From positions 381,984-445,983 of the forward strand of contig JAAXWF010000001.1 in NCBI GenBank assembly GCA_013335095.1: a DNA stretch of 64,000 bases. Direction: 5' to 3'. Positions 1 through 64,000 of this stretch are shown here, one piece after another. Below the pieces are notes generated by a model. That model did not search any database, had not been told where the DNA came from, and was given only the letters and a program-made list of their open reading frames with translations. The DNA comes from a candidate division WWE3 bacterium (GTDB taxonomy: Bacteria > Patescibacteriota > 4484-211 > GCA-002791395). Position numbers and translations under genes: made by a program. Each line of letters starts with the position of its first letter. The first letter of the stretch is position 1.

Positions 1-1
1 G

Positions 2-424
2 CCTTATGGATTAATGATTGATCTTGGTGGGTTTGAAGGACTTGTTCCTCAAGAAGAAATTAGCTGGGATCAAGATCCTATTGATGAGGTACTCTCTACG
101 TTTGAAACTGGCCAAGAAGTAAAAGCTCAAGTATTAGAGATTGATCGTGAATTAGGAAAGATTCGTCTGTCACTTAAAAATGTAACACGTGACCCATGGA
201 AAGAATTAGCTGATGCTCATAAGGTGAATGACGTTGTTTCGGCAAAAGTGTTGCGTCTGACTAGCTACGGCGTTTTTGCGAGTGTCGCTGATGGTGTTGA
301 AGGTTTAATTTCAATCTCCTCAATTCCTCAAGACCAGGAATTAAAAGTCGGACAAGAAATCAAAGTCCAGATTGAAGCTTTAGATGTAGAGAAGCGTCGA
401 CTTGATTTAGTATATCAAGGCTAG
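2..424 (+). CDS. S1 RNA-binding domain protein, C-terminal part (ribosomal protein S1-like); 5' end is outside the window
   Basis: Repeated S1-type motifs (GQEVKAQVLEID..., VVSAKVLRLTSYGVFASV..., GQEIKVQIEALD). The reading frame is open to the window start. Confidence 0.6.
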   Translation, partial: PYGLMIDLGGFEGLVPQEEISWDQDPIDEVLSTFETGQEVKAQVLEIDRELGKIRLSLKNVTRDPWKELADAHKVNDVVSAKVLRLTSYGVFASVADGVEGLISISSIPQDQELKVGQEIKVQIEALDVEKRRLDLVYQG

Positions 425-534
425 ATTTTATCCCATAATATTGAATTTTTTAGTTTATATTGATACAATCCTGTTGTCTTTTGCGGCGAATTGATAACGG
501 AGCTGAGAGTTATCTCAGCATGTACAGGAGGCGT

Positions 535-915
535 ATGAGACACCGCAGTGTGAGCCCTCAGGATATCTCGGATCAATACGTCAAGCACCTGATTCTGGTG
601 CTTCGGATCTCTCCGGCAGAGATTGATGAGTGCGAGCTCATCGCCCAGTGGACCGCCACGCGCTGGGACCAGGTCCTTGAGTTCGTGCGGGGGCTTGGTA
701 CCCGCAAACTCGGCCTGCTGGTCGCCAGCGTCCAGGAGGATGTGAGCGTAGACGATCTTAGTCTGTACTCGGTCCACTGCGAGACGTGGCTGGCAAAGCA
801 CGCCTCGGGGCGAGAGTTGCTTGAGTCCATCGCCGCGACGATGCTGATCGCGCGTGTCTTTGGTCAGCTGCGAAGCCAGACCAAATGGGCGCGTCGGCCG
901 AGGGCTGCGGCGTAG
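535..915 (+). CDS. hypothetical protein (126 aa), GC-rich cassette
   Basis: SD AGGAGG 5 nt before the ATG at 535. GC-rich codon usage. Followed by a strong intrinsic terminator. No recognisable motif. Confidence 0.5.
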   Translation: MRHRSVSPQDISDQYVKHLILVLRISPAEIDECELIAQWTATRWDQVLEFVRGLGTRKLGLLVASVQEDVSVDDLSLYSVHCETWLAKHASGRELLESIAATMLIARVFGQLRSQTKWARRPRAAA

Positions 916-921
916 TTGAAT

Positions 922-968
922 GGCGGCGGGTGTGTTCCTTCGGGATACACATTCGCCGCATTTTTTTA
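922..968 (+). terminator. Rho-independent terminator (GGCGGCGGGTGTGT...ACACATTCGCCGC followed by T7)
   Basis: Long GC hairpin followed by TTTTTTT, read directly from the sequence. Confidence 0.7.
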
Positions 969-1095
969 TCTGTATACATTATTTTTTCAAATATATCTCG
1001 ATTAATTATTGAATATGGAAGTTGGTATGAAATTTGGGAGCGGATAATAATAGGGCAGGATTATTAGTCCTGCCCATGCGTTTTCCCTTTCTTGC

Positions 1096-1770
1096 TTAAG
1101 CCGGCTGGCCGGCGATCATCGCCTCGGCCCAGTACGTCTCGGTGTCATCAACCGACCTCTGGGTGAAAAGAACCCCGAGTCGTTCGATGACCTGGTCGAT
1201 GGTCAGCCCTGATAGTAGGATTGTGATCCCATTCTCAAAGTTGACCTGCGTGGTCTGCGGTATGATGAGCCCCAGCAGATCGGCAATCTGCGGGTTTCCA
1301 CACAGAATGTGGCATTGGTCGATCTCTGGGGGGAGGCCTACCACCCGATAGCTGGCCCGGTAGGGCTTCAAGATGATGACGCTGGGCCGCAGGATGGCGA
1401 GCTCGCGCGAGTACTCATCAATCCGGAAGTTTCCACCTGGCCTGGCAACTCGGATAATCTCGGCTGCCTTCATCTGGCGGTACGTGTTGTACTCCCTCCA
1501 GAAGAAGTTAGTCTCAGGCTTACTGTTTCGATAATCAGTGGCCTGGGCGAGACCGCCATGGTCGGAAACCATGTTGCTATATGGGTAGTACTCGTGGATC
1601 CCACGTTCCGGGCTCCATCGATACACCCCATGGTGGTGGCACTCCACCCACACCCGCCGATCCTCGCCTGGGAACACCCAGCCAAGGAAATCGACGATTT
1701 TGGCCTGATCGGCCGCATCCAGACGTAGTTCGCTCATAGAGCGTCCCTCCCTATAATTCTCCGAATTCAC
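1096..1770 (-). CDS. hypothetical protein (224 aa), GC-rich
   Basis: SD GGGAGGGAC 5 nt before the ATG at 1770. Coherent GC-rich ORF. Contains a His cluster (ECHHHG). No family recognised. Confidence 0.55.
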   Translation of the reverse strand: MNSENYREGRSMSELRLDAADQAKIVDFLGWVFPGEDRRVWVECHHHGVYRWSPERGIHEYYPYSNMVSDHGGLAQATDYRNSKPETNFFWREYNTYRQMKAAEIIRVARPGGNFRIDEYSRELAILRPSVIILKPYRASYRVVGLPPEIDQCHILCGNPQIADLLGLIIPQTTQVNFENGITILLSGLTIDQVIERLGVLFTQRSVDDTETYWAEAMIAGQPA

Positions 1771-1882
1771 TTTCTGCCGGTGCAGATGGATTAAGTATAA
1801 CGTAAAGTATGAAAAATGTCTAACACTATGGGGCTTTGTATCTATTAAGAAGGATGTGTCGATAGATATTCAGTAAATTTGG

Positions 1883-1918
1883 GAATAAAAAACCCGTATG
1901 CCAAACTGACATACGGGT
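1883..1918 (-). terminator. Rho-independent terminator for the minus-strand operon (ACCCGTATG...CATACGGGT followed by TTTTTTATT)
   Basis: Hairpin plus U-run on the minus strand, immediately 3' of the ORF that ends at 1929. Confidence 0.6.
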
Positions 1919-1928
1919 CCATGTTCGA

Positions 1929-2726
1929 TTACAGGTTGGATAAAAGATCTTCCAACCCATCCAGTTCCCCAGCGATTGCGGCGATTTCGCGTTCTCGCTG
2001 GTCGTCTTGAGCGGCCTGCTTTGCATCCCTCTGGATTTGTGCCGCCTTTTGCCTCTCGCGGAGCACTTCTTCCTCAGCGAGTTTTTCCATCATAGCCCGA
2101 TACCAAGCCAGGTATGCTGGCAGATCGGTTAACGTTGTCTGATCATAGATGCGCATATGTCCCATGTGCTCTCCATGATCACGCCACACCTCAAGACCGT
2201 TGCTGGTAATGCGGCTAGCGACTCCTTCGGGGATAACCACTTCGGCAAATAATGCCTCGTAGCGACTCCGCGATGCTTCTCGCTGTGCCGTCTCTACTGC
2301 ATACTGTGCATCATGCAGCGCCTGCACCTCTTGGCGTCTTTGAATCTCTTCTTGACGCCTGCGTTTATCCCTATCGATCCCTTGAGTAATGCCGATTATT
2401 GTCGGTTCGTACCCAAGAACCTGGCGAAGGAATTCATCCCCGTCATCTAGAAGTTGGCCATCAAACTGATGGGTACCGTAAGTGTAGGCGATCGGTCCAC
2501 CTTCACGGTAGCCACCTTTGGAACTAACCCCTTTGCCGTAATCGTAACCACCTCTTCCTTCAATACGAAGAAGGCAGCGCTCCATAAGAGCGATTGTTAC
2601 GACCCGATCCCGGTAGTCACCTGCATATCCTGATGTCCGGACCGAATCCGGAAATACCATCAGTGCCCAGTGATCCTTATATCGACCTTGACCGATGGTC
2701 TCGACCAAATACCAGAGACCGTGCAT
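1929..2726 (-). CDS. hypothetical coiled-coil protein, GC-rich. The start is uncertain. The ORF is open to 2915 and overlaps the upstream gene.
   Basis: Long GC-rich ORF with an Arg/Glu/Gln-rich C-terminal coiled-coil region and a Gly/Tyr-rich segment (GGYDYGKGVSSKGGYREGG). No good SD at 2915. An internal Met at 2726 lies just downstream of the stop of the upstream gene. Confidence 0.4.
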   Translation of the reverse strand: MHGLWYLVETIGQGRYKDHWALMVFPDSVRTSGYAGDYRDRVVTIALMERCLLRIEGRGGYDYGKGVSSKGGYREGGPIAYTYGTHQFDGQLLDDGDEFLRQVLGYEPTIIGITQGIDRDKRRRQEEIQRRQEVQALHDAQYAVETAQREASRSRYEALFAEVVIPEGVASRITSNGLEVWRDHGEHMGHMRIYDQTTLTDLPAYLAWYRAMMEKLAEEEVLRERQKAAQIQRDAKQAAQDDQREREIAAIAGELDGLEDLLSNL

Positions 2727-2812
2727 TCCCCGATGGCGGGATAGGCTGTTATGTCGGCCGTTTCTCAGGGTCCACGAGGTCGGACCTTGATCGGTAAACG
2801 CGCGCGTGGCCA

Positions 2813-4741
2813 CTATTGGCCTCCTTCGATCTTGGCGAGCAGTGCCGGCGGGAATATCGATAGAATCGACTTGCCAGCTTTTTCGCGCCAATCCTGATCG
2901 GCTGCCACTTCCCATCCATAGTCGCGGTAGGCGGTGAGTGCTGTCTCGATCTGCCGGTGGTCGGGGGTACCTGTGGTATAGATATCGCCCTTCCGGCTAC
3001 CACTGCCCTTGCGGCGTGACGTGGTGTAAGTCGTCCGGTCGAATTCGGTGAGAATCCAACCCTCAGCTCCTCCGACAAGTACGATGGGGTTACCGGTATC
3101 GGTATAGCGCCAACCCGATAAGATCAACCCATCGTCTTTGGCTCGACGAATAAGATCCCTGATTGCAGCGACCTTTTCCGCCGTTTCTTCTGCCGCAGTC
3201 TGAGGTGCTTCCCAGCGGTATACCCACCGGTAGTTTCCTCGGATCTTTACATACTCGACTGAAACCGTGCTGGATCCAGCGAAATGCTGGTTGCCCCGCG
3301 CAATGTCAGTGATCGTGTGCGGTCGAAGCTCATCGCCCTGGCGAATTAGAACCTGAGCAAAGCCCAGATTACTCGCCAGTTTAACCACCACATGGTGGGG
3401 GAGCTGAACGACAGCGTTAAATCTGTATGCATGGGGCTCTCCAGGCGTTTCGATGGCAATGATCTCTGCCTCGAGTTCACCCGGAAGTTGACGAAACCAT
3501 GCATCAAGCTCGTCCGATCGAAGCGGTCGAATATCCTCGACCGTGTCTGCCCGAATTCGAGCGATTTGCTCAGCATCAGGTTTCGGACCGTGTGGCCATT
3601 CAATCGATTCCCAAGCGTTTGCCGGAGCGTCTGATCTCATGACCGCATTTTCGAACGCATCGGTTGGTGCGCCCCAGTGTTGTGCGCCATCGAATAGCGG
3701 CAAAACATCGGGATGTATTACACCATGATTACTTCCAGCAGCCCAACCGTTCCATCCCGAACCTGCAACGCCGAGCCGGCGCAGTTCATAAAAGACTGCG
3801 TCTGGTACGGATCGGAGTCCAGCCATCTGGGCGGTTTGACCTGCTTCCTGATAAGCCGCGCGTGCTGCCTCCAGGTGAGACTGGGCTTCTGCCGGTACTT
3901 CTGGTACCAGGCTCGTCAGGTAGTGATTTGGCACTGGGCCAAATTTCTGCCAGACTATGGTGCCATTCTTAAGTTCCCCGACCTCGATTTCAAAGATTTG
4001 GCTCGGGAAACCGGGAATGCCCACTCTTATTAAGGCTAAGACCTTATTGGGGCGAAGTGCCCACTCAACAAACTGTCCCCACGCAGGGTTAACCCGAAGG
4101 GGATGGCAGTTAATTGAGCTGCGACTGCGCTCTGTGGTGATCCAACATACCGGTTCTGGTCCTGACAACCGATATGCTTCTTGCCCGAGCGTCACCAGTT
4201 GAGCATTGTTCCATGCTACGGTGACGCTTCGTGTTGCTCGTGCCCCAGGAACGATTTCTCCCTGCCAGCTGGCGGTAGCCACATAGCTGTGAACTACACC
4301 ATCGACGGAGAACGTCGTGCCTTCCAGGGTCACTGTAACCGTCAAGGTTTCACCATTGACGGCGATTGTCGGAGTGTCCTTGTCCCAATCTTGAAATGCA
4401 TCAAGCTGCGCTTGAACCAACGCCGCCATTTGATGGCGCTGGTTGGCCTGATCCTGTTGGATCTGCAATGCATTCTGCTGAGTAACTTCTCGCTCGTGGC
4501 GAGTGCTGATTCGCCGGATGATCGTCAAGAAGTGCACGGAACCGGACGCATTTTCCCCACCTTTGGTCGGAATTTTAACCAGCCAGATGTCTCCATTGGC
4601 TGGCTGTCGACCACTGCGTTGGGGAAAGGCAATGCGGCCGTTGATTCGTTGAGTGGCCATGACACCGCTATCGCGGGCAGGGCAAAACTCAACCTCAAAT
4701 TCTTGCTCTATGAGAGCTGCAATACCTTGAGTACGGGCCAT
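2813..4741 (-). CDS. hypothetical large protein (642 aa), GC-rich
   Basis: SD GGAGGGAC 3 nt before the ATG at 4741. Coherent ORF. No P-loop or other signature recognised. Confidence 0.55.
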   Translation of the reverse strand: MARTQGIAALIEQEFEVEFCPARDSGVMATQRINGRIAFPQRSGRQPANGDIWLVKIPTKGGENASGSVHFLTIIRRISTRHEREVTQQNALQIQQDQANQRHQMAALVQAQLDAFQDWDKDTPTIAVNGETLTVTVTLEGTTFSVDGVVHSYVATASWQGEIVPGARATRSVTVAWNNAQLVTLGQEAYRLSGPEPVCWITTERSRSSINCHPLRVNPAWGQFVEWALRPNKVLALIRVGIPGFPSQIFEIEVGELKNGTIVWQKFGPVPNHYLTSLVPEVPAEAQSHLEAARAAYQEAGQTAQMAGLRSVPDAVFYELRRLGVAGSGWNGWAAGSNHGVIHPDVLPLFDGAQHWGAPTDAFENAVMRSDAPANAWESIEWPHGPKPDAEQIARIRADTVEDIRPLRSDELDAWFRQLPGELEAEIIAIETPGEPHAYRFNAVVQLPHHVVVKLASNLGFAQVLIRQGDELRPHTITDIARGNQHFAGSSTVSVEYVKIRGNYRWVYRWEAPQTAAEETAEKVAAIRDLIRRAKDDGLILSGWRYTDTGNPIVLVGGAEGWILTEFDRTTYTTSRRKGSGSRKGDIYTTGTPDHRQIETALTAYRDYGWEVAADQDWREKAGKSILSIFPPALLAKIEGGQ

Positions 4742-4979
4742 GTCGTCCCTCCTAGCAAAATTACCCAGTAGGTTTCCATTCCTTACTCAGAGGCGATTAT
4801 TTCCGTCTCTTTTAGGGATCTTATTCGGCGTACTATTGATACCCAAAATAATATCCCTCAACGAGACATCTGTTAAAGTTCTGCGTATAAATCAATACAA
4901 GGCTTCATTATACGGTTAATTGGGTGTTATGTAAAATACTATAAGATCTAAAGCTGCACAATTTCATATGCGCGTATAA

Positions 4980-6314
4980 TTGTCGTATATGCCAAAAGAA
5001 AAGGTCGTATATCAATGTAATGCGTGCGGATTTACCTCGTACAAATGGCAGGGTAAATGCTTTGAATGTGGGGCGTTTAATTCATTTTCTGAGAAAAAAA
5101 TAACCTCAACTAAGAGCTCTTCTGTCTCTCCTGTGGGGTATTCATCGTCTGATACGGTAAAACTGAGTCAAGTCGCTATGGATGAGAAGAAACGAATATC
5201 AAGTACTATTAATGAGTTGGACCTTATCATTAACGGTGGATTCGTGCCAAATCAAGTCGTTTTGATTGGTGGGGAGCCTGGGGTGGGGAAGTCGACCTTG
5301 CTTTTGCAATTAGCGGGTCAATTCCAAAGTCTGTATGTGTGTGGTGAAGAATCAGAAGTCCAGGTCAAATTACGAGCTCAACGGATGGGAATATCGGCTG
5401 ATTCGATTACCTTATATCGTGATCGTGAAGTAAATCAGCTTACTAACTTTATTCACGATAACTATCCGTCCAATAATAACAACCAACCGACGTTAGTCAT
5501 CGTCGACTCAATACAATCAATTTTTTCTTCACATATAGAATCAACCCCGGGGGGAATTTCTCAAGTTCAATATTGCACAAATAAACTTGTCGAAACTGCG
5601 AAGAGAACAAACGTAATCTTGGTTATTATTGGGCAGATTACAAAAGAAGGCGGTATTGCCGGACCCAAACAACTTGAACATATGGTCGATTCGGTGTTGT
5701 ATTTAGAAGGTGATCGTAAAACTGACTTAAGAATTCTGCGCGTTGAAAAAAATAGATTTGGACCAACTGATCAGGTCGGGATGTTTCAGATGTCGGAATA
5801 TGGCCTAGTGAGTGCCGAGGATCTGTTAGCAAAGTTGATTGATTCGGGTCATCAAGATATTCCTGGGTCTGTTATAACGGTTGCGATGGAAGGGCAACGT
5901 CCGATACTTCTTGAAGTCCAGGCGCTCAATACAACCGCGCAATACGGAAATGCTCGCCGAGTTGTAAATGGAATGTCTTCAAATCGGGTTCAAATGCTCC
6001 TTGCCGTACTTCAGCGTCGCGTCGGATTAAAAACAAGTAATTACGATATCTATGTTAACCTCAGTGGTGGTTTTAAAGTTAATGATCCTGCGCTCGATCT
6101 TCCGGTCGCTTTAGCCGTGTATTCGGTGATTAAAAATAAGCCGTTGCCACAAGATTTAGTTGCGTATGGAGAAGTTGGGCTTTTAGGCGAAATTAAATCT
6201 ACCTGGCAATCGACTCGCCGTCGCAATGAAGCCGAAAAACGGGGATATAAAACGATTGTTGATCAGTCATTTGCCAAATCTATCGCCTCTTGTATTAAAA
6301 AACTTTTCGTTTAA
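4980..6314 (+). CDS. radA: DNA repair protein RadA/Sms
   Basis: N-terminal C4 zinc finger (CNACG...CFECG). Walker A GGEPGVGKSTLLLQ. KNRFG motif (RVEKNRFGPTD). Lon-like C-terminal domain. Confidence 0.9.
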   Translation: MSYMPKEKVVYQCNACGFTSYKWQGKCFECGAFNSFSEKKITSTKSSSVSPVGYSSSDTVKLSQVAMDEKKRISSTINELDLIINGGFVPNQVVLIGGEPGVGKSTLLLQLAGQFQSLYVCGEESEVQVKLRAQRMGISADSITLYRDREVNQLTNFIHDNYPSNNNNQPTLVIVDSIQSIFSSHIESTPGGISQVQYCTNKLVETAKRTNVILVIIGQITKEGGIAGPKQLEHMVDSVLYLEGDRKTDLRILRVEKNRFGPTDQVGMFQMSEYGLVSAEDLLAKLIDSGHQDIPGSVITVAMEGQRPILLEVQALNTTAQYGNARRVVNGMSSNRVQMLLAVLQRRVGLKTSNYDIYVNLSGGFKVNDPALDLPVALAVYSVIKNKPLPQDLVAYGEVGLLGEIKSTWQSTRRRNEAEKRGYKTIVDQSFAKSIASCIKKLFV

Positions 6315-6381
6315 TCCTTTTGTTCGTTATTTGTTAGGAAAATATCAATTAGTTTCATACTAAATAGTTACTATAGGTGTG

Positions 6382-6397
6382 TACTGTAATCACAGTA
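6382..6397. promoter_or_regulatory. 16-bp perfect palindrome TACTGTAATCACAGTA in the promoter region of the radical SAM gene; candidate operator
   Basis: Perfect inverted repeat (TACTGT aatc ACAGTA) about 65 bp upstream of the start codon. Confidence 0.4.
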
Positions 6398-6462
6398 TGC
6401 ACCTTTATAAGGAGCGGTCGTATGACCGCGTTATCTGGCTTCTGCCAGGCAAGGAGTGGACC

Positions 6463-7539
6463 ATGTTCACCAATGTTAACTCCAATATCTCGTATGACCT
6501 TTTTGGCCAGGGGGAAATTAATGTCGATGCTTGGGCAGCTATTTGTGCCCACCATAACATTGACCCACACCAGCCGGTGTTGATGCTTCCCCATGGGAAG
6601 ACCACCACGGCCGGGGGGCAAAAGATCAGTCGAATCCTGTGGGAGGTCCGAAAACTGTACTTCTATCAGGTGGTCGATACGATCGGCCAACTGTGGAGTG
6701 CCTCTCGGATCTCGACAATCGACGAATTACCGAGTGGTCTGCCCATGACCCGAATTATCTCGTTTGGCGAGTGCAACGTAAGTTGCCCGTACTGCAAGCG
6801 AGATTGCCAGTTCCGTGATGACGACGGTGAGGTGATCGTATCGATCCTGGTACCGTTAAGTCAAGTTCTGGCCGGGTGTGTGGGGGCACACTCGCGGGGC
6901 GAGATCGTCCGGTTCAGCGGCGGTGATCCGGTGATGTTTCGGCGTGAAACCGAAGCTATTGCCGAGTACCTAGCTGCTGTTCATGGGACTAAGGTTTCGA
7001 TTGCCCACAACGGCAGCGGGACCAGCTGGGTCAAACGGCTATTGCCGAACCTTAGCTCGGCGGCAATTGATCTTAAGGCTGTGCCGGAAAAAATCGGCAT
7101 GGTTATGGGGATCAAGTCCGAGCAGGGGCAAGCAATGTACACACGCTCACTAGCCACCCAAGCGGTGGTCAGCCAGGGCGGGGCATTGCTTGACGTTCGG
7201 ACGCCGGTTTTCGGTACCACTTCGACCGATGAAATGCGCCGATTGGCGTATGACATTTGTCGGGTGAATGATCTTCGGTACACCTTCTGGACATGGCGTC
7301 TGTACAAGGCGGTTCAGGGGTGTGACTGGGAGGTTGCCGAAAAGGATCGGGTGATCGAGCAGATGCAACGTGTTTCGGCCGAATTTCCTGACCTGTGGTT
7401 GGGGATTCGGGCCAAGTGGCAGCGCGGCGGCATGGAGTACCTCCGTGCTGGGCGCGTGATCGACCACTCGGCCGACGCCGAGGCCGGATATGATGCCGAG
7501 ATAGGCTCGGGCAACCAAGCCATCTTGGCGCCAGGATAA
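6463..7539 (+). CDS. radical SAM enzyme of unknown subfamily (about 358 aa), GC-rich
   Basis: CxxxCxxC cluster (FGECNVSCPYCKRD). SAM-binding-like segment (RFSGGDPVMF). SD AAGGAG 6 nt before the ATG at 6463. The upstream ORF frame from 6379 has no SD. Confidence 0.7.
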   Translation: MFTNVNSNISYDLFGQGEINVDAWAAICAHHNIDPHQPVLMLPHGKTTTAGGQKISRILWEVRKLYFYQVVDTIGQLWSASRISTIDELPSGLPMTRIISFGECNVSCPYCKRDCQFRDDDGEVIVSILVPLSQVLAGCVGAHSRGEIVRFSGGDPVMFRRETEAIAEYLAAVHGTKVSIAHNGSGTSWVKRLLPNLSSAAIDLKAVPEKIGMVMGIKSEQGQAMYTRSLATQAVVSQGGALLDVRTPVFGTTSTDEMRRLAYDICRVNDLRYTFWTWRLYKAVQGCDWEVAEKDRVIEQMQRVSAEFPDLWLGIRAKWQRGGMEYLRAGRVIDHSADAEAGYDAEIGSGNQAILAPG

Positions 7540-7560
7540 AAGGAGGTGCGAATAAATTCG

Positions 7561-7593
7561 GGCGGGTGTGTATTTCACATCCGCCTTTTTTTA
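7561..7593 (+). terminator. Rho-independent terminator (GGCGGGTGTG...ACATCCGCC followed by T7)
   Basis: Hairpin followed by TTTTTTT directly after the radical SAM stop codon. Confidence 0.7.
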
Positions 7594-7832
7594 TCTTCAT
7601 TCTAATAGTAGTCGGGGTGTTGTGGTTAATTCTGCAACATTCCGGCCTTTTTCTGATTTTCTATCTACAATTTATCAATTTTTTCCTGACAAAAAGCAAA
7701 AATCTCATTTTTTCCACTCAATTTTCATTATTCTGGTCTCATCGCACCTTAAGCGAATGGAGCCGGATCAAAATCCGGCACAATCTTGCCCCGCTGGGGC
7801 TAATCCCTCGTGCTGAGGGGAAGGAGAGGACC

Positions 7833-8276
7833 ATGTTCTCGATACTTACCGGCGTGACGGTGGACGGGATCGCGACAGAGCTTATCGTGGGGCTGATTGC
7901 GGCCCTGATTGGCTCGATTCTGGGTAATCTCATCTACCGGCCTATCCGCGAGCGATGGGAACTCCACCGCTTCGGCGGTTGGGTGTTCATCGTTCACATG
8001 CCGGACGGCCGCGAGGGCCTGCGGCGGCGCATGAGCGTCGCCCAGGTGCGGGAGTTCATTCCGCATGGTCAAAACGACCGCGATGTGGACGAGGCCGGGT
8101 TCGCCTCCTACATCACCGGGGTCGTTTCGAAGGCTGGTCCGCGGAGCGTCTGCTGGATCAATGGTGATCCGCTTACTCTTCCTGGGCTAATGACCATCAA
8201 GCGGGTTGAGCGTCAGGTCTTCATTGACCTGGCCAAGAATCCGCGAGATGAGTCGTCTGACCGTGGAGGCGGCTAG
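7833..8276 (+). CDS. small membrane-anchored protein (147 aa, one N-terminal TM helix), GC-rich
   Basis: SD AAGGAG 6 nt before the ATG at 7833. Hydrophobic N-terminus (ILTGVTVDGIATELIVGLIAALIGSILGNLIY). The 7566 start in the ORF track lacks an SD. Confidence 0.5.
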   Translation: MFSILTGVTVDGIATELIVGLIAALIGSILGNLIYRPIRERWELHRFGGWVFIVHMPDGREGLRRRMSVAQVREFIPHGQNDRDVDEAGFASYITGVVSKAGPRSVCWINGDPLTLPGLMTIKRVERQVFIDLAKNPRDESSDRGGG

Positions 8277-8286
8277 GTGCGAATTA

Positions 8287-8328
8287 GGGGTCGGAAAGCA
8301 CAGCGCTTTTCGACCCTTTCTTTTATTT
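8287..8328 (+). terminator. Rho-independent terminator (GGGGTCG...CGACCC followed by TTTCTTTTATTT)
   Basis: Hairpin plus T-run. Confidence 0.65.
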
Positions 8329-8586
8329 CTGACAATTACATGACTAAATCCACTTTTTTCCCTAACAGAAAGTAAAAAACCCACTTACCAGATTCTTTTT
8401 TCGGTATTGTGATCTTAGTAGCACATTAAAAGACCAGGTTTCCTCTTACCCAATACGAGCGGGGTGTTAGGCGGTTGATGCATAGACCGCCCGATACCCC
8501 GATCGTCCTAGCCAATCGAGCTAGGCGGGTACTCCGCATCTGCGGAGGTGGAGGCGCACATTGCGCCACTATAAGGAGGTAACCCC

Positions 8587-8943
8587 ATGGCTACCACGAT
8601 TGTTCGGATCACCCGCCACGCCGCCGAAGCCGCCCAGCTCGATGAGCTGAAGCGGATCTTTGGTGTGGTTGAGGTCGTCCAGGTCAGCGAAACGCTGCCG
8701 GGCGACCCCAAGGCTGCGGTGGCCCGGTTCGACGAGATCGCGGCGGATGCCGCGGTGGTCGAGGCCGTTCTGCCCACCAACCTGTTGGAGGCCGCGCTGA
8801 AGTTCAGCGCGTTCGCCAACCGGGGGGGCACCCTGATTCGTGCGGTCACCAACCGCACCATCGGGGTCGACGGCCAGGCCTCCTTCACCTTCGCTCACTA
8901 CGAGCGGGTGGTGAAGGTCGAGATCGTGACTGAGAAGCTGTAA
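8587..8943 (+). CDS. hypothetical small protein (118 aa), very GC-rich
   Basis: SD AAGGAGG 6 nt before the ATG. Ala/Val/Glu-rich globular-looking sequence. No motif recognised. Confidence 0.5.
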   Translation: MATTIVRITRHAAEAAQLDELKRIFGVVEVVQVSETLPGDPKAAVARFDEIAADAAVVEAVLPTNLLEAALKFSAFANRGGTLIRAVTNRTIGVDGQASFTFAHYERVVKVEIVTEKL

Positions 8944-8967
8944 CGCTTACTCGGTCACGATCTACTC

Positions 8968-9006
8968 GGGCAGGGGAGTAAAATCTCTCCTGCCCCTATT
9001 TTTCTT
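8968..9006 (+). terminator. Rho-independent terminator (GGGCAGGGGAG...CTCTCCTGCCCC followed by T-run)
   Basis: Hairpin followed by TATTTTTCTT. Confidence 0.65.
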
Positions 9007-9049
9007 GCATGAGGGAGCAATCTCTCCGCTTTTTTGATACTGTTAATAC

Positions 9050-10279
9050 ATGCACTCCCATCTAAAAATTGCAATCTGCGGAGCCCCCAATAGTGGAAAA
9101 TCAGTCTTTTCGCATGTGCTAGCATCTCTACTACCCCGTAATCGATTTACTTTAATAGAGGGAGCACCTGATGGCATCGGCGTTAACGGTGGGTTGTATC
9201 AACTGCCAACTTCAGTTGCTAAGCGATTGCGTCGGAAAGGAAGCTTTGTTCCTAAGTACGTCGACTGGATTGTTCGTTCAGTTCGTCAATCGACTGCAAG
9301 TATTACACTTGTTGATATTGGGGGGAAAATCAGTCCGGAAAACATGCAGATTATGCAGTCATGTAGCCATGTTATTGTGCTGGGGCGTACCCGTCGTCAA
9401 ATATTATCTTGGATCCATTTTGCTCAAACCCATCATCTCACTGTATTAGCTATTTTGCATACCTTGCTTCAAGGAGAAGATACGCTCTATTCAGAATCAA
9501 TTCCCATAAGAGGCGTTGTTACTGGATTAAAAAGAGATCAACCGCCGTTTAATTCGATGGTGATACAAAGGATTGCGAATTTACTACTGACTCTTTCAAC
9601 TACCGACGATCCTCGACTCGATGGATCAATGCTTGCTGATATTAATTTATCTAAACTCGCTGAAAAGCTTGATTTACCGATAAATCCTGGTGGTATCGAT
9701 AGGCGATGGACCCCCGAATCACTGAGCGAATTATTACAAAATATTGATAACCAGTGTCATAACAACAAACAAATTCTTTTGTGGGGCAATGCATCATCGG
9801 GGCTTCCGTACCATACTGTTGCGGCTAACCTTTTAAATCAACGAATTCGCTACTATGATCCCAAGATTAATCCTGGTTATGTGCCATTAGCCGATGTCGA
9901 TATGGGCATTAACGGGGATGATTTATTAGAGTGGGAGCGGAAGGACCGGTCCGGATATACTCATATTCATTTTAGACTTAAAGAGGGCGTCTTCGATGTT
10001 TTTGATTTACCGATGTTGAAGCCGCCATTTATTGATACCAAAAAGGGTTTAATTCTCACTGGTCGGGGAATGTGGTGGTTAACAGGTACAATATTGCGGT
10101 GTTACGCACGGTATAAATTGCCGTGGATTGCCGTGCTAAATACGGCCGAAATTTCGGAATGGTACAAACAACATCCTCAAAAAAATGATTCAAAATTATA
10201 TGGAGTTGCCGTCGTAATTATGACAAATTCACCGACTATACAATTAGGTACAACGATGGTTTTTCCGCTGGCTAGTTAA
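9050..10279 (+). CDS. P-loop NTPase of unknown function (409 aa)
   Basis: Walker A/G1-like motif IAICGAPNSGKSVF and DxxG motif (LVDIGG). AT-rich native-like composition. C-terminal half unrecognised. Confidence 0.55.
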   Translation: MHSHLKIAICGAPNSGKSVFSHVLASLLPRNRFTLIEGAPDGIGVNGGLYQLPTSVAKRLRRKGSFVPKYVDWIVRSVRQSTASITLVDIGGKISPENMQIMQSCSHVIVLGRTRRQILSWIHFAQTHHLTVLAILHTLLQGEDTLYSESIPIRGVVTGLKRDQPPFNSMVIQRIANLLLTLSTTDDPRLDGSMLADINLSKLAEKLDLPINPGGIDRRWTPESLSELLQNIDNQCHNNKQILLWGNASSGLPYHTVAANLLNQRIRYYDPKINPGYVPLADVDMGINGDDLLEWERKDRSGYTHIHFRLKEGVFDVFDLPMLKPPFIDTKKGLILTGRGMWWLTGTILRCYARYKLPWIAVLNTAEISEWYKQHPQKNDSKLYGVAVVIMTNSPTIQLGTTMVFPLAS

Positions 10280-11501
10280 GTTTAAGTTGAAAACCGCGTC
10301 CGCGAACGGTGATTAAATGTTTGGGATTATATTTATCAGTTTCAACTTTATCGCGTAAGCGGCTCACCAGTTGGTCAATTGCTTCATCGCTAACTCCTTG
10401 TTCCTTTCTGACCTCCCAAACTGCTTCGGCGATTTCATCACGGTCAATAACCCGGCCATGATGTTCGTACATATACCTAAAGAATTTATATTCATTTGGG
10501 GTAAAGATATCATCAATCCGAACTCCTTTTTTGTAAACTTCTCCGGTCACATCATCTAAATAGAGTGCGGGATGATTTTCAGTAATAAAATCAGCTAATC
10601 GTGAACTAAATACTTTTTTCTTTTCATTTATTACTCCAAGCTGCGATAGCTTTTTTAATTCGAGCTGATCTCTTTCGGTTAAATGTAATCCTACAACTAA
10701 TCGTTGGATCGCTTTTTGCTGAGACTCGGTTAATACATTTAATATTCTCTGACACTGGAAAATAACGGTCTCGTGATGAGCTGCTGATGTTAGTTTTTCT
10801 TTAAAAGAACCATGTTCAATTGCGGTTAATTGATAGATGTATGCATCAATCATTCGATTGTGCCCACCGGTTATTTCATAGACTGTATCGATTTCATCTG
10901 AATTTAAATGTAATCCACGCGCATTGGATTTATATTCAATGTAATAATTAGCTTCTTTTTCATCAAATGGTTCAAGGTAGAACGTGAATGGCGCAACGAG
11001 TGTATAAAATTGATCGATGTCTTGAATGTCTCGAATTGATTCTATTGGCTGATTGAGCGAGATTACCATGGTTACGTGTCGATTGCTCTGCACAACCATT
11101 GATCGCAATGTATCAAAAAATAAATTGGGAAGGTGAGCAAGTGCTTTTTCAAATCGATCAAAGATAATCACGTACCGTTTGCGTTGTTTTGCTGCCCATG
11201 TCACGAACTGTTCAATCGAGCTAATGTTTGTATTTTCCAGTGTTAAGTTAATTTCATTGATAATACATTCATGAATACCGTCGATTGTTAACTCCCGTAG
11301 ATTGTTTAAATCAACAAAAATAGGTTTGATCGAGGAATTTGATGATAATTTCTGTTTTATTTTTTGCAATAAGAAAGTTTTTCCGACCCCTGGAATACTG
11401 ACGATTAGACAACTGTCGCTTTGTTTAATTGAATTGCTCACATCGGTCGATATTTTTTGTCTAAACCATGAGGGGGTCTGTTTAAATATCGTTTCAGTCA
11501 T
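10272..11501 (-). CDS. AAA/STAND-like ATPase with C-terminal OmpR/PhoB-type winged-helix DNA-binding domain
   Basis: Walker A IVSIPGVGKTFLLQ. C-terminus ...EYKFFRYMYEHHGRVIDRDEIAEAVW...ITVRGRGFQL matches the trans_reg_C signature. Confidence 0.65.
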   Translation of the reverse strand: MTETIFKQTPSWFRQKISTDVSNSIKQSDSCLIVSIPGVGKTFLLQKIKQKLSSNSSIKPIFVDLNNLRELTIDGIHECIINEINLTLENTNISSIEQFVTWAAKQRKRYVIIFDRFEKALAHLPNLFFDTLRSMVVQSNRHVTMVISLNQPIESIRDIQDIDQFYTLVAPFTFYLEPFDEKEANYYIEYKSNARGLHLNSDEIDTVYEITGGHNRMIDAYIYQLTAIEHGSFKEKLTSAAHHETVIFQCQRILNVLTESQQKAIQRLVVGLHLTERDQLELKKLSQLGVINEKKKVFSSRLADFITENHPALYLDDVTGEVYKKGVRIDDIFTPNEYKFFRYMYEHHGRVIDRDEIAEAVWEVRKEQGVSDEAIDQLVSRLRDKVETDKYNPKHLITVRGRGFQLKLN

Positions 11502-11585
11502 GCAATTTGAGTATAAGATACGACCGGGATTGAATCAATGTAATACGCAATAGTCTACCAAAATATTTATTTTTGAGCGTGTGAA

Positions 11586-11918
11586 TTATTTAATCCGAAA
11601 CGGCATTGCTCGGTTTAAGTTGGTTGTACCTTTTGTATCTACTCGCGATACGCCATTTGATCGTTGGTTAATGTCGGTCGCCGGAGATGAGGGAAGCGTC
11701 ACATTTGCATTGCGTTGTACTGCATATCTTCGTGCAGACTCTAGGTCCGATTCTCTTAATGAAGGATTCTCTCTCAATATATCATCAGTAGATTTACCTC
11801 GGGAGAGGTCCTCTAAGACAGAGGACACTGTAATGCCAGTTCCCGAAAAAACAGCTTGGCCACCAGCTAATTGTGGGTTAAATTGAATATGGCCATAATC
11901 AGTATTACGCCGTGACAT
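11586..11918 (-). CDS. DUF433-family protein (putative antitoxin-like DNA-binding protein) with C-terminal extension
   Basis: Core AGGQAVFSGTGITVSSVLEDLSRGKSTDDILRENPSLRESDLESARRYA resembles the DUF433 signature. Confidence 0.5.
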   Translation of the reverse strand: MSRRNTDYGHIQFNPQLAGGQAVFSGTGITVSSVLEDLSRGKSTDDILRENPSLRESDLESARRYAVQRNANVTLPSSPATDINQRSNGVSRVDTKGTTNLNRAMPFRIK

Positions 11919-12175
11919 ACCTATATAGTATCAGACTTCTACAAAAACGTGTAGAAACTCGTTGCCGCTTGATCCTAAAGCCGAATTGACAGCTTTAGAA
12001 CAATGTTGTAATACAATACGTGGCACCATATACATCATATCGTTATGGGTAGTAAGATGAGTCCGTTTACTCATTTTTCTACCCTTAATCGAAGGGTCCG
12101 GATCTTTGATCTGGTGGCACACAATATGGAGCCTGAGCAACTCGTTTGTCTAGGCATGTAAAGGAGATCGCGGCG

Positions 12176-13285
12176 ATGGCGGATCTGACACAACGGAGTG
12201 GGTCAGAGGATCGGATGTATGGATTTATTCGAGAGTGGCGACGTGAAGCTCGTCGTCTGGTCGTTTATTCTGGTGAGCCGATTAATCAGTCCTATCCCCC
12301 TCAACCACAAGATGATGCGGTTCGTTTTCAAGCCAGCGTGGACGACTTAGCCCCTAGTGTTATTGGCTTGATCTTGTGCCGACAGGCGGCAGGACAACGG
12401 GTATCGTTTATCGTTGAGCGAGATGCTCTCAGCCATCGGAGCATTTCCGATGTCCATGCGAGCATCCGATTACCTCGGAATCTGCAGGCATATACACCTG
12501 AGCCGTCACGAGCGTCGAATCAGCCAATGATCATCACCCAAGTCCGTGATGATCAAAACCGAACTGATGATGGAGGGTACCGGATTATGCATTCCGGTAG
12601 TCGTACCGGAGGTATGCAGGTCCTATACCACGCTTCTTCAGCTGGGGTGTTGGCAGCATTCGACACCTTTGTGCCTGAAGGTAATTTCGGCAGGATACCT
12701 CCGGTCCTCGTCGTATCTGATACGAATCGGACAGGGTATCTTCTGGTGCCGATTCAGTCACGGTATCATATGCAACTTCCACGGACCGATTTCTATCCTG
12801 GATTTTGGCGAGAAGCGGCTCAATCGCTTGGGCTAGACAAGATTACTCTGGTGATCTGTCGAACCGTACCGGCGTATGTACTGAGCGTTCGGAGTCTCAC
12901 CGAACAATTTTCCTTTGCCGAAACCCGCATCTTAGTCGATGGCCGCGGTCGGGTGTGGGGGCAGCTGCAAAAAGATGGTAAGGCCTGGTGGGACGAGGCT
13001 CCCGTATTGGGTCTTGATCCAGCCTCATTTCCAACAGAGCCTCGACAAATCTTAACCGAGGCTCAAGGCACATCAGTCGAAGCGAATCGCCGTCTTTTGG
13101 AGATTCAATTCGTGGTGTCGCTTTTAGCCGCGGATGGAATCTTAGGACGAGTCTATACGCCGATTCGAACCTACGGCAAACCAGTGTTGCCGGTATCACC
13201 TTCGGCAGCGCTCGTCCATCGGGCAATCGAGAACATGCCCTTTGGGTTTCGTCCTCAGCTGCGCACTATAAGTGTTGCTAGCTAG
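12176..13285 (+). CDS. hypothetical protein (369 aa), GC-rich
   Basis: SD AAGGAG 9 nt before the ATG at 12176. The ORF track begins at an in-frame TTG at 12146. Coherent GC-rich ORF. No motif recognised. Confidence 0.5.
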   Translation: MADLTQRSGSEDRMYGFIREWRREARRLVVYSGEPINQSYPPQPQDDAVRFQASVDDLAPSVIGLILCRQAAGQRVSFIVERDALSHRSISDVHASIRLPRNLQAYTPEPSRASNQPMIITQVRDDQNRTDDGGYRIMHSGSRTGGMQVLYHASSAGVLAAFDTFVPEGNFGRIPPVLVVSDTNRTGYLLVPIQSRYHMQLPRTDFYPGFWREAAQSLGLDKITLVICRTVPAYVLSVRSLTEQFSFAETRILVDGRGRVWGQLQKDGKAWWDEAPVLGLDPASFPTEPRQILTEAQGTSVEANRRLLEIQFVVSLLAADGILGRVYTPIRTYGKPVLPVSPSAALVHRAIENMPFGFRPQLRTISVAS

Positions 13286-13297
13286 TTACTAAATACG

Positions 13298-13330
13298 TCT
13301 GGGAGCTTCCAAAAGCTCCCAGTTTTTCTT
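13298..13330 (+). terminator. Rho-independent terminator (CTGGGAGCTT...AAGCTCCCAG followed by TTTTTCTT)
   Basis: Perfect 10-bp stem plus T-run. Confidence 0.7.
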
Positions 13331-13360
13331 GACATCCTATAATATTTTTCGTACTATAAT
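13329..13360 (+). promoter_or_regulatory. sigma70-like promoter (TTGACA, 18 nt, TACTAT/TATAAT) followed by a structured leader of about 180 nt
   Basis: Consensus -35 TTGACA and -10-like hexamers. The leader contains nested stems (GGGGTACAAA/TTTGTGCCCC enclosing CCCTAAA/TTTAGGG; GATAACC/GGTTATC). Confidence 0.5.
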
Positions 13361-13544
13361 CTGTTACATATTGGATGGGGTACAAATTTCCCTAAAATGG
13401 GTATTTAGGGACGTTTGTGCCCCATTTGTTGATAACCGTCGGGGTTATCGCAATGTGGTAATGCAAGGCCTCTGTGAGGTTTTGCATTGTGTGGTGGGCT
13501 TGTGCCCATAGGCGTCTGTTGGTCTCCATATTAAGGAGGAAGCC

Positions 13545-13949
13545 ATGACGGCACCTGCAGGAGCGACCACTCATCGGCCGCTAGCGGATCGCTCGCTCGG
13601 TACCCCGGGCCAACTGCTCGACATCGATGGGTACACCATTGATGAGGTCGATGGCGGCGGTCGTCATTATCTCACGAGGTGGTTGCTATCGATCGATAGC
13701 CATGGTGTCGTTCACGAGGTCGAGGAGGTCGGGATCGTCGATCCGCGTGATCGGTCGGTATCAAAATCCATCTTCCCGAGGGAGATGGTGCCGGCCCTGA
13801 TGGCTGCTGAAGGCGATCTGCTCTCGTTGACCCTTGGGCAGATCAACGCCATGATTGGCGGCAGCGTCCTGACGGACTGGCGCGAGATCCGTGGTGCTGG
13901 GGTTAAAATCCGCCAGTATCGCGAATCACAGGCGGCTACTGCCGTCTAA
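13545..13949 (+). CDS. hypothetical protein (134 aa), GC-rich
   Basis: SD AAGGAGG 5 nt before the ATG. Coherent ORF. No motif recognised. Confidence 0.5.
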   Translation: MTAPAGATTHRPLADRSLGTPGQLLDIDGYTIDEVDGGGRHYLTRWLLSIDSHGVVHEVEEVGIVDPRDRSVSKSIFPREMVPALMAAEGDLLSLTLGQINAMIGGSVLTDWREIRGAGVKIRQYRESQAATAV

Positions 13950-13973
13950 TCACGCTAAGTTCGGGTCATTACG

Positions 13974-14010
13974 TGGGGCGGGCAGAGATTTCTCTGTCCG
14001 CCTTTTTTCA
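13974..14010 (+). terminator. Rho-independent terminator (GGGGCGGGCAGAGA...TCTCTGTCCGCC followed by T6)
   Basis: Hairpin plus T-run. Confidence 0.7.
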
Positions 14011-14068
14011 TCTAGGTTAATGAGACATGTAACAGGGGCCGTGACGTAAAATGTTAAAATAATCCTAG

Positions 14069-14812
14069 ATGATAAAAGAAGTCATCGATGCCGTCCGTCG
14101 GTTTCGAATCCCGAATATTTATGTGGTAGTTGCAGATCGTTTTCCAACTCCGTTTGCCGGACTTACTCCAGAAAGTAAACAAAAGGAACTCGCGCCTCCA
14201 AAAGAAATAGAAATTAAGAGTCGTCCTGCTTTGGTGGTCGATACATCGGCTCTAATTGATGGGAGATTAGCCGACATAATCGAGACTGGGTTCATTTCGG
14301 GTACTGTAGTTGTCCCGACCTTTGTAATCGAAGAACTTCAACGGGTTGCTGATTCAAAAGATAGTTTAAAGCGTAATCGAGGTCGGCGTGGTCTTGACGT
14401 CTTAAAGTCAATAAAAAAATGCCGTTATGTTAAGTTTCTTATCCCCAAAATAAAATCTGGTCGAGATCCTATCGATACGCAATTATTAAACTTTGCCAAA
14501 CAGATTAATGGTCGAGTTGTCACAACTGACTATAACTTGAATAAAGTAGGAAAGGTTACCGGTGTACCAATGCTGAATATAAATGAGTTGGCGAATATGG
14601 TGAAAACTGTTGTATTACCGGGCGAAATAGTCGAACTAAATGTATTAAAAAAAGGAAAAGAGCAGGGGCAGGGGATTGGTTATTTACCCGATGGCACGAT
14701 GGTGGTTGTTGAAGATGGAGGACGGCTTATAGGGGTAGATATTGAAGTTAAGGTCGAAAGACTTCTTCAGACCGATGCTGGGAAAATGATCTTCGCAAAA
14801 CCTATTTCATAA
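14069..14812 (+). CDS. PIN domain plus TRAM domain protein (YacL-like)
   Basis: PIN-like N-terminus (LVVDTSALIDGRL...TTDYNL). C-terminal TRAM-like beta segment (GEIVELNVLKKGKEQGQGIGYLPDGTMVVVEDGG). Confidence 0.6.
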   Translation: MIKEVIDAVRRFRIPNIYVVVADRFPTPFAGLTPESKQKELAPPKEIEIKSRPALVVDTSALIDGRLADIIETGFISGTVVVPTFVIEELQRVADSKDSLKRNRGRRGLDVLKSIKKCRYVKFLIPKIKSGRDPIDTQLLNFAKQINGRVVTTDYNLNKVGKVTGVPMLNINELANMVKTVVLPGEIVELNVLKKGKEQGQGIGYLPDGTMVVVEDGGRLIGVDIEVKVERLLQTDAGKMIFAKPIS

Positions 14813-15110
14813 GCAAATAATATCTTTATTCTGTATGGTGATAAATATTTTAATAGTTGTTTGACATAATTTATGGGGTGTGTTATAAGAAGGCCTAACA
14901 GTCTTAACTAGCACGTCCTTTGCTTTTGGGGCAGTGGAGCAAAGGCGTGCTAATTGAGACGGTTTAAAGGTGCTCTCCTAATTTTTATTAACAATTTGAC
15001 AGAACTGATTATCGTAGTATAAACTTTAAATAGTTCGTTATACGGAGAAATATTTCCTTTCATGTAGAAGTTTTCGTACGTAGCCCGTTCAATAAAAAGC
15101 AATAGTCCTT

Positions 15111-16322
15111 ATGTCTACAGAACCTATAATTCAGTCAACAGATCAAAACATGACACCACCGGTTGAAGTACTCGATACCATGGTCGAACAGAGCGATTTT
15201 TCGCCTGATGCCGAGACTAAAGAAGTTGATGGCGTCTTAGAAATTCTACCTGATTACGGTTTTTTGCGTACCGAAAATTTACGCCCTGGTCCTAATGATG
15301 TCTATATTAGTATGAGCCAAATCCGCAAATTTGATTTACGGATGGGGGATCGAGTTCTTGGTGTCGCGCGACCGCCTAAACCAGGTGAAAAATATTGGGG
15401 TTTACTGAGGGTCGATGAAGTTAATGGAATTAAGCCAGATAAAATGGGTCGCCGTCCTATTTTTGAACGTCTTACGCCAATCTTTCCGGATGATCGTCTT
15501 ACTTTAGAGAGTGAAAAGGATGTTATTACCACTCGTTTAATTGATATCGTTGCTCCAATTGGTAAAGGTCAGCGTGCTATGATCGTTGCTCCTCCCAAAG
15601 TCGGAAAAACTACATTACTAAAAGAGATCGCACATGGCGTGTCGGCAAATTATCCAGGTATAACCTTAATTGTTGTACTTATTGGAGAGCGTCCTGAAGA
15701 AGTGACTGATATGCGTCGGAATGTAAAGGGTGAAGTCATTGCAAGTAACTTCGATGAAATGCCAGAAGAACAGGTTAAAATCGCTAAACTAGCCCTTGAG
15801 ATGGCTAAGCGACAAGTTGAGTTAGGTCGAGATGTGGTTATGTTGGTTGACTCAATTACTCGATTAGCCCGAGCACATAACTTAGATGTTCCACCAAGTG
15901 GTCGTACCTTATCGGGCGGATTTGATCCAGCTGCGTTATATCCACCAAAACATTTCTTTGGAGCTGCTCGTAATATTGAAGAAGGCGGCTCGCTTACCAT
16001 TGTAGCTACCGCTCTTGTTGATACAGGTAGCCGAATGGACGATCTTATTTATGAAGAATTTAAAGGTACGGGAAATATGGAACTTCACTTAGATCGTAAA
16101 TTAGCTGAGCGTCGTGTATTCCCGGCAATTGATGTTGTTCGATCAGGGACTCGCCGTGAAGATCTTCTTATGACCCCCGATGAATTGGAGAAGGTATACA
16201 AGCTCCGAAAGATGATTGATACCTTGGGTGAAGGATCAGATACAACAAGTTTATTAGTTACTCGAATTAAAAAGACTAAGAATAACGCTGAATTTTTAGA
16301 AACTCTTCACGAAGTTAAGTAA
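15111..16322 (+). CDS. rho: transcription termination factor Rho
   Basis: Rho RNA-binding N-terminus. ATPase core (LIDIVAPIGKGQRAMIVAPPKVGKTTLLKEIAHG...VVLIGERPEEVTDM). Confidence 0.9.
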   Translation: MSTEPIIQSTDQNMTPPVEVLDTMVEQSDFSPDAETKEVDGVLEILPDYGFLRTENLRPGPNDVYISMSQIRKFDLRMGDRVLGVARPPKPGEKYWGLLRVDEVNGIKPDKMGRRPIFERLTPIFPDDRLTLESEKDVITTRLIDIVAPIGKGQRAMIVAPPKVGKTTLLKEIAHGVSANYPGITLIVVLIGERPEEVTDMRRNVKGEVIASNFDEMPEEQVKIAKLALEMAKRQVELGRDVVMLVDSITRLARAHNLDVPPSGRTLSGGFDPAALYPPKHFFGAARNIEEGGSLTIVATALVDTGSRMDDLIYEEFKGTGNMELHLDRKLAERRVFPAIDVVRSGTRREDLLMTPDELEKVYKLRKMIDTLGEGSDTTSLLVTRIKKTKNNAEFLETLHEVK

Positions 16323-16899
16323 TTTCCTGGTATCTGTTTTTGTAGTTTTCCGAATTATCTGAAAAGTGTCATCAATTGGGTAACTAAGTTACTCAGTCGA
16401 TGATCTTAGCGAAAATCTCTTGAGTTACGGGCCGTAGAATGGTGATTTACTATGGGGATGTTTTGGTTTTGTGTATGTTGAGTATATTTATTGACCGGAA
16501 CCTATTCTGGTGTCTTCTGTATAGCCGCTTAAGGGATAGATTCGAATACAGAGTATTTGCTGGATCGTTCTGAATGTCTTGTCGGAACAAGTAAATTCAT
16601 CTCGTGTCGATGATGAATGGCTCTACAGAGCCAACCTGAGCGCAGGCCAGCAGGTCGAATGTGCAGTCTGCTTGCTTTTTTGGTATAATAACTACACCAT
16701 GCAAAGTGAGATTCAAGAACCTCCTTTAGGAAGGTTCGCGAGCTCGGGAGATAGTTCGACTCTCGAATACCTCCACAATATAATTGTGTTTGTCCGAGTT
16801 TTGGTTTGGCGACTTGTTTCTTATGGAATCAATGTGGCCAATGCAATTCTTGGGGCGTTTAAAACCGTTCATCATTCAATCAACGAGTTTAAGCGTTTT

Positions 16900-17886
16900 A
16901 TGATCCGCCTCTTAATGTTTCGCGGGGGATATTTTTATCAAACTCCTCGTCTGGGATTAGCGGCGGTTACCTCAACTACTGTTTTCTCTATGTTTATTTT
17001 TCCAGTACTCGATCCATTAGGACAATCACGTTCATTGGCCCAGATTTTATCTCAAACTCAAATAGCCGAAGCATCTTCTTTGGAACTATTTGATAGTGTT
17101 CGTCCAAATCGGGTGTTAGGTTCTGGTCAACAACTTGAAAATGAAGTGATTGATTATACCGTTGAAACTGGTGACACGATGAGTTCTATTGCGGCCGAAC
17201 ACTTAGTCTCGATCGAATCTATTAAATACGTAAATAAGTTAACTGGCGATGTGATTCGGCCCGGTGACGTGTTACGAATCCCTCCAGTAAATGGATTGGT
17301 TCATACAGTTGATAGTTCCGAGACTATTAGTTCTATCGCGGGTATGTACCAGGTACCTGCTCAGGCGATTGTTGACTTTAATCATATTGAAGAGCCATAC
17401 GTTATCCATAAAGGGGAAGATTTATTAATTCCTGATGCTAAGATTCCGGCACCTAAACCAGTTGTAAATTTGGCCAAGGCTAATACTCCACCATCCGGAC
17501 TGGCGATACAATCGGCACCCGCTCAATCGGGTACCGGTGGATTTATTATGCCAACCAATGGTGTTATTACTCAGTATTTTTGGTGGGGACATACCGCTAT
17601 TGACGTTGCAAGTGCTTGTGGTACACCAATGTATGCCGCTGATAGTGGTACAATCACCTTTGCCGGTTGGTGGGCTGGTGGCGGTGGAAACTCAATATTT
17701 ATTGATCACGGAAATGGGTACGTAACAAAGTACGCCCACATGAGTGGATTTGCAAAAACTGGCGGTGGAGTGAGTCGTGGTGATGTTATCGGTTACGTCG
17801 GTGCTACCGGGCGCGCATTTGGTTGCCATGTCCACTTTATTGTTAACCAAAACGGTCAACCGATTAACCCAATGTCAGTGCTATAA
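16900..17886 (+). CDS. LysM-domain M23 family peptidase. The start is uncertain, and the ORF is open from 16579.
   Basis: Two LysM repeats (YTVETGDTMSSIAAEH..., HTVDSSETISSIAGMY...). C-terminal M23 motifs (HTAIDVA..., GNSIFIDHGNGYVTKYAHM, GCHVHF). Hydrophobic segment after the Met at 16900. Confidence 0.7.
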   Translation: MIRLLMFRGGYFYQTPRLGLAAVTSTTVFSMFIFPVLDPLGQSRSLAQILSQTQIAEASSLELFDSVRPNRVLGSGQQLENEVIDYTVETGDTMSSIAAEHLVSIESIKYVNKLTGDVIRPGDVLRIPPVNGLVHTVDSSETISSIAGMYQVPAQAIVDFNHIEEPYVIHKGEDLLIPDAKIPAPKPVVNLAKANTPPSGLAIQSAPAQSGTGGFIMPTNGVITQYFWWGHTAIDVASACGTPMYAADSGTITFAGWWAGGGGNSIFIDHGNGYVTKYAHMSGFAKTGGGVSRGDVIGYVGATGRAFGCHVHFIVNQNGQPINPMSVL

Positions 17887-17977
17887 ATAGCCCTATAGTT
17901 GATTTTTCCCTTTTTAATTTGTATTATTAACAGCGTCTGTTGGCTCATCGGGTCTTTTCTTTTACTACGGAGGGACT

Positions 17978-18436
17978 ATGTCTCAATCCACAGAAGAACT
18001 GGTTCATCCAGTTGAAGCCCGTCGGATTTTCGTGAGATGGTTGTATGAACGCAGCGAATTTCAAACCTTGGCCCAAAGTTTAGGCCAAGAGATGGTTCGC
18101 CTTGGAGTGCAAACGCTTGGTTCTGGTAAAAGGCCAAGTAACCCCGCTCTGGATGCTGGGGTGGGATTTTTGCGACGGATTCGTGCCTGCTATGTACAAA
18201 CAGGCATCGAAGCAACCTGTATTACGATCTTGTTCTGGAGTGTACAAAAGTCCGCATCGTTGTGGCTTCGTTCTAATGGAACGTTCATTGCCACTGAGTT
18301 TAGGGCAATGGCAACCCGACTTGACGAGCTTGGTATTGCTAAGGATGCTGACGCCCTTGACCTTTGGGGACAAGCCTTTGCAGGTATTGCTTTGGAGGTG
18401 GTTCAGTCTCAGGAGGGATCACATGATCCCGTTTGA
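17978..18436 (+). CDS. hypothetical protein (152 aa), moderately GC-rich
   Basis: SD GGAGGGAC 3 nt before the ATG. The stop overlaps the start of the next gene (translational coupling). Confidence 0.5.
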   Translation: MSQSTEELVHPVEARRIFVRWLYERSEFQTLAQSLGQEMVRLGVQTLGSGKRPSNPALDAGVGFLRRIRACYVQTGIEATCITILFWSVQKSASLWLRSNGTFIATEFRAMATRLDELGIAKDADALDLWGQAFAGIALEVVQSQEGSHDPV

Positions 18437-18839
18437 TTGTCAGGCCTACCAGCGCTGGATTGGTTGTGATCATCCTGATCTACAGATTAGGGAAGGCCAC
18501 TGTTCGTTGTGTTACGGTGGTTTGGAATACTGCGTGCGATGCGGCTACGAACTGCAGACTCACGAACTACAGTGTCCAGATCATCCTGATTTTGATGCAT
18601 CGTTTCCGGGTCTTTTGCGGATAGTCTTTTGGAAAGATATTCCGCTGGAGCTACGGCTTCGTCAGATTGAGGGGGTATATCTATTGCGGCTTCATAGTGG
18701 TTTCATCGCCATCATGAAGGATGGGGTCGTTCCCCCCGAAATAGAGGCCGTTTTATTTACCCCACCACCTGTACCAGGAATGACTCAGGATGAGGCGTTT
18801 CTGGTCGAAGTCCCATATTTAGGGATGAGTATGTCCTAA
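18423..18839 (+). CDS. hypothetical Cys-rich protein (139 aa), possible zinc-ribbon N-terminus
   Basis: SD AGGAGGG 6 nt before the ATG at 18423. N-terminal Cys pairs (CQAY...CDHP, CSLCYGG, CVRCGYE, CPDHPD). Confidence 0.45.
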   Translation: MIPFDCQAYQRWIGCDHPDLQIREGHCSLCYGGLEYCVRCGYELQTHELQCPDHPDFDASFPGLLRIVFWKDIPLELRLRQIEGVYLLRLHSGFIAIMKDGVVPPEIEAVLFTPPPVPGMTQDEAFLVEVPYLGMSMS

Positions 18840-18892
18840 AAGGACACCTTGTAATTTGGCTAATAACTAAATTACAAGTGATAAACTAGGTG

Positions 18893-19114
18893 TCCGCCGG
18901 GGGCCAGCGCTTGGCCTATTATCGCCCCGGACGACCCCTTCACCGATGAAAACGGTGTAAAAGAGTTAGGAAGTCAAGCAGCCCCTCTGGGGCTTACCCA
19001 GAGATGTGTCGATAAGACGTTGAGTAAAAGGAGGCCTGTCGTGAAGATGGGCATAACTATATCTAGTCGGGCGGATTAACCGTGGGTATAACCACGAATA
19101 ATCCGCCTTTTTTG
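18893..19114 (+). ncRNA. candidate GC-rich structured RNA or leader element ending in an intrinsic terminator (19069-19114)
   Basis: GC-rich block with multiple hairpins (GCCGGGGG...CCCCGG, CACCG/CGGTG, CTCTGGG/CCCAGAG) in an AT-rich genome. A 12-codon mini-ORF with SD has its stop inside the terminator stem GGGCGGATTA...TAATCCGCC followed by T6. Confidence 0.35.
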
Positions 19115-19152
19115 TTATTATGGTAATTAAGGCAGGTATTTGTTAACTATTT

Positions 19153-21438
19153 ATGCATAATCGTCGTCCATCAAAAACATACACGCTTTCATCAGTATTA
19201 ATACCGACATCTATGTTTGTTGCTATCGGCGTGTTTATCGGAATCGCTCAACTTTTTCCAATTAGTCGTGCTGGGTGGGGAAACCTCTTTGCAAAAAATC
19301 AATCATCTGCTGCATCAAGTACATATTATGTCGCAACCACGGGAAATGATCAAAATAGTGGGACTACGTCATCTCCCCTACGAACAATAAATGCAGCCTT
19401 AAACAAAGTTACTGCTGGAGATACTGTAATTGTTCGAGGCGGAACCTATCAGGAACGAGTTGAGGTGAAAAGGCCAGGGACCATCAATTCACGAATAACA
19501 TTAACAGGTCAGCCCGGTGAAACAGTGATCATTGATGGAAGTTCTGTGACACATACTCAGGACGAATCACTTCTTTTTGTTGCCGAATCTGCTGTTTATA
19601 CAACTATTAAAAATTTAACTATAACGAATTCCGCTGGCAGGTGTGTCAGGATTTACGGTGATAATGTACGGATCGAAGGTCTTAAAGTATCTTACTGCAT
19701 GATGGCAGGTATCATTGGTTATTACGTTAATAATCTTGAATTGATAAATAATGAGGTGTGGGAAGCCAGTCGAATGAATGTTGCTCATGAGCGTGTTGAG
19801 GGATGGCCGGGTGCAGTTATGGTCAATTCAGGAAAGAATGTTCGGATTATTGGGAATCGAGTCCATAATAATCATGGTGAAGGAATCATGACGTGGTATG
19901 ACTATGAAAATGCATATATTGCTTCTAATACGGTCTATGACAACTGGAGTTGTGATTTATATATAGAAAAAACGTACAACTCGATCATCGAAAATAATCT
20001 TATATACGAAACAGAAACTTCATATATTCCTCGTAGCTCTGGTCCGGCTGAGCGAGAATTGGCAACAGGTATCTGTTCAGCTGATGAAGGTGGAGGAAAC
20101 CTACTTAGAAATAATCAATATCGAAATAATATTGTCGTTAACACGCGATATGGTTTTTCTTTTTGGAATTCAGCCGGTGACACGGGGATTAAAGATTCGA
20201 TGGTTGAAAATAATACTTTTGTGAATACTTGGGATTATGGTTTTAGAATAAATGGCGGTAATCATTACAATAGTCACATTCGCAATAACATTGTCTATCC
20301 AAGACAGGGCGCCCTATTAGTTAGCGATGGGAAAGACGGAATCATTTTCGAGAATAACTTATTTTATAATCCTTCAAATATCTCAAGCTCGTTTGAGTGG
20401 GGTGGGAAAAAATATTCATATGAGCAATTTAAAGGATTGCGCGCTGATCTTACATCTAATCTTTACGGAGACCCTTCATTGGTATCAAAAGGTGGATATA
20501 CTTCAGAGTTATCAAAGATTAAAAGTGGTTCTGCGGCAATTGATACTGGAAAAGCAAACAGTCTCGCTATCGATTACTTCGGGGGAGTAAGACCATACGA
20601 TGGAAACTACGACGGACGAGATATCGTAGATATTGGAGCTCATGAATATGCAGCTCCGGTAAATGGATCTCCAACACCGACGACTGTGCCAAATCCGACG
20701 ATAACCGTTCAGCCGACAAGTCGTCCTAGTTTAATGCCGACTCCGACCAGTACAATAACGGTAACACCTATTCCGTCGGTTACATCAATTCCAACGGCTA
20801 CACCAACAATTACGAGAAATATTATCAAAAACGCTGATTTTGAAAATGAGACTTCGGATTGGATGTTTAACACAACCGGTACGGGTGCATTCACTATTAG
20901 TGGACCAGGATTAAGCGGTTCATCTTCAGGTCATGTTGCTATTACTACCGTTGGAACAGTAACCCAGCTGTACCAGGTCACGGGTGTCTTACGTCCCAAC
21001 GTACCGTATCATTTCGCTCTGAATGTCTTGGCGAATGTTGACGCAAACCTTCAAGTTGATTTAATAAAACATACAACACCGTTCACGAGCTATGGATTGT
21101 ATATGCCCGTTCAAGCTACAGCTGTTAAAAATACTATCGGGAAAGATTTTACAATTAGTTCATCAGATAGTATTAATGACGCCCGCTTACGAATTATGTT
21201 TTTAAATCCAGCAGATTATACCGTCGATGATGTGGTAATCTTCGAAGTAATTCCCTCTGATGTGAATCGAGATGGGGGTGTTAACGTTTTCGATTTAGGC
21301 GTGCTGATCGGCCTCTATGGTACTTCGGTTGAGAGTAGCAACATTCTTTCGGTCCAATCTGACATCAACCATGATGGATCTATCGATATATTTGATTTAG
21401 GCATACTTTCATCTATGTGGGGAACGTCCTCTTTATAG
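19153..21438 (+). CDS. secreted right-handed beta-helix (pectate-lyase-like) surface protein with Pro/Thr linker and C-terminal dockerin-type repeats
   Basis: N-terminal hydrophobic signal/TM. Repeated ...N...G... beta-helix repeats (NNHGEG, NTVYDN, NNLIYE). PT-rich linker. Paired DxNxDGxxNxxDL motifs (DVNRDGGVNVFDL, DINHDGSIDIFDL). Confidence 0.65.
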   Translation: MHNRRPSKTYTLSSVLIPTSMFVAIGVFIGIAQLFPISRAGWGNLFAKNQSSAASSTYYVATTGNDQNSGTTSSPLRTINAALNKVTAGDTVIVRGGTYQERVEVKRPGTINSRITLTGQPGETVIIDGSSVTHTQDESLLFVAESAVYTTIKNLTITNSAGRCVRIYGDNVRIEGLKVSYCMMAGIIGYYVNNLELINNEVWEASRMNVAHERVEGWPGAVMVNSGKNVRIIGNRVHNNHGEGIMTWYDYENAYIASNTVYDNWSCDLYIEKTYNSIIENNLIYETETSYIPRSSGPAERELATGICSADEGGGNLLRNNQYRNNIVVNTRYGFSFWNSAGDTGIKDSMVENNTFVNTWDYGFRINGGNHYNSHIRNNIVYPRQGALLVSDGKDGIIFENNLFYNPSNISSSFEWGGKKYSYEQFKGLRADLTSNLYGDPSLVSKGGYTSELSKIKSGSAAIDTGKANSLAIDYFGGVRPYDGNYDGRDIVDIGAHEYAAPVNGSPTPTTVPNPTITVQPTSRPSLMPTPTSTITVTPIPSVTSIPTATPTITRNIIKNADFENETSDWMFNTTGTGAFTISGPGLSGSSSGHVAITTVGTVTQLYQVTGVLRPNVPYHFALNVLANVDANLQVDLIKHTTPFTSYGLYMPVQATAVKNTIGKDFTISSSDSINDARLRIMFLNPADYTVDDVVIFEVIPSDVNRDGGVNVFDLGVLIGLYGTSVESSNILSVQSDINHDGSIDIFDLGILSSMWGTSSL

Positions 21439-21481
21439 TTAAATTTACCTAGACCTATCATTGATCAAGTACAATAAGGGT

Positions 21482-22588
21482 ATGAAACATTTTGTTGATA
21501 TAGCGACATTTGAAGTAAAAGCGGGGGATGGCGGAAACGGTGCCGTATCATTTCGTCGAGAAAAATACATTCCTAGAGGAGGTCCAGATGGCGGAGATGG
21601 TGGTAATGGTGGAAGCATCTATGCCAAAGCGACCAGTGCCCTCTCGACTCTTTACGACTTTACCCATCGTCATAAGTTTGTAAGCGAAGATGGAGAACAC
21701 GGTGGAAAAGCTCAAAAGTCAGGCAAATCGGGGAATGACATCGTCCTTAAATTTCCAATTGGAACTATTATTTACGAACATCAGTATCCCAATACGTCTG
21801 AAGCAAAATTAGTAAAAATCGCCGACCTTGACGAAGATAATGAGACCACTTTATTAGTAAAAGGTGGAAGAGGCGGACGAGGGAACGTTAATTTCAAATC
21901 AGCGACAAACCAGACCCCTGATTATGCTACTCCGGGTACTCCTGGAGGACATAAAGTTATCGTCGTCGAACTTAAAACCGTAGCCGATATTGGGTTGATT
22001 GGATTGCCGAATGCTGGAAAAAGCACACTCCTTTCTCGATTAACCAACGCTAAACCCGAAATAGCTGCATATCCGTTTACGACGCTTAGCCCCAATTTAG
22101 GTATTATGGAATATCGTAATCAGCGGATTGTGATTGCCGATATCCCTGGACTAATCGAAGGTGCCGCCCAAGGTAAGGGATTAGGGGATGATTTCTTGCG
22201 CCACGTCGAGCGGACACGCGTACTCGTACATCTAATTGATCCATTATTTCAAGACCCGATCCAAGCATATCAAACAATTCGTAAGGAACTAGGGGAGTAT
22301 TCACCATTACTTTTAGAAAAAAAGGAGCTCATTGTTTTAACAAAGGTCGATATTACCGAAGTTAAAGACTCAATTAATCAGATCTTGGAACGGTTTAATA
22401 AAGAACTTGGACGTAATGAAGTCGTATTTATCTCTGCAGCAACCGGAGAAGGGATTGACACCCTACAGGACCGAGTCGAAAAGCTTGTCGCCGCAGACCG
22501 ACTACAAGCACCTTCCGCCGAAGAAAAAGCGAAACAGAAGAACTCTGAAATTCCGGTGTTTACTCTGAATGATTTAAAATCTCGTTAA
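21482..22588 (+). CDS. obg: GTPase Obg/CgtA
   Basis: Gly-rich Obg fold (GGDGGNGGSIY, GGRGGRGN). G domain (GLPNAGKSTLL, DIPGLIEGA). Confidence 0.85.
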   Translation: MKHFVDIATFEVKAGDGGNGAVSFRREKYIPRGGPDGGDGGNGGSIYAKATSALSTLYDFTHRHKFVSEDGEHGGKAQKSGKSGNDIVLKFPIGTIIYEHQYPNTSEAKLVKIADLDEDNETTLLVKGGRGGRGNVNFKSATNQTPDYATPGTPGGHKVIVVELKTVADIGLIGLPNAGKSTLLSRLTNAKPEIAAYPFTTLSPNLGIMEYRNQRIVIADIPGLIEGAAQGKGLGDDFLRHVERTRVLVHLIDPLFQDPIQAYQTIRKELGEYSPLLLEKKELIVLTKVDITEVKDSINQILERFNKELGRNEVVFISAATGEGIDTLQDRVEKLVAADRLQAPSAEEKAKQKNSEIPVFTLNDLKSR

Positions 22589-22699
22589 CATTTCCTTAAA
22601 ATATACAAAAAGTTATCGGTAACTATTTTATCTTTAGCTAGATTTAGATTTTTTATAGAACTCAATTATGGGGATTATCGTGTGGTACGCAAAACAAAA

Positions 22700-22745
22700 A
22701 AACCGACGGGCCTGAGTTTTGTTCCTCTCAGGACCGTCGGCGATT
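22700..22745 (-). terminator. intrinsic terminator on the minus strand (CCGACGGGCCTGAG...CTCAGGACCGTCGG with U-run)
   Basis: Long nested hairpin with the plus strand carrying A7 immediately 5', which gives a U-run on the minus strand. Confidence 0.45.
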
Positions 22746-22998
22746 AATTCAAAAGAGCGGCGAAGGCCGCGGAGAATTACCCAGCATAACGCGCTGGGCT
22801 CCCGCGACTGACTACAACGCCGCTCGACGAACGACGGCAGCTATAAGCGCTGCCGGTGGTACCAGTCCCTCCCCCCGGTAGGGTACTGGCCTAAGGTGCG
22901 AACCTGCCCGACGTTGGCGAACCGAACATGGGCGGAAATGGGGTAATGTGCAAAAAAGAAAGTGTGACGCTACCCCCAGTGAGCGGGCGGGCGATCGG

Positions 22999-23127
22999 CT
23001 ATAGCTTAGAGCCGGCGCCGGCCAGGGTCTTGGCGTAGGGATCGGACTTGGCGATCAGGCCGTTGACATCATATGCAGTATCGAGGCAAAACCTCACAGG
23101 GCGATCTCTCGCATGGAGTCGATTCAT
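22999..23127 (-). CDS. candidate small protein (42 aa) inside the GC-rich island
   Basis: SD GGGAGGTG 4 nt before the ATG. A sigma70-like promoter (TTCACA, 16 nt, TATAAA) lies about 100 nt upstream on the minus strand. Function unknown. Confidence 0.3.
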   Translation of the reverse strand: MNRLHARDRPVRFCLDTAYDVNGLIAKSDPYAKTLAGAGSKL

Positions 23128-23277
23128 CGACACCTCCCTTTGTTTCTTACTTGTCGCGCCCCCGAGCGGCGCATGTGCGAATATTAAGTGAATTTTACGG
23201 CGCGATATTCTAGGGCGCAATATGTAATTTATTATGGGATTTATAAGAATTCAGTTTAAGTTGTGAATGAATTTGGT

Positions 23278-23320
23278 TAGAAAAAGAAAAGGCCGGGCCC
23301 CTTTTCAGGGAACCCGGCAC
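23278..23320 (-). terminator. intrinsic terminator on the minus strand (GCCGGGTTCCCTGAAAAGGGGCCCGGC followed by TTTTCTTTTTC)
   Basis: Hairpin followed by a long U-run when read on the minus strand. Confidence 0.55.
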
Positions 23321-24385
23321 ATATTGTAGCTATTGTTGTTGCTTCCTGGGGCGCTACTACCAAGAAGCTCCGATTTGGAGTACTGACGTCATCAAAAGGA
23401 CATCCCTCCTTCCAGAAGCTCGCATATGCGAGCGAGTAAACGCTGCCGCAGGCGAGGGCCGGCGGGCGGGCCGGGGAGTGGTGGGCTTTATACCACCGAT
23501 ACAACTCCCGGGCACAGTGCGGCCGGCGCAATTTGCCGATTGGGCAGCGAATTGATCCAATTCCTGATGCATGTTGATCATAGATCGACACCGCGCAGGA
23601 ACGAGCAGCCGTTCGGTTCCGGATATCTGCCTTAGCAGAGTACCGTCGAGCGGGAGCCAGCTTGGCTCCGGCGAAAACCGAATGGGCGATACACTCTTGC
23701 GCGGGGCCAGGGCCGGCGGGGCATGACGCGCATAATAATCGCGCCTGCCAGGAACAAGCCAGCCGGGCCCGCAGGTACTCCTGCGCGGTGCCTAACACAT
23801 CTGCCTTAGCCTACGCCGCTGTGCCTCCGGTCATAGCCGGGGCGAGGCGTTTGGGCCGCTCGAAGGCGAGATGTGTTTTGACGGCTGCTTACAGCCGTCA
23901 CGGCGTGAGGCCTTCACCAAGCTAGAAGCTTGATGAAGAACCTCCCTGGTGCTAACCAGGCTCGATGGACTGGCCCCGGGAATACCGGTTCCATTTCATC
24001 GTGATCACCTCACTGTTTCTACCACCAGATAAAGCTTTTAAAAATCTATGCCGGTTGGTCCGGCCGGTCTATCCTCCACCTCCTGGTGGTGAGGTAGGGT
24101 AGACCTAGATCTTCAGCTTCATGGGGTAGCCTCCTTTCGTGCCTAAACGGCACATTGCGCCCACACCAAGCCGCGCATGGCTATGCGGTGGGGCTATTCC
24201 AGGTGTGCGGCAAGCGCGCTATGGCGTCTTTTGCGTTTCTACGCCGCGGGCGCTGCCAGAGGTCGATCAGGCCGCAGGCCGATCAGGCATCATAAGAGTT
24301 TGCGCACGAGTTAATGTGCTGGTGCAATAAGCACCTCCTTCTACCTATCATAGCGGATCTACGTTACCCGCCAAACGTGCAGACA

Positions 24386-24413
24386 TTATAACATAATAGG
24401 TGAGTAAGTCAAA
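24386..24413 (-). promoter_or_regulatory. strong sigma70-like promoter on the minus strand (TTGACT, 16 nt, TATAAT), driving transcription into the GC-rich island
   Basis: Near-consensus -35/-10 with 16-nt spacing, seen on the reverse complement. Confidence 0.45.
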
Positions 24414-24479
24414 CTATGGGCTTTGTGGTGGTATAATACCAAGTGTCTAAAGGGTCGGTCATCATAGAGGAGGCATGCT

Positions 24480-24998
24480 ATGCCGATGGTCGTGATCGAA
24501 TTGGAGAAAGAGCCGAGCCAGGCTCAGATACTGGAGCTACAGGCAATTTGGCCTGTGGCATCGATTCGGGTTTTCGGCGATCCCCAGGTGATTCCACCAG
24601 CAGTGGCGGAAACTGAGGAATTGGTGTTGCGGGTTAAGATTGGGGCATGGGGGTATGAGAGTCTTATTTCGAGCCTCAAATCACATCCCAGTCGTCTAGT
24701 TGTTCTGATCATGTCGGACGCGACCGTCGTGATCCGCCGTCGTAACGGCAGCATCACTGCGGGGATCATGGCACATGACGAATGCGACTTTCGCGTCAGG
24801 AGTTGGGGGCGCATCGATGATTTTGTCGATGCGATTCGTGCCATTGGCCCGGGCTGCCATGCTCGGACTGGATGGGGACGAACTGCTCACCTAATCAAGG
24901 ACGGATCGGCAGATGTCGTAGGATTTGCTGAATTCACGAAGCAGCAAAATCTGCCACCGCTGGTAATTGCCGAGATCAATCGACACAAACGGGGCTGA
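24480..24998 (+). CDS. hypothetical protein (172 aa), GC-rich
   Basis: SD GAGGAGG 7 nt before the ATG. Extended -10 (TGGTATAAT) about 45 nt upstream. Terminator hairpin at 25025-25056. Confidence 0.5.
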   Translation: MPMVVIELEKEPSQAQILELQAIWPVASIRVFGDPQVIPPAVAETEELVLRVKIGAWGYESLISSLKSHPSRLVVLIMSDATVVIRRRNGSITAGIMAHDECDFRVRSWGRIDDFVDAIRAIGPGCHARTGWGRTAHLIKDGSADVVGFAEFTKQQNLPPLVIAEINRHKRG

Positions 24999-25045
24999 TT
25001 GATCTCGCAATCAGAAAATCGGGGGCCATAGAGCAATCTATGGCC

Positions 25046-26263
25046 TTATTCTTTTGAGTCGGGAAAATATTTTTTGTCTATAAGGTCATCGGGAAGATAG
25101 CTTTTTTCATCATACATTGCGTACCCTTTCCCGTACCCAATATCTTTCATCAATTTTGTCGGAGCATTTCTAAGATGTAGGGGGATTGGGAGATTTCCAT
25201 ATTTTTTAACATCGTCTACCGCCTTAAAATAAGCATCGTATGCCGATCGATTCTTTTTGCATAAAGAAAGATAGGTAACCCCATGCGCGAGGTTGATTTG
25301 ACATTCCGGATATCCAATGACTTCACATGCTTTAAATACCTCATTTGCTACGACTAATGCTGTTGGTTGAGCGATGCCAATATCTTCACTCGCAAAGATA
25401 ACCATACGCCTCGCAATAAAAAGAGGATCCTCACCGGCATCGACCATCCGTGCTAAATAATATAGTGCCGCATCTGGTTGGCTTGCTCTCATCGATTTTA
25501 TAAATGCAGACACGGTGTTGTAATGCTCTTCACCATTCTTATCATATTTAAGTGTGGTCTGCTGGACCGCCTCCAGCAGTATTTCTTTGGTTACGGTTTG
25601 TGTGTCATCTATTTCGGGTGTGATGGCGATAGCAGTTTCAAGTAAATTGAGGGCACTTCGTGCATCGCCATGGCATAGCTGGGGGATGATCGCTCGATCA
25701 AAATCTAGCATTATTCTACGATTACCGTATCCGCGGTCCTTGTCATGCAATGCTAACTCTATTAATGTACTAATATCTGAATCTGCTAAAGGTTTTAGCA
25801 CCAACACACGGCATCGTGATAGCAATGCTGGGTTAACCTCAAAACTAGGGTTTTCCGTAGTCGCCCCGACTAATGTGAGCGTTCCGTTTTCTACATGAGG
25901 CAATAGTGCATCCTGTTGATTCTTATTAAACCTATGAATCTCATCTATGAATAACAAGGTCTTCTTATTGAGGTCCTTTCGTATTTGTTTTGCCTGTCCC
26001 ACGATTAAACGAATATCTTTAACCCCATTTTCTATCGCACTAATTTGAATAAAATCATAATTACCGGTGTGGGCAAGTGTTTTGGCGATAGTTGTTTTTC
26101 CTGACCCAGGTGGTCCCCAAAAAATAATTGATGGGATCTGATCTTGCTCAACAATTTGACGAAGAATTCTTTTCTCACCGATTAAGTGACCTTGTCCGAC
26201 GACTTCATCGAGAGTTCTTGGCCGCATTCGTTCTGCGAGGGGTGCATCAAATTTATTTTGCAT
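25046..26263 (-). CDS. rarA: replication-associated recombination protein A (RarA/MgsA)
   Basis: AAA+ Walker A (GPPGSGKTTIAKTLAH). Walker B (LLFIDEIHRFNKNQQDALL). MgsA C-terminal domain. Confidence 0.85.
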   Translation of the reverse strand: MQNKFDAPLAERMRPRTLDEVVGQGHLIGEKRILRQIVEQDQIPSIIFWGPPGSGKTTIAKTLAHTGNYDFIQISAIENGVKDIRLIVGQAKQIRKDLNKKTLLFIDEIHRFNKNQQDALLPHVENGTLTLVGATTENPSFEVNPALLSRCRVLVLKPLADSDISTLIELALHDKDRGYGNRRIMLDFDRAIIPQLCHGDARSALNLLETAIAITPEIDDTQTVTKEILLEAVQQTTLKYDKNGEEHYNTVSAFIKSMRASQPDAALYYLARMVDAGEDPLFIARRMVIFASEDIGIAQPTALVVANEVFKACEVIGYPECQINLAHGVTYLSLCKKNRSAYDAYFKAVDDVKKYGNLPIPLHLRNAPTKLMKDIGYGKGYAMYDEKSYLPDDLIDKKYFPDSKE

Positions 26264-26524
26264 AATCTCTATTGTATCGTCAAAATGTTAGATTCTTAAA
26301 GATAGACAAGTGTACTCATTTTAAAAACATTTAGGTAAGTATTGTAAGCCGGTAGTGTTGTTGATGGGTTCGCTTCTTGTTGATGTACGTAGTGAGTAGC
26401 TTTATTGCTCGAATGATTATGACTCTGATATATAGGGCCTAACCTGCTGGATTAAGAATAGCGAGAGTTGCATCTGAGTAATATGTTATCTAGTTGGACC
26501 TAATTGAGGCTTACCTGCGGTAGC

Positions 26525-27217
26525 TTATAGCTTTGACTTACCATCGTCGGTTTTACTCTGTAAAAGCTTTTGGTTTGTTCGATATTTTTCTCTAAAACTA
26601 AAGTATTTATTGCTGCCTAAAATGACGTGGTCAATTAATTCGATCCCGAGTAGGCGACCGGCTTTAATTAATTGTTTTGTAATAATAATATCCTCCCGTG
26701 AAGGTTCCGGATTTCCGGAGGGGTGATTATGAACAATGATAATTCTCGCTGCATGGAATGATAAGGCGTAGCTAAATATTTCACGAGGATGTATGAGGCT
26801 AGCATCCAATGTTCCGATGGTTATTATTTTCTTTTTTATTAATTCGTTTCGTGCATTTAAATATATTCCAACCAGATGCTCCTGTTTTTTTTCGATAATT
26901 GCGTGTGTTAACGTTACGACGTCTTGGGCATTTTTGATTGTCGGCATCAAATCAATGTAATTAATTCTTCGATACAGTTCAGCTCCTGCAAGTAGAGCAG
27001 TTGCTTTAGATTTTCCGATACCTTTAATTAAAGATAATTGAGACGACTTCATCTGAAATAAATCGACGAGAGATCGCTGTTTAAGAATTTCTTTTGCTAC
27101 TTTATATGCACTCACCCCCGAGTAGCCGGTTCGAATCACTACAGCCAGAAGCTCTGCATCAGTAAGTGCAGAAGCACCTTTTTCGATCATTTTTTCTCTT
27201 GGTTTTATACTATACAT
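26525..27217 (-). CDS. radC: RadC-like JAB domain protein
   Basis: HhH N-terminus. JAMM/JAB motif HNHPSGNPEPSREDI. Confidence 0.8.
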   Translation of the reverse strand: MYSIKPREKMIEKGASALTDAELLAVVIRTGYSGVSAYKVAKEILKQRSLVDLFQMKSSQLSLIKGIGKSKATALLAGAELYRRINYIDLMPTIKNAQDVVTLTHAIIEKKQEHLVGIYLNARNELIKKKIITIGTLDASLIHPREIFSYALSFHAARIIIVHNHPSGNPEPSREDIIITKQLIKAGRLLGIELIDHVILGSNKYFSFREKYRTNQKLLQSKTDDGKSKL

Positions 27218-27380
27218 AACGTAAATATCATTGTATATAGTGAGTCAATACGTGCAATGCTCGCATGGCAAAGCTTGTTAGCGATTGATGGATATCTTTG
27301 TTGGGGAACTTTTGTCCTATTGTATGGGGAATTTGTCTTTATTAGTTTATTTTTTAACTAAGTTGTGTTATTAACAGAAT

Positions 27381-27818
27381 ATGAGAGTTGTCGATGTTAT
27401 GACAGATGAGGTTATAACCGTTAGGGAAACGACCCCATTTAAGCAAATTGTAAATATCTTAATTCAAAATAAAATTTCTGGAGTTCCAGTCGTAGATGAC
27501 ACAGATAGTCTCGTTGGAATAATTTCAGAAAAAGATTTGTTGCTCCGATTATTCCCTGAACATGAAGATTTTTATAAAACGTTCAAAGAATATTATGACG
27601 CAGAACTTATTCGTAAAGAAGTTGGTAAATTAAGTAGATTCGTTGCCCAAGATTTAATGACCAATAAAGTAATAACCGTGCAAAAAGATGAACCCGTACT
27701 GGGTGCATGTGCCTTAATGCTCGTGCATAATATTCGGAGATTACCAGTAGTTGAGGAGAATCATGTAATTGGAATTGTCACGACTAATGATTTGTATAAA
27801 AAATGTCTCACATTGTAG
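27381..27818 (+). CDS. CBS domain pair protein
   Basis: Two CBS repeats (VITVRETTPF..., VITVQKDEPV...). Confidence 0.6.
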   Translation: MRVVDVMTDEVITVRETTPFKQIVNILIQNKISGVPVVDDTDSLVGIISEKDLLLRLFPEHEDFYKTFKEYYDAELIRKEVGKLSRFVAQDLMTNKVITVQKDEPVLGACALMLVHNIRRLPVVEENHVIGIVTTNDLYKKCLTL

Positions 27819-27866
27819 TTTCTATCAAAGTTAGTAGTATATTGTCAGAATGGGACTAAGACCTTT

Positions 27867-28508
27867 TCAGAGAAGTATTTCGAGAGTTTTATTTGCTTCT
27901 TCCCAATTAATAATATTCCACCACGCATTTATATAATCAATTCTGTGATTCTGATATTTTAAATAGTAGGCATGTTCCCATACATCTAAACCAAGTATCG
28001 GAAATTGACCTACAAGTAATGGTGAGTCTTGGTTAGATGTCGAGGTTATTTCTAGTACATTTTTTTCTGGATCAAATATTAGCCAAGCCCAACCACTTCC
28101 GAAGCGATTGGACGCTGCCGTAGTGAAAGTCGTTTTAAAAGTATTCATATCTCCAAAGGTTGAATTAATAAAATCCAGCACGGTTCCTTGAGGATTATTA
28201 TTTTCTTGGTTTGGTCGCAGCGTATTCCAAAATATTGTATGGTTCGCATGACCTCCACCATGATTGATTACTACTTGCCGAATTTCTTCGGGTAGGTTTG
28301 CTATGCCGCTTAATAGTTCCGTTAGATTTTTTTGTTGAAGATCGGTGTAAGGTTTTAATGCCTCATTGAGTTTTGCAATATATGAAGCATGATGTTTGTC
28401 ATGATGTATTTCCATTGTCTGTGCATCGATTATCGGTTCTAATGCATCAAATTGATAAGGTAATGACGGCAACGTATATGGATAGGTCAGAGTATCTAGC
28501 ATTCGCAT
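27867..28508 (-). CDS. sodA: Fe/Mn superoxide dismutase
   Basis: HHDKHH...; DVWEHAYYLKYQNHRIDY signature. Confidence 0.85.
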   Translation of the reverse strand: MRMLDTLTYPYTLPSLPYQFDALEPIIDAQTMEIHHDKHHASYIAKLNEALKPYTDLQQKNLTELLSGIANLPEEIRQVVINHGGGHANHTIFWNTLRPNQENNNPQGTVLDFINSTFGDMNTFKTTFTTAASNRFGSGWAWLIFDPEKNVLEITSTSNQDSPLLVGQFPILGLDVWEHAYYLKYQNHRIDYINAWWNIINWEEANKTLEILL

Positions 28509-28639
28509 CCATTTAATATACCAATAGAATATGACGGCGTCAAAAATACAATTAATTAGTGTGTTGACATTGGTGGTATATTTATTCCTATATAGAAAGG
28601 GTTTTGGTATAATATCTAATCTGTAACTAGATAGTATTT

Positions 28640-28716
28640 GGGGCTGTAGCTCAGGTGGCTAGAGCGTTTGCATGGCATGCAAAAGGTCAGGGGTTCAAGT
28701 CCCCTCAGCTCCACCA
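28640..28716 (+). tRNA. tRNA-Ala (anticodon GGC), CCA encoded
   Basis: Cloverleaf GGGGCTG/CAGCTCC acceptor with G3:U70. Anticodon loop ATGGCAT. T-arm GGTTCAAGTCC. Confidence 0.8.
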
Positions 28717-28733
28717 AAACAATCTTGTCATCA

Positions 28734-31103
28734 ATGAACTATTTACCATACAAACCACTCGAAATCGAACAAAAATGGCAACAAAAATGGAAAGATAATA
28801 TTTTTTCACATGCCGTTGATTTCTCCGACAAGGAAAAGAAATATATTCTGATTGAATTTCCTTATCCATCTGGTGCTGGCCTTCATGTCGGTCATGTGTG
28901 GGGGTATACGATGGCCGATGTTATATCTCGTTTTTATCGAATGAACGGAAAGAATGTTCTTTTTCCAATCGGTTGGGATGCCTTTGGTTTGCCCGCAGAA
29001 AACTATGCCATTAAAACCGGTATACATCCACGAATTTCGACGCAGGAAAACATCGGAAACTTCACTAATCAATTACAACGATTGGGTTTTTCCTTTGACT
29101 GGAGTAGAGAAGTCAATACCACCGATCCGGATTATTATAAATGGACGCAGTGGATCTTTCTTCAATTTTACAAAAAGGGATTGGCATATCAGGATGAGAT
29201 TCCGATTAATTGGTGTCCTTTCTGTAAAACGGGGCTGGCTGATGAAGAAGTTACTTCTGATAATCGACACGAACGTTGTGGAAATATTGTTAGCAAGAAA
29301 AAACTTCGCCAGTGGATGCTTAAAATTACCGCCTATGCCGATCGATTGATCGACGATTTAAGTACTGTAGACTACTCCGATGACATTAAAAATCAACAAA
29401 TTAATTGGATTGGTAAATCCGAAGGGGCATATATTCGTTTTGGAGTGCAGTCAAACCCGGCTGATGTTATCGAGGTCTTTACCACTCGAGCAGATACTTT
29501 GCCAGGAGTTACGTTTTTGGTCATAGCGCCAGAGCATCCACTTGCGCTTAGTCTTCCGACTAAAGAATATATTGATGCGGTAAAAGATTATATCGATGAT
29601 TCCTTAGATCTTTCTGATATAGAACGTACTGATGTTTCAAAGAAAAAAACAGGTGTCTTTACCGGAAGGTATGTCGTTAGCCCTTATGATGGTAGCTTGG
29701 TTCCGGTTTGGGTGGCTGACTATGTACTTGGCAATTATGGGACTGGGGCTGTTATGGGAGTGCCTGCGCACGATGATCGTGATCGAGTATTTGCTGAAAC
29801 ATACGAGTTACCAATTGTTGAGGTCAAAGATATTGGATTCGATGCGATTACAAAGATGATCGAATACCTTTCCGAGAAAGGATGTGGTGAATCTACTGTT
29901 GTGTATAAGCTACGTGATTGGGTTTTCTCAAGGCAACGGTATTGGGGAGAACCCATCCCAATTGTGCATTGTCCTAAGTGCGGTGTTGTTCCGGTACCAG
30001 AAGAACAACTGCCGATTAAATTACCCGAGGTCGATACATATCAGCCTACTGACGATGGTTTATCACCTTTGGCTTCAATTCGCGAATGGGTCGAAGTTCC
30101 TTGTCCTCAATGTCAAACAATGGCTGAGAGAGAGACTAATACTATGCCGAATTGGGCGGGATCGTCTTGGTATTATTTACGATACGCCGATTCTCAAAAT
30201 ACTAATGAATTTGCTAATTTCGATAAGTTATCATATTTCTTACCGGTTGACCTTTATATAGGCGGCGCTGAACACACTACGTTGCATTTGTTGTATTCCC
30301 GATTCTGGCATAAGTTTTTGTTTGACTTGCATCTTGTTCCAACTCCAGAACCATACGCGAAAAGAAGGAATAGAGGACTCATACTTGGGCCTGATGGAAG
30401 AAAAATGAGTAAGAGTTTTGGGAATGTAATCAACCCTTTAGATGTCATTGAACAAGTTGGGGCGGATACGCTGCGATTATATGAATTATTCATGGGGCCA
30501 TTTAACGGTACCTTTCCTTGGAATTACGATTCTGTTCGAGGTGTGTATCGTTTCTTAGAGCGGGTTTGGAAATTAACTCAAGATATCGTGGATTCTTCGG
30601 TAGATCAAACCGAGAGATCTGTTATTATCAAACTGCACCAAACAATTAAGAAAGTGGGTGAAGATATTGGTGCTCTGAAATTTAACACTGCGGTTGCCGC
30701 GATGATGGAGTTTCTTAATGTTGCCGAGCAGCATAAAAAGTCGATTTCTATATTGGATTGGTCCTTATTCATAAGAATACTTGCCCCGTTTGCCCCATTC
30801 ATAAGCGAGGAAATATGGCAAGTAATGCATTTGTCTGATAGCGTTGGTACTATACATATACTAGAGTGGCCTAAATACGATGATTCTTGTATAAATGAGG
30901 ATCACGTTGAAATTCCTGTACAAATTAATGGAAAGATGCGAAGTACTATTATTGTTTCTCAAGAGGAATCGATGCGAGAAGATATCGTGGTGTCGCGGGC
31001 AAATGAATCCGAAGCGATACAAAGGTTCCTGAGTGGAACTAACGTGAAAAAAGTAATATTTGTCCCAGGTAGATTGATAAATTTCGTTGTCACTTTAGAG
31101 TAG
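28734..31103 (+). CDS. leuS: leucyl-tRNA synthetase
   Basis: HVGHVWGY (HIGH-type) motif. KMSKSFGN. Typical LeuRS length and editing domain. The ORF-track start at 28668 overlaps the tRNA; the first in-frame ATG after the tRNA was used. Confidence 0.85.
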   Translation: MNYLPYKPLEIEQKWQQKWKDNIFSHAVDFSDKEKKYILIEFPYPSGAGLHVGHVWGYTMADVISRFYRMNGKNVLFPIGWDAFGLPAENYAIKTGIHPRISTQENIGNFTNQLQRLGFSFDWSREVNTTDPDYYKWTQWIFLQFYKKGLAYQDEIPINWCPFCKTGLADEEVTSDNRHERCGNIVSKKKLRQWMLKITAYADRLIDDLSTVDYSDDIKNQQINWIGKSEGAYIRFGVQSNPADVIEVFTTRADTLPGVTFLVIAPEHPLALSLPTKEYIDAVKDYIDDSLDLSDIERTDVSKKKTGVFTGRYVVSPYDGSLVPVWVADYVLGNYGTGAVMGVPAHDDRDRVFAETYELPIVEVKDIGFDAITKMIEYLSEKGCGESTVVYKLRDWVFSRQRYWGEPIPIVHCPKCGVVPVPEEQLPIKLPEVDTYQPTDDGLSPLASIREWVEVPCPQCQTMAERETNTMPNWAGSSWYYLRYADSQNTNEFANFDKLSYFLPVDLYIGGAEHTTLHLLYSRFWHKFLFDLHLVPTPEPYAKRRNRGLILGPDGRKMSKSFGNVINPLDVIEQVGADTLRLYELFMGPFNGTFPWNYDSVRGVYRFLERVWKLTQDIVDSSVDQTERSVIIKLHQTIKKVGEDIGALKFNTAVAAMMEFLNVAEQHKKSISILDWSLFIRILAPFAPFISEEIWQVMHLSDSVGTIHILEWPKYDDSCINEDHVEIPVQINGKMRSTIIVSQEESMREDIVVSRANESEAIQRFLSGTNVKKVIFVPGRLINFVVTLE

Positions 31104-31763
31104 GTGAGTGCTAATAATTACTCAGGAGATAAGCAGAATTATCTTGATATTGGATTTAAATCTTTCATTGTCAGATATCGAGTTGAGTTAGCCGCCAGTT
31201 TTAGTTTGATAGCCTTAATAGGAAGCGTTATTCTTGTTAAATTAGTATTCAGTTATCAGAAGCCAATACCTGTAGTACTCAATCCATCAAATACAGAAAT
31301 ACAAGAAAATAAAGGTGATTCATTGACACATATTTTTATAGATGTTTCTGGTGCCGTTGTGTCACCTGGAGTTTATCAGTTTAATCAAGGGAATCGCATT
31401 GGTGATGCCATTAAGGCTGCCGGTGGTATCTCGGAAGAAGCAGATCAGATGTACATCGCTGAAAAAATCAACCTCGCACAATTATTAACCGATGGACAGA
31501 AGGTCTATATTCCGTTTTTCGCCCCTACAGTTTCCCTGCCGGTTGAAGCTTCCGACTATTCACCGTCTACGCCCGAATCAAAATTAATCAATATTAATAC
31601 CGGTACTCAAGATGAACTAATGACCTTACCTGGAATTGGTAAAACCTATGCTCAGAATATCATTAACGGACGTCCATATACATCAATTGATGAATTACAA
31701 AATGTTTCAGGCATTGGCGAGCGGCGTTTTGAACAAATAAAAACCCTAGTTACGCTTTATTAA
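31104..31763 (+). CDS. comEA: competence protein ComEA (helix-hairpin-helix DNA-binding)
   Basis: N-terminal TM. SLBB-like region. C-terminal HhH pair (LMTLPGIGKTYAQNIINGRPY...LQNVSGIGERRFEQIK). Confidence 0.75.
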   Translation: MSANNYSGDKQNYLDIGFKSFIVRYRVELAASFSLIALIGSVILVKLVFSYQKPIPVVLNPSNTEIQENKGDSLTHIFIDVSGAVVSPGVYQFNQGNRIGDAIKAAGGISEEADQMYIAEKINLAQLLTDGQKVYIPFFAPTVSLPVEASDYSPSTPESKLININTGTQDELMTLPGIGKTYAQNIINGRPYTSIDELQNVSGIGERRFEQIKTLVTLY

Positions 31764-31764
31764 C

Positions 31765-32706
31765 ATGTCGTCGCTAAAATATGTTTTATTTTTTATTGGT
31801 GTTGCTGTGCTTGTTCTATTACGGCTGGGTACTTTTTACCACCATTATGCAGTGGGGATAGTACACGGTTCTACCAATAGTCATGGGGGGCAGTCTGTTC
31901 CCGATATGAATAACTACTTTATTGACGATATTATCTACCCAATTCAGCACTTCGTTTCGTATAAGCTTACCAGTATATTTTCCGAACCGTATGGTCCTTT
32001 AGTTCTTGGGATCGTTTTTGGTATTGATACGAAGCTTAATTCCGATTTAAAGAGTTTAATGCGAGTATCTGGATTAATGCATATTATAGTTGCTTCAGGT
32101 TATAACATTTCATTTTTAATCTCATTATGTATCTATCTACGCTATCTTGCTGGGTTTAAGTGGGCTAACCTCGTAATACTCATCCTGCTATTAATGTATG
32201 CAGCGGTAGCGAACTTTGAGCCTCCAATAATGAGAGCGTTTATTACGGGAGTCGGGGGAATAATAGCGTCTTCTTTAGGTCGTAAACAAAATCCGCTTGT
32301 TTGGTTGTGTTACTCGGCGATCCTTATGGTGGTATTTAACCCTGAGATAATAAGTTCATTGAGTTTTCAATTAAGCTGTGCTGCGACGTTAGGCACCTTA
32401 TTGTTTAGTGATAGGGTAAATCGAGCGCTGATATTATTGCCAGAATTTTTCCGTGAATCTGTTAGTGGTACTTTGGCGGCACAACTGTGTACCGCGCCAA
32501 TCATTATGTATGTATTTGGAGAGTATTATGTAGAGTCAATTCTTATAAATGGTTTGGTTTTAATGTTTGTTCCGTACGTTTTTATCACAAGTTGCATCTG
32601 TGTTTGTATTGCATGTATTTCAACTTCATTTGGTGCTCTCAGCGCCTTTATTCCGACCTCCTTATTAAAAATTGTATTAGTTACCTCAAGGACTATTAGC
32701 TTCTAA
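31765..32706 (+). CDS. comEC: ComEC/Rec2 competence channel, membrane domain
   Basis: Polytopic membrane protein with ComEC-like competence domain, immediately after comEA. Confidence 0.6.
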   Translation: MSSLKYVLFFIGVAVLVLLRLGTFYHHYAVGIVHGSTNSHGGQSVPDMNNYFIDDIIYPIQHFVSYKLTSIFSEPYGPLVLGIVFGIDTKLNSDLKSLMRVSGLMHIIVASGYNISFLISLCIYLRYLAGFKWANLVILILLLMYAAVANFEPPIMRAFITGVGGIIASSLGRKQNPLVWLCYSAILMVVFNPEIISSLSFQLSCAATLGTLLFSDRVNRALILLPEFFRESVSGTLAAQLCTAPIIMYVFGEYYVESILINGLVLMFVPYVFITSCICVCIACISTSFGALSAFIPTSLLKIVLVTSRTISF

Positions 32707-33551
32707 TGAAGAGATTTATAAAGTTATTATTCATTTTCTCTATTTTGTCTTGTGTGGTGATATTTTTCTTATTGAAGTCTAGTATTGGTCCTTACTTCAA
32801 AATGTCTTTTTTAAACGTGGGACAAGGAGATGCTACCTTAATACAGGTTGGTTTGTATACTCAGATACTTATAGATACTGGCCCAAATAACATTACTCTT
32901 TCAAGGCTTGCCGAAGAAATGCCCTTCAACGACCACTCGATTGAATACATATTCATTTCTCATCCTCATGCAGACCATATTCAGGGACTCTTAGATATTT
33001 TAGATGTTTATAACGTCGGCACTGTTTTTATGAATCCCATCGTTTACGAATCACCGATTTATGCCAAATTAGTTGAAAAGCTCGCGTATATGAATATTAT
33101 CGTTCGGCAATTTAGGGCTGGGAGTGATTTAATGATCGGAGATGTATCTGTGCACTGTCTGTGGCCCAACGTTGATGAATTAACCCCGACCGATAATCCA
33201 CACGATTATATGATGATACTGGTTGTCAGATATAAGAAAATATCAGCCTTGTTTCCTGGGGATTATGAGTTAAGCGGAAATTTACCTGAGCTTATACGCA
33301 GTCACTTGGATCCTGTTGTGATTGTGAAGGTCCCTCATCAAGGGAGTGATGGCGCCATTGATTCTGATATATTAATGCGATTGAGTCCGGATATTGCCAT
33401 CATTCCGGTGGGGCCGAATAAATATGGACATCCGACAAGAGAGACACTCGACTTGCTGCATCGTTCTGTCAGGTTGGTGTTTAGGACTGATAAGGATGGT
33501 ACTATTAGGATAGTCTCTCAATCTGATGGGAGTTATGGGATTATGCGATAG
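32706..33551 (+). CDS. ComEC-type metallo-beta-lactamase domain protein (separate ORF)
   Basis: N-terminal TM, then MBL motifs (ISHPHADHIQG..., HQGSDGA). Confidence 0.6.
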   Translation: MKRFIKLLFIFSILSCVVIFFLLKSSIGPYFKMSFLNVGQGDATLIQVGLYTQILIDTGPNNITLSRLAEEMPFNDHSIEYIFISHPHADHIQGLLDILDVYNVGTVFMNPIVYESPIYAKLVEKLAYMNIIVRQFRAGSDLMIGDVSVHCLWPNVDELTPTDNPHDYMMILVVRYKKISALFPGDYELSGNLPELIRSHLDPVVIVKVPHQGSDGAIDSDILMRLSPDIAIIPVGPNKYGHPTRETLDLLHRSVRLVFRTDKDGTIRIVSQSDGSYGIMR

Positions 33552-33580
33552 GGCATCTTTGTGGTGCTTACTATATCAAA

Positions 33581-34513
33581 ATGAAGAAGATTTTATTATT
33601 AATTACAATTTTAGGAGGAATTACATTTCTACTATTCTGGCTTCGATTCTCTTTACTGAATGTCGGTAGAGGATTGGTTAGTCAGTTTTCAGTCTCTGTA
33701 TTAAGAGAAGAATTCAGTACCTTTTTTGATAAAAGTCGTTCATCAGTCGAGTCCTTGCAAAAACAGGTAGCATCTCTCCCAGAGCAGCTTTCGAATGAAT
33801 CAACCGATAAAGATAAACAAATTCGCGGGCAGGTCATTTTGAAAATCGGAATAATATCTGATAGTCATGGGCATAAGGAAAACATTCAACTCGCGTTGAC
33901 TCGAATGGTTGAAGAAAAGGTTGATCTTGTTTTCCATCTAGGGGATTTTACTGCTGGAGGCGAATCTGAATATTTTGCAGACGCCAAAAATTTGCTTGAG
34001 AAAAGTGGTATACCGTACTATGTGTTGCCCGGCGATCATGACTTTAATTGGTTTCCTGAAAGGTCTCGAAGTAATTATGAATTATTTTTTGGTCAATCAT
34101 ATAATCGTATTTTTAGCATAAATGGTATTGATTTGATACTGTACGATAACTCCACTGTAGAAGTGAATTCTCCTGATTCAGATGCCTGGCTATCTCAAAG
34201 CTTGGAGTTGATTGCTAGCGATGGCACTGCGCTTTTTTTTAGCCCAAAACCACTATACAATCCCTACTTTGAATCAAAAAACGATCCATCTGGTCATACT
34301 ATAATTGAAAAACTTGTCTCTTATGGTGTCCGATATTCTTTTGCAGGAGATACCCATATATTTGCACGGTATCTTGATCCAACCGAGAAGTTAAATATGG
34401 TAACAGTAGGCGCTGTTGGTGAGTATAAAAATCCGTTGCCGCAGTGGGTACTGCTTAGTATTACAGACTTAGGCGAGATTATGATCGACCCTCGTCCGAT
34501 TGTTAAGTTGTAG
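33581..34513 (+). CDS. calcineurin-like metallophosphoesterase with N-terminal TM
   Basis: GIISDSHGH...VFHLGDF...GDHD motif series. Confidence 0.65.
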   Translation: MKKILLLITILGGITFLLFWLRFSLLNVGRGLVSQFSVSVLREEFSTFFDKSRSSVESLQKQVASLPEQLSNESTDKDKQIRGQVILKIGIISDSHGHKENIQLALTRMVEEKVDLVFHLGDFTAGGESEYFADAKNLLEKSGIPYYVLPGDHDFNWFPERSRSNYELFFGQSYNRIFSINGIDLILYDNSTVEVNSPDSDAWLSQSLELIASDGTALFFSPKPLYNPYFESKNDPSGHTIIEKLVSYGVRYSFAGDTHIFARYLDPTEKLNMVTVGAVGEYKNPLPQWVLLSITDLGEIMIDPRPIVKL

Positions 34514-34553
34514 GATCTTGTATATTAAATGAGGATACGATAAAATCCCGAAT

Positions 34554-35636
34554 ATGGAGTTTCCAATTTTTGCCAGTAAAACACGTCCCGGAAAAAAATT
34601 CTATGATCTAAATGATCCAGCTGGTCGTCATGAATATTTTCATGATAAGGCTGGTCGAGAGATTGAACGACTTCGTGAGTATATTGATAATAACACTTTC
34701 TTAGCATTTCTTTTAGCCAAAAAAGCCGCTGGTAAAGGTACTTACTCGAAAATGTTTGCTGAGATTTTTGGGAATGATCGAGTTGCTCACTTGTCCGTAG
34801 GTGATCTTGTTCGAGATGTTCATAAAACAATAGAAGATCCAAAAGAACTAGAAAGCCTTGTTGAATATTTGAAAAAGCATTACCGCGGTTTTATCTCAGT
34901 TGAGGATGCAATGGATGCATTTTTGGGTAGAAGTCAATCTACATTAATTCCTACTGAATTGATTTTAACGATGGTCCGTCGAGAGATCGAAAAGATCGGT
35001 AAAAAAGCCATTTTCTTAGACGGCTTTCCTCGGAATCTAGATCAAATATCATATTCATTATATTTTCGGGAGATTATGAACCTACGTGATGACCGCGACT
35101 TTTTTGTTCTTATTCAAGTGCCAGAGAAAGTAATTGACGCCCGCATGAAGTCTCGGGTTGTTTGTCCGCTCTGTAATACTTCCCGGAATACTAAGTTATT
35201 ACCGACTAAATTTGTTAAATATGATCAAGAATCAGACAGTTTCCTACTCATGTGTGATAATTCACAATGTAGCGGATATGGAAAAGAAGTATTGGTCCGT
35301 AAAGAAGGAGATGAGTTGGGTATTGAAGCTATTCGAGATCGAATTGAAGCAGATGGGGAACTCATTCGTAAGGCATCTTCGCTCTATGGTATCGCCCAAA
35401 TTAAAGTACGTAACGCTATTCCTGTATCAGTAGCTCATGAGATGGTTGAGGATTATGAACTTACTCCAGGATACGAGTATGAGCTATTAGATAATGGGGA
35501 AGTTCGTACAATTGAAAAACCATGGGCAGTTGAAGATGACGAGGGTGTTGAGTCACATAGCTTACTCGCAGCTGCAGCCGTCTTATCTTTTATTGTTCAA
35601 ACCCATGATCTATTGTGCGGTCCGGTAGAAGATTAA
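34554..35636 (+). CDS. adenylate kinase-like nucleoside monophosphate kinase, unusually long at 360 aa with N- and C-terminal extensions
   Basis: P-loop KKAAGKGTYS. DGFPRNLDQ. Zn LID (CPLCNTSRN...CDNSQCSGYG). Confidence 0.55.
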   Translation: MEFPIFASKTRPGKKFYDLNDPAGRHEYFHDKAGREIERLREYIDNNTFLAFLLAKKAAGKGTYSKMFAEIFGNDRVAHLSVGDLVRDVHKTIEDPKELESLVEYLKKHYRGFISVEDAMDAFLGRSQSTLIPTELILTMVRREIEKIGKKAIFLDGFPRNLDQISYSLYFREIMNLRDDRDFFVLIQVPEKVIDARMKSRVVCPLCNTSRNTKLLPTKFVKYDQESDSFLLMCDNSQCSGYGKEVLVRKEGDELGIEAIRDRIEADGELIRKASSLYGIAQIKVRNAIPVSVAHEMVEDYELTPGYEYELLDNGEVRTIEKPWAVEDDEGVESHSLLAAAAVLSFIVQTHDLLCGPVED

Positions 35637-35666
35637 TTTCCTGACAAATTAAATTTATATTAATAA

Positions 35667-35743
35667 TGGTACTCCTGGTAGGAATCGAACCTACAGTCTT
35701 CTCCTTAGGACGGAGCTGCTCTATCCAATTGAGCTACAGGAGC
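35667..35743 (-). tRNA. tRNA-Arg (anticodon CCT)
   Basis: Reverse-complement cloverleaf GCTCCTG...CAGGAGT-A-CCA. Anticodon loop GTCCTAA. T-arm GTAGGTTCGATTCCTAC. Confidence 0.7.
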
Positions 35744-35824
35744 TAGTCATTTTATTTTATCCTATATCCGCCAGTTATTTTTTCCCTAGTATATAATGAT
35801 GATGACCTTAGTTATTCGGTAGGT

Positions 35825-35900
35825 ATATATATTGCGGGGTGTGGCGCAGTTGGTAGCGCGCTACGTTCGGGACGTAGAGGCCGTCGGTTCGAGTCCGACC
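35825..35900 (+). tRNA. tRNA-Pro (anticodon CGG)
   Basis: C1:G72 acceptor CGGGGTG/CACCCCG. D-arm GCGC-AGTTGGTA-GCGC. Anticodon loop TTCGGGA. T-arm GTCGGTTCGAGTCCGAC. ACCA 3' end. Confidence 0.75.
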
Positions 35901-35941
35901 ACCCCGACCAAAAATGATTCCTTAACTGCTACAATGTAGTA

Positions 35942-36493
35942 ATGATTAAACATTCTTCTGTTGAGAATATTAATTTACCTAACGATGTTGAATTGGAACC
36001 AAACGAACATGCGGTATTGATGGTTCGCCAACATTGGTTTGTTTTTAGAGATTCCTTTTTAATTATGTTTTTCATTCCATTTGTATTGTTATCGGGTGTG
36101 TTTTTCTTGGACTATATTGATATGTCTTCACTTTTACGCAATATTTTAGGTGTTGTATTTCTATACGGTAGTGGAGTAATGTTCTTTCTGGGCATTCTAA
36201 TGTTTATTTGGCGTTTGTATTTATGGTATGGGACGTATTACATTATTACGAATCGGCGTCTCATATTAGTTACTCAGCGGGGAGCCTTTTCCCACGATGA
36301 TCGCGAAACTGGACTTATAAATATCCAAGATGTACAAGCTTCTGTTGATGGTCTGCAGGCCAGCTTATATGGATATGGCAATGTACGCATTCAAGTGTCA
36401 AGTGAGGATGCGCAATTAGTTCTAGAAAAAGTGGGGAAACCACGAGCCGTCCAACATTTAATTATCCGAGAGGCTCATCTTAAGACAAAGTAA
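35942..36493 (+). CDS. membrane protein with bacterial PH-like (YdbS/YdbT-type) domain
   Basis: Two TM segments followed by ITNRRLILVTQRG...DVQASVDG pattern. Confidence 0.45.
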   Translation: MIKHSSVENINLPNDVELEPNEHAVLMVRQHWFVFRDSFLIMFFIPFVLLSGVFFLDYIDMSSLLRNILGVVFLYGSGVMFFLGILMFIWRLYLWYGTYYIITNRRLILVTQRGAFSHDDRETGLINIQDVQASVDGLQASLYGYGNVRIQVSSEDAQLVLEKVGKPRAVQHLIIREAHLKTK

Positions 36494-36494
36494 A

Positions 36495-37670
36495 TTATTG
36501 AAGCTCTATTGAATACAAGTTATATGCTTCACTTTGAGTATTGAATGATGTTAATATAACGACTTTTGTTCCATTTGGATTAGGATATGCCTGGAGGTCT
36601 TTGATCAGTCCGGTAAATAAATGCGTTCGATTTGTTCCTGTTGTTTCAATAATCTCAATTGTCGTGTCGTCATTATTAGCATCAGATTGATAGGTGAGCA
36701 TCAGATGTTGGCTATTTGGAAACCAGCTTACTTGATGGGGTGTATTTTTATTAATACTGAAAACGGTATCGGTACTTGAAACCTTAAGAGTCGGAGTTGG
36801 TATATTTGAACGGGCTGAATTAACATTTACGACCTGATAAACATGATAATTAATCAGGTCTCCGTCATTTGTTTGATAAAGTATAAATTGATCATCAGGT
36901 GACCAAGCAGGATTGACGAACTTGGTTATTTTCTCTTTTTCTGTGTCGCTAACAGTTGCTAGAAGTTCATTTAAGCTTAATTTATTAAGATCATCCCATT
37001 GTTTAGAAATCTCTTCAATATTGGCTAGCGGAGTGGTGGTAGACTCTGTTAGATCAAATAACTGATATGTTTTTGTGCCACTTTTGTCTGTGAGCTCAAT
37101 CAATAATTGACCACTCGTTGGGGACCAAGTAAGTTTTGATTGTGAGTAATTAAATTGATCTGTGTTTTTTAGCAATTGTTGAGGCTGTCTGTTTAAATTG
37201 AATGGCCGTTCCTCTAAATTAACTGTCCATATTCCGGAGGAGTTGTTTGTGTTTACCGTATATGCAATCTTTTGATTATCCGGAGAAATGTATGTTGTGT
37301 TCACCCCGGTGTATGTTAGCGGACGAAAACTCGGATATAATGGAATTAACAATGCATCGATTTTAGTTACCAACTCTTTCTCTACAGCAACTTTTTGTTC
37401 CCAATCTGCATAGCCCTCTTTTTCAAAACGAATAGTATACGTTCCAGGGCGTAGATTTGTAATCGTTGTGTTGGTGGCATCTTTCGGCACCGCGTCGACA
37501 TACACAATGGCTCCGTCTGGATTTGAGGTCGCGGAGATTATGCCGGTTCCTTGAATGCTTCTACTGGCAAAATCAAATCGGTAGCCACTTGCCATAAAAA
37601 TAATTATTAAGCTAATCAGAGTAATGGTTGTGACTGTTATTAAAAGGTAAATTATTCTTTTAAGACTCAT
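36495..37670 (-). CDS. membrane-anchored PEGA-domain plus TolB-like beta-propeller protein
   Basis: N-terminal TM. PEGA-like motif (GAIVYVDAVPKDATNTTITNLRPGTYTIRFEKEGY). WD40/TolB-like repeats. Confidence 0.5.
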   Translation of the reverse strand: MSLKRIIYLLITVTTITLISLIIIFMASGYRFDFASRSIQGTGIISATSNPDGAIVYVDAVPKDATNTTITNLRPGTYTIRFEKEGYADWEQKVAVEKELVTKIDALLIPLYPSFRPLTYTGVNTTYISPDNQKIAYTVNTNNSSGIWTVNLEERPFNLNRQPQQLLKNTDQFNYSQSKLTWSPTSGQLLIELTDKSGTKTYQLFDLTESTTTPLANIEEISKQWDDLNKLSLNELLATVSDTEKEKITKFVNPAWSPDDQFILYQTNDGDLINYHVYQVVNVNSARSNIPTPTLKVSSTDTVFSINKNTPHQVSWFPNSQHLMLTYQSDANNDDTTIEIIETTGTNRTHLFTGLIKDLQAYPNPNGTKVVILTSFNTQSEAYNLYSIELQ

Positions 37671-37703
37671 ATTCTTATGATATCACTATGCTACAATTTG
37701 GGT

Positions 37704-38717
37704 ATGTCTAACCTGTTTTCTCAACGTATTGGTATCGATTTAGGTACTGCCAATACGTTGATTTATGTGAAGGGGAAGGGGATAACCTTAAATGAACCGA
37801 CTGTTGTAGCCGTGTCTGAGCTTGATAATAAAGTCATAGCTGTTGGAAACGAAGCTAAGCACATGCTTGGACGTACTCCAATAAATATTATTGCCCGAAG
37901 GCCTATGCAGGATGGTGTTGTGGCAGATTATTCGGTTACAGAGGCAATGATCAGATATTTTTTAGACCAAGTTTCGGGGAAAATTCGTTTTATTAAGCCC
38001 GAGGTAATGGTATGCGCCCCTGCAGGGGTAACAAGTGTTGAACGCCGGGCTATTTTAGATGCTACGTTATCTGCTGGCGCTCGGACTGCATATTTGATAG
38101 ACGAAAGTTTAGCTGCAGCTATTGGGTCGGGTATTCCTGTTGCAGAGCCATCCGGACACATGATCGTTGATATTGGCGGAGGTACTACTGAGGTTGCGGT
38201 TGTCAGCCTTGGTGGTATTGTGGTGTACCATACGGCTCGTGTCGGAGGAAACAAGCTTGATGAGGCGATTATTAGCTACATTCGTCGAAAGCACGACCTG
38301 ATTATTGGTGAACGTATGGCTGAGCATGTTAAGGTTACTATTGGTTCGGCCCTGCCCTTGCAAGAACTAAAGACCATTGAGGTAAAAGGTCGGGATGCTA
38401 TTGCCGGATTACCTAAAACAATTGTAATTAGTAGTAGTGAAGTTACTGAAGCGCTACAACCATACTTAAACGAAATGTTGGCTGCTGTTAAAACGGTATT
38501 AGAAGAAACCCCACCAGAACTTTCTAGCGATATAGTTGATAAAGGTATGGTTTTATCTGGCGGCACATCTATGTTAAAGAATTTAGATCGATTATTTACT
38601 CAGGAAACTGGGGTACCTGCGCATGTTGCAGAAGACCCTCTGCTGTGTGTCGTTAAGGGAACAGGAATTGCTATCGAGAATTTAGATCGTTTTAAGAGAA
38701 ATATTACTGGACGTTAG
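37704..38717 (+). CDS. mreB: rod-shape determining actin homolog MreB
   Basis: IGIDLGTANTLIYV; DIGGGTTEVAV; actin-fold motifs. Confidence 0.9.
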   Translation: MSNLFSQRIGIDLGTANTLIYVKGKGITLNEPTVVAVSELDNKVIAVGNEAKHMLGRTPINIIARRPMQDGVVADYSVTEAMIRYFLDQVSGKIRFIKPEVMVCAPAGVTSVERRAILDATLSAGARTAYLIDESLAAAIGSGIPVAEPSGHMIVDIGGGTTEVAVVSLGGIVVYHTARVGGNKLDEAIISYIRRKHDLIIGERMAEHVKVTIGSALPLQELKTIEVKGRDAIAGLPKTIVISSSEVTEALQPYLNEMLAAVKTVLEETPPELSSDIVDKGMVLSGGTSMLKNLDRLFTQETGVPAHVAEDPLLCVVKGTGIAIENLDRFKRNITGR

Positions 38718-38724
38718 TAATAGT

Positions 38725-39861
38725 ATGAATACATATACACATAGAATTGGCATTGACGCAAGTCGTGCATTTACTGCTAACCGTACAGGTACAGAAAATT
38801 ATAGTTATCAAATAATAAAATCAGTCGCTAGTTTAAATAAATATCAAAAAATCGAGCTATTTGTTCGACCGACCGATTCTATTTCGACTAACTTTACTCA
38901 ACTGCCAGTAAATATACAGACAATTCCGTACCACACGTTGTGGACACAAGTTGGACTCGCTAAACGAACGTGGACCGATCAGCTCGATCTATTATTTATC
39001 CCGGCTCATGTGATTCCATTTTTAAAACGGCCATCACTACCAGTTGTTGTTACTGTTCATGATTTACGGACTGAGTTTCTTCCTCAACATTCTGATTGGA
39101 GGCAAAGGATTTATCTTAACCAAGCTATTGAGTTAATACGTGCGCGTTTAGCGGCTCATATTATCGCGGTTTCTGAATCGACGAAAAAAGATATTGTCAA
39201 ACTACTTGGTATTGCGCCAAACAAAATTACTGTTGTGTATGAAGGTGTCGATCGTAATCGGTTTAACTCAAAATTAAAGACACGTACAACAGAGATTCAA
39301 AAGATAATGAGGAAATATAGCATTGATAAGCCATTCTTATTGTTTGTCGGTACGGTGCAACCACGTAAGAACATCGCTCGGTTGATCAATGCATATGCTA
39401 AGCTATTAAAATCAGGCCTAGAAAAAGAGTACGAACTCGTTATTGCTGGCAAAAAGGGCTGGATGTCTGATGATATTTATGAGACGCCATCAGTATTAAA
39501 CATTCATAATCAGGTACATTTTTTAGATTATATTGATGATGCTGATCTACCATATCTATATGCTGGCGCTGAAGTGTTCGTTTTCCCGTCTTTATATGAA
39601 GGATTTGGTTTGCCAGTTCTGGAAGCTTTAAGTAGTGGTACCAAGGTTCTCACCTCGAATAATTCGAGTTTGCCTGAAGTGGGTGGGAATGTTGTTACGT
39701 ATGTTGATGCTGAAAATATAGATGATATCGCAGCCGGAATTAAACAAAGTTTAGCATCCGAGTTTAATTTTGATCTAGTCAATCGGCATTTACAAAAGTT
39801 TTCATGGGAAAAGGCAGGTTTAGATACGACAGTGGTGTTTGATAAAATTTTACGCAAATGA
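38725..39861 (+). CDS. glycosyltransferase family 4
   Basis: C-terminal EGFGLPVLEALSSGTKV motif (GT4 E-x7-E region). Confidence 0.7.
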   Translation: MNTYTHRIGIDASRAFTANRTGTENYSYQIIKSVASLNKYQKIELFVRPTDSISTNFTQLPVNIQTIPYHTLWTQVGLAKRTWTDQLDLLFIPAHVIPFLKRPSLPVVVTVHDLRTEFLPQHSDWRQRIYLNQAIELIRARLAAHIIAVSESTKKDIVKLLGIAPNKITVVYEGVDRNRFNSKLKTRTTEIQKIMRKYSIDKPFLLFVGTVQPRKNIARLINAYAKLLKSGLEKEYELVIAGKKGWMSDDIYETPSVLNIHNQVHFLDYIDDADLPYLYAGAEVFVFPSLYEGFGLPVLEALSSGTKVLTSNNSSLPEVGGNVVTYVDAENIDDIAAGIKQSLASEFNFDLVNRHLQKFSWEKAGLDTTVVFDKILRK

Positions 39862-40742
39862 ATGTCAAACAATGTCTACCAGAACCAGTCGAGATTAACG
39901 GAGTATTAATTGACCCTGTAGGTATCGATGATGCCGTGTCTTTTGTTCAATCGGCCATCAAACATCAACGAAAAGTACATATAGTTACTCCCAACCCAGA
40001 GATGATAGTTCTTGCGCAATCTAATGCTCAATTCAAACAAACGTTAAACGATTCCTCGCTACATATTCCCGATGGTGTAGGAGTTCAGGTGGCCGGAGAA
40101 TATTTCGCACATAAGGGAACTGTTAATGTTCCCGTGTTACGTGAAGCGATGGCCGTCATGTTTTGGTTTTACTTATTGTTCAGAGGACTACTGGCGAGTC
40201 GTTCATTCAAAACGATACCTTTTAGAACCACCGGAGTTGACTTATGCAATCAAATAGTTCACCTACCTGGTGTAAAGTTATTTCTTTTAGGTGGTTCAGT
40301 CGGTGTAGCAGAGGAGGCTGCTCAGTTGTTGAACGAAAAATATCCGAATTTACCTCCAGTCGGTTTTCATCAAGGCGGCGATATCAATTCTGATGGCCGT
40401 GGTCCGTTAGATGAAGAAATAGTTGTCACCATAAATTCATATAAACCAGATGTCATACTCGTCTGTTTTGGCGCTCCTCAGCAGGATCTCTGGTTATCTA
40501 AAAACTTATCCCTACTAAATACCCACGTCGGTATCGGAGTTGGAGGAACGCTCGACTTCATCGTTAATCGTCAGCAGCGGGCTCCGAGGTGGATCCGTAG
40601 AATTTCACTAGAGTGGCTGTGGCGATTCATTAAGCAACCTTCGCGGATACATAGAATTTGGACTGCTGTATATGTATTTTCTTGCCTATGTATAAGGAAG
40701 AAGATAACTATGGTACAATCGGGTTATGGCACCCGCGGTTAA
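39858..40742 (+). CDS. WecB/TagA/CpsF-family (GT26) glycosyltransferase
   Basis: ...DGVGV...FGAPQQDLW... signature of the WecB/TagA family. Confidence 0.6.
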   Translation: MNVKQCLPEPVEINGVLIDPVGIDDAVSFVQSAIKHQRKVHIVTPNPEMIVLAQSNAQFKQTLNDSSLHIPDGVGVQVAGEYFAHKGTVNVPVLREAMAVMFWFYLLFRGLLASRSFKTIPFRTTGVDLCNQIVHLPGVKLFLLGGSVGVAEEAAQLLNEKYPNLPPVGFHQGGDINSDGRGPLDEEIVVTINSYKPDVILVCFGAPQQDLWLSKNLSLLNTHVGIGVGGTLDFIVNRQQRAPRWIRRISLEWLWRFIKQPSRIHRIWTAVYVFSCLCIRKKITMVQSGYGTRG

Positions 40743-42321
40743 TCTCTCTATCCTTGATAAGGTTGAAGACTTTCTTGTACCAAAGTCATTGCTTAATTCT
40801 CGATCACATAATATCGTCATGGTTACCCCCGAAGCGAGTCCCTATGCGAGTGTTGGTGGGCTCTCTCGAGTTATTTCAGCCCTGTCTACGGCATTGATAA
40901 AATTGGGTCATGATGTCCGTATCTTTATGCCGAAATTTGGATCGATTGATGAACGCGAGTTTGAGCTAGAAATGGTTTACGAAGGCCTAAAAGTTCCAAC
41001 CGGTAATTCAGATAAACCGTACTTAATTTGCAATGTTAAACGTCATAAAATACCAGGAAGAGCCCCGGTATATTTTCTTGAGAACCGTGAATACTATGAA
41101 CTTCGAGCGAATGTATATGGATACAATGATGATGCGGTTCGGTGGGGGCTTTTAAGTCGTGGTGTCTTGGAGTACCTATTGTGCTGCAGTGATTGGATTC
41201 CAGATATCATTCACGCAAATGACTGGCAAACGGGATACATTCCTAATTATCTCGAAACTGCGCTAAAAGAATCCCCACTATATGAGAAAACTGCGACGGT
41301 GTTTACTATCCACAACCTTTCATATCAAGGTATGTTTGATCATCGAAACGTTAGTGACTTCGATTTTGACGACGGTAAAAGCGATATTGCTGATTTCTTT
41401 AATCCACGATTAATGAAGCAGAATTTCATGCGTCGTGGGATTATGTATTCCGATGTCGTCAATACTGTAAGTCCTACCTATTCACGTCAAATAATGAAAC
41501 CTGAATATGGCGAAGGGTTGGATCGCCTGTTATCGGAAAGTCGATCTAAGTTGTCAGGAATCTTGAATGCTATTGATTATGCTGAATATGATCCAACCAG
41601 CGATAAATTATTAACAGCTACGTTTAATGTCCAAACTCTAGAGCGTCGGAAATTTAATAAGGCGGCTTTGCAAAAGGAATTCGACTTAAAGCAAGATTTG
41701 AGTATTCCATTAATCAGCTATGTAGGCCGTTTAGATGGATATAAAGGTCTTCATCTTTTATTAGAAATAATTCCGCCATTATTACGTGACTTTAGTGTCC
41801 AATTTGTATTTGTTGGTGGTGGCGATAGTGGTATTGCCTCACGAATTCGCGCCATTCAGGAAAAATATCCAGATATGGTTGGTGCTCACCTGATGCTTGA
41901 TTTTGATCTACCTCGGCTCGTATTTGGTGGATCTGATTTAGTCGCAATGCCAAGCGCGTTTGAGCCATGTGGATTAGTTCAAATGGAAGCTATGCGATAT
42001 GGAGCTATTCCAATTGTTCACTCAACTGGTGGTCTGGCTGATTCTGTTCAAGACTACAATCCGGCGACTGAAGAGGGATTTGGCTTTGTGTTTAGAAATT
42101 TCGATGGCTGGAGTTTATTTGCACAGATTATTCGGGCAATCGAGACCTATCGCTCAAAAGATATCTGGACCAATTTACAAAAGAATGCAATGTCACTGGA
42201 TAACAGTTGGGAAGCTCGTGGTGTTGAGTATATTTCACTCTATGATAAGGCTATTCAGCTTCATAATCGAAAACTATCCCATCAAGGGAAAAACTTTTTA
42301 CAACGAGATATCTTAGAATAG
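40726..42321 (+). CDS. glgA: glycogen/starch synthase (GT5), copy 1
   Basis: IVMVTPEASPYASVGGLSRVISALSTAL...; C-terminal EPCGL... Confidence 0.75.
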   Translation: MAPAVNLSILDKVEDFLVPKSLLNSRSHNIVMVTPEASPYASVGGLSRVISALSTALIKLGHDVRIFMPKFGSIDEREFELEMVYEGLKVPTGNSDKPYLICNVKRHKIPGRAPVYFLENREYYELRANVYGYNDDAVRWGLLSRGVLEYLLCCSDWIPDIIHANDWQTGYIPNYLETALKESPLYEKTATVFTIHNLSYQGMFDHRNVSDFDFDDGKSDIADFFNPRLMKQNFMRRGIMYSDVVNTVSPTYSRQIMKPEYGEGLDRLLSESRSKLSGILNAIDYAEYDPTSDKLLTATFNVQTLERRKFNKAALQKEFDLKQDLSIPLISYVGRLDGYKGLHLLLEIIPPLLRDFSVQFVFVGGGDSGIASRIRAIQEKYPDMVGAHLMLDFDLPRLVFGGSDLVAMPSAFEPCGLVQMEAMRYGAIPIVHSTGGLADSVQDYNPATEEGFGFVFRNFDGWSLFAQIIRAIETYRSKDIWTNLQKNAMSLDNSWEARGVEYISLYDKAIQLHNRKLSHQGKNFLQRDILE

Positions 42322-42323
42322 CT

Positions 42324-43508
42324 ATGAAAGTTGGACTTTTTTTACACGCCTACCAGCCGCCAATTCAATTACCTCCTGTTACTAAAAGAATTGCTCAACA
42401 ATCATATATTCCGATTATTAAAGCACTCTTAAACAATAAAAAAGCCAAGATCACGATGAATATAGCCGGTTCATTAACCGAACAGCTTGTACAGCTCAGT
42501 GAGTATGAATTGTTGAATCAAGTAGGGTATGCGGCTACCCAAGGGCAATTAGAGTTGGTTAGTAGCGCTATGTTTCACCCTCTGCTAACTCATTTACCCA
42601 ATGACGAAATAATTCGACAACGCCAATTAAATGATGAAATCAATCTAAGGGTATTCGGCGAAAATGTCTATTCACCAAGAGGTTTTTTTCTCCCGGAGAT
42701 GGTTTATGACCATCGCGTTGGAGAAGTTTTATCTTCTGATGGAGTGGAGTGGTTATTGCTCGATGAGTCAGCTTATCCAAATGCTGGCTATCAAGAGGAC
42801 TGGCATAGTGATAGCCACTTTGATAGACATGTTTCGAGGGGATTAAATAAAATAAAGGGGCTAAGTACATTTGTCTTTTTTAGAGACCGGCCGATATCAT
42901 TAACTATTGCTTTCAATGGTGATCTAAAAGTTACACAAATAATCGAAGATATACGCCGTCATTTCTTAGATGGTCAAGAAAGTTACGTTATTTTAGCAAT
43001 GGACGCAGAAACTTTTGGTCACCACCATCCACATAACCTTACTTTGCTTGAAGATTTGATGAATGAAGAGTCGATTGAGATGGTCACAATGTCGGAATTA
43101 ACAAGCACTATCGATCAAATTACCGAAGTCTCTCCAGTTGTTTCGACCTGGGGGATAGCAGTTGAAGGATCAGAGGGTAAGCCCATTTTTCCTCGGTGGG
43201 ATAACCCTGATAATCCGATTCATGCTCTTCAGTGGGAATTATTTAATCTTGCGGTATCGGTTCGAAGTCATACCTCTAATATTCCAGATAATTTAGATCG
43301 GGGAGTTAATTCCGATCAATTTTGGTGGGCGAGTGCTAACCCTTGTTGGTATCCTGAAATGATTCGACGGGGGGCTGATTTTCTTCGTCAATCAATATAT
43401 CAGTCGGTGTTATCGAGCCCAGAGCAAAAGCAGTTAGCCGACGAATTAGTTCAATCAATTGTAAATGTCGGCACCGCTATGTATGGCAGCCATGTGCAGG
43501 GTTGCTAA
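42324..43508 (+). CDS. glycoside hydrolase family 57-like protein
   Basis: N-terminal LFLHAYQPP motif and length typical of GH57 alpha-glucan enzymes. Assignment is by motif memory only. Confidence 0.45.
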   Translation: MKVGLFLHAYQPPIQLPPVTKRIAQQSYIPIIKALLNNKKAKITMNIAGSLTEQLVQLSEYELLNQVGYAATQGQLELVSSAMFHPLLTHLPNDEIIRQRQLNDEINLRVFGENVYSPRGFFLPEMVYDHRVGEVLSSDGVEWLLLDESAYPNAGYQEDWHSDSHFDRHVSRGLNKIKGLSTFVFFRDRPISLTIAFNGDLKVTQIIEDIRRHFLDGQESYVILAMDAETFGHHHPHNLTLLEDLMNEESIEMVTMSELTSTIDQITEVSPVVSTWGIAVEGSEGKPIFPRWDNPDNPIHALQWELFNLAVSVRSHTSNIPDNLDRGVNSDQFWWASANPCWYPEMIRRGADFLRQSIYQSVLSSPEQKQLADELVQSIVNVGTAMYGSHVQGC

Positions 43509-43512
43509 CGTG

Positions 43513-44577
43513 TTATTGGATTAACTCGCGATACAAATTTTCGTAATCAGAGACCATCTTTTTCAGGGAAAAGTTTAATTCAATATATTTTCGACAGGCT
43601 TTACGGTCTAATGTCTGAATATTTTGGGCAGCATCTACCAGTTCATTGACTTCGATAGTATTTGTGATGATACCGTTTTTCCCATTCACAATAATTTCAG
43701 GAACAGATGCTCTATTTGGTGCAATTACAGGGGTTCCGGTTGACATTGCTTCGGTCATAACCAATCCAAATGGTTCGTTCCAGCGGATTGGGCAAACGAG
43801 TGCTAATGCATTTTGATATAAATCTTTGAGTGTATTTTGATCGACGGAACCGAGATATTGAATCTGTTCTCCAAGATAAGGTTTAATGGTTTGATCAAAG
43901 AAGCCTTGAGAGTAAGGATAAATACTTCCGGCAAGTACAAGTTTTTTATTTGATTTAAGTGCAACTTGAACTGCTATGTCTGGTCCCTTTTCTTCAATAA
44001 TCCTTCCACTATACAAAAGATAGTCGCCACCATCTCCATATCCCCAAAAGTCAGTATCTATTCCATTGTGTACTGTTTTCGACCAATGAACCTTAGGTTG
44101 TGGCTGTCGTTGCGCATTGGTTAAACTCACTAGGTGAATATTTGGAAAATCATTAAATAAATGAAGAATATTAAAGGCGGAGTCGACTACAGGGTCGTGG
44201 ACGGTCGCAATAACAGGTAATTCTGATGCTATCGGTGCGAAGTCAACAACGCTAAATGGCCGACAGTGGGTATGAAAGACATCAAAATTGTGCGTTGTTA
44301 GATAGTGCAAAGCCTTGATCATCATGACATTTTCGTATTGGTAACTAGAGCCTTCATGAGGATACTGGCTATAGATACGTTCATCATCAAACGGCAGCAT
44401 ATCAAACGTAATTAACTGAGCTCTAGTTTTAGTACCCTCAGGAGCAAAAAATACGACTTCATGACCGCGCTCTACTAATTCATCAGCAATCTGACCCGCT
44501 AAAGCCATACTTGCATAGATTGATCCTGCGGAAAGAGGATACGTTAAGTTATTAGTGCAATAAATACCGATTTTCAT
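43513..44577 (-). CDS. glycosyltransferase family 4
   Basis: GT-B fold. EPFGLVMTEAMSTGTPVIA motif. Confidence 0.65.
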   Translation of the reverse strand: MKIGIYCTNNLTYPLSAGSIYASMALAGQIADELVERGHEVVFFAPEGTKTRAQLITFDMLPFDDERIYSQYPHEGSSYQYENVMMIKALHYLTTHNFDVFHTHCRPFSVVDFAPIASELPVIATVHDPVVDSAFNILHLFNDFPNIHLVSLTNAQRQPQPKVHWSKTVHNGIDTDFWGYGDGGDYLLYSGRIIEEKGPDIAVQVALKSNKKLVLAGSIYPYSQGFFDQTIKPYLGEQIQYLGSVDQNTLKDLYQNALALVCPIRWNEPFGLVMTEAMSTGTPVIAPNRASVPEIIVNGKNGIITNTIEVNELVDAAQNIQTLDRKACRKYIELNFSLKKMVSDYENLYRELIQ

Positions 44578-45677
44578 TACTGTATTAGATTATAGTAAAA
44601 TTCTTCATATTGTAGGGCCATTTTCTCGGCGGTAAATCGTTGTTCAAAGTCTTGTCGGCATTGTTGCCTTGATAATGAATCAGCTTTCTCAAGGCTTTTT
44701 GCTAATTCTTCTATTGAATGGACTAAAAACCCTGTCTGACCATCGCGAATTATTTCGGGCATTGCAGCCCGATCCCATGCTATAACTGGGGTGCCGCATG
44801 CTAACGATTCAATGGCAACCAATCCAAATGGCTCATCCCATTGAATCGGCATCAAAGTTGCTTTCGCCTGCTGTAGAAAATGTTGCTTTTCTGAATGCCC
44901 CAGTGGACCTACCCATTCAATCTGATCTCCGTCGAGATATGGTTCTATGTTGTGTTTAAAATATTCTTTACTGGCATGGTCATGAATATCGATTGGACCG
45001 GCTAGACGTAGCTTATGCTTTGTTTTAAGTATTGCTTGAATAGCCTCTGCCGCACCTTTATTACCCGATAAATAACCAAGGAAAGCAAAGTAATTTCCCG
45101 GTTCTGTTGAATAATTTTCCCACTCTGCTAATGAGATGCCGTTATGTATGGTGGTTGATTTCCGGCCTAGTAACTTATTTAGCATTTCTCTCTGGAAATT
45201 GCTAACAACGACTGCGTGGGCATCAGCAAAGTGGGAATCGATTATTTTTACGTATGGGTCATATTCAGGTCCAAATTGATTGGTAATATCTGCTTCAAAT
45301 GATGCAGGGTGATGCATTGTAACTACAACGGGAGTATTTATAAGTTTAGCAAAATGCGAGCCAATAAAGTACGTATGGTCGTGAATAACATCAAATTCTT
45401 CGGCATGTCGAAACGCTTCTGAGATTGCCCAAACTGAAAAAGTTTCAGGACTACGTATCGCCGTCTGTGGATCGTTGCTAAGACCAGTTGGCCATAGAGG
45501 ATAGAGCTTTGCCGATGTCTTCGAATCTGCGGTACCAAATACGGTGACGTCATGACCACGTTTGATTAATTCCTCGGTAAGGTAATACACCATTTGCTCC
45601 AACCCTGCCTTATGCTTAGGGGGGATTGACTCCATTAAGTTAGTAACTTGCGCAATTCTAAGTCGTTTTTTGTTCAT
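44577..45677 (-). CDS. glycosyltransferase family 4
   Basis: EPFGLVAIESLACGTPVIA motif. Adjacent paralog of the previous gene. Confidence 0.65.
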   Translation of the reverse strand: MNKKRLRIAQVTNLMESIPPKHKAGLEQMVYYLTEELIKRGHDVTVFGTADSKTSAKLYPLWPTGLSNDPQTAIRSPETFSVWAISEAFRHAEEFDVIHDHTYFIGSHFAKLINTPVVVTMHHPASFEADITNQFGPEYDPYVKIIDSHFADAHAVVVSNFQREMLNKLLGRKSTTIHNGISLAEWENYSTEPGNYFAFLGYLSGNKGAAEAIQAILKTKHKLRLAGPIDIHDHASKEYFKHNIEPYLDGDQIEWVGPLGHSEKQHFLQQAKATLMPIQWDEPFGLVAIESLACGTPVIAWDRAAMPEIIRDGQTGFLVHSIEELAKSLEKADSLSRQQCRQDFEQRFTAEKMALQYEEFYYNLIQ

Positions 45678-46915
45678 GTTAAATGTGGTAACTTCGCATA
45701 AAAATCGCTTCGATCTTTATCGAATTTCTCGTATCCTTCTTCAATTTTTCCTGACCAATGATAAAGCCATAGTTCTTTGATGAATTCACTAAATAGAACC
45801 TCAGTCTCTCGTTTTAGTTCAATTGTTCCAGGTAAACTGCGCATACTTCGAATAAGTTCCTGCGCCCCCGCTTCGGCCAAGTCGGGATGCCACCATGGGT
45901 AGTTAGATAACCAAAACAGATGACACGAAGATATACCACGGTCAAAATGTCTTTCAGCCGATGAATAAATCAGATTAATATCGTTATCGGGTCGGGGTAT
46001 CTCGTGAAAACCTTGTTCAACCAGTCTCATTAAACGTATATAAAGTTCCTGTAACCGATTGTCTTGCGCAAACCAAGTCGGAAAATAGTCATGGCGCTTA
46101 TGTTGCTCGTATGTTGTTTCCCACGTTCCTGGATAGATATCTTTTCGTTCAATTGTAGGTATTTGTTGTATTTGTGTAATCGCTTCGGTTACTTTTCTGA
46201 TCTGTAAATCTTTGCGATTCATTAGTTCGATGAAGAAATCGAGACGTCCCTGATAGTGATGACCAAAAAGCTCAACATCGTTAACAGATATGATGGGTAA
46301 ATCGTTTGATTTGCCCTGGGATAAGAACTCGACAAATTTGTCGGCATTTATGCGTTCTCGATGTGATCTGAGTACTTCTGTTACTCCTTGCGTCGATTGG
46401 ATCAGTGTTAACCCATTAAAGTTTAATATTGGATGTTTAGGGAATTCAATTAGGTTGTAATCAGGGTTTATGCTGCTCTCACTAACAATGCAAAAATCGA
46501 ATTTATCAATCAGGCAATCGAGTACGCTGGTCGTTATTGCAAGTTCGGGCGGATAAATTCCACTAATTGTCTCTGTATTGTAAAATTGACGGGTTATCTG
46601 AGCATTGTATTCAATCTGTCGAAGCCCAACGCTTGGTGGTATTAAGGGGAGTAACGGATGGTATAGTGGTGTCGAGAGTATTTCAATCTGTTCTCGACCA
46701 GTTAACTCTTTCATTAGGTCGAAAAAATCATTTGCATCGAGTTCTTGGAGCTGGAGGGTCAAAGATCCTGTGATGTTAATGGTGAGGTGGACGTCTGGGT
46801 GTTGTTGAATTGCCTTTAGGATCGGCAGGTAATTAGATCGTAGCACTTGTTGAGTAATGCCGATGTCTTGTGTGGGGGGTTGGTAAAAATGTAATATGGG
46901 AGACCAGGTAAGCAT
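45674..46915 (-). CDS. glycoside hydrolase family 57-like protein (second copy)
   Basis: N-terminal ILHFYQPP motif paralogous to 42324..43508. Confidence 0.45.
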   Translation of the reverse strand: MLTWSPILHFYQPPTQDIGITQQVLRSNYLPILKAIQQHPDVHLTINITGSLTLQLQELDANDFFDLMKELTGREQIEILSTPLYHPLLPLIPPSVGLRQIEYNAQITRQFYNTETISGIYPPELAITTSVLDCLIDKFDFCIVSESSINPDYNLIEFPKHPILNFNGLTLIQSTQGVTEVLRSHRERINADKFVEFLSQGKSNDLPIISVNDVELFGHHYQGRLDFFIELMNRKDLQIRKVTEAITQIQQIPTIERKDIYPGTWETTYEQHKRHDYFPTWFAQDNRLQELYIRLMRLVEQGFHEIPRPDNDINLIYSSAERHFDRGISSCHLFWLSNYPWWHPDLAEAGAQELIRSMRSLPGTIELKRETEVLFSEFIKELWLYHWSGKIEEGYEKFDKDRSDFYAKLPHLT

Positions 46916-46963
46916 AATACCTTATTATATCAGGAATAAACTAAGGAAAGGAAAAATATTATT

Positions 46964-47977
46964 ATGGGATTGATTTCTGAATATACTGACAATATTGAAA
47001 AGTTATTAATTGAACATTATGATCTTGGTGAATATATCTCTGATTATCAATTTCTTGGAGGTATTCAAAACATAACGCGTAAGATAACAACAACAAAAGG
47101 GGAGTATGTACTAAAGCAATATCAACACAGTAGTGGGAATGTCGAGCGACTTACTGCGGTATTAAACGCAATTCAACTACTACATGATCATGGGGCTCCC
47201 ATTCCATCAATTATTAACACTAAATCAGGTAGTCTTTTTGTGCCTCTAGATGACGATACTTATTATGCAATCGCAATCTCTCAATTTCTTGATGGCGTAT
47301 TAGTATTTTATGATGATATCGATTTATCCCATGCTCAAGCGGCAGGAAATGCATTGGCGAAATTGCATCAGACCATTGATTCAATTGACATGAAGTCCAT
47401 TCACCTACCTCAACCTTTATCCCTACCTGAACGAATAAACCGGCTTGATCAACGTTTGCGAAAAAATCTTCAACACAATTATTTAGAACTTAACCCAAGT
47501 ATGCTCGAACGAATTGATAATTTATGGGAATCTGTATTTACTGAGCTATTAGGATTGAATCATATTTTTATCGTCCAAGATCGGATCATACACGGTGATT
47601 TTATTAGGGGTAATTTATTGTTTGATGGCGATGATGTTTGCGGCATTCTTGATTTTGATGCAATGAGAAAGGGGAGTTTCCTTGAGGATTTAAGCGGGGC
47701 GGTATTTCAGTGGTTTTGGGATGAACGAAAAATGTTTGCGTACGAAGATATACGTGACGCCCTAGTACATGGATATAAAAATATCCGTCCGGATGAAAGT
47801 AGTTTTACCACCGATGTTCGACTTATTGACCTCTTTGTACTACTTATTGCTTGGGAAAAAATGACAGGATTTTTAGATCATCCTCGGGATGAAATTCAGC
47901 TGGCTTTTCACGAAAGCTTATTTAATGAATTAAAAGATAAACTGTTTTTAATGAGTGCGCGTCTGTCGTACAATTAA
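46964..47977 (+). CDS. aminoglycoside-phosphotransferase-fold (APH/maltokinase-like) kinase
   Basis: Brenner motif HGDFIRGNLLF and DFD metal-binding motif. Confidence 0.6.
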   Translation: MGLISEYTDNIEKLLIEHYDLGEYISDYQFLGGIQNITRKITTTKGEYVLKQYQHSSGNVERLTAVLNAIQLLHDHGAPIPSIINTKSGSLFVPLDDDTYYAIAISQFLDGVLVFYDDIDLSHAQAAGNALAKLHQTIDSIDMKSIHLPQPLSLPERINRLDQRLRKNLQHNYLELNPSMLERIDNLWESVFTELLGLNHIFIVQDRIIHGDFIRGNLLFDGDDVCGILDFDAMRKGSFLEDLSGAVFQWFWDERKMFAYEDIRDALVHGYKNIRPDESSFTTDVRLIDLFVLLIAWEKMTGFLDHPRDEIQLAFHESLFNELKDKLFLMSARLSYN

Positions 47978-47990
47978 ATAAAGTCAGGAT

Positions 47991-48575
47991 ATGAAAACAT
48001 TCTTTTTAGTAAGGCATGGGTACACTCAAGTACCAGAACAAGATCAAACCGCTAATACTCCACTTAGTGATATCGGAAAGAATCAAGCTGCATCTTTGGC
48101 GGATCGTTTATGTGGGATGGAGATCGACCACATCTTTACCAGCCCCTTTCACCGCGCAATCGAAACGGCATCAATCGTGAATCTTAAATTAAATGTACCG
48201 ATCTCTACGGATGATCGACTCAAAGAGATTAGTCTATGGCTAACACCATCTGATTTACATAACCAACCTCGTCGAAAGTACCAAAAGGAGATTAGCATGT
48301 TACGCCATACTAAAATACAACTTCATAAAATGCTTGATGAAGTCATTAATCATCCAGATGAATCGTATAAAAATATCGTCATGGTTAGCCATGGAAACCT
48401 TATGCGGGCGATTTTGGCGTACACTTTAAAGATGGATTTAGAGACGGTTGTACGCCTTAATATAGGGCATGCATCGATTTCGATATTAAAATGGGAGGGG
48501 AGTGCATCTGAACCGTTCTTTCGACTCGATCGATTCAATGATACAGCTCATTTAGAGGAGGGGATTATCGTATGA
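47991..48575 (+). CDS. histidine phosphatase (phosphoglycerate-mutase family)
   Basis: LVRHGYTQ (RHG catalytic motif); ...SHGN... second His. Confidence 0.65.
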   Translation: MKTFFLVRHGYTQVPEQDQTANTPLSDIGKNQAASLADRLCGMEIDHIFTSPFHRAIETASIVNLKLNVPISTDDRLKEISLWLTPSDLHNQPRRKYQKEISMLRHTKIQLHKMLDEVINHPDESYKNIVMVSHGNLMRAILAYTLKMDLETVVRLNIGHASISILKWEGSASEPFFRLDRFNDTAHLEEGIIV

Positions 48576-50059
48576 GAGTGATTCTTGCCGCTACAGAGAT
48601 GGCACCATTACTAAAATTGGGCGGACTTGGAGATGTTATTGGCAGTTTACCAAAAGAACTAAAGAAGCTTGGAGTTGATGTTTCGGTAATTATTCCTTTT
48701 TACCATGAGGTTGAAGTTAGTAAAAGCCAAAAACCTTTGTGCTCGTATTCGATTGCATTTGCTGGTCAGGATGAATCGGTATCAATTTATAAAACGAGTG
48801 TTGATGACGTACCAGTATATTTGGTAGATAACCAGAAGTATATTGATCTGTATGAAAAGGTTGCAATTGCGTTTGATCAACGTGAGGTTGACCATTACGC
48901 CTTTTTTAGTAAAAGCGTCGTGGAGTTTTTAGGGCGTGAATATGATGGAATTTTTGATATTGTTCATTTACATGATTGGCACGTGGGTCTTGTGCCGCAT
49001 CTATTCAGAGTTCTTTTCCCAAATCGAATCAAACCGAGTTTTCTATTTACCATACATAACCTGGGATATCACGGATACTCCGAAACCGAATTAATTAAAC
49101 GACTTGCGATCAAAAATATTACCGAAATCAGCGACGATCCATTTTTTGATTTTGATGCTCGCCAAGACGATCAACTAGATCTCTTGTTACAGGGACTTAT
49201 CGGTTCAGATTATATTTCAACGGTATCGCCAACGTATGCGAAAGAGATTCAAACCAAGGAATACTGCGACGGTTTATGCGACATACTTCAGATCCGCTCG
49301 AATAAATTGTATGGCATTATTAATGGTCTAGATACTGAATTGTGGAATCCTAAATCTGATCGTGATATATATGCCACATATGCATTGGAGCCGATTAGTG
49401 AAAAAGATACACCTTCACTAATCTCAAAACGAATTATGGATGCAAAGGATTTAAATAAAGCATCTTTGCAGCATGATTTACATTTAACAGTAGATAAACG
49501 GGTTCCGTTGCTGGGCTTTGTGGGTAGGTTAGAACCGGGGCAGAAAGGTTTGGATTTACTGTACGATGCGATAACGAGCCTTCTAAGCGATGCCTCTTTT
49601 CGTTTCCAATTTGCCTTAATTGGGGTCGGCCTTCCAGAATGGGAGGAGCGTTTTAGGGCACTTGCAGAAAGTAATCCGAAACGCGTTTCTGCCTCGATCG
49701 TATTTGATGAGCAGATCGCACGAAGAATATATGCCGCGAGTGATTTAATGCTGATTCCGAGTCGATATGAACCGTGTGGTTTAGTTCAATTGATTGCAAT
49801 GAGATATGGAGCAGTGCCAATTGTACGAGCTACAGGGGGGCTAAAAGACACCGTAGAGGACGGGGTTGATGGATTAGTGTTTGAAAACTACGATTCATAT
49901 GAATTCGTTAATAAAATAAAATCGGGGTTGAATTCATATAACTATGACGATCAACATTTCAAAGAGATGATTATTCGTGGTATGAGTAAGGATTTTAGTT
50001 GGAATCAACCGGCTAAAGAATACATGAACTTGTATCAGAAGATTTTTACGAATAGATAA
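48572..50059 (+). CDS. glgA: glycogen/starch synthase (GT5), copy 2
   Basis: [49 protein letters not shown]. Confidence 0.75.
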   Translation: [495 protein letters not shown]

Positions 50060-50067
50060 TTAGGACC

Positions 50068-50256
50068 TTATTGTTTTGCGGCTCCCAAAAATTCTAATAT
50101 TTGATCTTTAAAATAACGACGATCACCACGTCCATTTATTTTTATAGGAATAAGTATTCCTTTCTTTTCCCATCGCTTTAAGGTTAGAGGAGTTACTTGT
50201 AATATTTCAGCAACTTGAGTGATTGTTAATATTTGCGGATAAGCTTCGAGCAACAT
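50068..50256 (-). CDS. small excisionase/MerR-type helix-turn-helix DNA-binding protein (62 aa)
   Basis: LTITQVAEILQVTPLTLKRWEKKGIL...GRGDRRYF resembles the excisionase-family HTH. Confidence 0.5.
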   Translation of the reverse strand: MLLEAYPQILTITQVAEILQVTPLTLKRWEKKGILIPIKINGRGDRRYFKDQILEFLGAAKQ

Positions 50257-50358
50257 ACTCTAAAATACTATATCAAACTGATTGCGAATGGTAAATGATA
50301 AAAGGAGGAAACCAATTCGCCCTACCGGCGTTTTCACCAAAAGGGTAGGGCGTCTTGA

Positions 50359-50739
50359 TTATTTGAGTTCTACAGCAGCTCCGGCAGCCTTGAGCTTTTC
50401 TTCCATCTTCTTTGCTTCTTCTGTTTTTACGCCTTCAGCAATGTTTGATGGGGTTTTATCAACTAAGTCTTTTGCTTCTTTGAGTCCGAGTTCTGGTTTC
50501 AATTCTCGAATAACTTTAATTACGTTAATCTTATTGTCTCCAGCACCAGTGAGGACAACGGTGTATGAATCTTTCTCTTCTGCGGCGGCTTCAGCACCAG
50601 CACCTGCGACAGGAGCGGCAACAGCCATTGGCGCAGCAGCAGAAACGCCGAATTCATCTTCGAGTGCCTTTACTAATTCGGCAACATCCATAATACTAAG
50701 TTCTTTTATCTGACTTACAATTTCTTCAACTTTAGCCAT
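50359..50739 (-). CDS. rplL: 50S ribosomal protein L7/L12
   Basis: [32 protein letters not shown]...; Ala-rich hinge. C-terminal domain. SD GGGGGTGAGG upstream. Confidence 0.9.
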
Positions 50740-51271
50740 TTGCCTCACCCCCTCCTTTTTTCTCAATCGCGCTTAAAGCATAGACAAGGTTACGGACGTT
50801 TGCGGTAAGTACATAGGCCAATCCATAGAGAGGGGCCTTGATCTGACCCATGAGCCTTGCAACCAATTCCTCTTTAGATGGAAGCATTGATATATTTTTG
50901 ACTTGGTTTTCATCAACAAACTGATTTTCAATAATGGCCCACTTAATTTTGGGTAATTCATTCTTTTTCATGAAATCGGCTAATTTTTTAATTGGTGTAA
51001 CGATATCTTCGCCGATAAATAGGGTAGCTGTTGGACCGGTTAGATCATTATCTATGGCACGAACGGCTTCGACGTCATGCTTGCTCAACGCAATTTTCAT
51101 TAAAGTGTTTTTGGTAATTTCAATTGATCCACCATCTTCAGCTATTGCTAAGCGTAAATCTTCTAATTGACGATGGGTGAGACCTTTATAATCTAAAAAT
51201 ACGACACCAGTGGAGGTGTTAACTCGATCGGTAAGATTTTCAACTCGTTGTATATTTTTTGTGTTTGGCAT
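50732..51271 (-). CDS. rplJ: 50S ribosomal protein L10
   Basis: Typical L10 sequence and its position upstream of rplL. Confidence 0.85.
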
Positions 51272-51423
51272 AAAGTTCCTACGTTGGATTTATTTCGCGG
51301 AAATGAAACCAACGGTCTTTGGATAACGTCGGTATTATATCTTAGCTACTATTATCTGACAATAGGGATTTGTATCAATGAGTAAGCCCGAGCTGACAGA
51401 TTGCTGTCAGCTCGGGGGCGGTC

Positions 51424-51780
51424 TTAAGCCTTCTGATCGATCCGCATTGTCGTGCTGTACCCCCCGGGGTGAACGACGAAGATGACGAGTGCCTTTTCCG
51501 GACCGTCACCGACCGTCGCTACGAGGCTAGAGGGAACTGTCGACCCGACGATCAACTGGTCGAGCGTCAGCCAGCGGTACTCGCCAGCTGGCACTAGTGC
51601 ACCCGTTAGATCGACGACAACAGCACCCTTTTCCGAGTGGCTTTCGCGATATGCCCAAAGGTTAGGCAGCTCGCGAACCAGCAGCTCCTGATCCTCTCGT
51701 TGTAGCCGCGTAACTAGAGCGGCTTCCTCATCGCCCGACATAGTCGGACTCCTTTCGTTATAGAGCCTAATTAACGACAA
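51424..51780 (-). CDS. hypothetical protein (118 aa), GC-rich, inserted between rplK and rplJ where rplA normally lies
   Basis: Coherent GC-rich ORF. No L1 features. Location read directly from gene order. Confidence 0.45.
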   Translation of the reverse strand: MSLIRLYNERSPTMSGDEEAALVTRLQREDQELLVRELPNLWAYRESHSEKGAVVVDLTGALVPAGEYRWLTLDQLIVGSTVPSSLVATVGDGPEKALVIFVVHPGGYSTTMRIDQKA

Positions 51781-51824
51781 TATTATTATATAAGAAAGAG
51801 ACCTATAAGTCTAATTACGTGGGG

Positions 51825-52247
51825 TTAAATCACATCAATGCCCATGGATCGGGCGGTACCAGCGATGATTTTAGCGGCTTGTTCAACGTTTTTGGTATTT
51901 AAATCAATTTTCTTTTCTTCGGCGATGCTGCGAACTTGATCCATCGTTATTTTACCAACTTTTTGACTTGGGCTTTTTCCGCTACCTTTAGGAATACCAG
52001 CGGCTTTAAGGATGAGTGAACTTGCTGGAGGAGTCTTAAGAGCGAGCTCAAAACTGCCATCTTCAAAAATAGTGCATTCTACTGGAATTATTTGACCCTT
52101 TTTATCAGCGGTCATTTTATTGTATTGGTTAACAAATTCCATGAGTGGCACGCCATGTTGACCTAATGCTGGTCCAACAGGAGGTGCTGGAGTTGCTCCA
52201 CCAGCGGGTAAATTTAATTTTACAACTGTTTTAACTTTTTTTGCCAT
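51825..52247 (-). CDS. rplK: 50S ribosomal protein L11
   Basis: [33 protein letters not shown]... canonical L11. Confidence 0.9.
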
Positions 52248-52357
52248 AACTTTTTTAACTTTCCAGACTGATTATAAATCAAGTCGTTAAATATGCAATC
52301 TCCGAAAGTGAAGAAATCAACTCATTATCTTCTATCGGGGGACAGTAGTGTTTCTTT

Positions 52358-52951
52358 TTAGAGTTTTCCGACCTGTAAGAAGTCTAATTCAACAGGTGTT
52401 TCACGTCCAAAAATTGAAACAAGTACTTTAATTTTACCGCGTTCGTGGTCAATTGAATCAACGGTACCAACGAAATCAGAGAATGGCCCGTCGATAATCT
52501 TGACGCCTTCACCAACTGAAAATTGAGTTTCATACTGCGGTGCTTCTTGCTCAGAGAATTTCTTGATTGCAGCAACTTCTGTTTCGGTCAGCGGTACTGC
52601 TTTTTCTGCGGTACCAACAAACGATGTTACTCCAGGAGTATCTTTAACCAAGCTAAAACTTTCGTCGGTTAAGATCATTTTTACTAAAACATACCCAGGG
52701 AATAGACGTTCGGTAATTTCGCGGCGCTTTCCTTCTTTAACTTCAATTTTCTGTTGTGTTGGAATATAGATTTCTTCAATTAACTCAGAGAGTCCGAAGA
52801 ACTTCATTCTTTTTTCAAGGTTAATCTTTACTTTATTTTCATGACCACTATACGTATGGGCGACGTACCACTGTGGCTGTCTTTTTGCCTCAAGATGTTT
52901 TTTAACTGAGGTTTCTTGTATCTCTTGTGTTTCTTGTCTTTCTTCAGTCAT
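52358..52951 (-). CDS. nusG: transcription antitermination factor NusG
   Basis: NGN domain (WYVAHTYSGHENKV). C-terminal KOW (GEGVKIIDGPFSDFVGTV). Confidence 0.85.
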   Translation of the reverse strand: MTEERQETQEIQETSVKKHLEAKRQPQWYVAHTYSGHENKVKINLEKRMKFFGLSELIEEIYIPTQQKIEVKEGKRREITERLFPGYVLVKMILTDESFSLVKDTPGVTSFVGTAEKAVPLTETEVAAIKKFSEQEAPQYETQFSVGEGVKIIDGPFSDFVGTVDSIDHERGKIKVLVSIFGRETPVELDFLQVGKL

Positions 52952-52970
52952 ATTTTTAAAAAACTAATAC

Positions 52971-53153
52971 TTATTGAATAAATGTTTCGATGACTTTTGT
53001 CAAACCGAAATCAATTACTCCGACATATGCACCAACTACTACGGTAGCTATTATAACAAGTGTTGTCATCTTTATTGTTTCTGCCCTGCTTGGCCAGCTT
53101 ACTTTCTTCAGCTCGGCGTACACATCCTGGAAGAAACCGATTACCGTTTTCAT
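52971..53153 (-). CDS. secE: preprotein translocase subunit SecE
   Basis: 60-aa single-TM protein (ELKKVSWPSRAETIKMTTLVI...) immediately upstream of nusG. Confidence 0.8.
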   Translation of the reverse strand: MKTVIGFFQDVYAELKKVSWPSRAETIKMTTLVIIATVVVGAYVGVIDFGLTKVIETFIQ

Positions 53154-53201
53154 TGACTTTTGATTTTACCATAAAACCCGGTATAATGGCAATTAACGCC
53201 C

Positions 53202-56000
53202 ATGCCCCAATACTTTAATAACACTGGCGATAGTCGGCCGATGTCGGTAGATGAGTCTCGCGAGCGATTAAAAGGACTTTTAAATCGCGATGGACAGCCT
53301 ACGAATACTCCAGTGCCAGAAGAGGGTGTCAAAGTTCGTTCTCGAATAATGTCCCAACTCCAAGAAGCTGCTCGTCCTATAAATCAGACCGAATCTCCCC
53401 AAGAAAAATCTTTTGTTCCCTTAGCTCAGGTCCATTCTGAAGATTCTTTGTCTAATGGATATGAACAAATGGACGCTCAACCCGCAGCATATAACGAAGT
53501 TCCTGTTTCACCAGTCGAATCTCCCGAGATCCTAAATCCTACGCCATCGTCAACCCCTGCAGTTATTGCACCACAGCCACAAGCAACCGAGCATGCTCAG
53601 GTCGCAGCGGCTACTGCCAAATTAGAGCAAGCGTACTCTGAAGAACCTGTTGATAACGGTCCTGCGCTCTCTACTGAAGTCGACTACAAAACGTTAAATC
53701 CCCAGAATGGAAATTATTGGAATACCCTTTGGAATAAGTTTGTTAAATCAGGTACTGTTTTTCATCAATCCGAAGAAAAAGTAGTGTTGGAGGTGTCGGT
53801 GCCTCAGGATAATGAGGTCGAAATTCCAGCGGCCGAACAACTCTATTCAAGTCTTACGAGTGTTGGGCAAAAACAAGGATTTTGGTTCGATATGGTTGTT
53901 GGTATACTGCCTCAATTTGAAATCTTTTTTAAAAATCCCGAGCATTCAATCTCGTGGGAAATTGCCGCTAATAATGATTCTATTCGTTTTTGGGTTGTTG
54001 TACCAAAATCAATTGCTGAGTACATCGAAAGACAGATTCACGGTAGCTATCCCGATGCTGATATCTCAATTGCTAAGACGGATGATTTCTTTTTAGAACG
54101 TGGTCATGTTCAAGTTTCAGAAGTCGCGATAAAAGGACGATCATTTTACCCAATTCGTGATGCTGAAGATTTAGGAGTTGATCCATTAAGTTCAATTACC
54201 TCAGCGGTAAGTAAATTATCAGAACATGAACGAGTATTGCTACAAATCATGATTCAACCAGCTGATGATGGCTGGCGGAATAAGGGACAGGCATTTATCA
54301 ACGGCGCTCAGAATCCGCCAAAAGATGATAAGGTTAGACGAAAGAACGTTGATCCTCAATTAATTCAGGCTGTCCAGGAAAAGTTAAGTCGTCCAGGGTT
54401 TCGGGTCGCAATTCGGATACTTGTTCAAGCTTCGGATCCGCAGCAAACCAAGATGCTTACCGATAATATAATTCGTACTTTTGATCAATTTGATATGCCT
54501 CAGATGTCGAATTTGATGAAAACCCACGTAAAGATGAATCATCAAGTAGCTGAAGCGATTGTTGTTCGAAGGTTTCCAGAATGGGGGAATTATCCGGTGT
54601 TAAATACAAAAGAACTAGCCGCTCTGTATCATTTTCCAAATAAAAATATTCATACTCCACGCTTATCTTGGTTACGATTTCGAAAAAGTCCGCCGCCAAC
54701 AAACGTTCCGACTGAAGGTTTGTATTTAGGAAAAAGTGAGTTTAGAGGTACTGATCTTAAAGTTCATTTAGGCAGGGAAGATCGACGTCGACACCTTTAT
54801 ATTATTGGACAGACCGGTACCGGTAAATCGGAATTCCTCAAATATTTGGCCTATCAAGACATAATGAACGGAGATGGGTTAGCCTTCATTGATCCCCATG
54901 GAGAGGCTGTTGAAGATATTCTCCAGATGATACCAAAAGAACGGGCCGAAGATGTGATATATTTTAACCCCGCCGATACTGAGCGGCCGTTTGGCTTAAA
55001 TATTTTAGATGCCAAAACGGAAGATGCTCAACATCTTGTGGTAAATTCCTTTATCGGCCTTTTATACAAATTGTATGATCCAAACCATAGCGGAATAATA
55101 GGGCCGCAACTTGAGCGTGCCGTGCGTAACGTTATGCTGACTGCAATGGCCGAACCTGGCAACTCGATGATTGAAGTACTAAAGCTTTTGGTGAATGATA
55201 AGTTTGCAGAGTCCAAGATTCCATTGATCAAAGACCCGTTAGTAAAGAGCTTTTGGACCGATCAGATGGCAAATACGTCTCAACAAACTAAATCAGAAAC
55301 ACTAGGATATTTTGTTAGCAAATTCGATCGTTTTGTGACAGAAAAAATGATGCGTAACGTGATTGGTCAGTCGACTTCTTCGTTTGATTTCCGCGAAGTT
55401 ATGGATAAAAGAAAGATATTATTAGTAAATCTCAGTAAGGGGTTAATTGGTGAAGATAATAGTAATTTTCTTGGGCTTATTATTGTTCCTCGAATTCTAG
55501 CAGCTGCGATGAGTCGTGCGGATATGGCTAACCAAGATCGAAAAGATTTTTTCCTATATGTTGATGAGTTTCAGAACTTTGCGACTCCCGATTTTGCTCA
55601 GATTCTTGCCGAGGCACGAAAATATAGACTAAACTTAGTTGTCGCTAACCAGTTCATTGCACAAATGAAGGAGGAAATTCGTGATGCAGTATTCGGAAAC
55701 GTCGGTACGATGGTAAGTTTCCGGGTTGGTGTTGACGATGGTGGGTATCTAGAAAAACAATTTGATCCAGTTTTCAAGCAGTCCGACTTGATTAACCTAA
55801 CCATGGGACAATGTGTTGTTCGTCTATTAATCGGGGGACAACAATCGAGGCCATTTTCATTCAAAACTGATTGGCCAGCTATGCAAGAAGTTAAGAAAAA
55901 CTCCAGAATCGCCGAAGTAATAAAAGAGATTAGTCGACTGAAGTATGGCCGAGACCGATCAATTGTCGAAAATGAGATAGCGGTAAGAGCGGGGTTCTAG
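53202..56000 (+). CDS. large soluble P-loop ATPase of the TraD/VirD4/HerA-FtsK (type IV coupling protein-like) superfamily, with a long low-complexity N-terminal half
   Basis: Walker A YIIGQTGTGKSEFLKYL. Walker B LYVDEFQNFA. Arginine finger-like region. No TM helices. TATAAT promoter at about 53175. Confidence 0.55.
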   Translation: MPQYFNNTGDSRPMSVDESRERLKGLLNRDGQPTNTPVPEEGVKVRSRIMSQLQEAARPINQTESPQEKSFVPLAQVHSEDSLSNGYEQMDAQPAAYNEVPVSPVESPEILNPTPSSTPAVIAPQPQATEHAQVAAATAKLEQAYSEEPVDNGPALSTEVDYKTLNPQNGNYWNTLWNKFVKSGTVFHQSEEKVVLEVSVPQDNEVEIPAAEQLYSSLTSVGQKQGFWFDMVVGILPQFEIFFKNPEHSISWEIAANNDSIRFWVVVPKSIAEYIERQIHGSYPDADISIAKTDDFFLERGHVQVSEVAIKGRSFYPIRDAEDLGVDPLSSITSAVSKLSEHERVLLQIMIQPADDGWRNKGQAFINGAQNPPKDDKVRRKNVDPQLIQAVQEKLSRPGFRVAIRILVQASDPQQTKMLTDNIIRTFDQFDMPQMSNLMKTHVKMNHQVAEAIVVRRFPEWGNYPVLNTKELAALYHFPNKNIHTPRLSWLRFRKSPPPTNVPTEGLYLGKSEFRGTDLKVHLGREDRRRHLYIIGQTGTGKSEFLKYLAYQDIMNGDGLAFIDPHGEAVEDILQMIPKERAEDVIYFNPADTERPFGLNILDAKTEDAQHLVVNSFIGLLYKLYDPNHSGIIGPQLERAVRNVMLTAMAEPGNSMIEVLKLLVNDKFAESKIPLIKDPLVKSFWTDQMANTSQQTKSETLGYFVSKFDRFVTEKMMRNVIGQSTSSFDFREVMDKRKILLVNLSKGLIGEDNSNFLGLIIVPRILAAAMSRADMANQDRKDFFLYVDEFQNFATPDFAQILAEARKYRLNLVVANQFIAQMKEEIRDAVFGNVGTMVSFRVGVDDGGYLEKQFDPVFKQSDLINLTMGQCVVRLLIGGQQSRPFSFKTDWPAMQEVKKNSRIAEVIKEISRLKYGRDRSIVENEIAVRAGF

Positions 56001-56211
56001 TTTATCCTTTCTTCGTTGAATAGTTACCCGACACAACATCTACCTGTTTTAAATTTTTAGGTTCAGTGATGAATACTCGTGTCTGGCATAAGGAATGGCT
56101 TTATATGTAAGAATTTACCAATGTTTATAACAGTATAAAAGTATATCAAAGAATAAAGAACTAGTGCTAATTGAGCAGCTACTTGGATTAATATTAGTAG
56201 CTGCTCATGTG

Positions 56212-56781
56212 TTATCGGGCTTTCAAAAAACATTCGAGGCATCGTGGTTCATAAACCTCTTTGCCGCCAACTATAATTGTCTCTTCGTCATTAACACCGC
56301 CCTCATTCTGGGGGAGGCGAATGGTCCGGGTTGCTTCTTCGCCGCACAGCGTACATATTGCCGTTAGTTTTTCTACTCGTTGGGCAATCGCCAGAAGACC
56401 TGGAATTGGACCAAACGGTAGACCTCGAAAATCCGTATCAAGCCCAGCGATGTAGACTTGAATTCCTCTGGAAGCCAATGTTATGACGACGTTAATTATC
56501 TCGTCGTTAAGAAACTGGGCTTCGTCGATTGCGACTACCTGCGTATCCTCTCGAATATATGCCAGAATCTCTTCGGCTCGCTGTATTACGATCGCATTCA
56601 TTTGCCGTCCATCGTGAGATACGATCCGATCTGGACTGTATCGTTGTTCGATAAACGGTTTGAACGAGATCCAGTTGAGCCGAGCTATCTCAGCTCTTCG
56701 GACTAGGTCTTGAAGACGGCTCGTCTTTTGGGCAAACATGCATCCGCACAATACCCAAATAGATCCTTTTTTGCCTGGCAT
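56212..56781 (-). CDS. tdk: thymidine kinase
   Basis: P-loop LCGCMFAQKTS. VVAIDEAQFL. C-terminal Zn ribbon (CTLCG...CLEC). SD AAGGAG 8 nt before the ATG at 56781. Extended -10 (TGGTATAGT). Confidence 0.75.
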   Translation of the reverse strand: MPGKKGSIWVLCGCMFAQKTSRLQDLVRRAEIARLNWISFKPFIEQRYSPDRIVSHDGRQMNAIVIQRAEEILAYIREDTQVVAIDEAQFLNDEIINVVITLASRGIQVYIAGLDTDFRGLPFGPIPGLLAIAQRVEKLTAICTLCGEEATRTIRLPQNEGGVNDEETIIVGGKEVYEPRCLECFLKAR

Positions 56782-56914
56782 GGCAAGGCTCCTTTCCGAA
56801 TCGTTGTGCTTTAGTCGCATCCGAACTATACCAGAAAATGTTATGGAAAATAAAAAAGCCACGACCCTTGGGGTCATGGCTTACAAGTTTAGTCGTTGGC
56901 GAACATGTTTATGG

Positions 56915-57415
56915 TTACCACGCTAAAGCGCCTGCCTCCATGAGGTCACTCAGGTGCTGCTTAATGTCATCACCCGAGAGTTCCTTGCTGTTTACATCGA
57001 TGAACTTCACCGTAACACCTTGGGGGCATTCACGGATCACCTGTTCGTAGATGTTCATGCTGGATAGACGAGTCCGACCGAGAGCCTCTGCCCTTTGAGT
57101 CAAGTCCCCGAATCCTTTCGAGCTTCCCCAATATACCCCAAATCTGACCGCATATTTGATCTTGCGTCCTTTTGGGGGGATTGAGGTTATTTGGACTTCG
57201 TGAATATAAAGCCCAATGTGACCCATGGGGAGGTAGGGGTCATCAGCCAAGAATTCGAGCATATTCTCAGGCCGAATCACTGCCTCGACCGTAATCTCGG
57301 TTACACCGAGATCCTGTGCCCTCGCGATGAATCCCTTGAGAGTTTTGAGGCGTTTGGGAATCAGACATCGCGTCCAGTCATAGGCTTTTTGAAACCTGCG
57401 AGTGATTTTGGACAT
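56915..57415 (-). CDS. hypothetical protein (166 aa), moderate GC
   Basis: SD GGAGGAC 5 nt before the ATG. Extended -10 (TGGTATAAT) upstream. Own terminator at 56860-56900. No family recognised (HIGLYIHEV segment). Confidence 0.5.
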   Translation of the reverse strand: MSKITRRFQKAYDWTRCLIPKRLKTLKGFIARAQDLGVTEITVEAVIRPENMLEFLADDPYLPMGHIGLYIHEVQITSIPPKGRKIKYAVRFGVYWGSSKGFGDLTQRAEALGRTRLSSMNIYEQVIRECPQGVTVKFIDVNSKELSGDDIKQHLSDLMEAGALAW

Positions 57416-57531
57416 TGTTCGTCCTCCATTTGGTTCGGCCTTTGGGCCGTCCGATAGCGTGTGAGCAGTACGATTATACCATTTAAAGAGAAAAGTGCTA
57501 AAGCGGCTGCTGTCGGATGGGCGATGGCACT

Positions 57532-59280
57532 CTATTTGTTGAGTTGGGGTAAAATTTCAGCTAATCCTTGTTGTACAGACATCACGGTAATACTGTGATT
57601 TTTAATCATCTGTAATTGTTCGGTAAACTGCTGTTCCGAGATGTCAGTTGATCGATATTCAGTACCGACATTGTGGTAGACCAAGATTAGCCATCCTTTT
57701 GTTGATGTCGTTTGTGTTATTTGATTCTCGATCGACGCAAGAGGGGTATCATTTTTGACAAAGAATACTTTGAGGTTCTGTTGATCAAAGTTAAGACGGG
57801 TATTGACTCCAGTATCGGTTCCTCGGTTTGATACAAAGTATTTTGCGTAGAGTTGGTCGGTCAGCTCGTCATGTTTGCCATATGGAGCCGCAAAATTTAT
57901 CCGCGAATATGGTGAGTATTGAGACAGATAGTCGGCCGACTTTTGTAATTCATCTGTCAACTGATTCTGTGGGAGTAGTGTGGTATCTGTGTGGTGATAG
58001 CTGTGTGATCCTATTTCAAATCCATTTTTTAACATATTGATCAGATCATCTTCATGGAGGTAGTTTTGTGTTCCGATTGTAGTCGGATTCACATAAAAGG
58101 TTGCATTGAATCCATATTTCTTTAGAATGGGAAGGGCCGTTGTTGCCTGGCTCTTCCAGCCATCATCAAACGTTATTGATATAAGTGGGCGATCAAATCC
58201 AATATCCGAATCTGTTAATACAAGTGCGTAGTTATCTGTTTTAAGATACCCTTTTGACTCGATAACCCCCGTAACGGTAATGTCTTTAATGTCGGGGAGT
58301 GTCGCAAAATCAACAGAAAAATGTGTCCATTCTTGAGTTGGCGGTAATGTTGTTAAAGTTGAGAATAATCGATTTCCTGAGTTAGTAGAATATTCGGCAA
58401 TTAGACTTGTCGTGGTGTTGCTTTGGTAATCTAATTCGAATCGCGCTTTTTTGTTTCCGGATGATTTGAGGGGAGTATATTGCCACTTTGCCTCACCGTT
58501 TTTATAGTCAGTAACATCTATTTGTAAAAAATGGTTTTGATCTGTATTCGCGTAGCTAAATTTAGAGATATTTTCTCCATATGTATAGGTTGACCAGGTT
58601 GTCGGTTGATCAAATTTATTTTTTTCTTCTACGTTTGGATTTAGTATCATATTTGGTTGATCTATCGGATCGGTTATGGTCGATTTGATCTGATCATTTG
58701 TTTCTATGAGGTAACTTCCACCCAATGTAACGTATCCACTACTGCCTATTTCAATAATGAAAGATACTGTTGCTGCGTCATTTGGAGCTATAAACGATGC
58801 GGATAATGATGACCAATCCTCTTCATCGGCTAGGTATTGTTTGAGTAATAGTCGTTTTGATACTCCATTTGCATCGGTAAAACGAATGATTAAAGTTGTG
58901 CGTACATTTGTAACGAGATAATTTTTAATAAAATAGTGATGATTTGGTGTGATCTGTACTTGTGGACTCTCAATAGATACATTTCCTTGAGAATAATTTG
59001 GAATGACGATCTTAAGAGCTTTTTTACCTATTATTCCAGGTGCTTTTTCGATTGAATACTCGGCTTGAGAGCCTGTTATTTTCCAGCCGTTTGGCTTTCC
59101 TGAGGCATCGATCTGTTCAAACGATCCGTTTGGTAATAAGTTGCTTGCCGGTGTATCGTACTTTGGCTTAGAAAAAGTATCGCTTAATCTCACAATTCCA
59201 TAGAGAATAGCAATTGCCAGTACTGTGCCGATAATTGTTGAATTTCCCAGTATACGAAGTAGTTTGTGAATCATGTCCAT
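57532..59280 (-). CDS. membrane-anchored polysaccharide deacetylase (NodB/CE4 domain) with N-terminal beta-sandwich domains
   Basis: N-terminal TM. C-terminal ISITFDDGWKSQ...HSYHH CE4 motifs. Confidence 0.7.
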   Translation of the reverse strand: MDMIHKLLRILGNSTIIGTVLAIAILYGIVRLSDTFSKPKYDTPASNLLPNGSFEQIDASGKPNGWKITGSQAEYSIEKAPGIIGKKALKIVIPNYSQGNVSIESPQVQITPNHHYFIKNYLVTNVRTTLIIRFTDANGVSKRLLLKQYLADEEDWSSLSASFIAPNDAATVSFIIEIGSSGYVTLGGSYLIETNDQIKSTITDPIDQPNMILNPNVEEKNKFDQPTTWSTYTYGENISKFSYANTDQNHFLQIDVTDYKNGEAKWQYTPLKSSGNKKARFELDYQSNTTTSLIAEYSTNSGNRLFSTLTTLPPTQEWTHFSVDFATLPDIKDITVTGVIESKGYLKTDNYALVLTDSDIGFDRPLISITFDDGWKSQATTALPILKKYGFNATFYVNPTTIGTQNYLHEDDLINMLKNGFEIGSHSYHHTDTTLLPQNQLTDELQKSADYLSQYSPYSRINFAAPYGKHDELTDQLYAKYFVSNRGTDTGVNTRLNFDQQNLKVFFVKNDTPLASIENQITQTTSTKGWLILVYHNVGTEYRSTDISEQQFTEQLQMIKNHSITVMSVQQGLAEILPQLNK

Positions 59281-59500
59281 GGTATTGTATCGAAAAATTT
59301 AAAATCAGCAAGCCTATAATAACTTCTATTTTAGAATCTCAGTTAGCTATCCGATCTATTGAACAAGCTTTTACTTTCTTTAGGCAAGAGCAGGATGCCT
59401 CAATTTATGCATACATGCAAAATGGGGGTGGTTCTCAAAAAAATTAAATCCGAATTTTATTTAAATCAGAACTTGGGGAATTCGCTTAGCTCAAAAAATT

Positions 59501-59575
59501 TGGCAGGGCCACGAGGATTCGAACCCCGGCTTTTGGTTTTGGAGACCAACGTGCTACCGCTGACACTATAGCCCT
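59501..59575 (-). tRNA. tRNA-Trp (anticodon CCA)
   Basis: Reverse-complement cloverleaf AGGGCTA/TGGCCCT acceptor. Anticodon loop CTCCAAA. T-arm CGGGGTTCGAATCCTCG. GCCA 3' end. Confidence 0.7.
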
Positions 59576-59662
59576 ACAAGATCGTACCGTATAGATTATA
59601 ACTGTTTACACAACTATTCCCAACGATATATTTTTTAAAATTTAATGAAAAGTACCACGATA

Positions 59663-59836
59663 TTACTGTGGTTTTGGAATTTTCTTTTGAACGTGAGGTT
59701 GATGATTATTACAACCTCGGCAAAAACGACTAATCCCATCAAGTTTTGCCGCCTTAGGAGAGCGCTTGACGGTGTAATTAAATCGGTTACATTTTTTACA
59801 GTGTAAAGCCACTGTGACTTTTTCTTTTTTTGCCAT
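59663..59836 (-). CDS. rpmG: 50S ribosomal protein L33
   Basis: Translates to MAKKEKVTVALHCKKCNRFNYTVKRSPKAAKLDGISRFCRGCNNHQPHVQKKIPKPQ (57 aa, Zn-ribbon L33). The ORF-track 59635..59943 is a different frame. Confidence 0.8.
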   Translation of the reverse strand: MAKKEKVTVALHCKKCNRFNYTVKRSPKAAKLDGISRFCRGCNNHQPHVQKKIPKPQ

Positions 59837-59898
59837 ATGTCCCTTTCAAACAGGTCACGCAAATTATACCACAGCTTTCGCAAATATGATGTATCAAC

Positions 59899-59973
59899 TG
59901 GAGCCGAGAGAGGGGATTGAACCCTCGACCTTTTCCTTACCATGGAAACGCTCTACCACTGAGCTATCTCGGC
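59899..59973 (-). tRNA. tRNA-Thr (anticodon GGT)
   Basis: GCCGAGA/TCTCGGC acceptor. Anticodon loop ATGGTAA. T-arm GAGGGTTCAATCCCCTC. Confidence 0.75.
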
Positions 59974-60053
59974 ACATATCATCTGTATTTGGATCACATA
60001 AAATGATAATGAACTCTACGATTGTAACAGTGAGAGCAATATACTTCACCTAG

Positions 60054-61190
60054 TTATCGCGTAACCGTAAGTTGATCCATTTCACTGAGCAGTTGATGCC
60101 TATCTGTATCGGCAAAATGCTCGCGCACAGGTCTTAATATTTCGATTAATTCATCTGCCAGTGCATTCTTAAGGTCGGTCGGGTAGAGGGCGCCGCTCAT
60201 ATAATCCCTGTTTAAATCCTCTATGGAACTGTACGAAATAGTTCCTCCATATTTTTCATCTCGAATAATTGTAAATTGCTTATTATCGGTATCAAGAACT
60301 AAGTGCTTAACCCAATCTATTATTGGATTAAATTCGACATCTTGTGGTGGGCAATATGCTTTTTGGATTTTCTCTTTGATAACGTCAGCGGAATCGGTGA
60401 TAAATACCGCGCTGTTTGGTTTGGATTTGCTCATTTTAAGCTCTGTCCAAAGTTCTCTTTTATCTTCAACGTTTTGAGGGCTTTTAGACGGTTTTGCTAA
60501 ACCGAGTAAAAGGTGATGATGGATTGCAACGGGTTTGATAATCTCGCCAATGTCATTTTTAAGGGGATGAATCGTGAGGTGATGCGCGACATCACGGGCA
60601 ACGACGTGGGCTTTACGCTGATCGGTTCCTGCATGGGCTATATGGATGTTTTGGATGAATATATCAGCCGCTTGCATCGCCGGATAAATAAGCTTAGCAA
60701 AGTCGACTGAATCCTGCTCGCTGCGTCCTAATATGCTGATAGATCGCTGCATTCTTGCGAGTGATGTGTTTTTAGATATCTCGATTACCGTTGCCCAATA
60801 ATCATTGGACATCGATTCGTATAATTCGGAACCTAAAACGAAATGCAATTCAGACGGATCTCCGCCAATTGCTTTATAGCATGCAATCATACCCTCCTTG
60901 AAATATCCACCTGCCACTTTTTTAATCATCTCTCGGTCTCCACCTAATTTATCGTTTATCCACGTATGCCAATCCGCCAATAATATGTGAGTTTTTACCC
61001 CGACGGCATTTAAGTCCTTAATGACCTTCATGCACATCAATCCTGTACCTAAGTGTATTTTTCCGGATATTTCAAAACCGATGTAATGATTAAGTGTTGA
61101 ATTTTTTTCTAATAACGCTTGTAAATCTTCTTTAGTAATTACCTCTTCAGCATGTTGGGTCGCTTGTGTGAGTTTGTCCATAGAATGCAT
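60054..61190 (-). CDS. trpS: tryptophanyl-tRNA synthetase (class I, KMSKS)
   Basis: Class I fold with KMSKS (LKMSKSKPNSA). Length about 378 aa. A Trp versus Tyr assignment would need alignment. Confidence 0.65.
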   Translation of the reverse strand: MHSMDKLTQATQHAEEVITKEDLQALLEKNSTLNHYIGFEISGKIHLGTGLMCMKVIKDLNAVGVKTHILLADWHTWINDKLGGDREMIKKVAGGYFKEGMIACYKAIGGDPSELHFVLGSELYESMSNDYWATVIEISKNTSLARMQRSISILGRSEQDSVDFAKLIYPAMQAADIFIQNIHIAHAGTDQRKAHVVARDVAHHLTIHPLKNDIGEIIKPVAIHHHLLLGLAKPSKSPQNVEDKRELWTELKMSKSKPNSAVFITDSADVIKEKIQKAYCPPQDVEFNPIIDWVKHLVLDTDNKQFTIIRDEKYGGTISYSSIEDLNRDYMSGALYPTDLKNALADELIEILRPVREHFADTDRHQLLSEMDQLTVTR

Positions 61191-61252
61191 TATACCGGAA
61201 CAATATTCGTCAAAAAATGGGTGATATCAACTGTGACATCACCCCGCGTAGA

Positions 61253-61597
61253 TTACCACTCGAGCAGGCATGATCCTAAATCCACGCCGTTTGGCTTTTG
61301 TTGTCCCTCCTTCATAAGGCTGAACCGAATAATTCTTACCAACGCATTGATTCCGATCGCAGTGGCGCGTAGTCGTCGTATCAGCCTTCCATCGGGTAAG
61401 GCGATGTTTTCTGCACATACGGCATAAAAGCAAAGCTCATCGCCGGATGTCGGAAATTGGATAATATGGACCGGTAGTTTAATACTTGGTCCGTCGGGAT
61501 TGTTGCTTAACGTAATCATCAACGCTGGAACTGTGCTGTATGGAACAAGTCCTTCCTCTACGTCCGAGCTATTAACCAGATCGTTTCCTTGAGACAT
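61253..61597 (-). CDS. hypothetical protein (114 aa)
   Basis: SD GGGAGGGAC 3 nt before the ATG. The 18-nt start context is identical to that of gene 17978. Confidence 0.45.
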   Translation of the reverse strand: MSQGNDLVNSSDVEEGLVPYSTVPALMITLSNNPDGPSIKLPVHIIQFPTSGDELCFYAVCAENIALPDGRLIRRLRATAIGINALVRIIRFSLMKEGQQKPNGVDLGSCLLEW

Positions 61598-61724
61598 AGT
61601 CCCTCCCTTTACTCTGTCAGATTCCCTGAGTGCTCATTGATTATAGTTTGTAGGAAAATAAAATAACAGTCTTTGGAAATTATGAGTTAATTATTAATTA
61701 GAAGATAAACTTAATGGTCCGGGG

Positions 61725-61810
61725 GGTAGGACTCGAACCTACGGAGGGCGAGGCCCGAGAGGTTTACAGCCTCTTGCAATTGCCGCTATGCGACCCCCGG
61801 AACAAAACCA
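61725..61810 (-). tRNA. tRNA-Tyr (anticodon GTA), type II with long variable arm
   Basis: CCGGGGG/CCCCCGG acceptor. Anticodon loop CTGTAAA. Variable arm CGGGCCTCGCCC. T-arm GTAGGTTCGAGTCCTAC. Confidence 0.65.
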
Positions 61811-61850
61811 ATTATAGCATCTAAATTAGACTCAATTGACTGGAGCCGGA

Positions 61851-61925
61851 GGAGGGACTTGAACCCACGACTTGCTGTTTACAAAACAGCTACTCTACCA
61901 CTGAGTTACTCCGGCACAATAGACG
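61851..61925 (-). tRNA. tRNA-Thr (anticodon TGT)
   Basis: GCCGGAG/CTCCGGC acceptor. Anticodon loop TTTGTAA. T-arm GTGGGTTCAAGTCCCTC. Confidence 0.75.
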
Positions 61926-62084
61926 AATTTTAACACGAAAGTACCGTTCTGTCTTCGTAGAATGTGTTAATAAACGACACTAGCAATGGTGGTTTTGGCT
62001 TGCTAGATTGCCTGTAATATCCTTTAGTAGAGGTGTTTTTAGCGTTTTGGGAATTTGTGGGTAGTTAGGTAACAAAAAAAGAAG

Positions 62085-62112
62085 AGACGTATCTCTTCTT
62101 TTTTATGATAAG
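62085..62112. terminator. bidirectional intrinsic terminator (A7-AGAAGAGAcgtaTCTCTTCT-T8)
   Basis: Perfect hairpin flanked by an A-run and a T-run. Confidence 0.6.
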
Positions 62113-62398
62113 GCCATCCCGCTGCAACGGAAATGCAGATGTTTTCTTATATCGAAACGCTGCATCAAGTACGTATTTATGCTCCTGGCAAACCAGGTGG
62201 GTGGACGCAGTCTCAGTCCTCAGACCGAAACAATATGGTCTTCCCAAATAAATCAAAAGTGTCGAGCAAAATTGAACGTGCTTGTTTGTCCACGTTAGCA
62301 GCAGGACAAAATGATGATCAATGTGCTGTTGCGCATGATCTTAACTAAACGATAACTCTAATTGCAAAAAGTGTCAATGTGTTTTTGTGGTGTATGGG

Positions 62399-63295
62399 TT
62401 ACTGTAGGTATCCTCGAGAGAATTGTTCCCAAGAAACAGGTGTTTTCCCTTCAAGTTGGAGCGTTTCGGGGATTATGTCATTACCTGCGGGGTGTGCGCT
62501 ATGTATTTTAACTCGTTGACTTAATTGCTTAGGTGATGGTGTCTTGTTTGAGTAGCGGCTGATAAGTTCACCCAGCGTTGTCCAGGCGACAGGTTTTGGG
62601 TAGAAGGCCCGGATAAGTAAGCTAATCTCATGCGGAGATTTTTGCCAATTAATACGGCACGGCTCTTGAGTAAAGAAGCTCGTATAGGTTGCGTTGCTAT
62701 CATCTTGTGAGTACTTAGGTATGTCATTTCTATCGATGTGGGGGAGTAATCGTATGAATTCGTGTGCGCCGATTTGAAAAAGGCGTTTTAACAATGATGC
62801 TGTTGTGTCGGTTTCTTTGATTGGTTCTATCAGTTGGGATAATATATCGCCAGAGTCCATTTTTTCGGTTATTTCCATGATTGTAATTGCCGTTTCTTTT
62901 TCATCATCAAGTATTGACTGCGGAACCGGTGATGGACCACGGTATTTTGGTAGTTTTGAGGGATGAAGATTTAGAGTTTTAAAGTGGGGGAGTTCAAATA
63001 GTTCTTTAGGGATGATTACGCCATAGGACGCGACTAATCCAATATCAGGGTTGAGATTTTCGATTGTTTCAAGCTGTTCTAAGAGCTCCTTTTTCTTCTC
63101 CGCGTAAATAATAGGTATGTGGTTCTTTTGAGCGATCTCACTTACGGAATCATATGAAAAGGGCATAGAAGATTTGTTTTTTCCGGTTATAACTCCAACT
63201 ATTTCGATTTTGTGGTTAATTAGAATTTGTAATGGGATTGTTGAATAGTAGTCTGATCCCCAAAATAATACGCGCATTTTCTTATTATACGACAT
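62399..63295 (-). CDS. fmt: methionyl-tRNA formyltransferase
   Basis: N-terminal formyltransferase fold (RVLFWGSDYYS...). HPSKLPKYRGPSPV. C-terminal Fmt domain. Confidence 0.8.
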   Translation of the reverse strand: MSYNKKMRVLFWGSDYYSTIPLQILINHKIEIVGVITGKNKSSMPFSYDSVSEIAQKNHIPIIYAEKKKELLEQLETIENLNPDIGLVASYGVIIPKELFELPHFKTLNLHPSKLPKYRGPSPVPQSILDDEKETAITIMEITEKMDSGDILSQLIEPIKETDTTASLLKRLFQIGAHEFIRLLPHIDRNDIPKYSQDDSNATYTSFFTQEPCRINWQKSPHEISLLIRAFYPKPVAWTTLGELISRYSNKTPSPKQLSQRVKIHSAHPAGNDIIPETLQLEGKTPVSWEQFSRGYLQ

Positions 63296-63418
63296 ATTTT
63301 ATGTGCACGATGTGGAATGGATGTGTATAATAGGTGTAACCTTATAGGCTGTCGGGTTTTGGTGCCCGGCTGGATACTTTAGTGGTGGGCGGATTAGCCC
63401 ACTATGGAGGACACACGT

Positions 63419-64000
63419 ATGTCCTATGGAGAAAGGCCGCACGAGGCCCTTCCGCAGAGGCAGGCGACCGGGATCGGCATTGGTCCATGGTCCTGGCTAT
63501 TGGTAGCCGGGTGGATCGGTGTGATGGTCTGGCAGGCTCAGTACTTCTCAGATAATCAGCTCTGGGGGTGGGCCTTCGGGTTTCTTGGGATCCTGGTGGT
63601 GCTGAATCTGCTCCTCCATCTGCTGATCTACGGCATCATCGCTGCTGTGATCGGTGTCGTGATGGAGATCGCATGGGTTCAGCTCATCGAGCCCACGTGG
63701 TCGTTCTATGAGTACGGCAACCCGCAGGATTATCGGTGGGTGCTGCCAACTCTAGGGGTGACCGTCGTGATTATCGTTGCGATTGCCCGCTTACTCCAGA
63801 CTTTTGGGGTCGGAGGGGCGCGCAATGATAGTATCGGGGATGTTCCCCGGGGAATGTATCTGGCGATGGGGCTGTTTTCGCAGGCCCAGCGGCGCCAGTA
63901 CCACCGGGGTATCCATGATCAGTACAAGGCGCTGCCATGGTACCAGCGTATGGTGCTCCGAATGCGGGGCCAGGGTGTCCGCAAGCCCCGGAGGGGGCAG
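63419..64000 (+). CDS. hypothetical polytopic membrane protein, GC-rich, truncated by the window end
   Basis: Extended -10 (TGTGTATAAT) at 63325. SD GGAGGAC 6 nt before the ATG at 63419. At least three hydrophobic helices. Open to the window edge. Confidence 0.4.
   Translation, partial: MSYGERPHEALPQRQATGIGIGPWSWLLVAGWIGVMVWQAQYFSDNQLWGWAFGFLGILVVLNLLLHLLIYGIIAAVIGVVMEIAWVQLIEPTWSFYEYGNPQDYRWVLPTLGVTVVIIVAIARLLQTFGVGGARNDSIGDVPRGMYLAMGLFSQAQRRQYHRGIHDQYKALPWYQRMVLRMRGQGVRKPRRGQ

Follow-up and report, generated by a model that had tools for sequence, protein, structure and literature searches.

Organization of the Locus

The window (i.e. the whole 64-kb stretch of WWE3 DNA that was analyzed) contains, on its minus strand, genes in the order secE-nusG-rplK-[553 bp]-rplJ-rplL. 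The 553-bp gap (51272-51824) houses a GC-rich open reading frame, which is called simply "the ORF" below. The genes and sequence elements are as follows, in the direction of transcription:

52971..53153, minus strand: secE (Pfam SecE, E = 1.5e-20)
52358..52951, minus strand: nusG (Pfam NusG, E = 3e-27, plus KOW)
51825..52247, minus strand: rplK, encoding L11 (Pfam Ribosomal_L11_N and Ribosomal_L11)
51785..51813, minus strand: promoter-like site TAGACT-17-TATAAT upstream of the ORF (consensus scan, 10/12 matches; a pattern match only)
51749..51755, minus strand: Shine-Dalgarno sequence AAAGGAG, 7 nt before the ATG at 51741 (read directly in the sequence)
51424..51741, minus strand: GC-rich orphan ORF, 105 aa plus stop (NCBI HGA91_02300)
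51387..51416, minus strand: perfect 13-bp GC-rich hairpin with a 4-nt loop (inverted repeat I4), starting 8 nt past the ORF stop and present in the MFE fold
51334..51362, minus strand: rplJ promoter-like site TTGTCA-17-TATAAT (consensus scan, 11/12 matches)
51272..51333, minus strand: putative rplJ leader, 62 nt, with AUCCAAAGACCGUUGG at 51324-51309 and a 15-bp hairpin
50732..51271, minus strand: rplJ, encoding L10 (Pfam Ribosomal_L10, E = 7.5e-22)
50359..50739, minus strand: rplL, encoding L7/L12 (Pfam Ribosomal_L12_N and Ribosomal_L12); its 126 aa equal the Logan gene call in contig L097
50068-50256, minus strand: small MerR-type gene (Pfam)

The mechanically called ORF of rplL extends to 50766. 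The Pfam assignments agree with the gene order and strand that had been given in an earlier reading made from the sequence alone (the sequence-only reading). The GC-rich character of the occupant had also been recognized there; the GC content is 0.61 at 51400-51700, compared to ca. 0.39 in the flanks.

Such an abrupt jump in composition, in a genome that is metagenome-derived, could be taken for an assembly chimera in which GC-rich reads of another organism were fused into the WWE3 contig. However, two Logan contigs of run SRR11449211 match the window at 100% identity and between them cover both junctions of the GC-rich block. One of them, L098, corresponds to window positions 52597-51655, and the other, L097, to positions 51668-40732; they overlap by 14 nt, inside the ORF. 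Because these independent contigs are identical to the window across both junctions, the region is not an assembly artefact. A separate sample (SRR21121619) also contains a homologous ORF beside its own rplJ, and the chimera explanation is effectively refuted already.

Relatives of the Locus

Relatives were found via L10, and their contigs were retrieved. Their L10 identities and gene arrangements are as follows:

L010 (P0003; run SRR21121619), L10 79% identical: homologous ORF, then rplJ-rplL; the contig is 1.5 kb, and rplK is not visible
L011/L012, L10 54%: secE-nusG-rplK-[134 bp]-rplJ-rplL-MerR-glgA
L013, L10 53-54%: secE-nusG-rplK-[84-aa ORF on the opposite strand; 389-aa ORF]-rplJ-rplL
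L015, L10 43-44%: canonical secE-nusG-rplK-rplA(208 aa)-rplJ-rplL
L014, L016, and the P0007 locus, L10 44-47%: rplJ-rplL detached from rplK

In a matrix of L10 identities, the window, L010, L011, and L013 (50-79%) stood apart from L014, P0007, and L015. Neither rplA nor an insert is found in L011/L012, and the flanking synteny with the window is kept there.

Coding Status of the ORF

The sequence-only reading described the ORF as encoding 118 aa. A mechanical ORF of that length does exist, starting from an in-frame TTG at 51780, but the downstream ATG at 51741 is the better supported start. It is preferred on account of the AAAGGAG located 7 nt upstream, it is shared by the Logan gene call, and the 105-aa product that results is identical to the NCBI protein HGA91_02300, which resides on a 536,166-bp contig.

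The GC contents at codon positions one, two, and three of the ORF are 0.71, 0.43, and 0.63, respectively. The coding-like pattern (GC1 > GC3 > GC2) was observed in the frame of the ORF only, and the GC3 is twice that of the flanking genes (ca. 0.31, with a range of 0.28-0.34). In L010, rplJ is directly preceded by an incomplete ORF (130 aa or more), inside which the contig ends. An in-frame alignment of its product to that of the window ORF gave 30% identity across 102 aa (E = 6e-11), with conserved blocks that include KG-V--DLTG--V--G--RWL; at the nucleotide level, the ORF regions are just 45% identical. In the comparison of the window with L010, the ORF had a dN of 0.73 and a saturated dS. 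The corresponding dN and dS values were 0.15 and 1.8 for rplJ and 0.06 and 0.9 for rplL. The ORF thus evolves at ca. 5 times the rate of rplJ, and it is still open in both genomes. Taken together, the coding signal, the in-frame homolog, and the openness of the frame in both lineages argue for a protein-coding function, and the ORF looks like a real protein gene under weak constraint.

It was also considered that the GC-rich block might be a structured RNA or a regulatory element and not a protein gene, with the ORF being a by-product of the few stop codons in GC-rich DNA. The RNA of the ORF indeed folded more stably than its shuffles (z = -2.85 for the window and -3.26 for L010), the other frames of the block contain short ORFs (42-69 aa), and no protein family is known for the product. 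However, codon-position GC typical of coding sequence would not be expected of such an element in the ORF frame, nor would a protein alignment to L010 that is significant despite the low nucleotide identity, nor a good ribosome-binding site followed by an ATG. The block had no Rfam family match, even at E up to 10. A second GC-rich ORF of the window also folded below its shuffles (z = -2.19); the folding signal is therefore not locus-specific. The ORF region might have some role at the RNA level; that the block is an RNA element in place of a protein gene, we consider quite improbable.

Leader, Hairpin, and Proposed Transcription Units

According to the sequence-only reading, the L10 leader that normally lies between rplK and rplJ was missing. 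This claim did not hold: the rplJ promoter-like site and the 62-nt leader listed above occupy that position. The -10 hexamer is identical in L010 and reads TACAAT in L011 and L013; the -35 hexamer aligns only in L010. The arms of the 15-bp leader hairpin span 51282-51296 and 51300-51314 (inverted repeat I2). The motif AUCC(A/G)AAGACCG(U/C)UGG is common to the leaders of the window, L010, and L011, and the L013 leader carries a two-mismatch variant (AUCCGAAGACAGUAGG). By a hand count on the alignment of the window with L010, the identity was ca. 88% from the -10 hexamer to the rplJ ATG and 79% from the -35 hexamer to the ATG. Set against the near-saturated synonymous sites of rplJ and the low nucleotide identity of the ORF, this value indicates that the leader is not missing, and a short, diverged, and apparently strongly constrained leader with its own predicted promoter is present before rplJ. 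The element resembles the Rfam L10 leader (L10_leader, RF00557) in being located directly upstream of rplJ and in its strong conservation. It differs in its length (ca. 62 nt) and in its score, which was 16.7 bits (E = 3.8) compared to a gathering threshold of 44; the Rfam alignment in the window also runs into the coding region. Of the relatives, L015 passed the threshold with 52.6 bits, and L014 (43.2 bits) and L013 (37.8 bits) were both below it.

The 13-bp hairpin that follows the ORF is unique in the window. It is succeeded by CTTACTCATTG, in which there is no U-tract, and no call was made at this site by the terminator scan. At the same place in L010, there is an 11-bp hairpin followed by TTTTCTTTTCT, which has the form of a canonical intrinsic terminator; the two hairpins are entirely different in sequence. 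The hairpin of the window is a probable transcript end or stabilizer. The terminator scan detected no terminator between rplK and the ORF, so read-through from rplK is possible. This placement is compatible with the proposal in the sequence-only reading that the ORF might exploit the transcription of the operon. We envision that the ORF would be the second cistron of the rplK unit, would be served by the promoter-like site ahead of it, or both. RNA synthesis would then end or pause at the 13-bp hairpin, or the hairpin would stabilize the transcript. The rplJ-rplL pair would be transcribed separately, from its own conserved promoter and through a leader of the autoregulatory type.

The classical two-unit organization, rplKA / rplJL, is that of Escherichia coli. 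The window is similar in that rplK and a downstream cistron are followed by a hairpin and then by a strong promoter and a structured leader before rplJ-rplL. It is dissimilar in that its hairpin has no U-tract and its second cistron encodes an acidic orphan, not L1. As the second cistron is not L1, this locus cannot support autoregulation of the rplK unit by L1.

Absence of L1 from the Window

Neither the cluster nor any other part of the 64-kb window contains rplA, and there is no pseudogene remnant. The ORF had no Pfam match to L1 (PF00687), even at E up to 1. A custom L1 HMM was built from nine Marinimicrobia L1 proteins; the Marinimicrobia loci were the sole returns of a contig search with the window L10, and they were used only for this HMM. 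With it, no L1 was detected in the six-frame ORFs of the window or of loci L010-L013. As a positive control, the CPR L1 encoded in L015 was scored with the same HMM, giving E = 4.5e-55. When the L015 L1 was used as a tblastn query against the window, the best match had an E of 0.7 and was located outside the slot between rplK and rplJ. All three methods thus bear out the sequence-only reading in its claims that rplA is absent from the rplK-rplJ cluster and that the occupant is unrelated to L1. None of them revealed any similarity that would make the ORF a diverged L1 fragment. uL1 is a basic rRNA-binding protein of about 210-230 aa. The L015 L1 has 208 aa and a pI of 9.6, and the ORF product has 105 aa and a pI of 4.7; the latter therefore has neither the family match nor the size and basic character of a uL1.

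In a separate metagenome search with an alignment of the L015 and Marinimicrobia L1 proteins, generic L1 loci of 38-45% identity were among the matches listed; in a protein search with this alignment, Marinimicrobia L1 proteins dominated the matches listed.

The sequence-only reading cited a precedent for L1 loss in CPR lineages. Loss of uL1 in CPR has been documented only for a Parcubacteria/Paceibacteria subgroup (Brown et al. 2015, cited in PMC9297842; PMC12641178). The precedent does not extend to WWE3, which is reported to keep uL1, often with an unusual sequence (PMC9297842; PMC12641178). WWE3 is also reported to be without Der and without helix 78 of the 23S rRNA (PMC9297842; PMC12641178), and some WWE3 uL1 proteins carry N-terminal extensions of 40-130 aa that belong to no family (PMC9297842).

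These extensions suggest a further origin for the ORF, viz. that it is the stranded remnant of such an extension, left behind when the L1 core was deleted. Its position and orientation would fit the 5' end of a former rplA, and family-less extensions are on record for the group. However, a remnant of a resident gene is expected to have native composition, and the GC3 of the ORF is 0.63 compared to 0.31. Moreover, the loss in L011/L012 is clean, with no remnant. An origin from a uL1 extension is accordingly very improbable.

History of the Slot

The absence of rplA between rplK and rplJ was found in the window and in three other contigs of the clade (L011, L012, and L013), which represent two L10 lineages. 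The two ORFs that fill the slot in L013 (84 and 389 aa) belong to no family and have native GC3 values of 0.32-0.34. They were examined as possible diverged L1 proteins or relatives of the window ORF; by sequence comparison and the L1 HMM, they are neither.

With an empty slot in L011/L012, unrelated genes in L013, and the canonical order in L015, the distribution suggests that rplA was lost first and that the ORF arrived later. The simplest reading would be that the ancestor of the clade lost rplA here once, at an earlier time, and that the slot was filled separately thereafter. The most economical account of those fillings has the GC-rich ORF entering in the branch of the window and L010, other genes entering in L013, and nothing entering in L011/L012. 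The claim that the ORF had replaced rplA is thus not sustained, as the 134-bp spacer of L011/L012 is without rplA and yet empty, and the slot of L013 contains unrelated ORFs. It had also been proposed that conservation of the ORF in all relatives, together with an intact rplA elsewhere, would mark it as a lineage-specific native gene. Conservation of the ORF extends to L010, the nearest relative, but not to L011/L012 and L013. Its acquisition, probably from a source richer in GC, may date to the last ancestor shared by the window and L010, or the ORF may have been re-acquired later.

In our judgment, it is likely, if well short of certain, that the ORF is a real, lineage-restricted gene for an acidic protein of 105 aa (ca. 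11-12 kDa) situated in a spacer that had already been vacated by rplA in a WWE3 subclade. This assessment draws on comparisons of sequence and gene order.

Composition and Mobility

The ORFs of the window fall into two composition classes, with GC3 values of 0.27-0.40 (native) and 0.48-0.81 (GC-rich); three ORFs are intermediate (0.44-0.47). The GC-rich class comprises at least 13 ORFs, the slot ORF among them, and its members are found at 0.4-4.7, 6.4-8.9, 12.1-13.9, 18-18.8, 23.3-25, 51.4-51.7, and 56.9-57.4 kb. The native-class genes that were tested belong to ordinary Pfam families, and none of the GC-rich ORFs of the window passes the Pfam or PHROG threshold. This division between low-GC3 native genes and family-less GC-rich orphans points to a sizeable accessory gene pool.

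Two features expected of a horizontally acquired islet were found at the slot. First, the GC3 of the ORF lies well outside the native range, which gives it a foreign look; the sequence-only reading had called the occupant GC-rich. Second, the distribution at the syntenic site is patchy: the window and L010 have the ORF, L011/L012 have no gene, and L013 has other genes. Marks of mobility were also sought. No integrase or other mobility gene, target-site duplication, or attachment-site repeat was found around the ORF, and there is no tRNA near it. No flanking repeat of the ORF was significant (380 of 1000 shuffles scored as well). A duplicated promoter or target site was entertained as a flanking repeat and was rejected, only the TATAAT hexamer being common to both sides and not significant. 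The ORF resembles ORFan genomic islets of presumed horizontal origin in its atypical composition, narrow distribution, absence in sisters, and lack of a domain. It is unlike them in having no mobility genes, tRNA target, or flanking repeats, and also in that its high GC3 persists though the divergence between its carriers is saturated. On these comparisons, the ORF is probably horizontally derived.

The persistence of the GC3 bears on the timing. The value is 0.63 in the window and 0.45 in L010, and a GC3 that is still 0.63 in spite of saturated synonymous divergence is not predicted by an ancient acquisition followed by drift to the host composition. Repeated exchange with some hidden GC-rich gene pool would account for it. 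The slot would then be a hot spot of cassette turnover, at which the ORFs of the window and L010 had been separately acquired or exchanged from an external GC-rich pool (phage, plasmid, or host). This possibility is in accord with the sharp fall in conservation at the -35 hexamer (the identity drops from that of the leader, ca. 88%, to that of the ORF, 45%), the wholly different sequences of the two hairpins, the GC3 values far above native, the different genes in L013 and the vacant slot of L011, and the many other GC-rich orphan islands in the window. Against it, the surroundings are devoid of mobility genes, attachment-site repeats, and duplications. There is also no relative of the ORF in IMG/VR, PHROGs, or 1.84 billion protein representatives, and thus no donor pool is visible. 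Finally, the ORF dN of 0.73, beside flanking dS values of 0.9-1.8, could have arisen by weakly constrained divergence in situ. Separate acquisitions by the two lineages are therefore deemed unlikely.

Identity of the ORF Protein

In a word-based search of 5.8 billion proteins, the ORF protein matched only itself. An exhaustive HMMER search of the 1.84 billion representatives returned the protein itself and two 2,300-aa Ig-repeat proteins, none credible as a relative. Each of these two was matched in 11 weak stretches, and the repeats belong to different families (Big_9 and Ig_7); because of these traits, they were set aside as repeat or composition artefacts. No family was found for the ORF protein in Pfam, PHROGs, PADLOC, or NCBIfam. 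A profile of the two homologs gave nothing below E = 0.5 against PDB sequences, and IMG/VR contained no relative of the ORF. The partial ORF of L010 is the sole homolog found. AlphaFold2, run on the single sequence, yielded a model with a mean pLDDT of 49, too low for a fold search; this otherwise unusable model suggests an N-terminal helix followed by four strands. No N-terminal signal sequence was obvious by eye in either homolog. The protein is acidic (pI 4.7, with 15 D+E compared to 9 K+R), in contrast to L1 and L11, both with a pI of 9.6.

The ORF lies exactly where rplA would be and is oriented likewise, and transcription could read through into it from rplK. These two circumstances could signify that its product substitutes for L1 as a novel ribosome-associated protein; the location of the gene in the L11 unit would then be accounted for. 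Several observations weigh against such a role. The product is acidic where L1 and L11 are basic, it evolves ca. 5 times faster than L10, its gene has a foreign composition, and it has no L1 similarity according to Pfam, the custom HMM, or tblastn. Further, the ORF is absent from L011/L012 and L013, which are equally without rplA at the site. The acidic charge, fast evolution, foreign composition, and absence from the rplA-less sisters together argue against an L1 substitute, and we give this idea very little credence. The ORF product is most likely an accessory protein that evolves fast, and not a component of the ribosome.

Implications for uL1 in the Clade

The contigs in which rplK abuts rplJ (L011/L012) have the expected look of true uL1 loss, which may be what they represent; the alternative is relocation of rplA. 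They and the window may be compared to the uL1-less clusters of a Parcubacteria/Paceibacteria subgroup. The likeness is that here, too, a CPR bacterium has no rplA after rplK, with rplK abutting rplJ in L011/L012. The unlikeness is that the WWE3 class is reported to keep uL1, and the absence found here covers 64 kb out of the 536 kb or more of the contig.

A broader proposal can be offered only tentatively, and we hold it to be possible but less probable than not: the WWE3 subclade made up of the window, L010, L011/L012, and L013 might be without uL1 altogether, the first such case outside the known Parcubacteria/Paceibacteria group. The vacated slot would then have served as a landing site for lineage-specific genes, one of them from an orphan compartment that has a GC3 of ca. 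0.6 in a genome of ca. 0.3. If L1 were in fact absent genome-wide, this clade would have neither Der nor helix 78 nor uL1, a combination unreported for WWE3 in published surveys, and it would be a natural test case for the limits of L1-stalk reduction. The significance of the locus would rise if the clade proved to be uL1-free across whole genomes.

By itself, an orphan gene located between genes of a ribosomal-protein cluster is nothing unusual. The ORF is mainly of interest as an example of the two-class gene composition of this genome, which points to an uncharacterized pool of accessory genes in a bacterium with a main contig of only ca. 0.5 Mb. Of all the GC-rich ORFs of the window, only that at 6379-7539 had any matches, which were weak and of the radical-SAM kind: one in Pfam at 27.1 bits (cut-off 29.5) and two in PHROG at E = 0.002-0.01.

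GC-rich orphan genes

At least 13 ORFs of the window had a GC content at the third codon position (GC3) of 0.48–0.81, and these were interspersed with native genes whose GC3 was 0.27–0.40. The regions distinguished by GC3 were the following:

window 460-4741, GC-rich ORFs
window 6379-8943, GC-rich ORFs
window 12146-13949, GC-rich ORFs
window 17978-18839, GC-rich ORFs
window 23277-24998, GC-rich ORFs
window 56915-57415, GC-rich ORFs

None of these ORFs reached a Pfam or a PHROG threshold; the sole matches in the class were weak ones to radical-SAM proteins, at window 6379-7539. The 105-aa ORF in the rplK-rplJ slot (51424-51741, minus strand) is a member of this scattered class, and the genome therefore holds a separate compartment of GC-rich orphan genes.

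RNA folding was more stable than that of dinucleotide shuffles for the slot ORF (window 51424-51760, z -2.85), for the corresponding segment in the closest relative (L010:60-395, z -3.26) and for another GC-rich ORF (window 13545-13880, z -2.19). The extra stability may be a trait of the entire gene class.

In the independent Logan assembly, a break fell within the slot ORF (window 51655-51668), and the two flanking contigs shared only 14 nt. Possible causes of the break, which adjoins an imperfect 14-nt tandem repeat (window 51666-51694), are a branch in the assembly graph, low coverage and variation among strains.

Variation of the ribosomal cluster among relatives

The content of the rplK-rplJ slot varies within the clade. 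In the relative's contig L013, the slot was occupied as follows:

L013:2387-3912, two ORFs without a family, native in composition and different from the slot ORF of the window

The smaller lies on the opposite strand and encodes 84 aa; the larger encodes 389 aa, and its N-terminus (RRELGKLFLGAAIAG) looks like a twin-arginine signal.

In this region of the tree, the arrangement of rplKAJL shows unusual plasticity. In three loci of a neighboring CPR group (L014, L016 and P0007; L10 44–47% identical), rplJ-rplL was separated from rplK, and one such detached pair comes after a 2,859-aa beta-helix/Peptidase_S74 protein.

The rplJ leader

The promoter and leader regions compared were:

window 51272-51365, rplJ promoter/leader
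L010:449-542, rplJ promoter/leader

By hand count, identity was ca. 88% from the -10 element to the ATG and 79% over the full span from the -35 element to the ATG. The synonymous sites of rplJ were near saturation between the window and L010. The Rfam L10 leader model scored 16.7 bits on the window; there seems to be a short CPR variant of this leader that the model barely detects.

Genes flanking the cluster

Two neighbors were noted:

window 53202-56000, divergent from secE, 932-aa VirD4/TraG-like coupling-protein homolog (TrwB_AAD_bind, T4SS-DNA_transf)
window 40726-50059, packed run of glycogen/glycan genes adjoining the cluster

The former, native in composition, adjoins secE and is kept at the equivalent place in L013 (L013:1-978). 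The latter comprises two Glyco_transf_5-type synthases, GH57 enzymes and GT4 transferases. The order of the cluster-adjoining glgA, His_Phos_1 and APH genes was the same in the window and in the relatives' contigs L011/L012; beside the cluster of L013, glgA was not present, and His_Phos_1, APH and a GH57 gene were retained.
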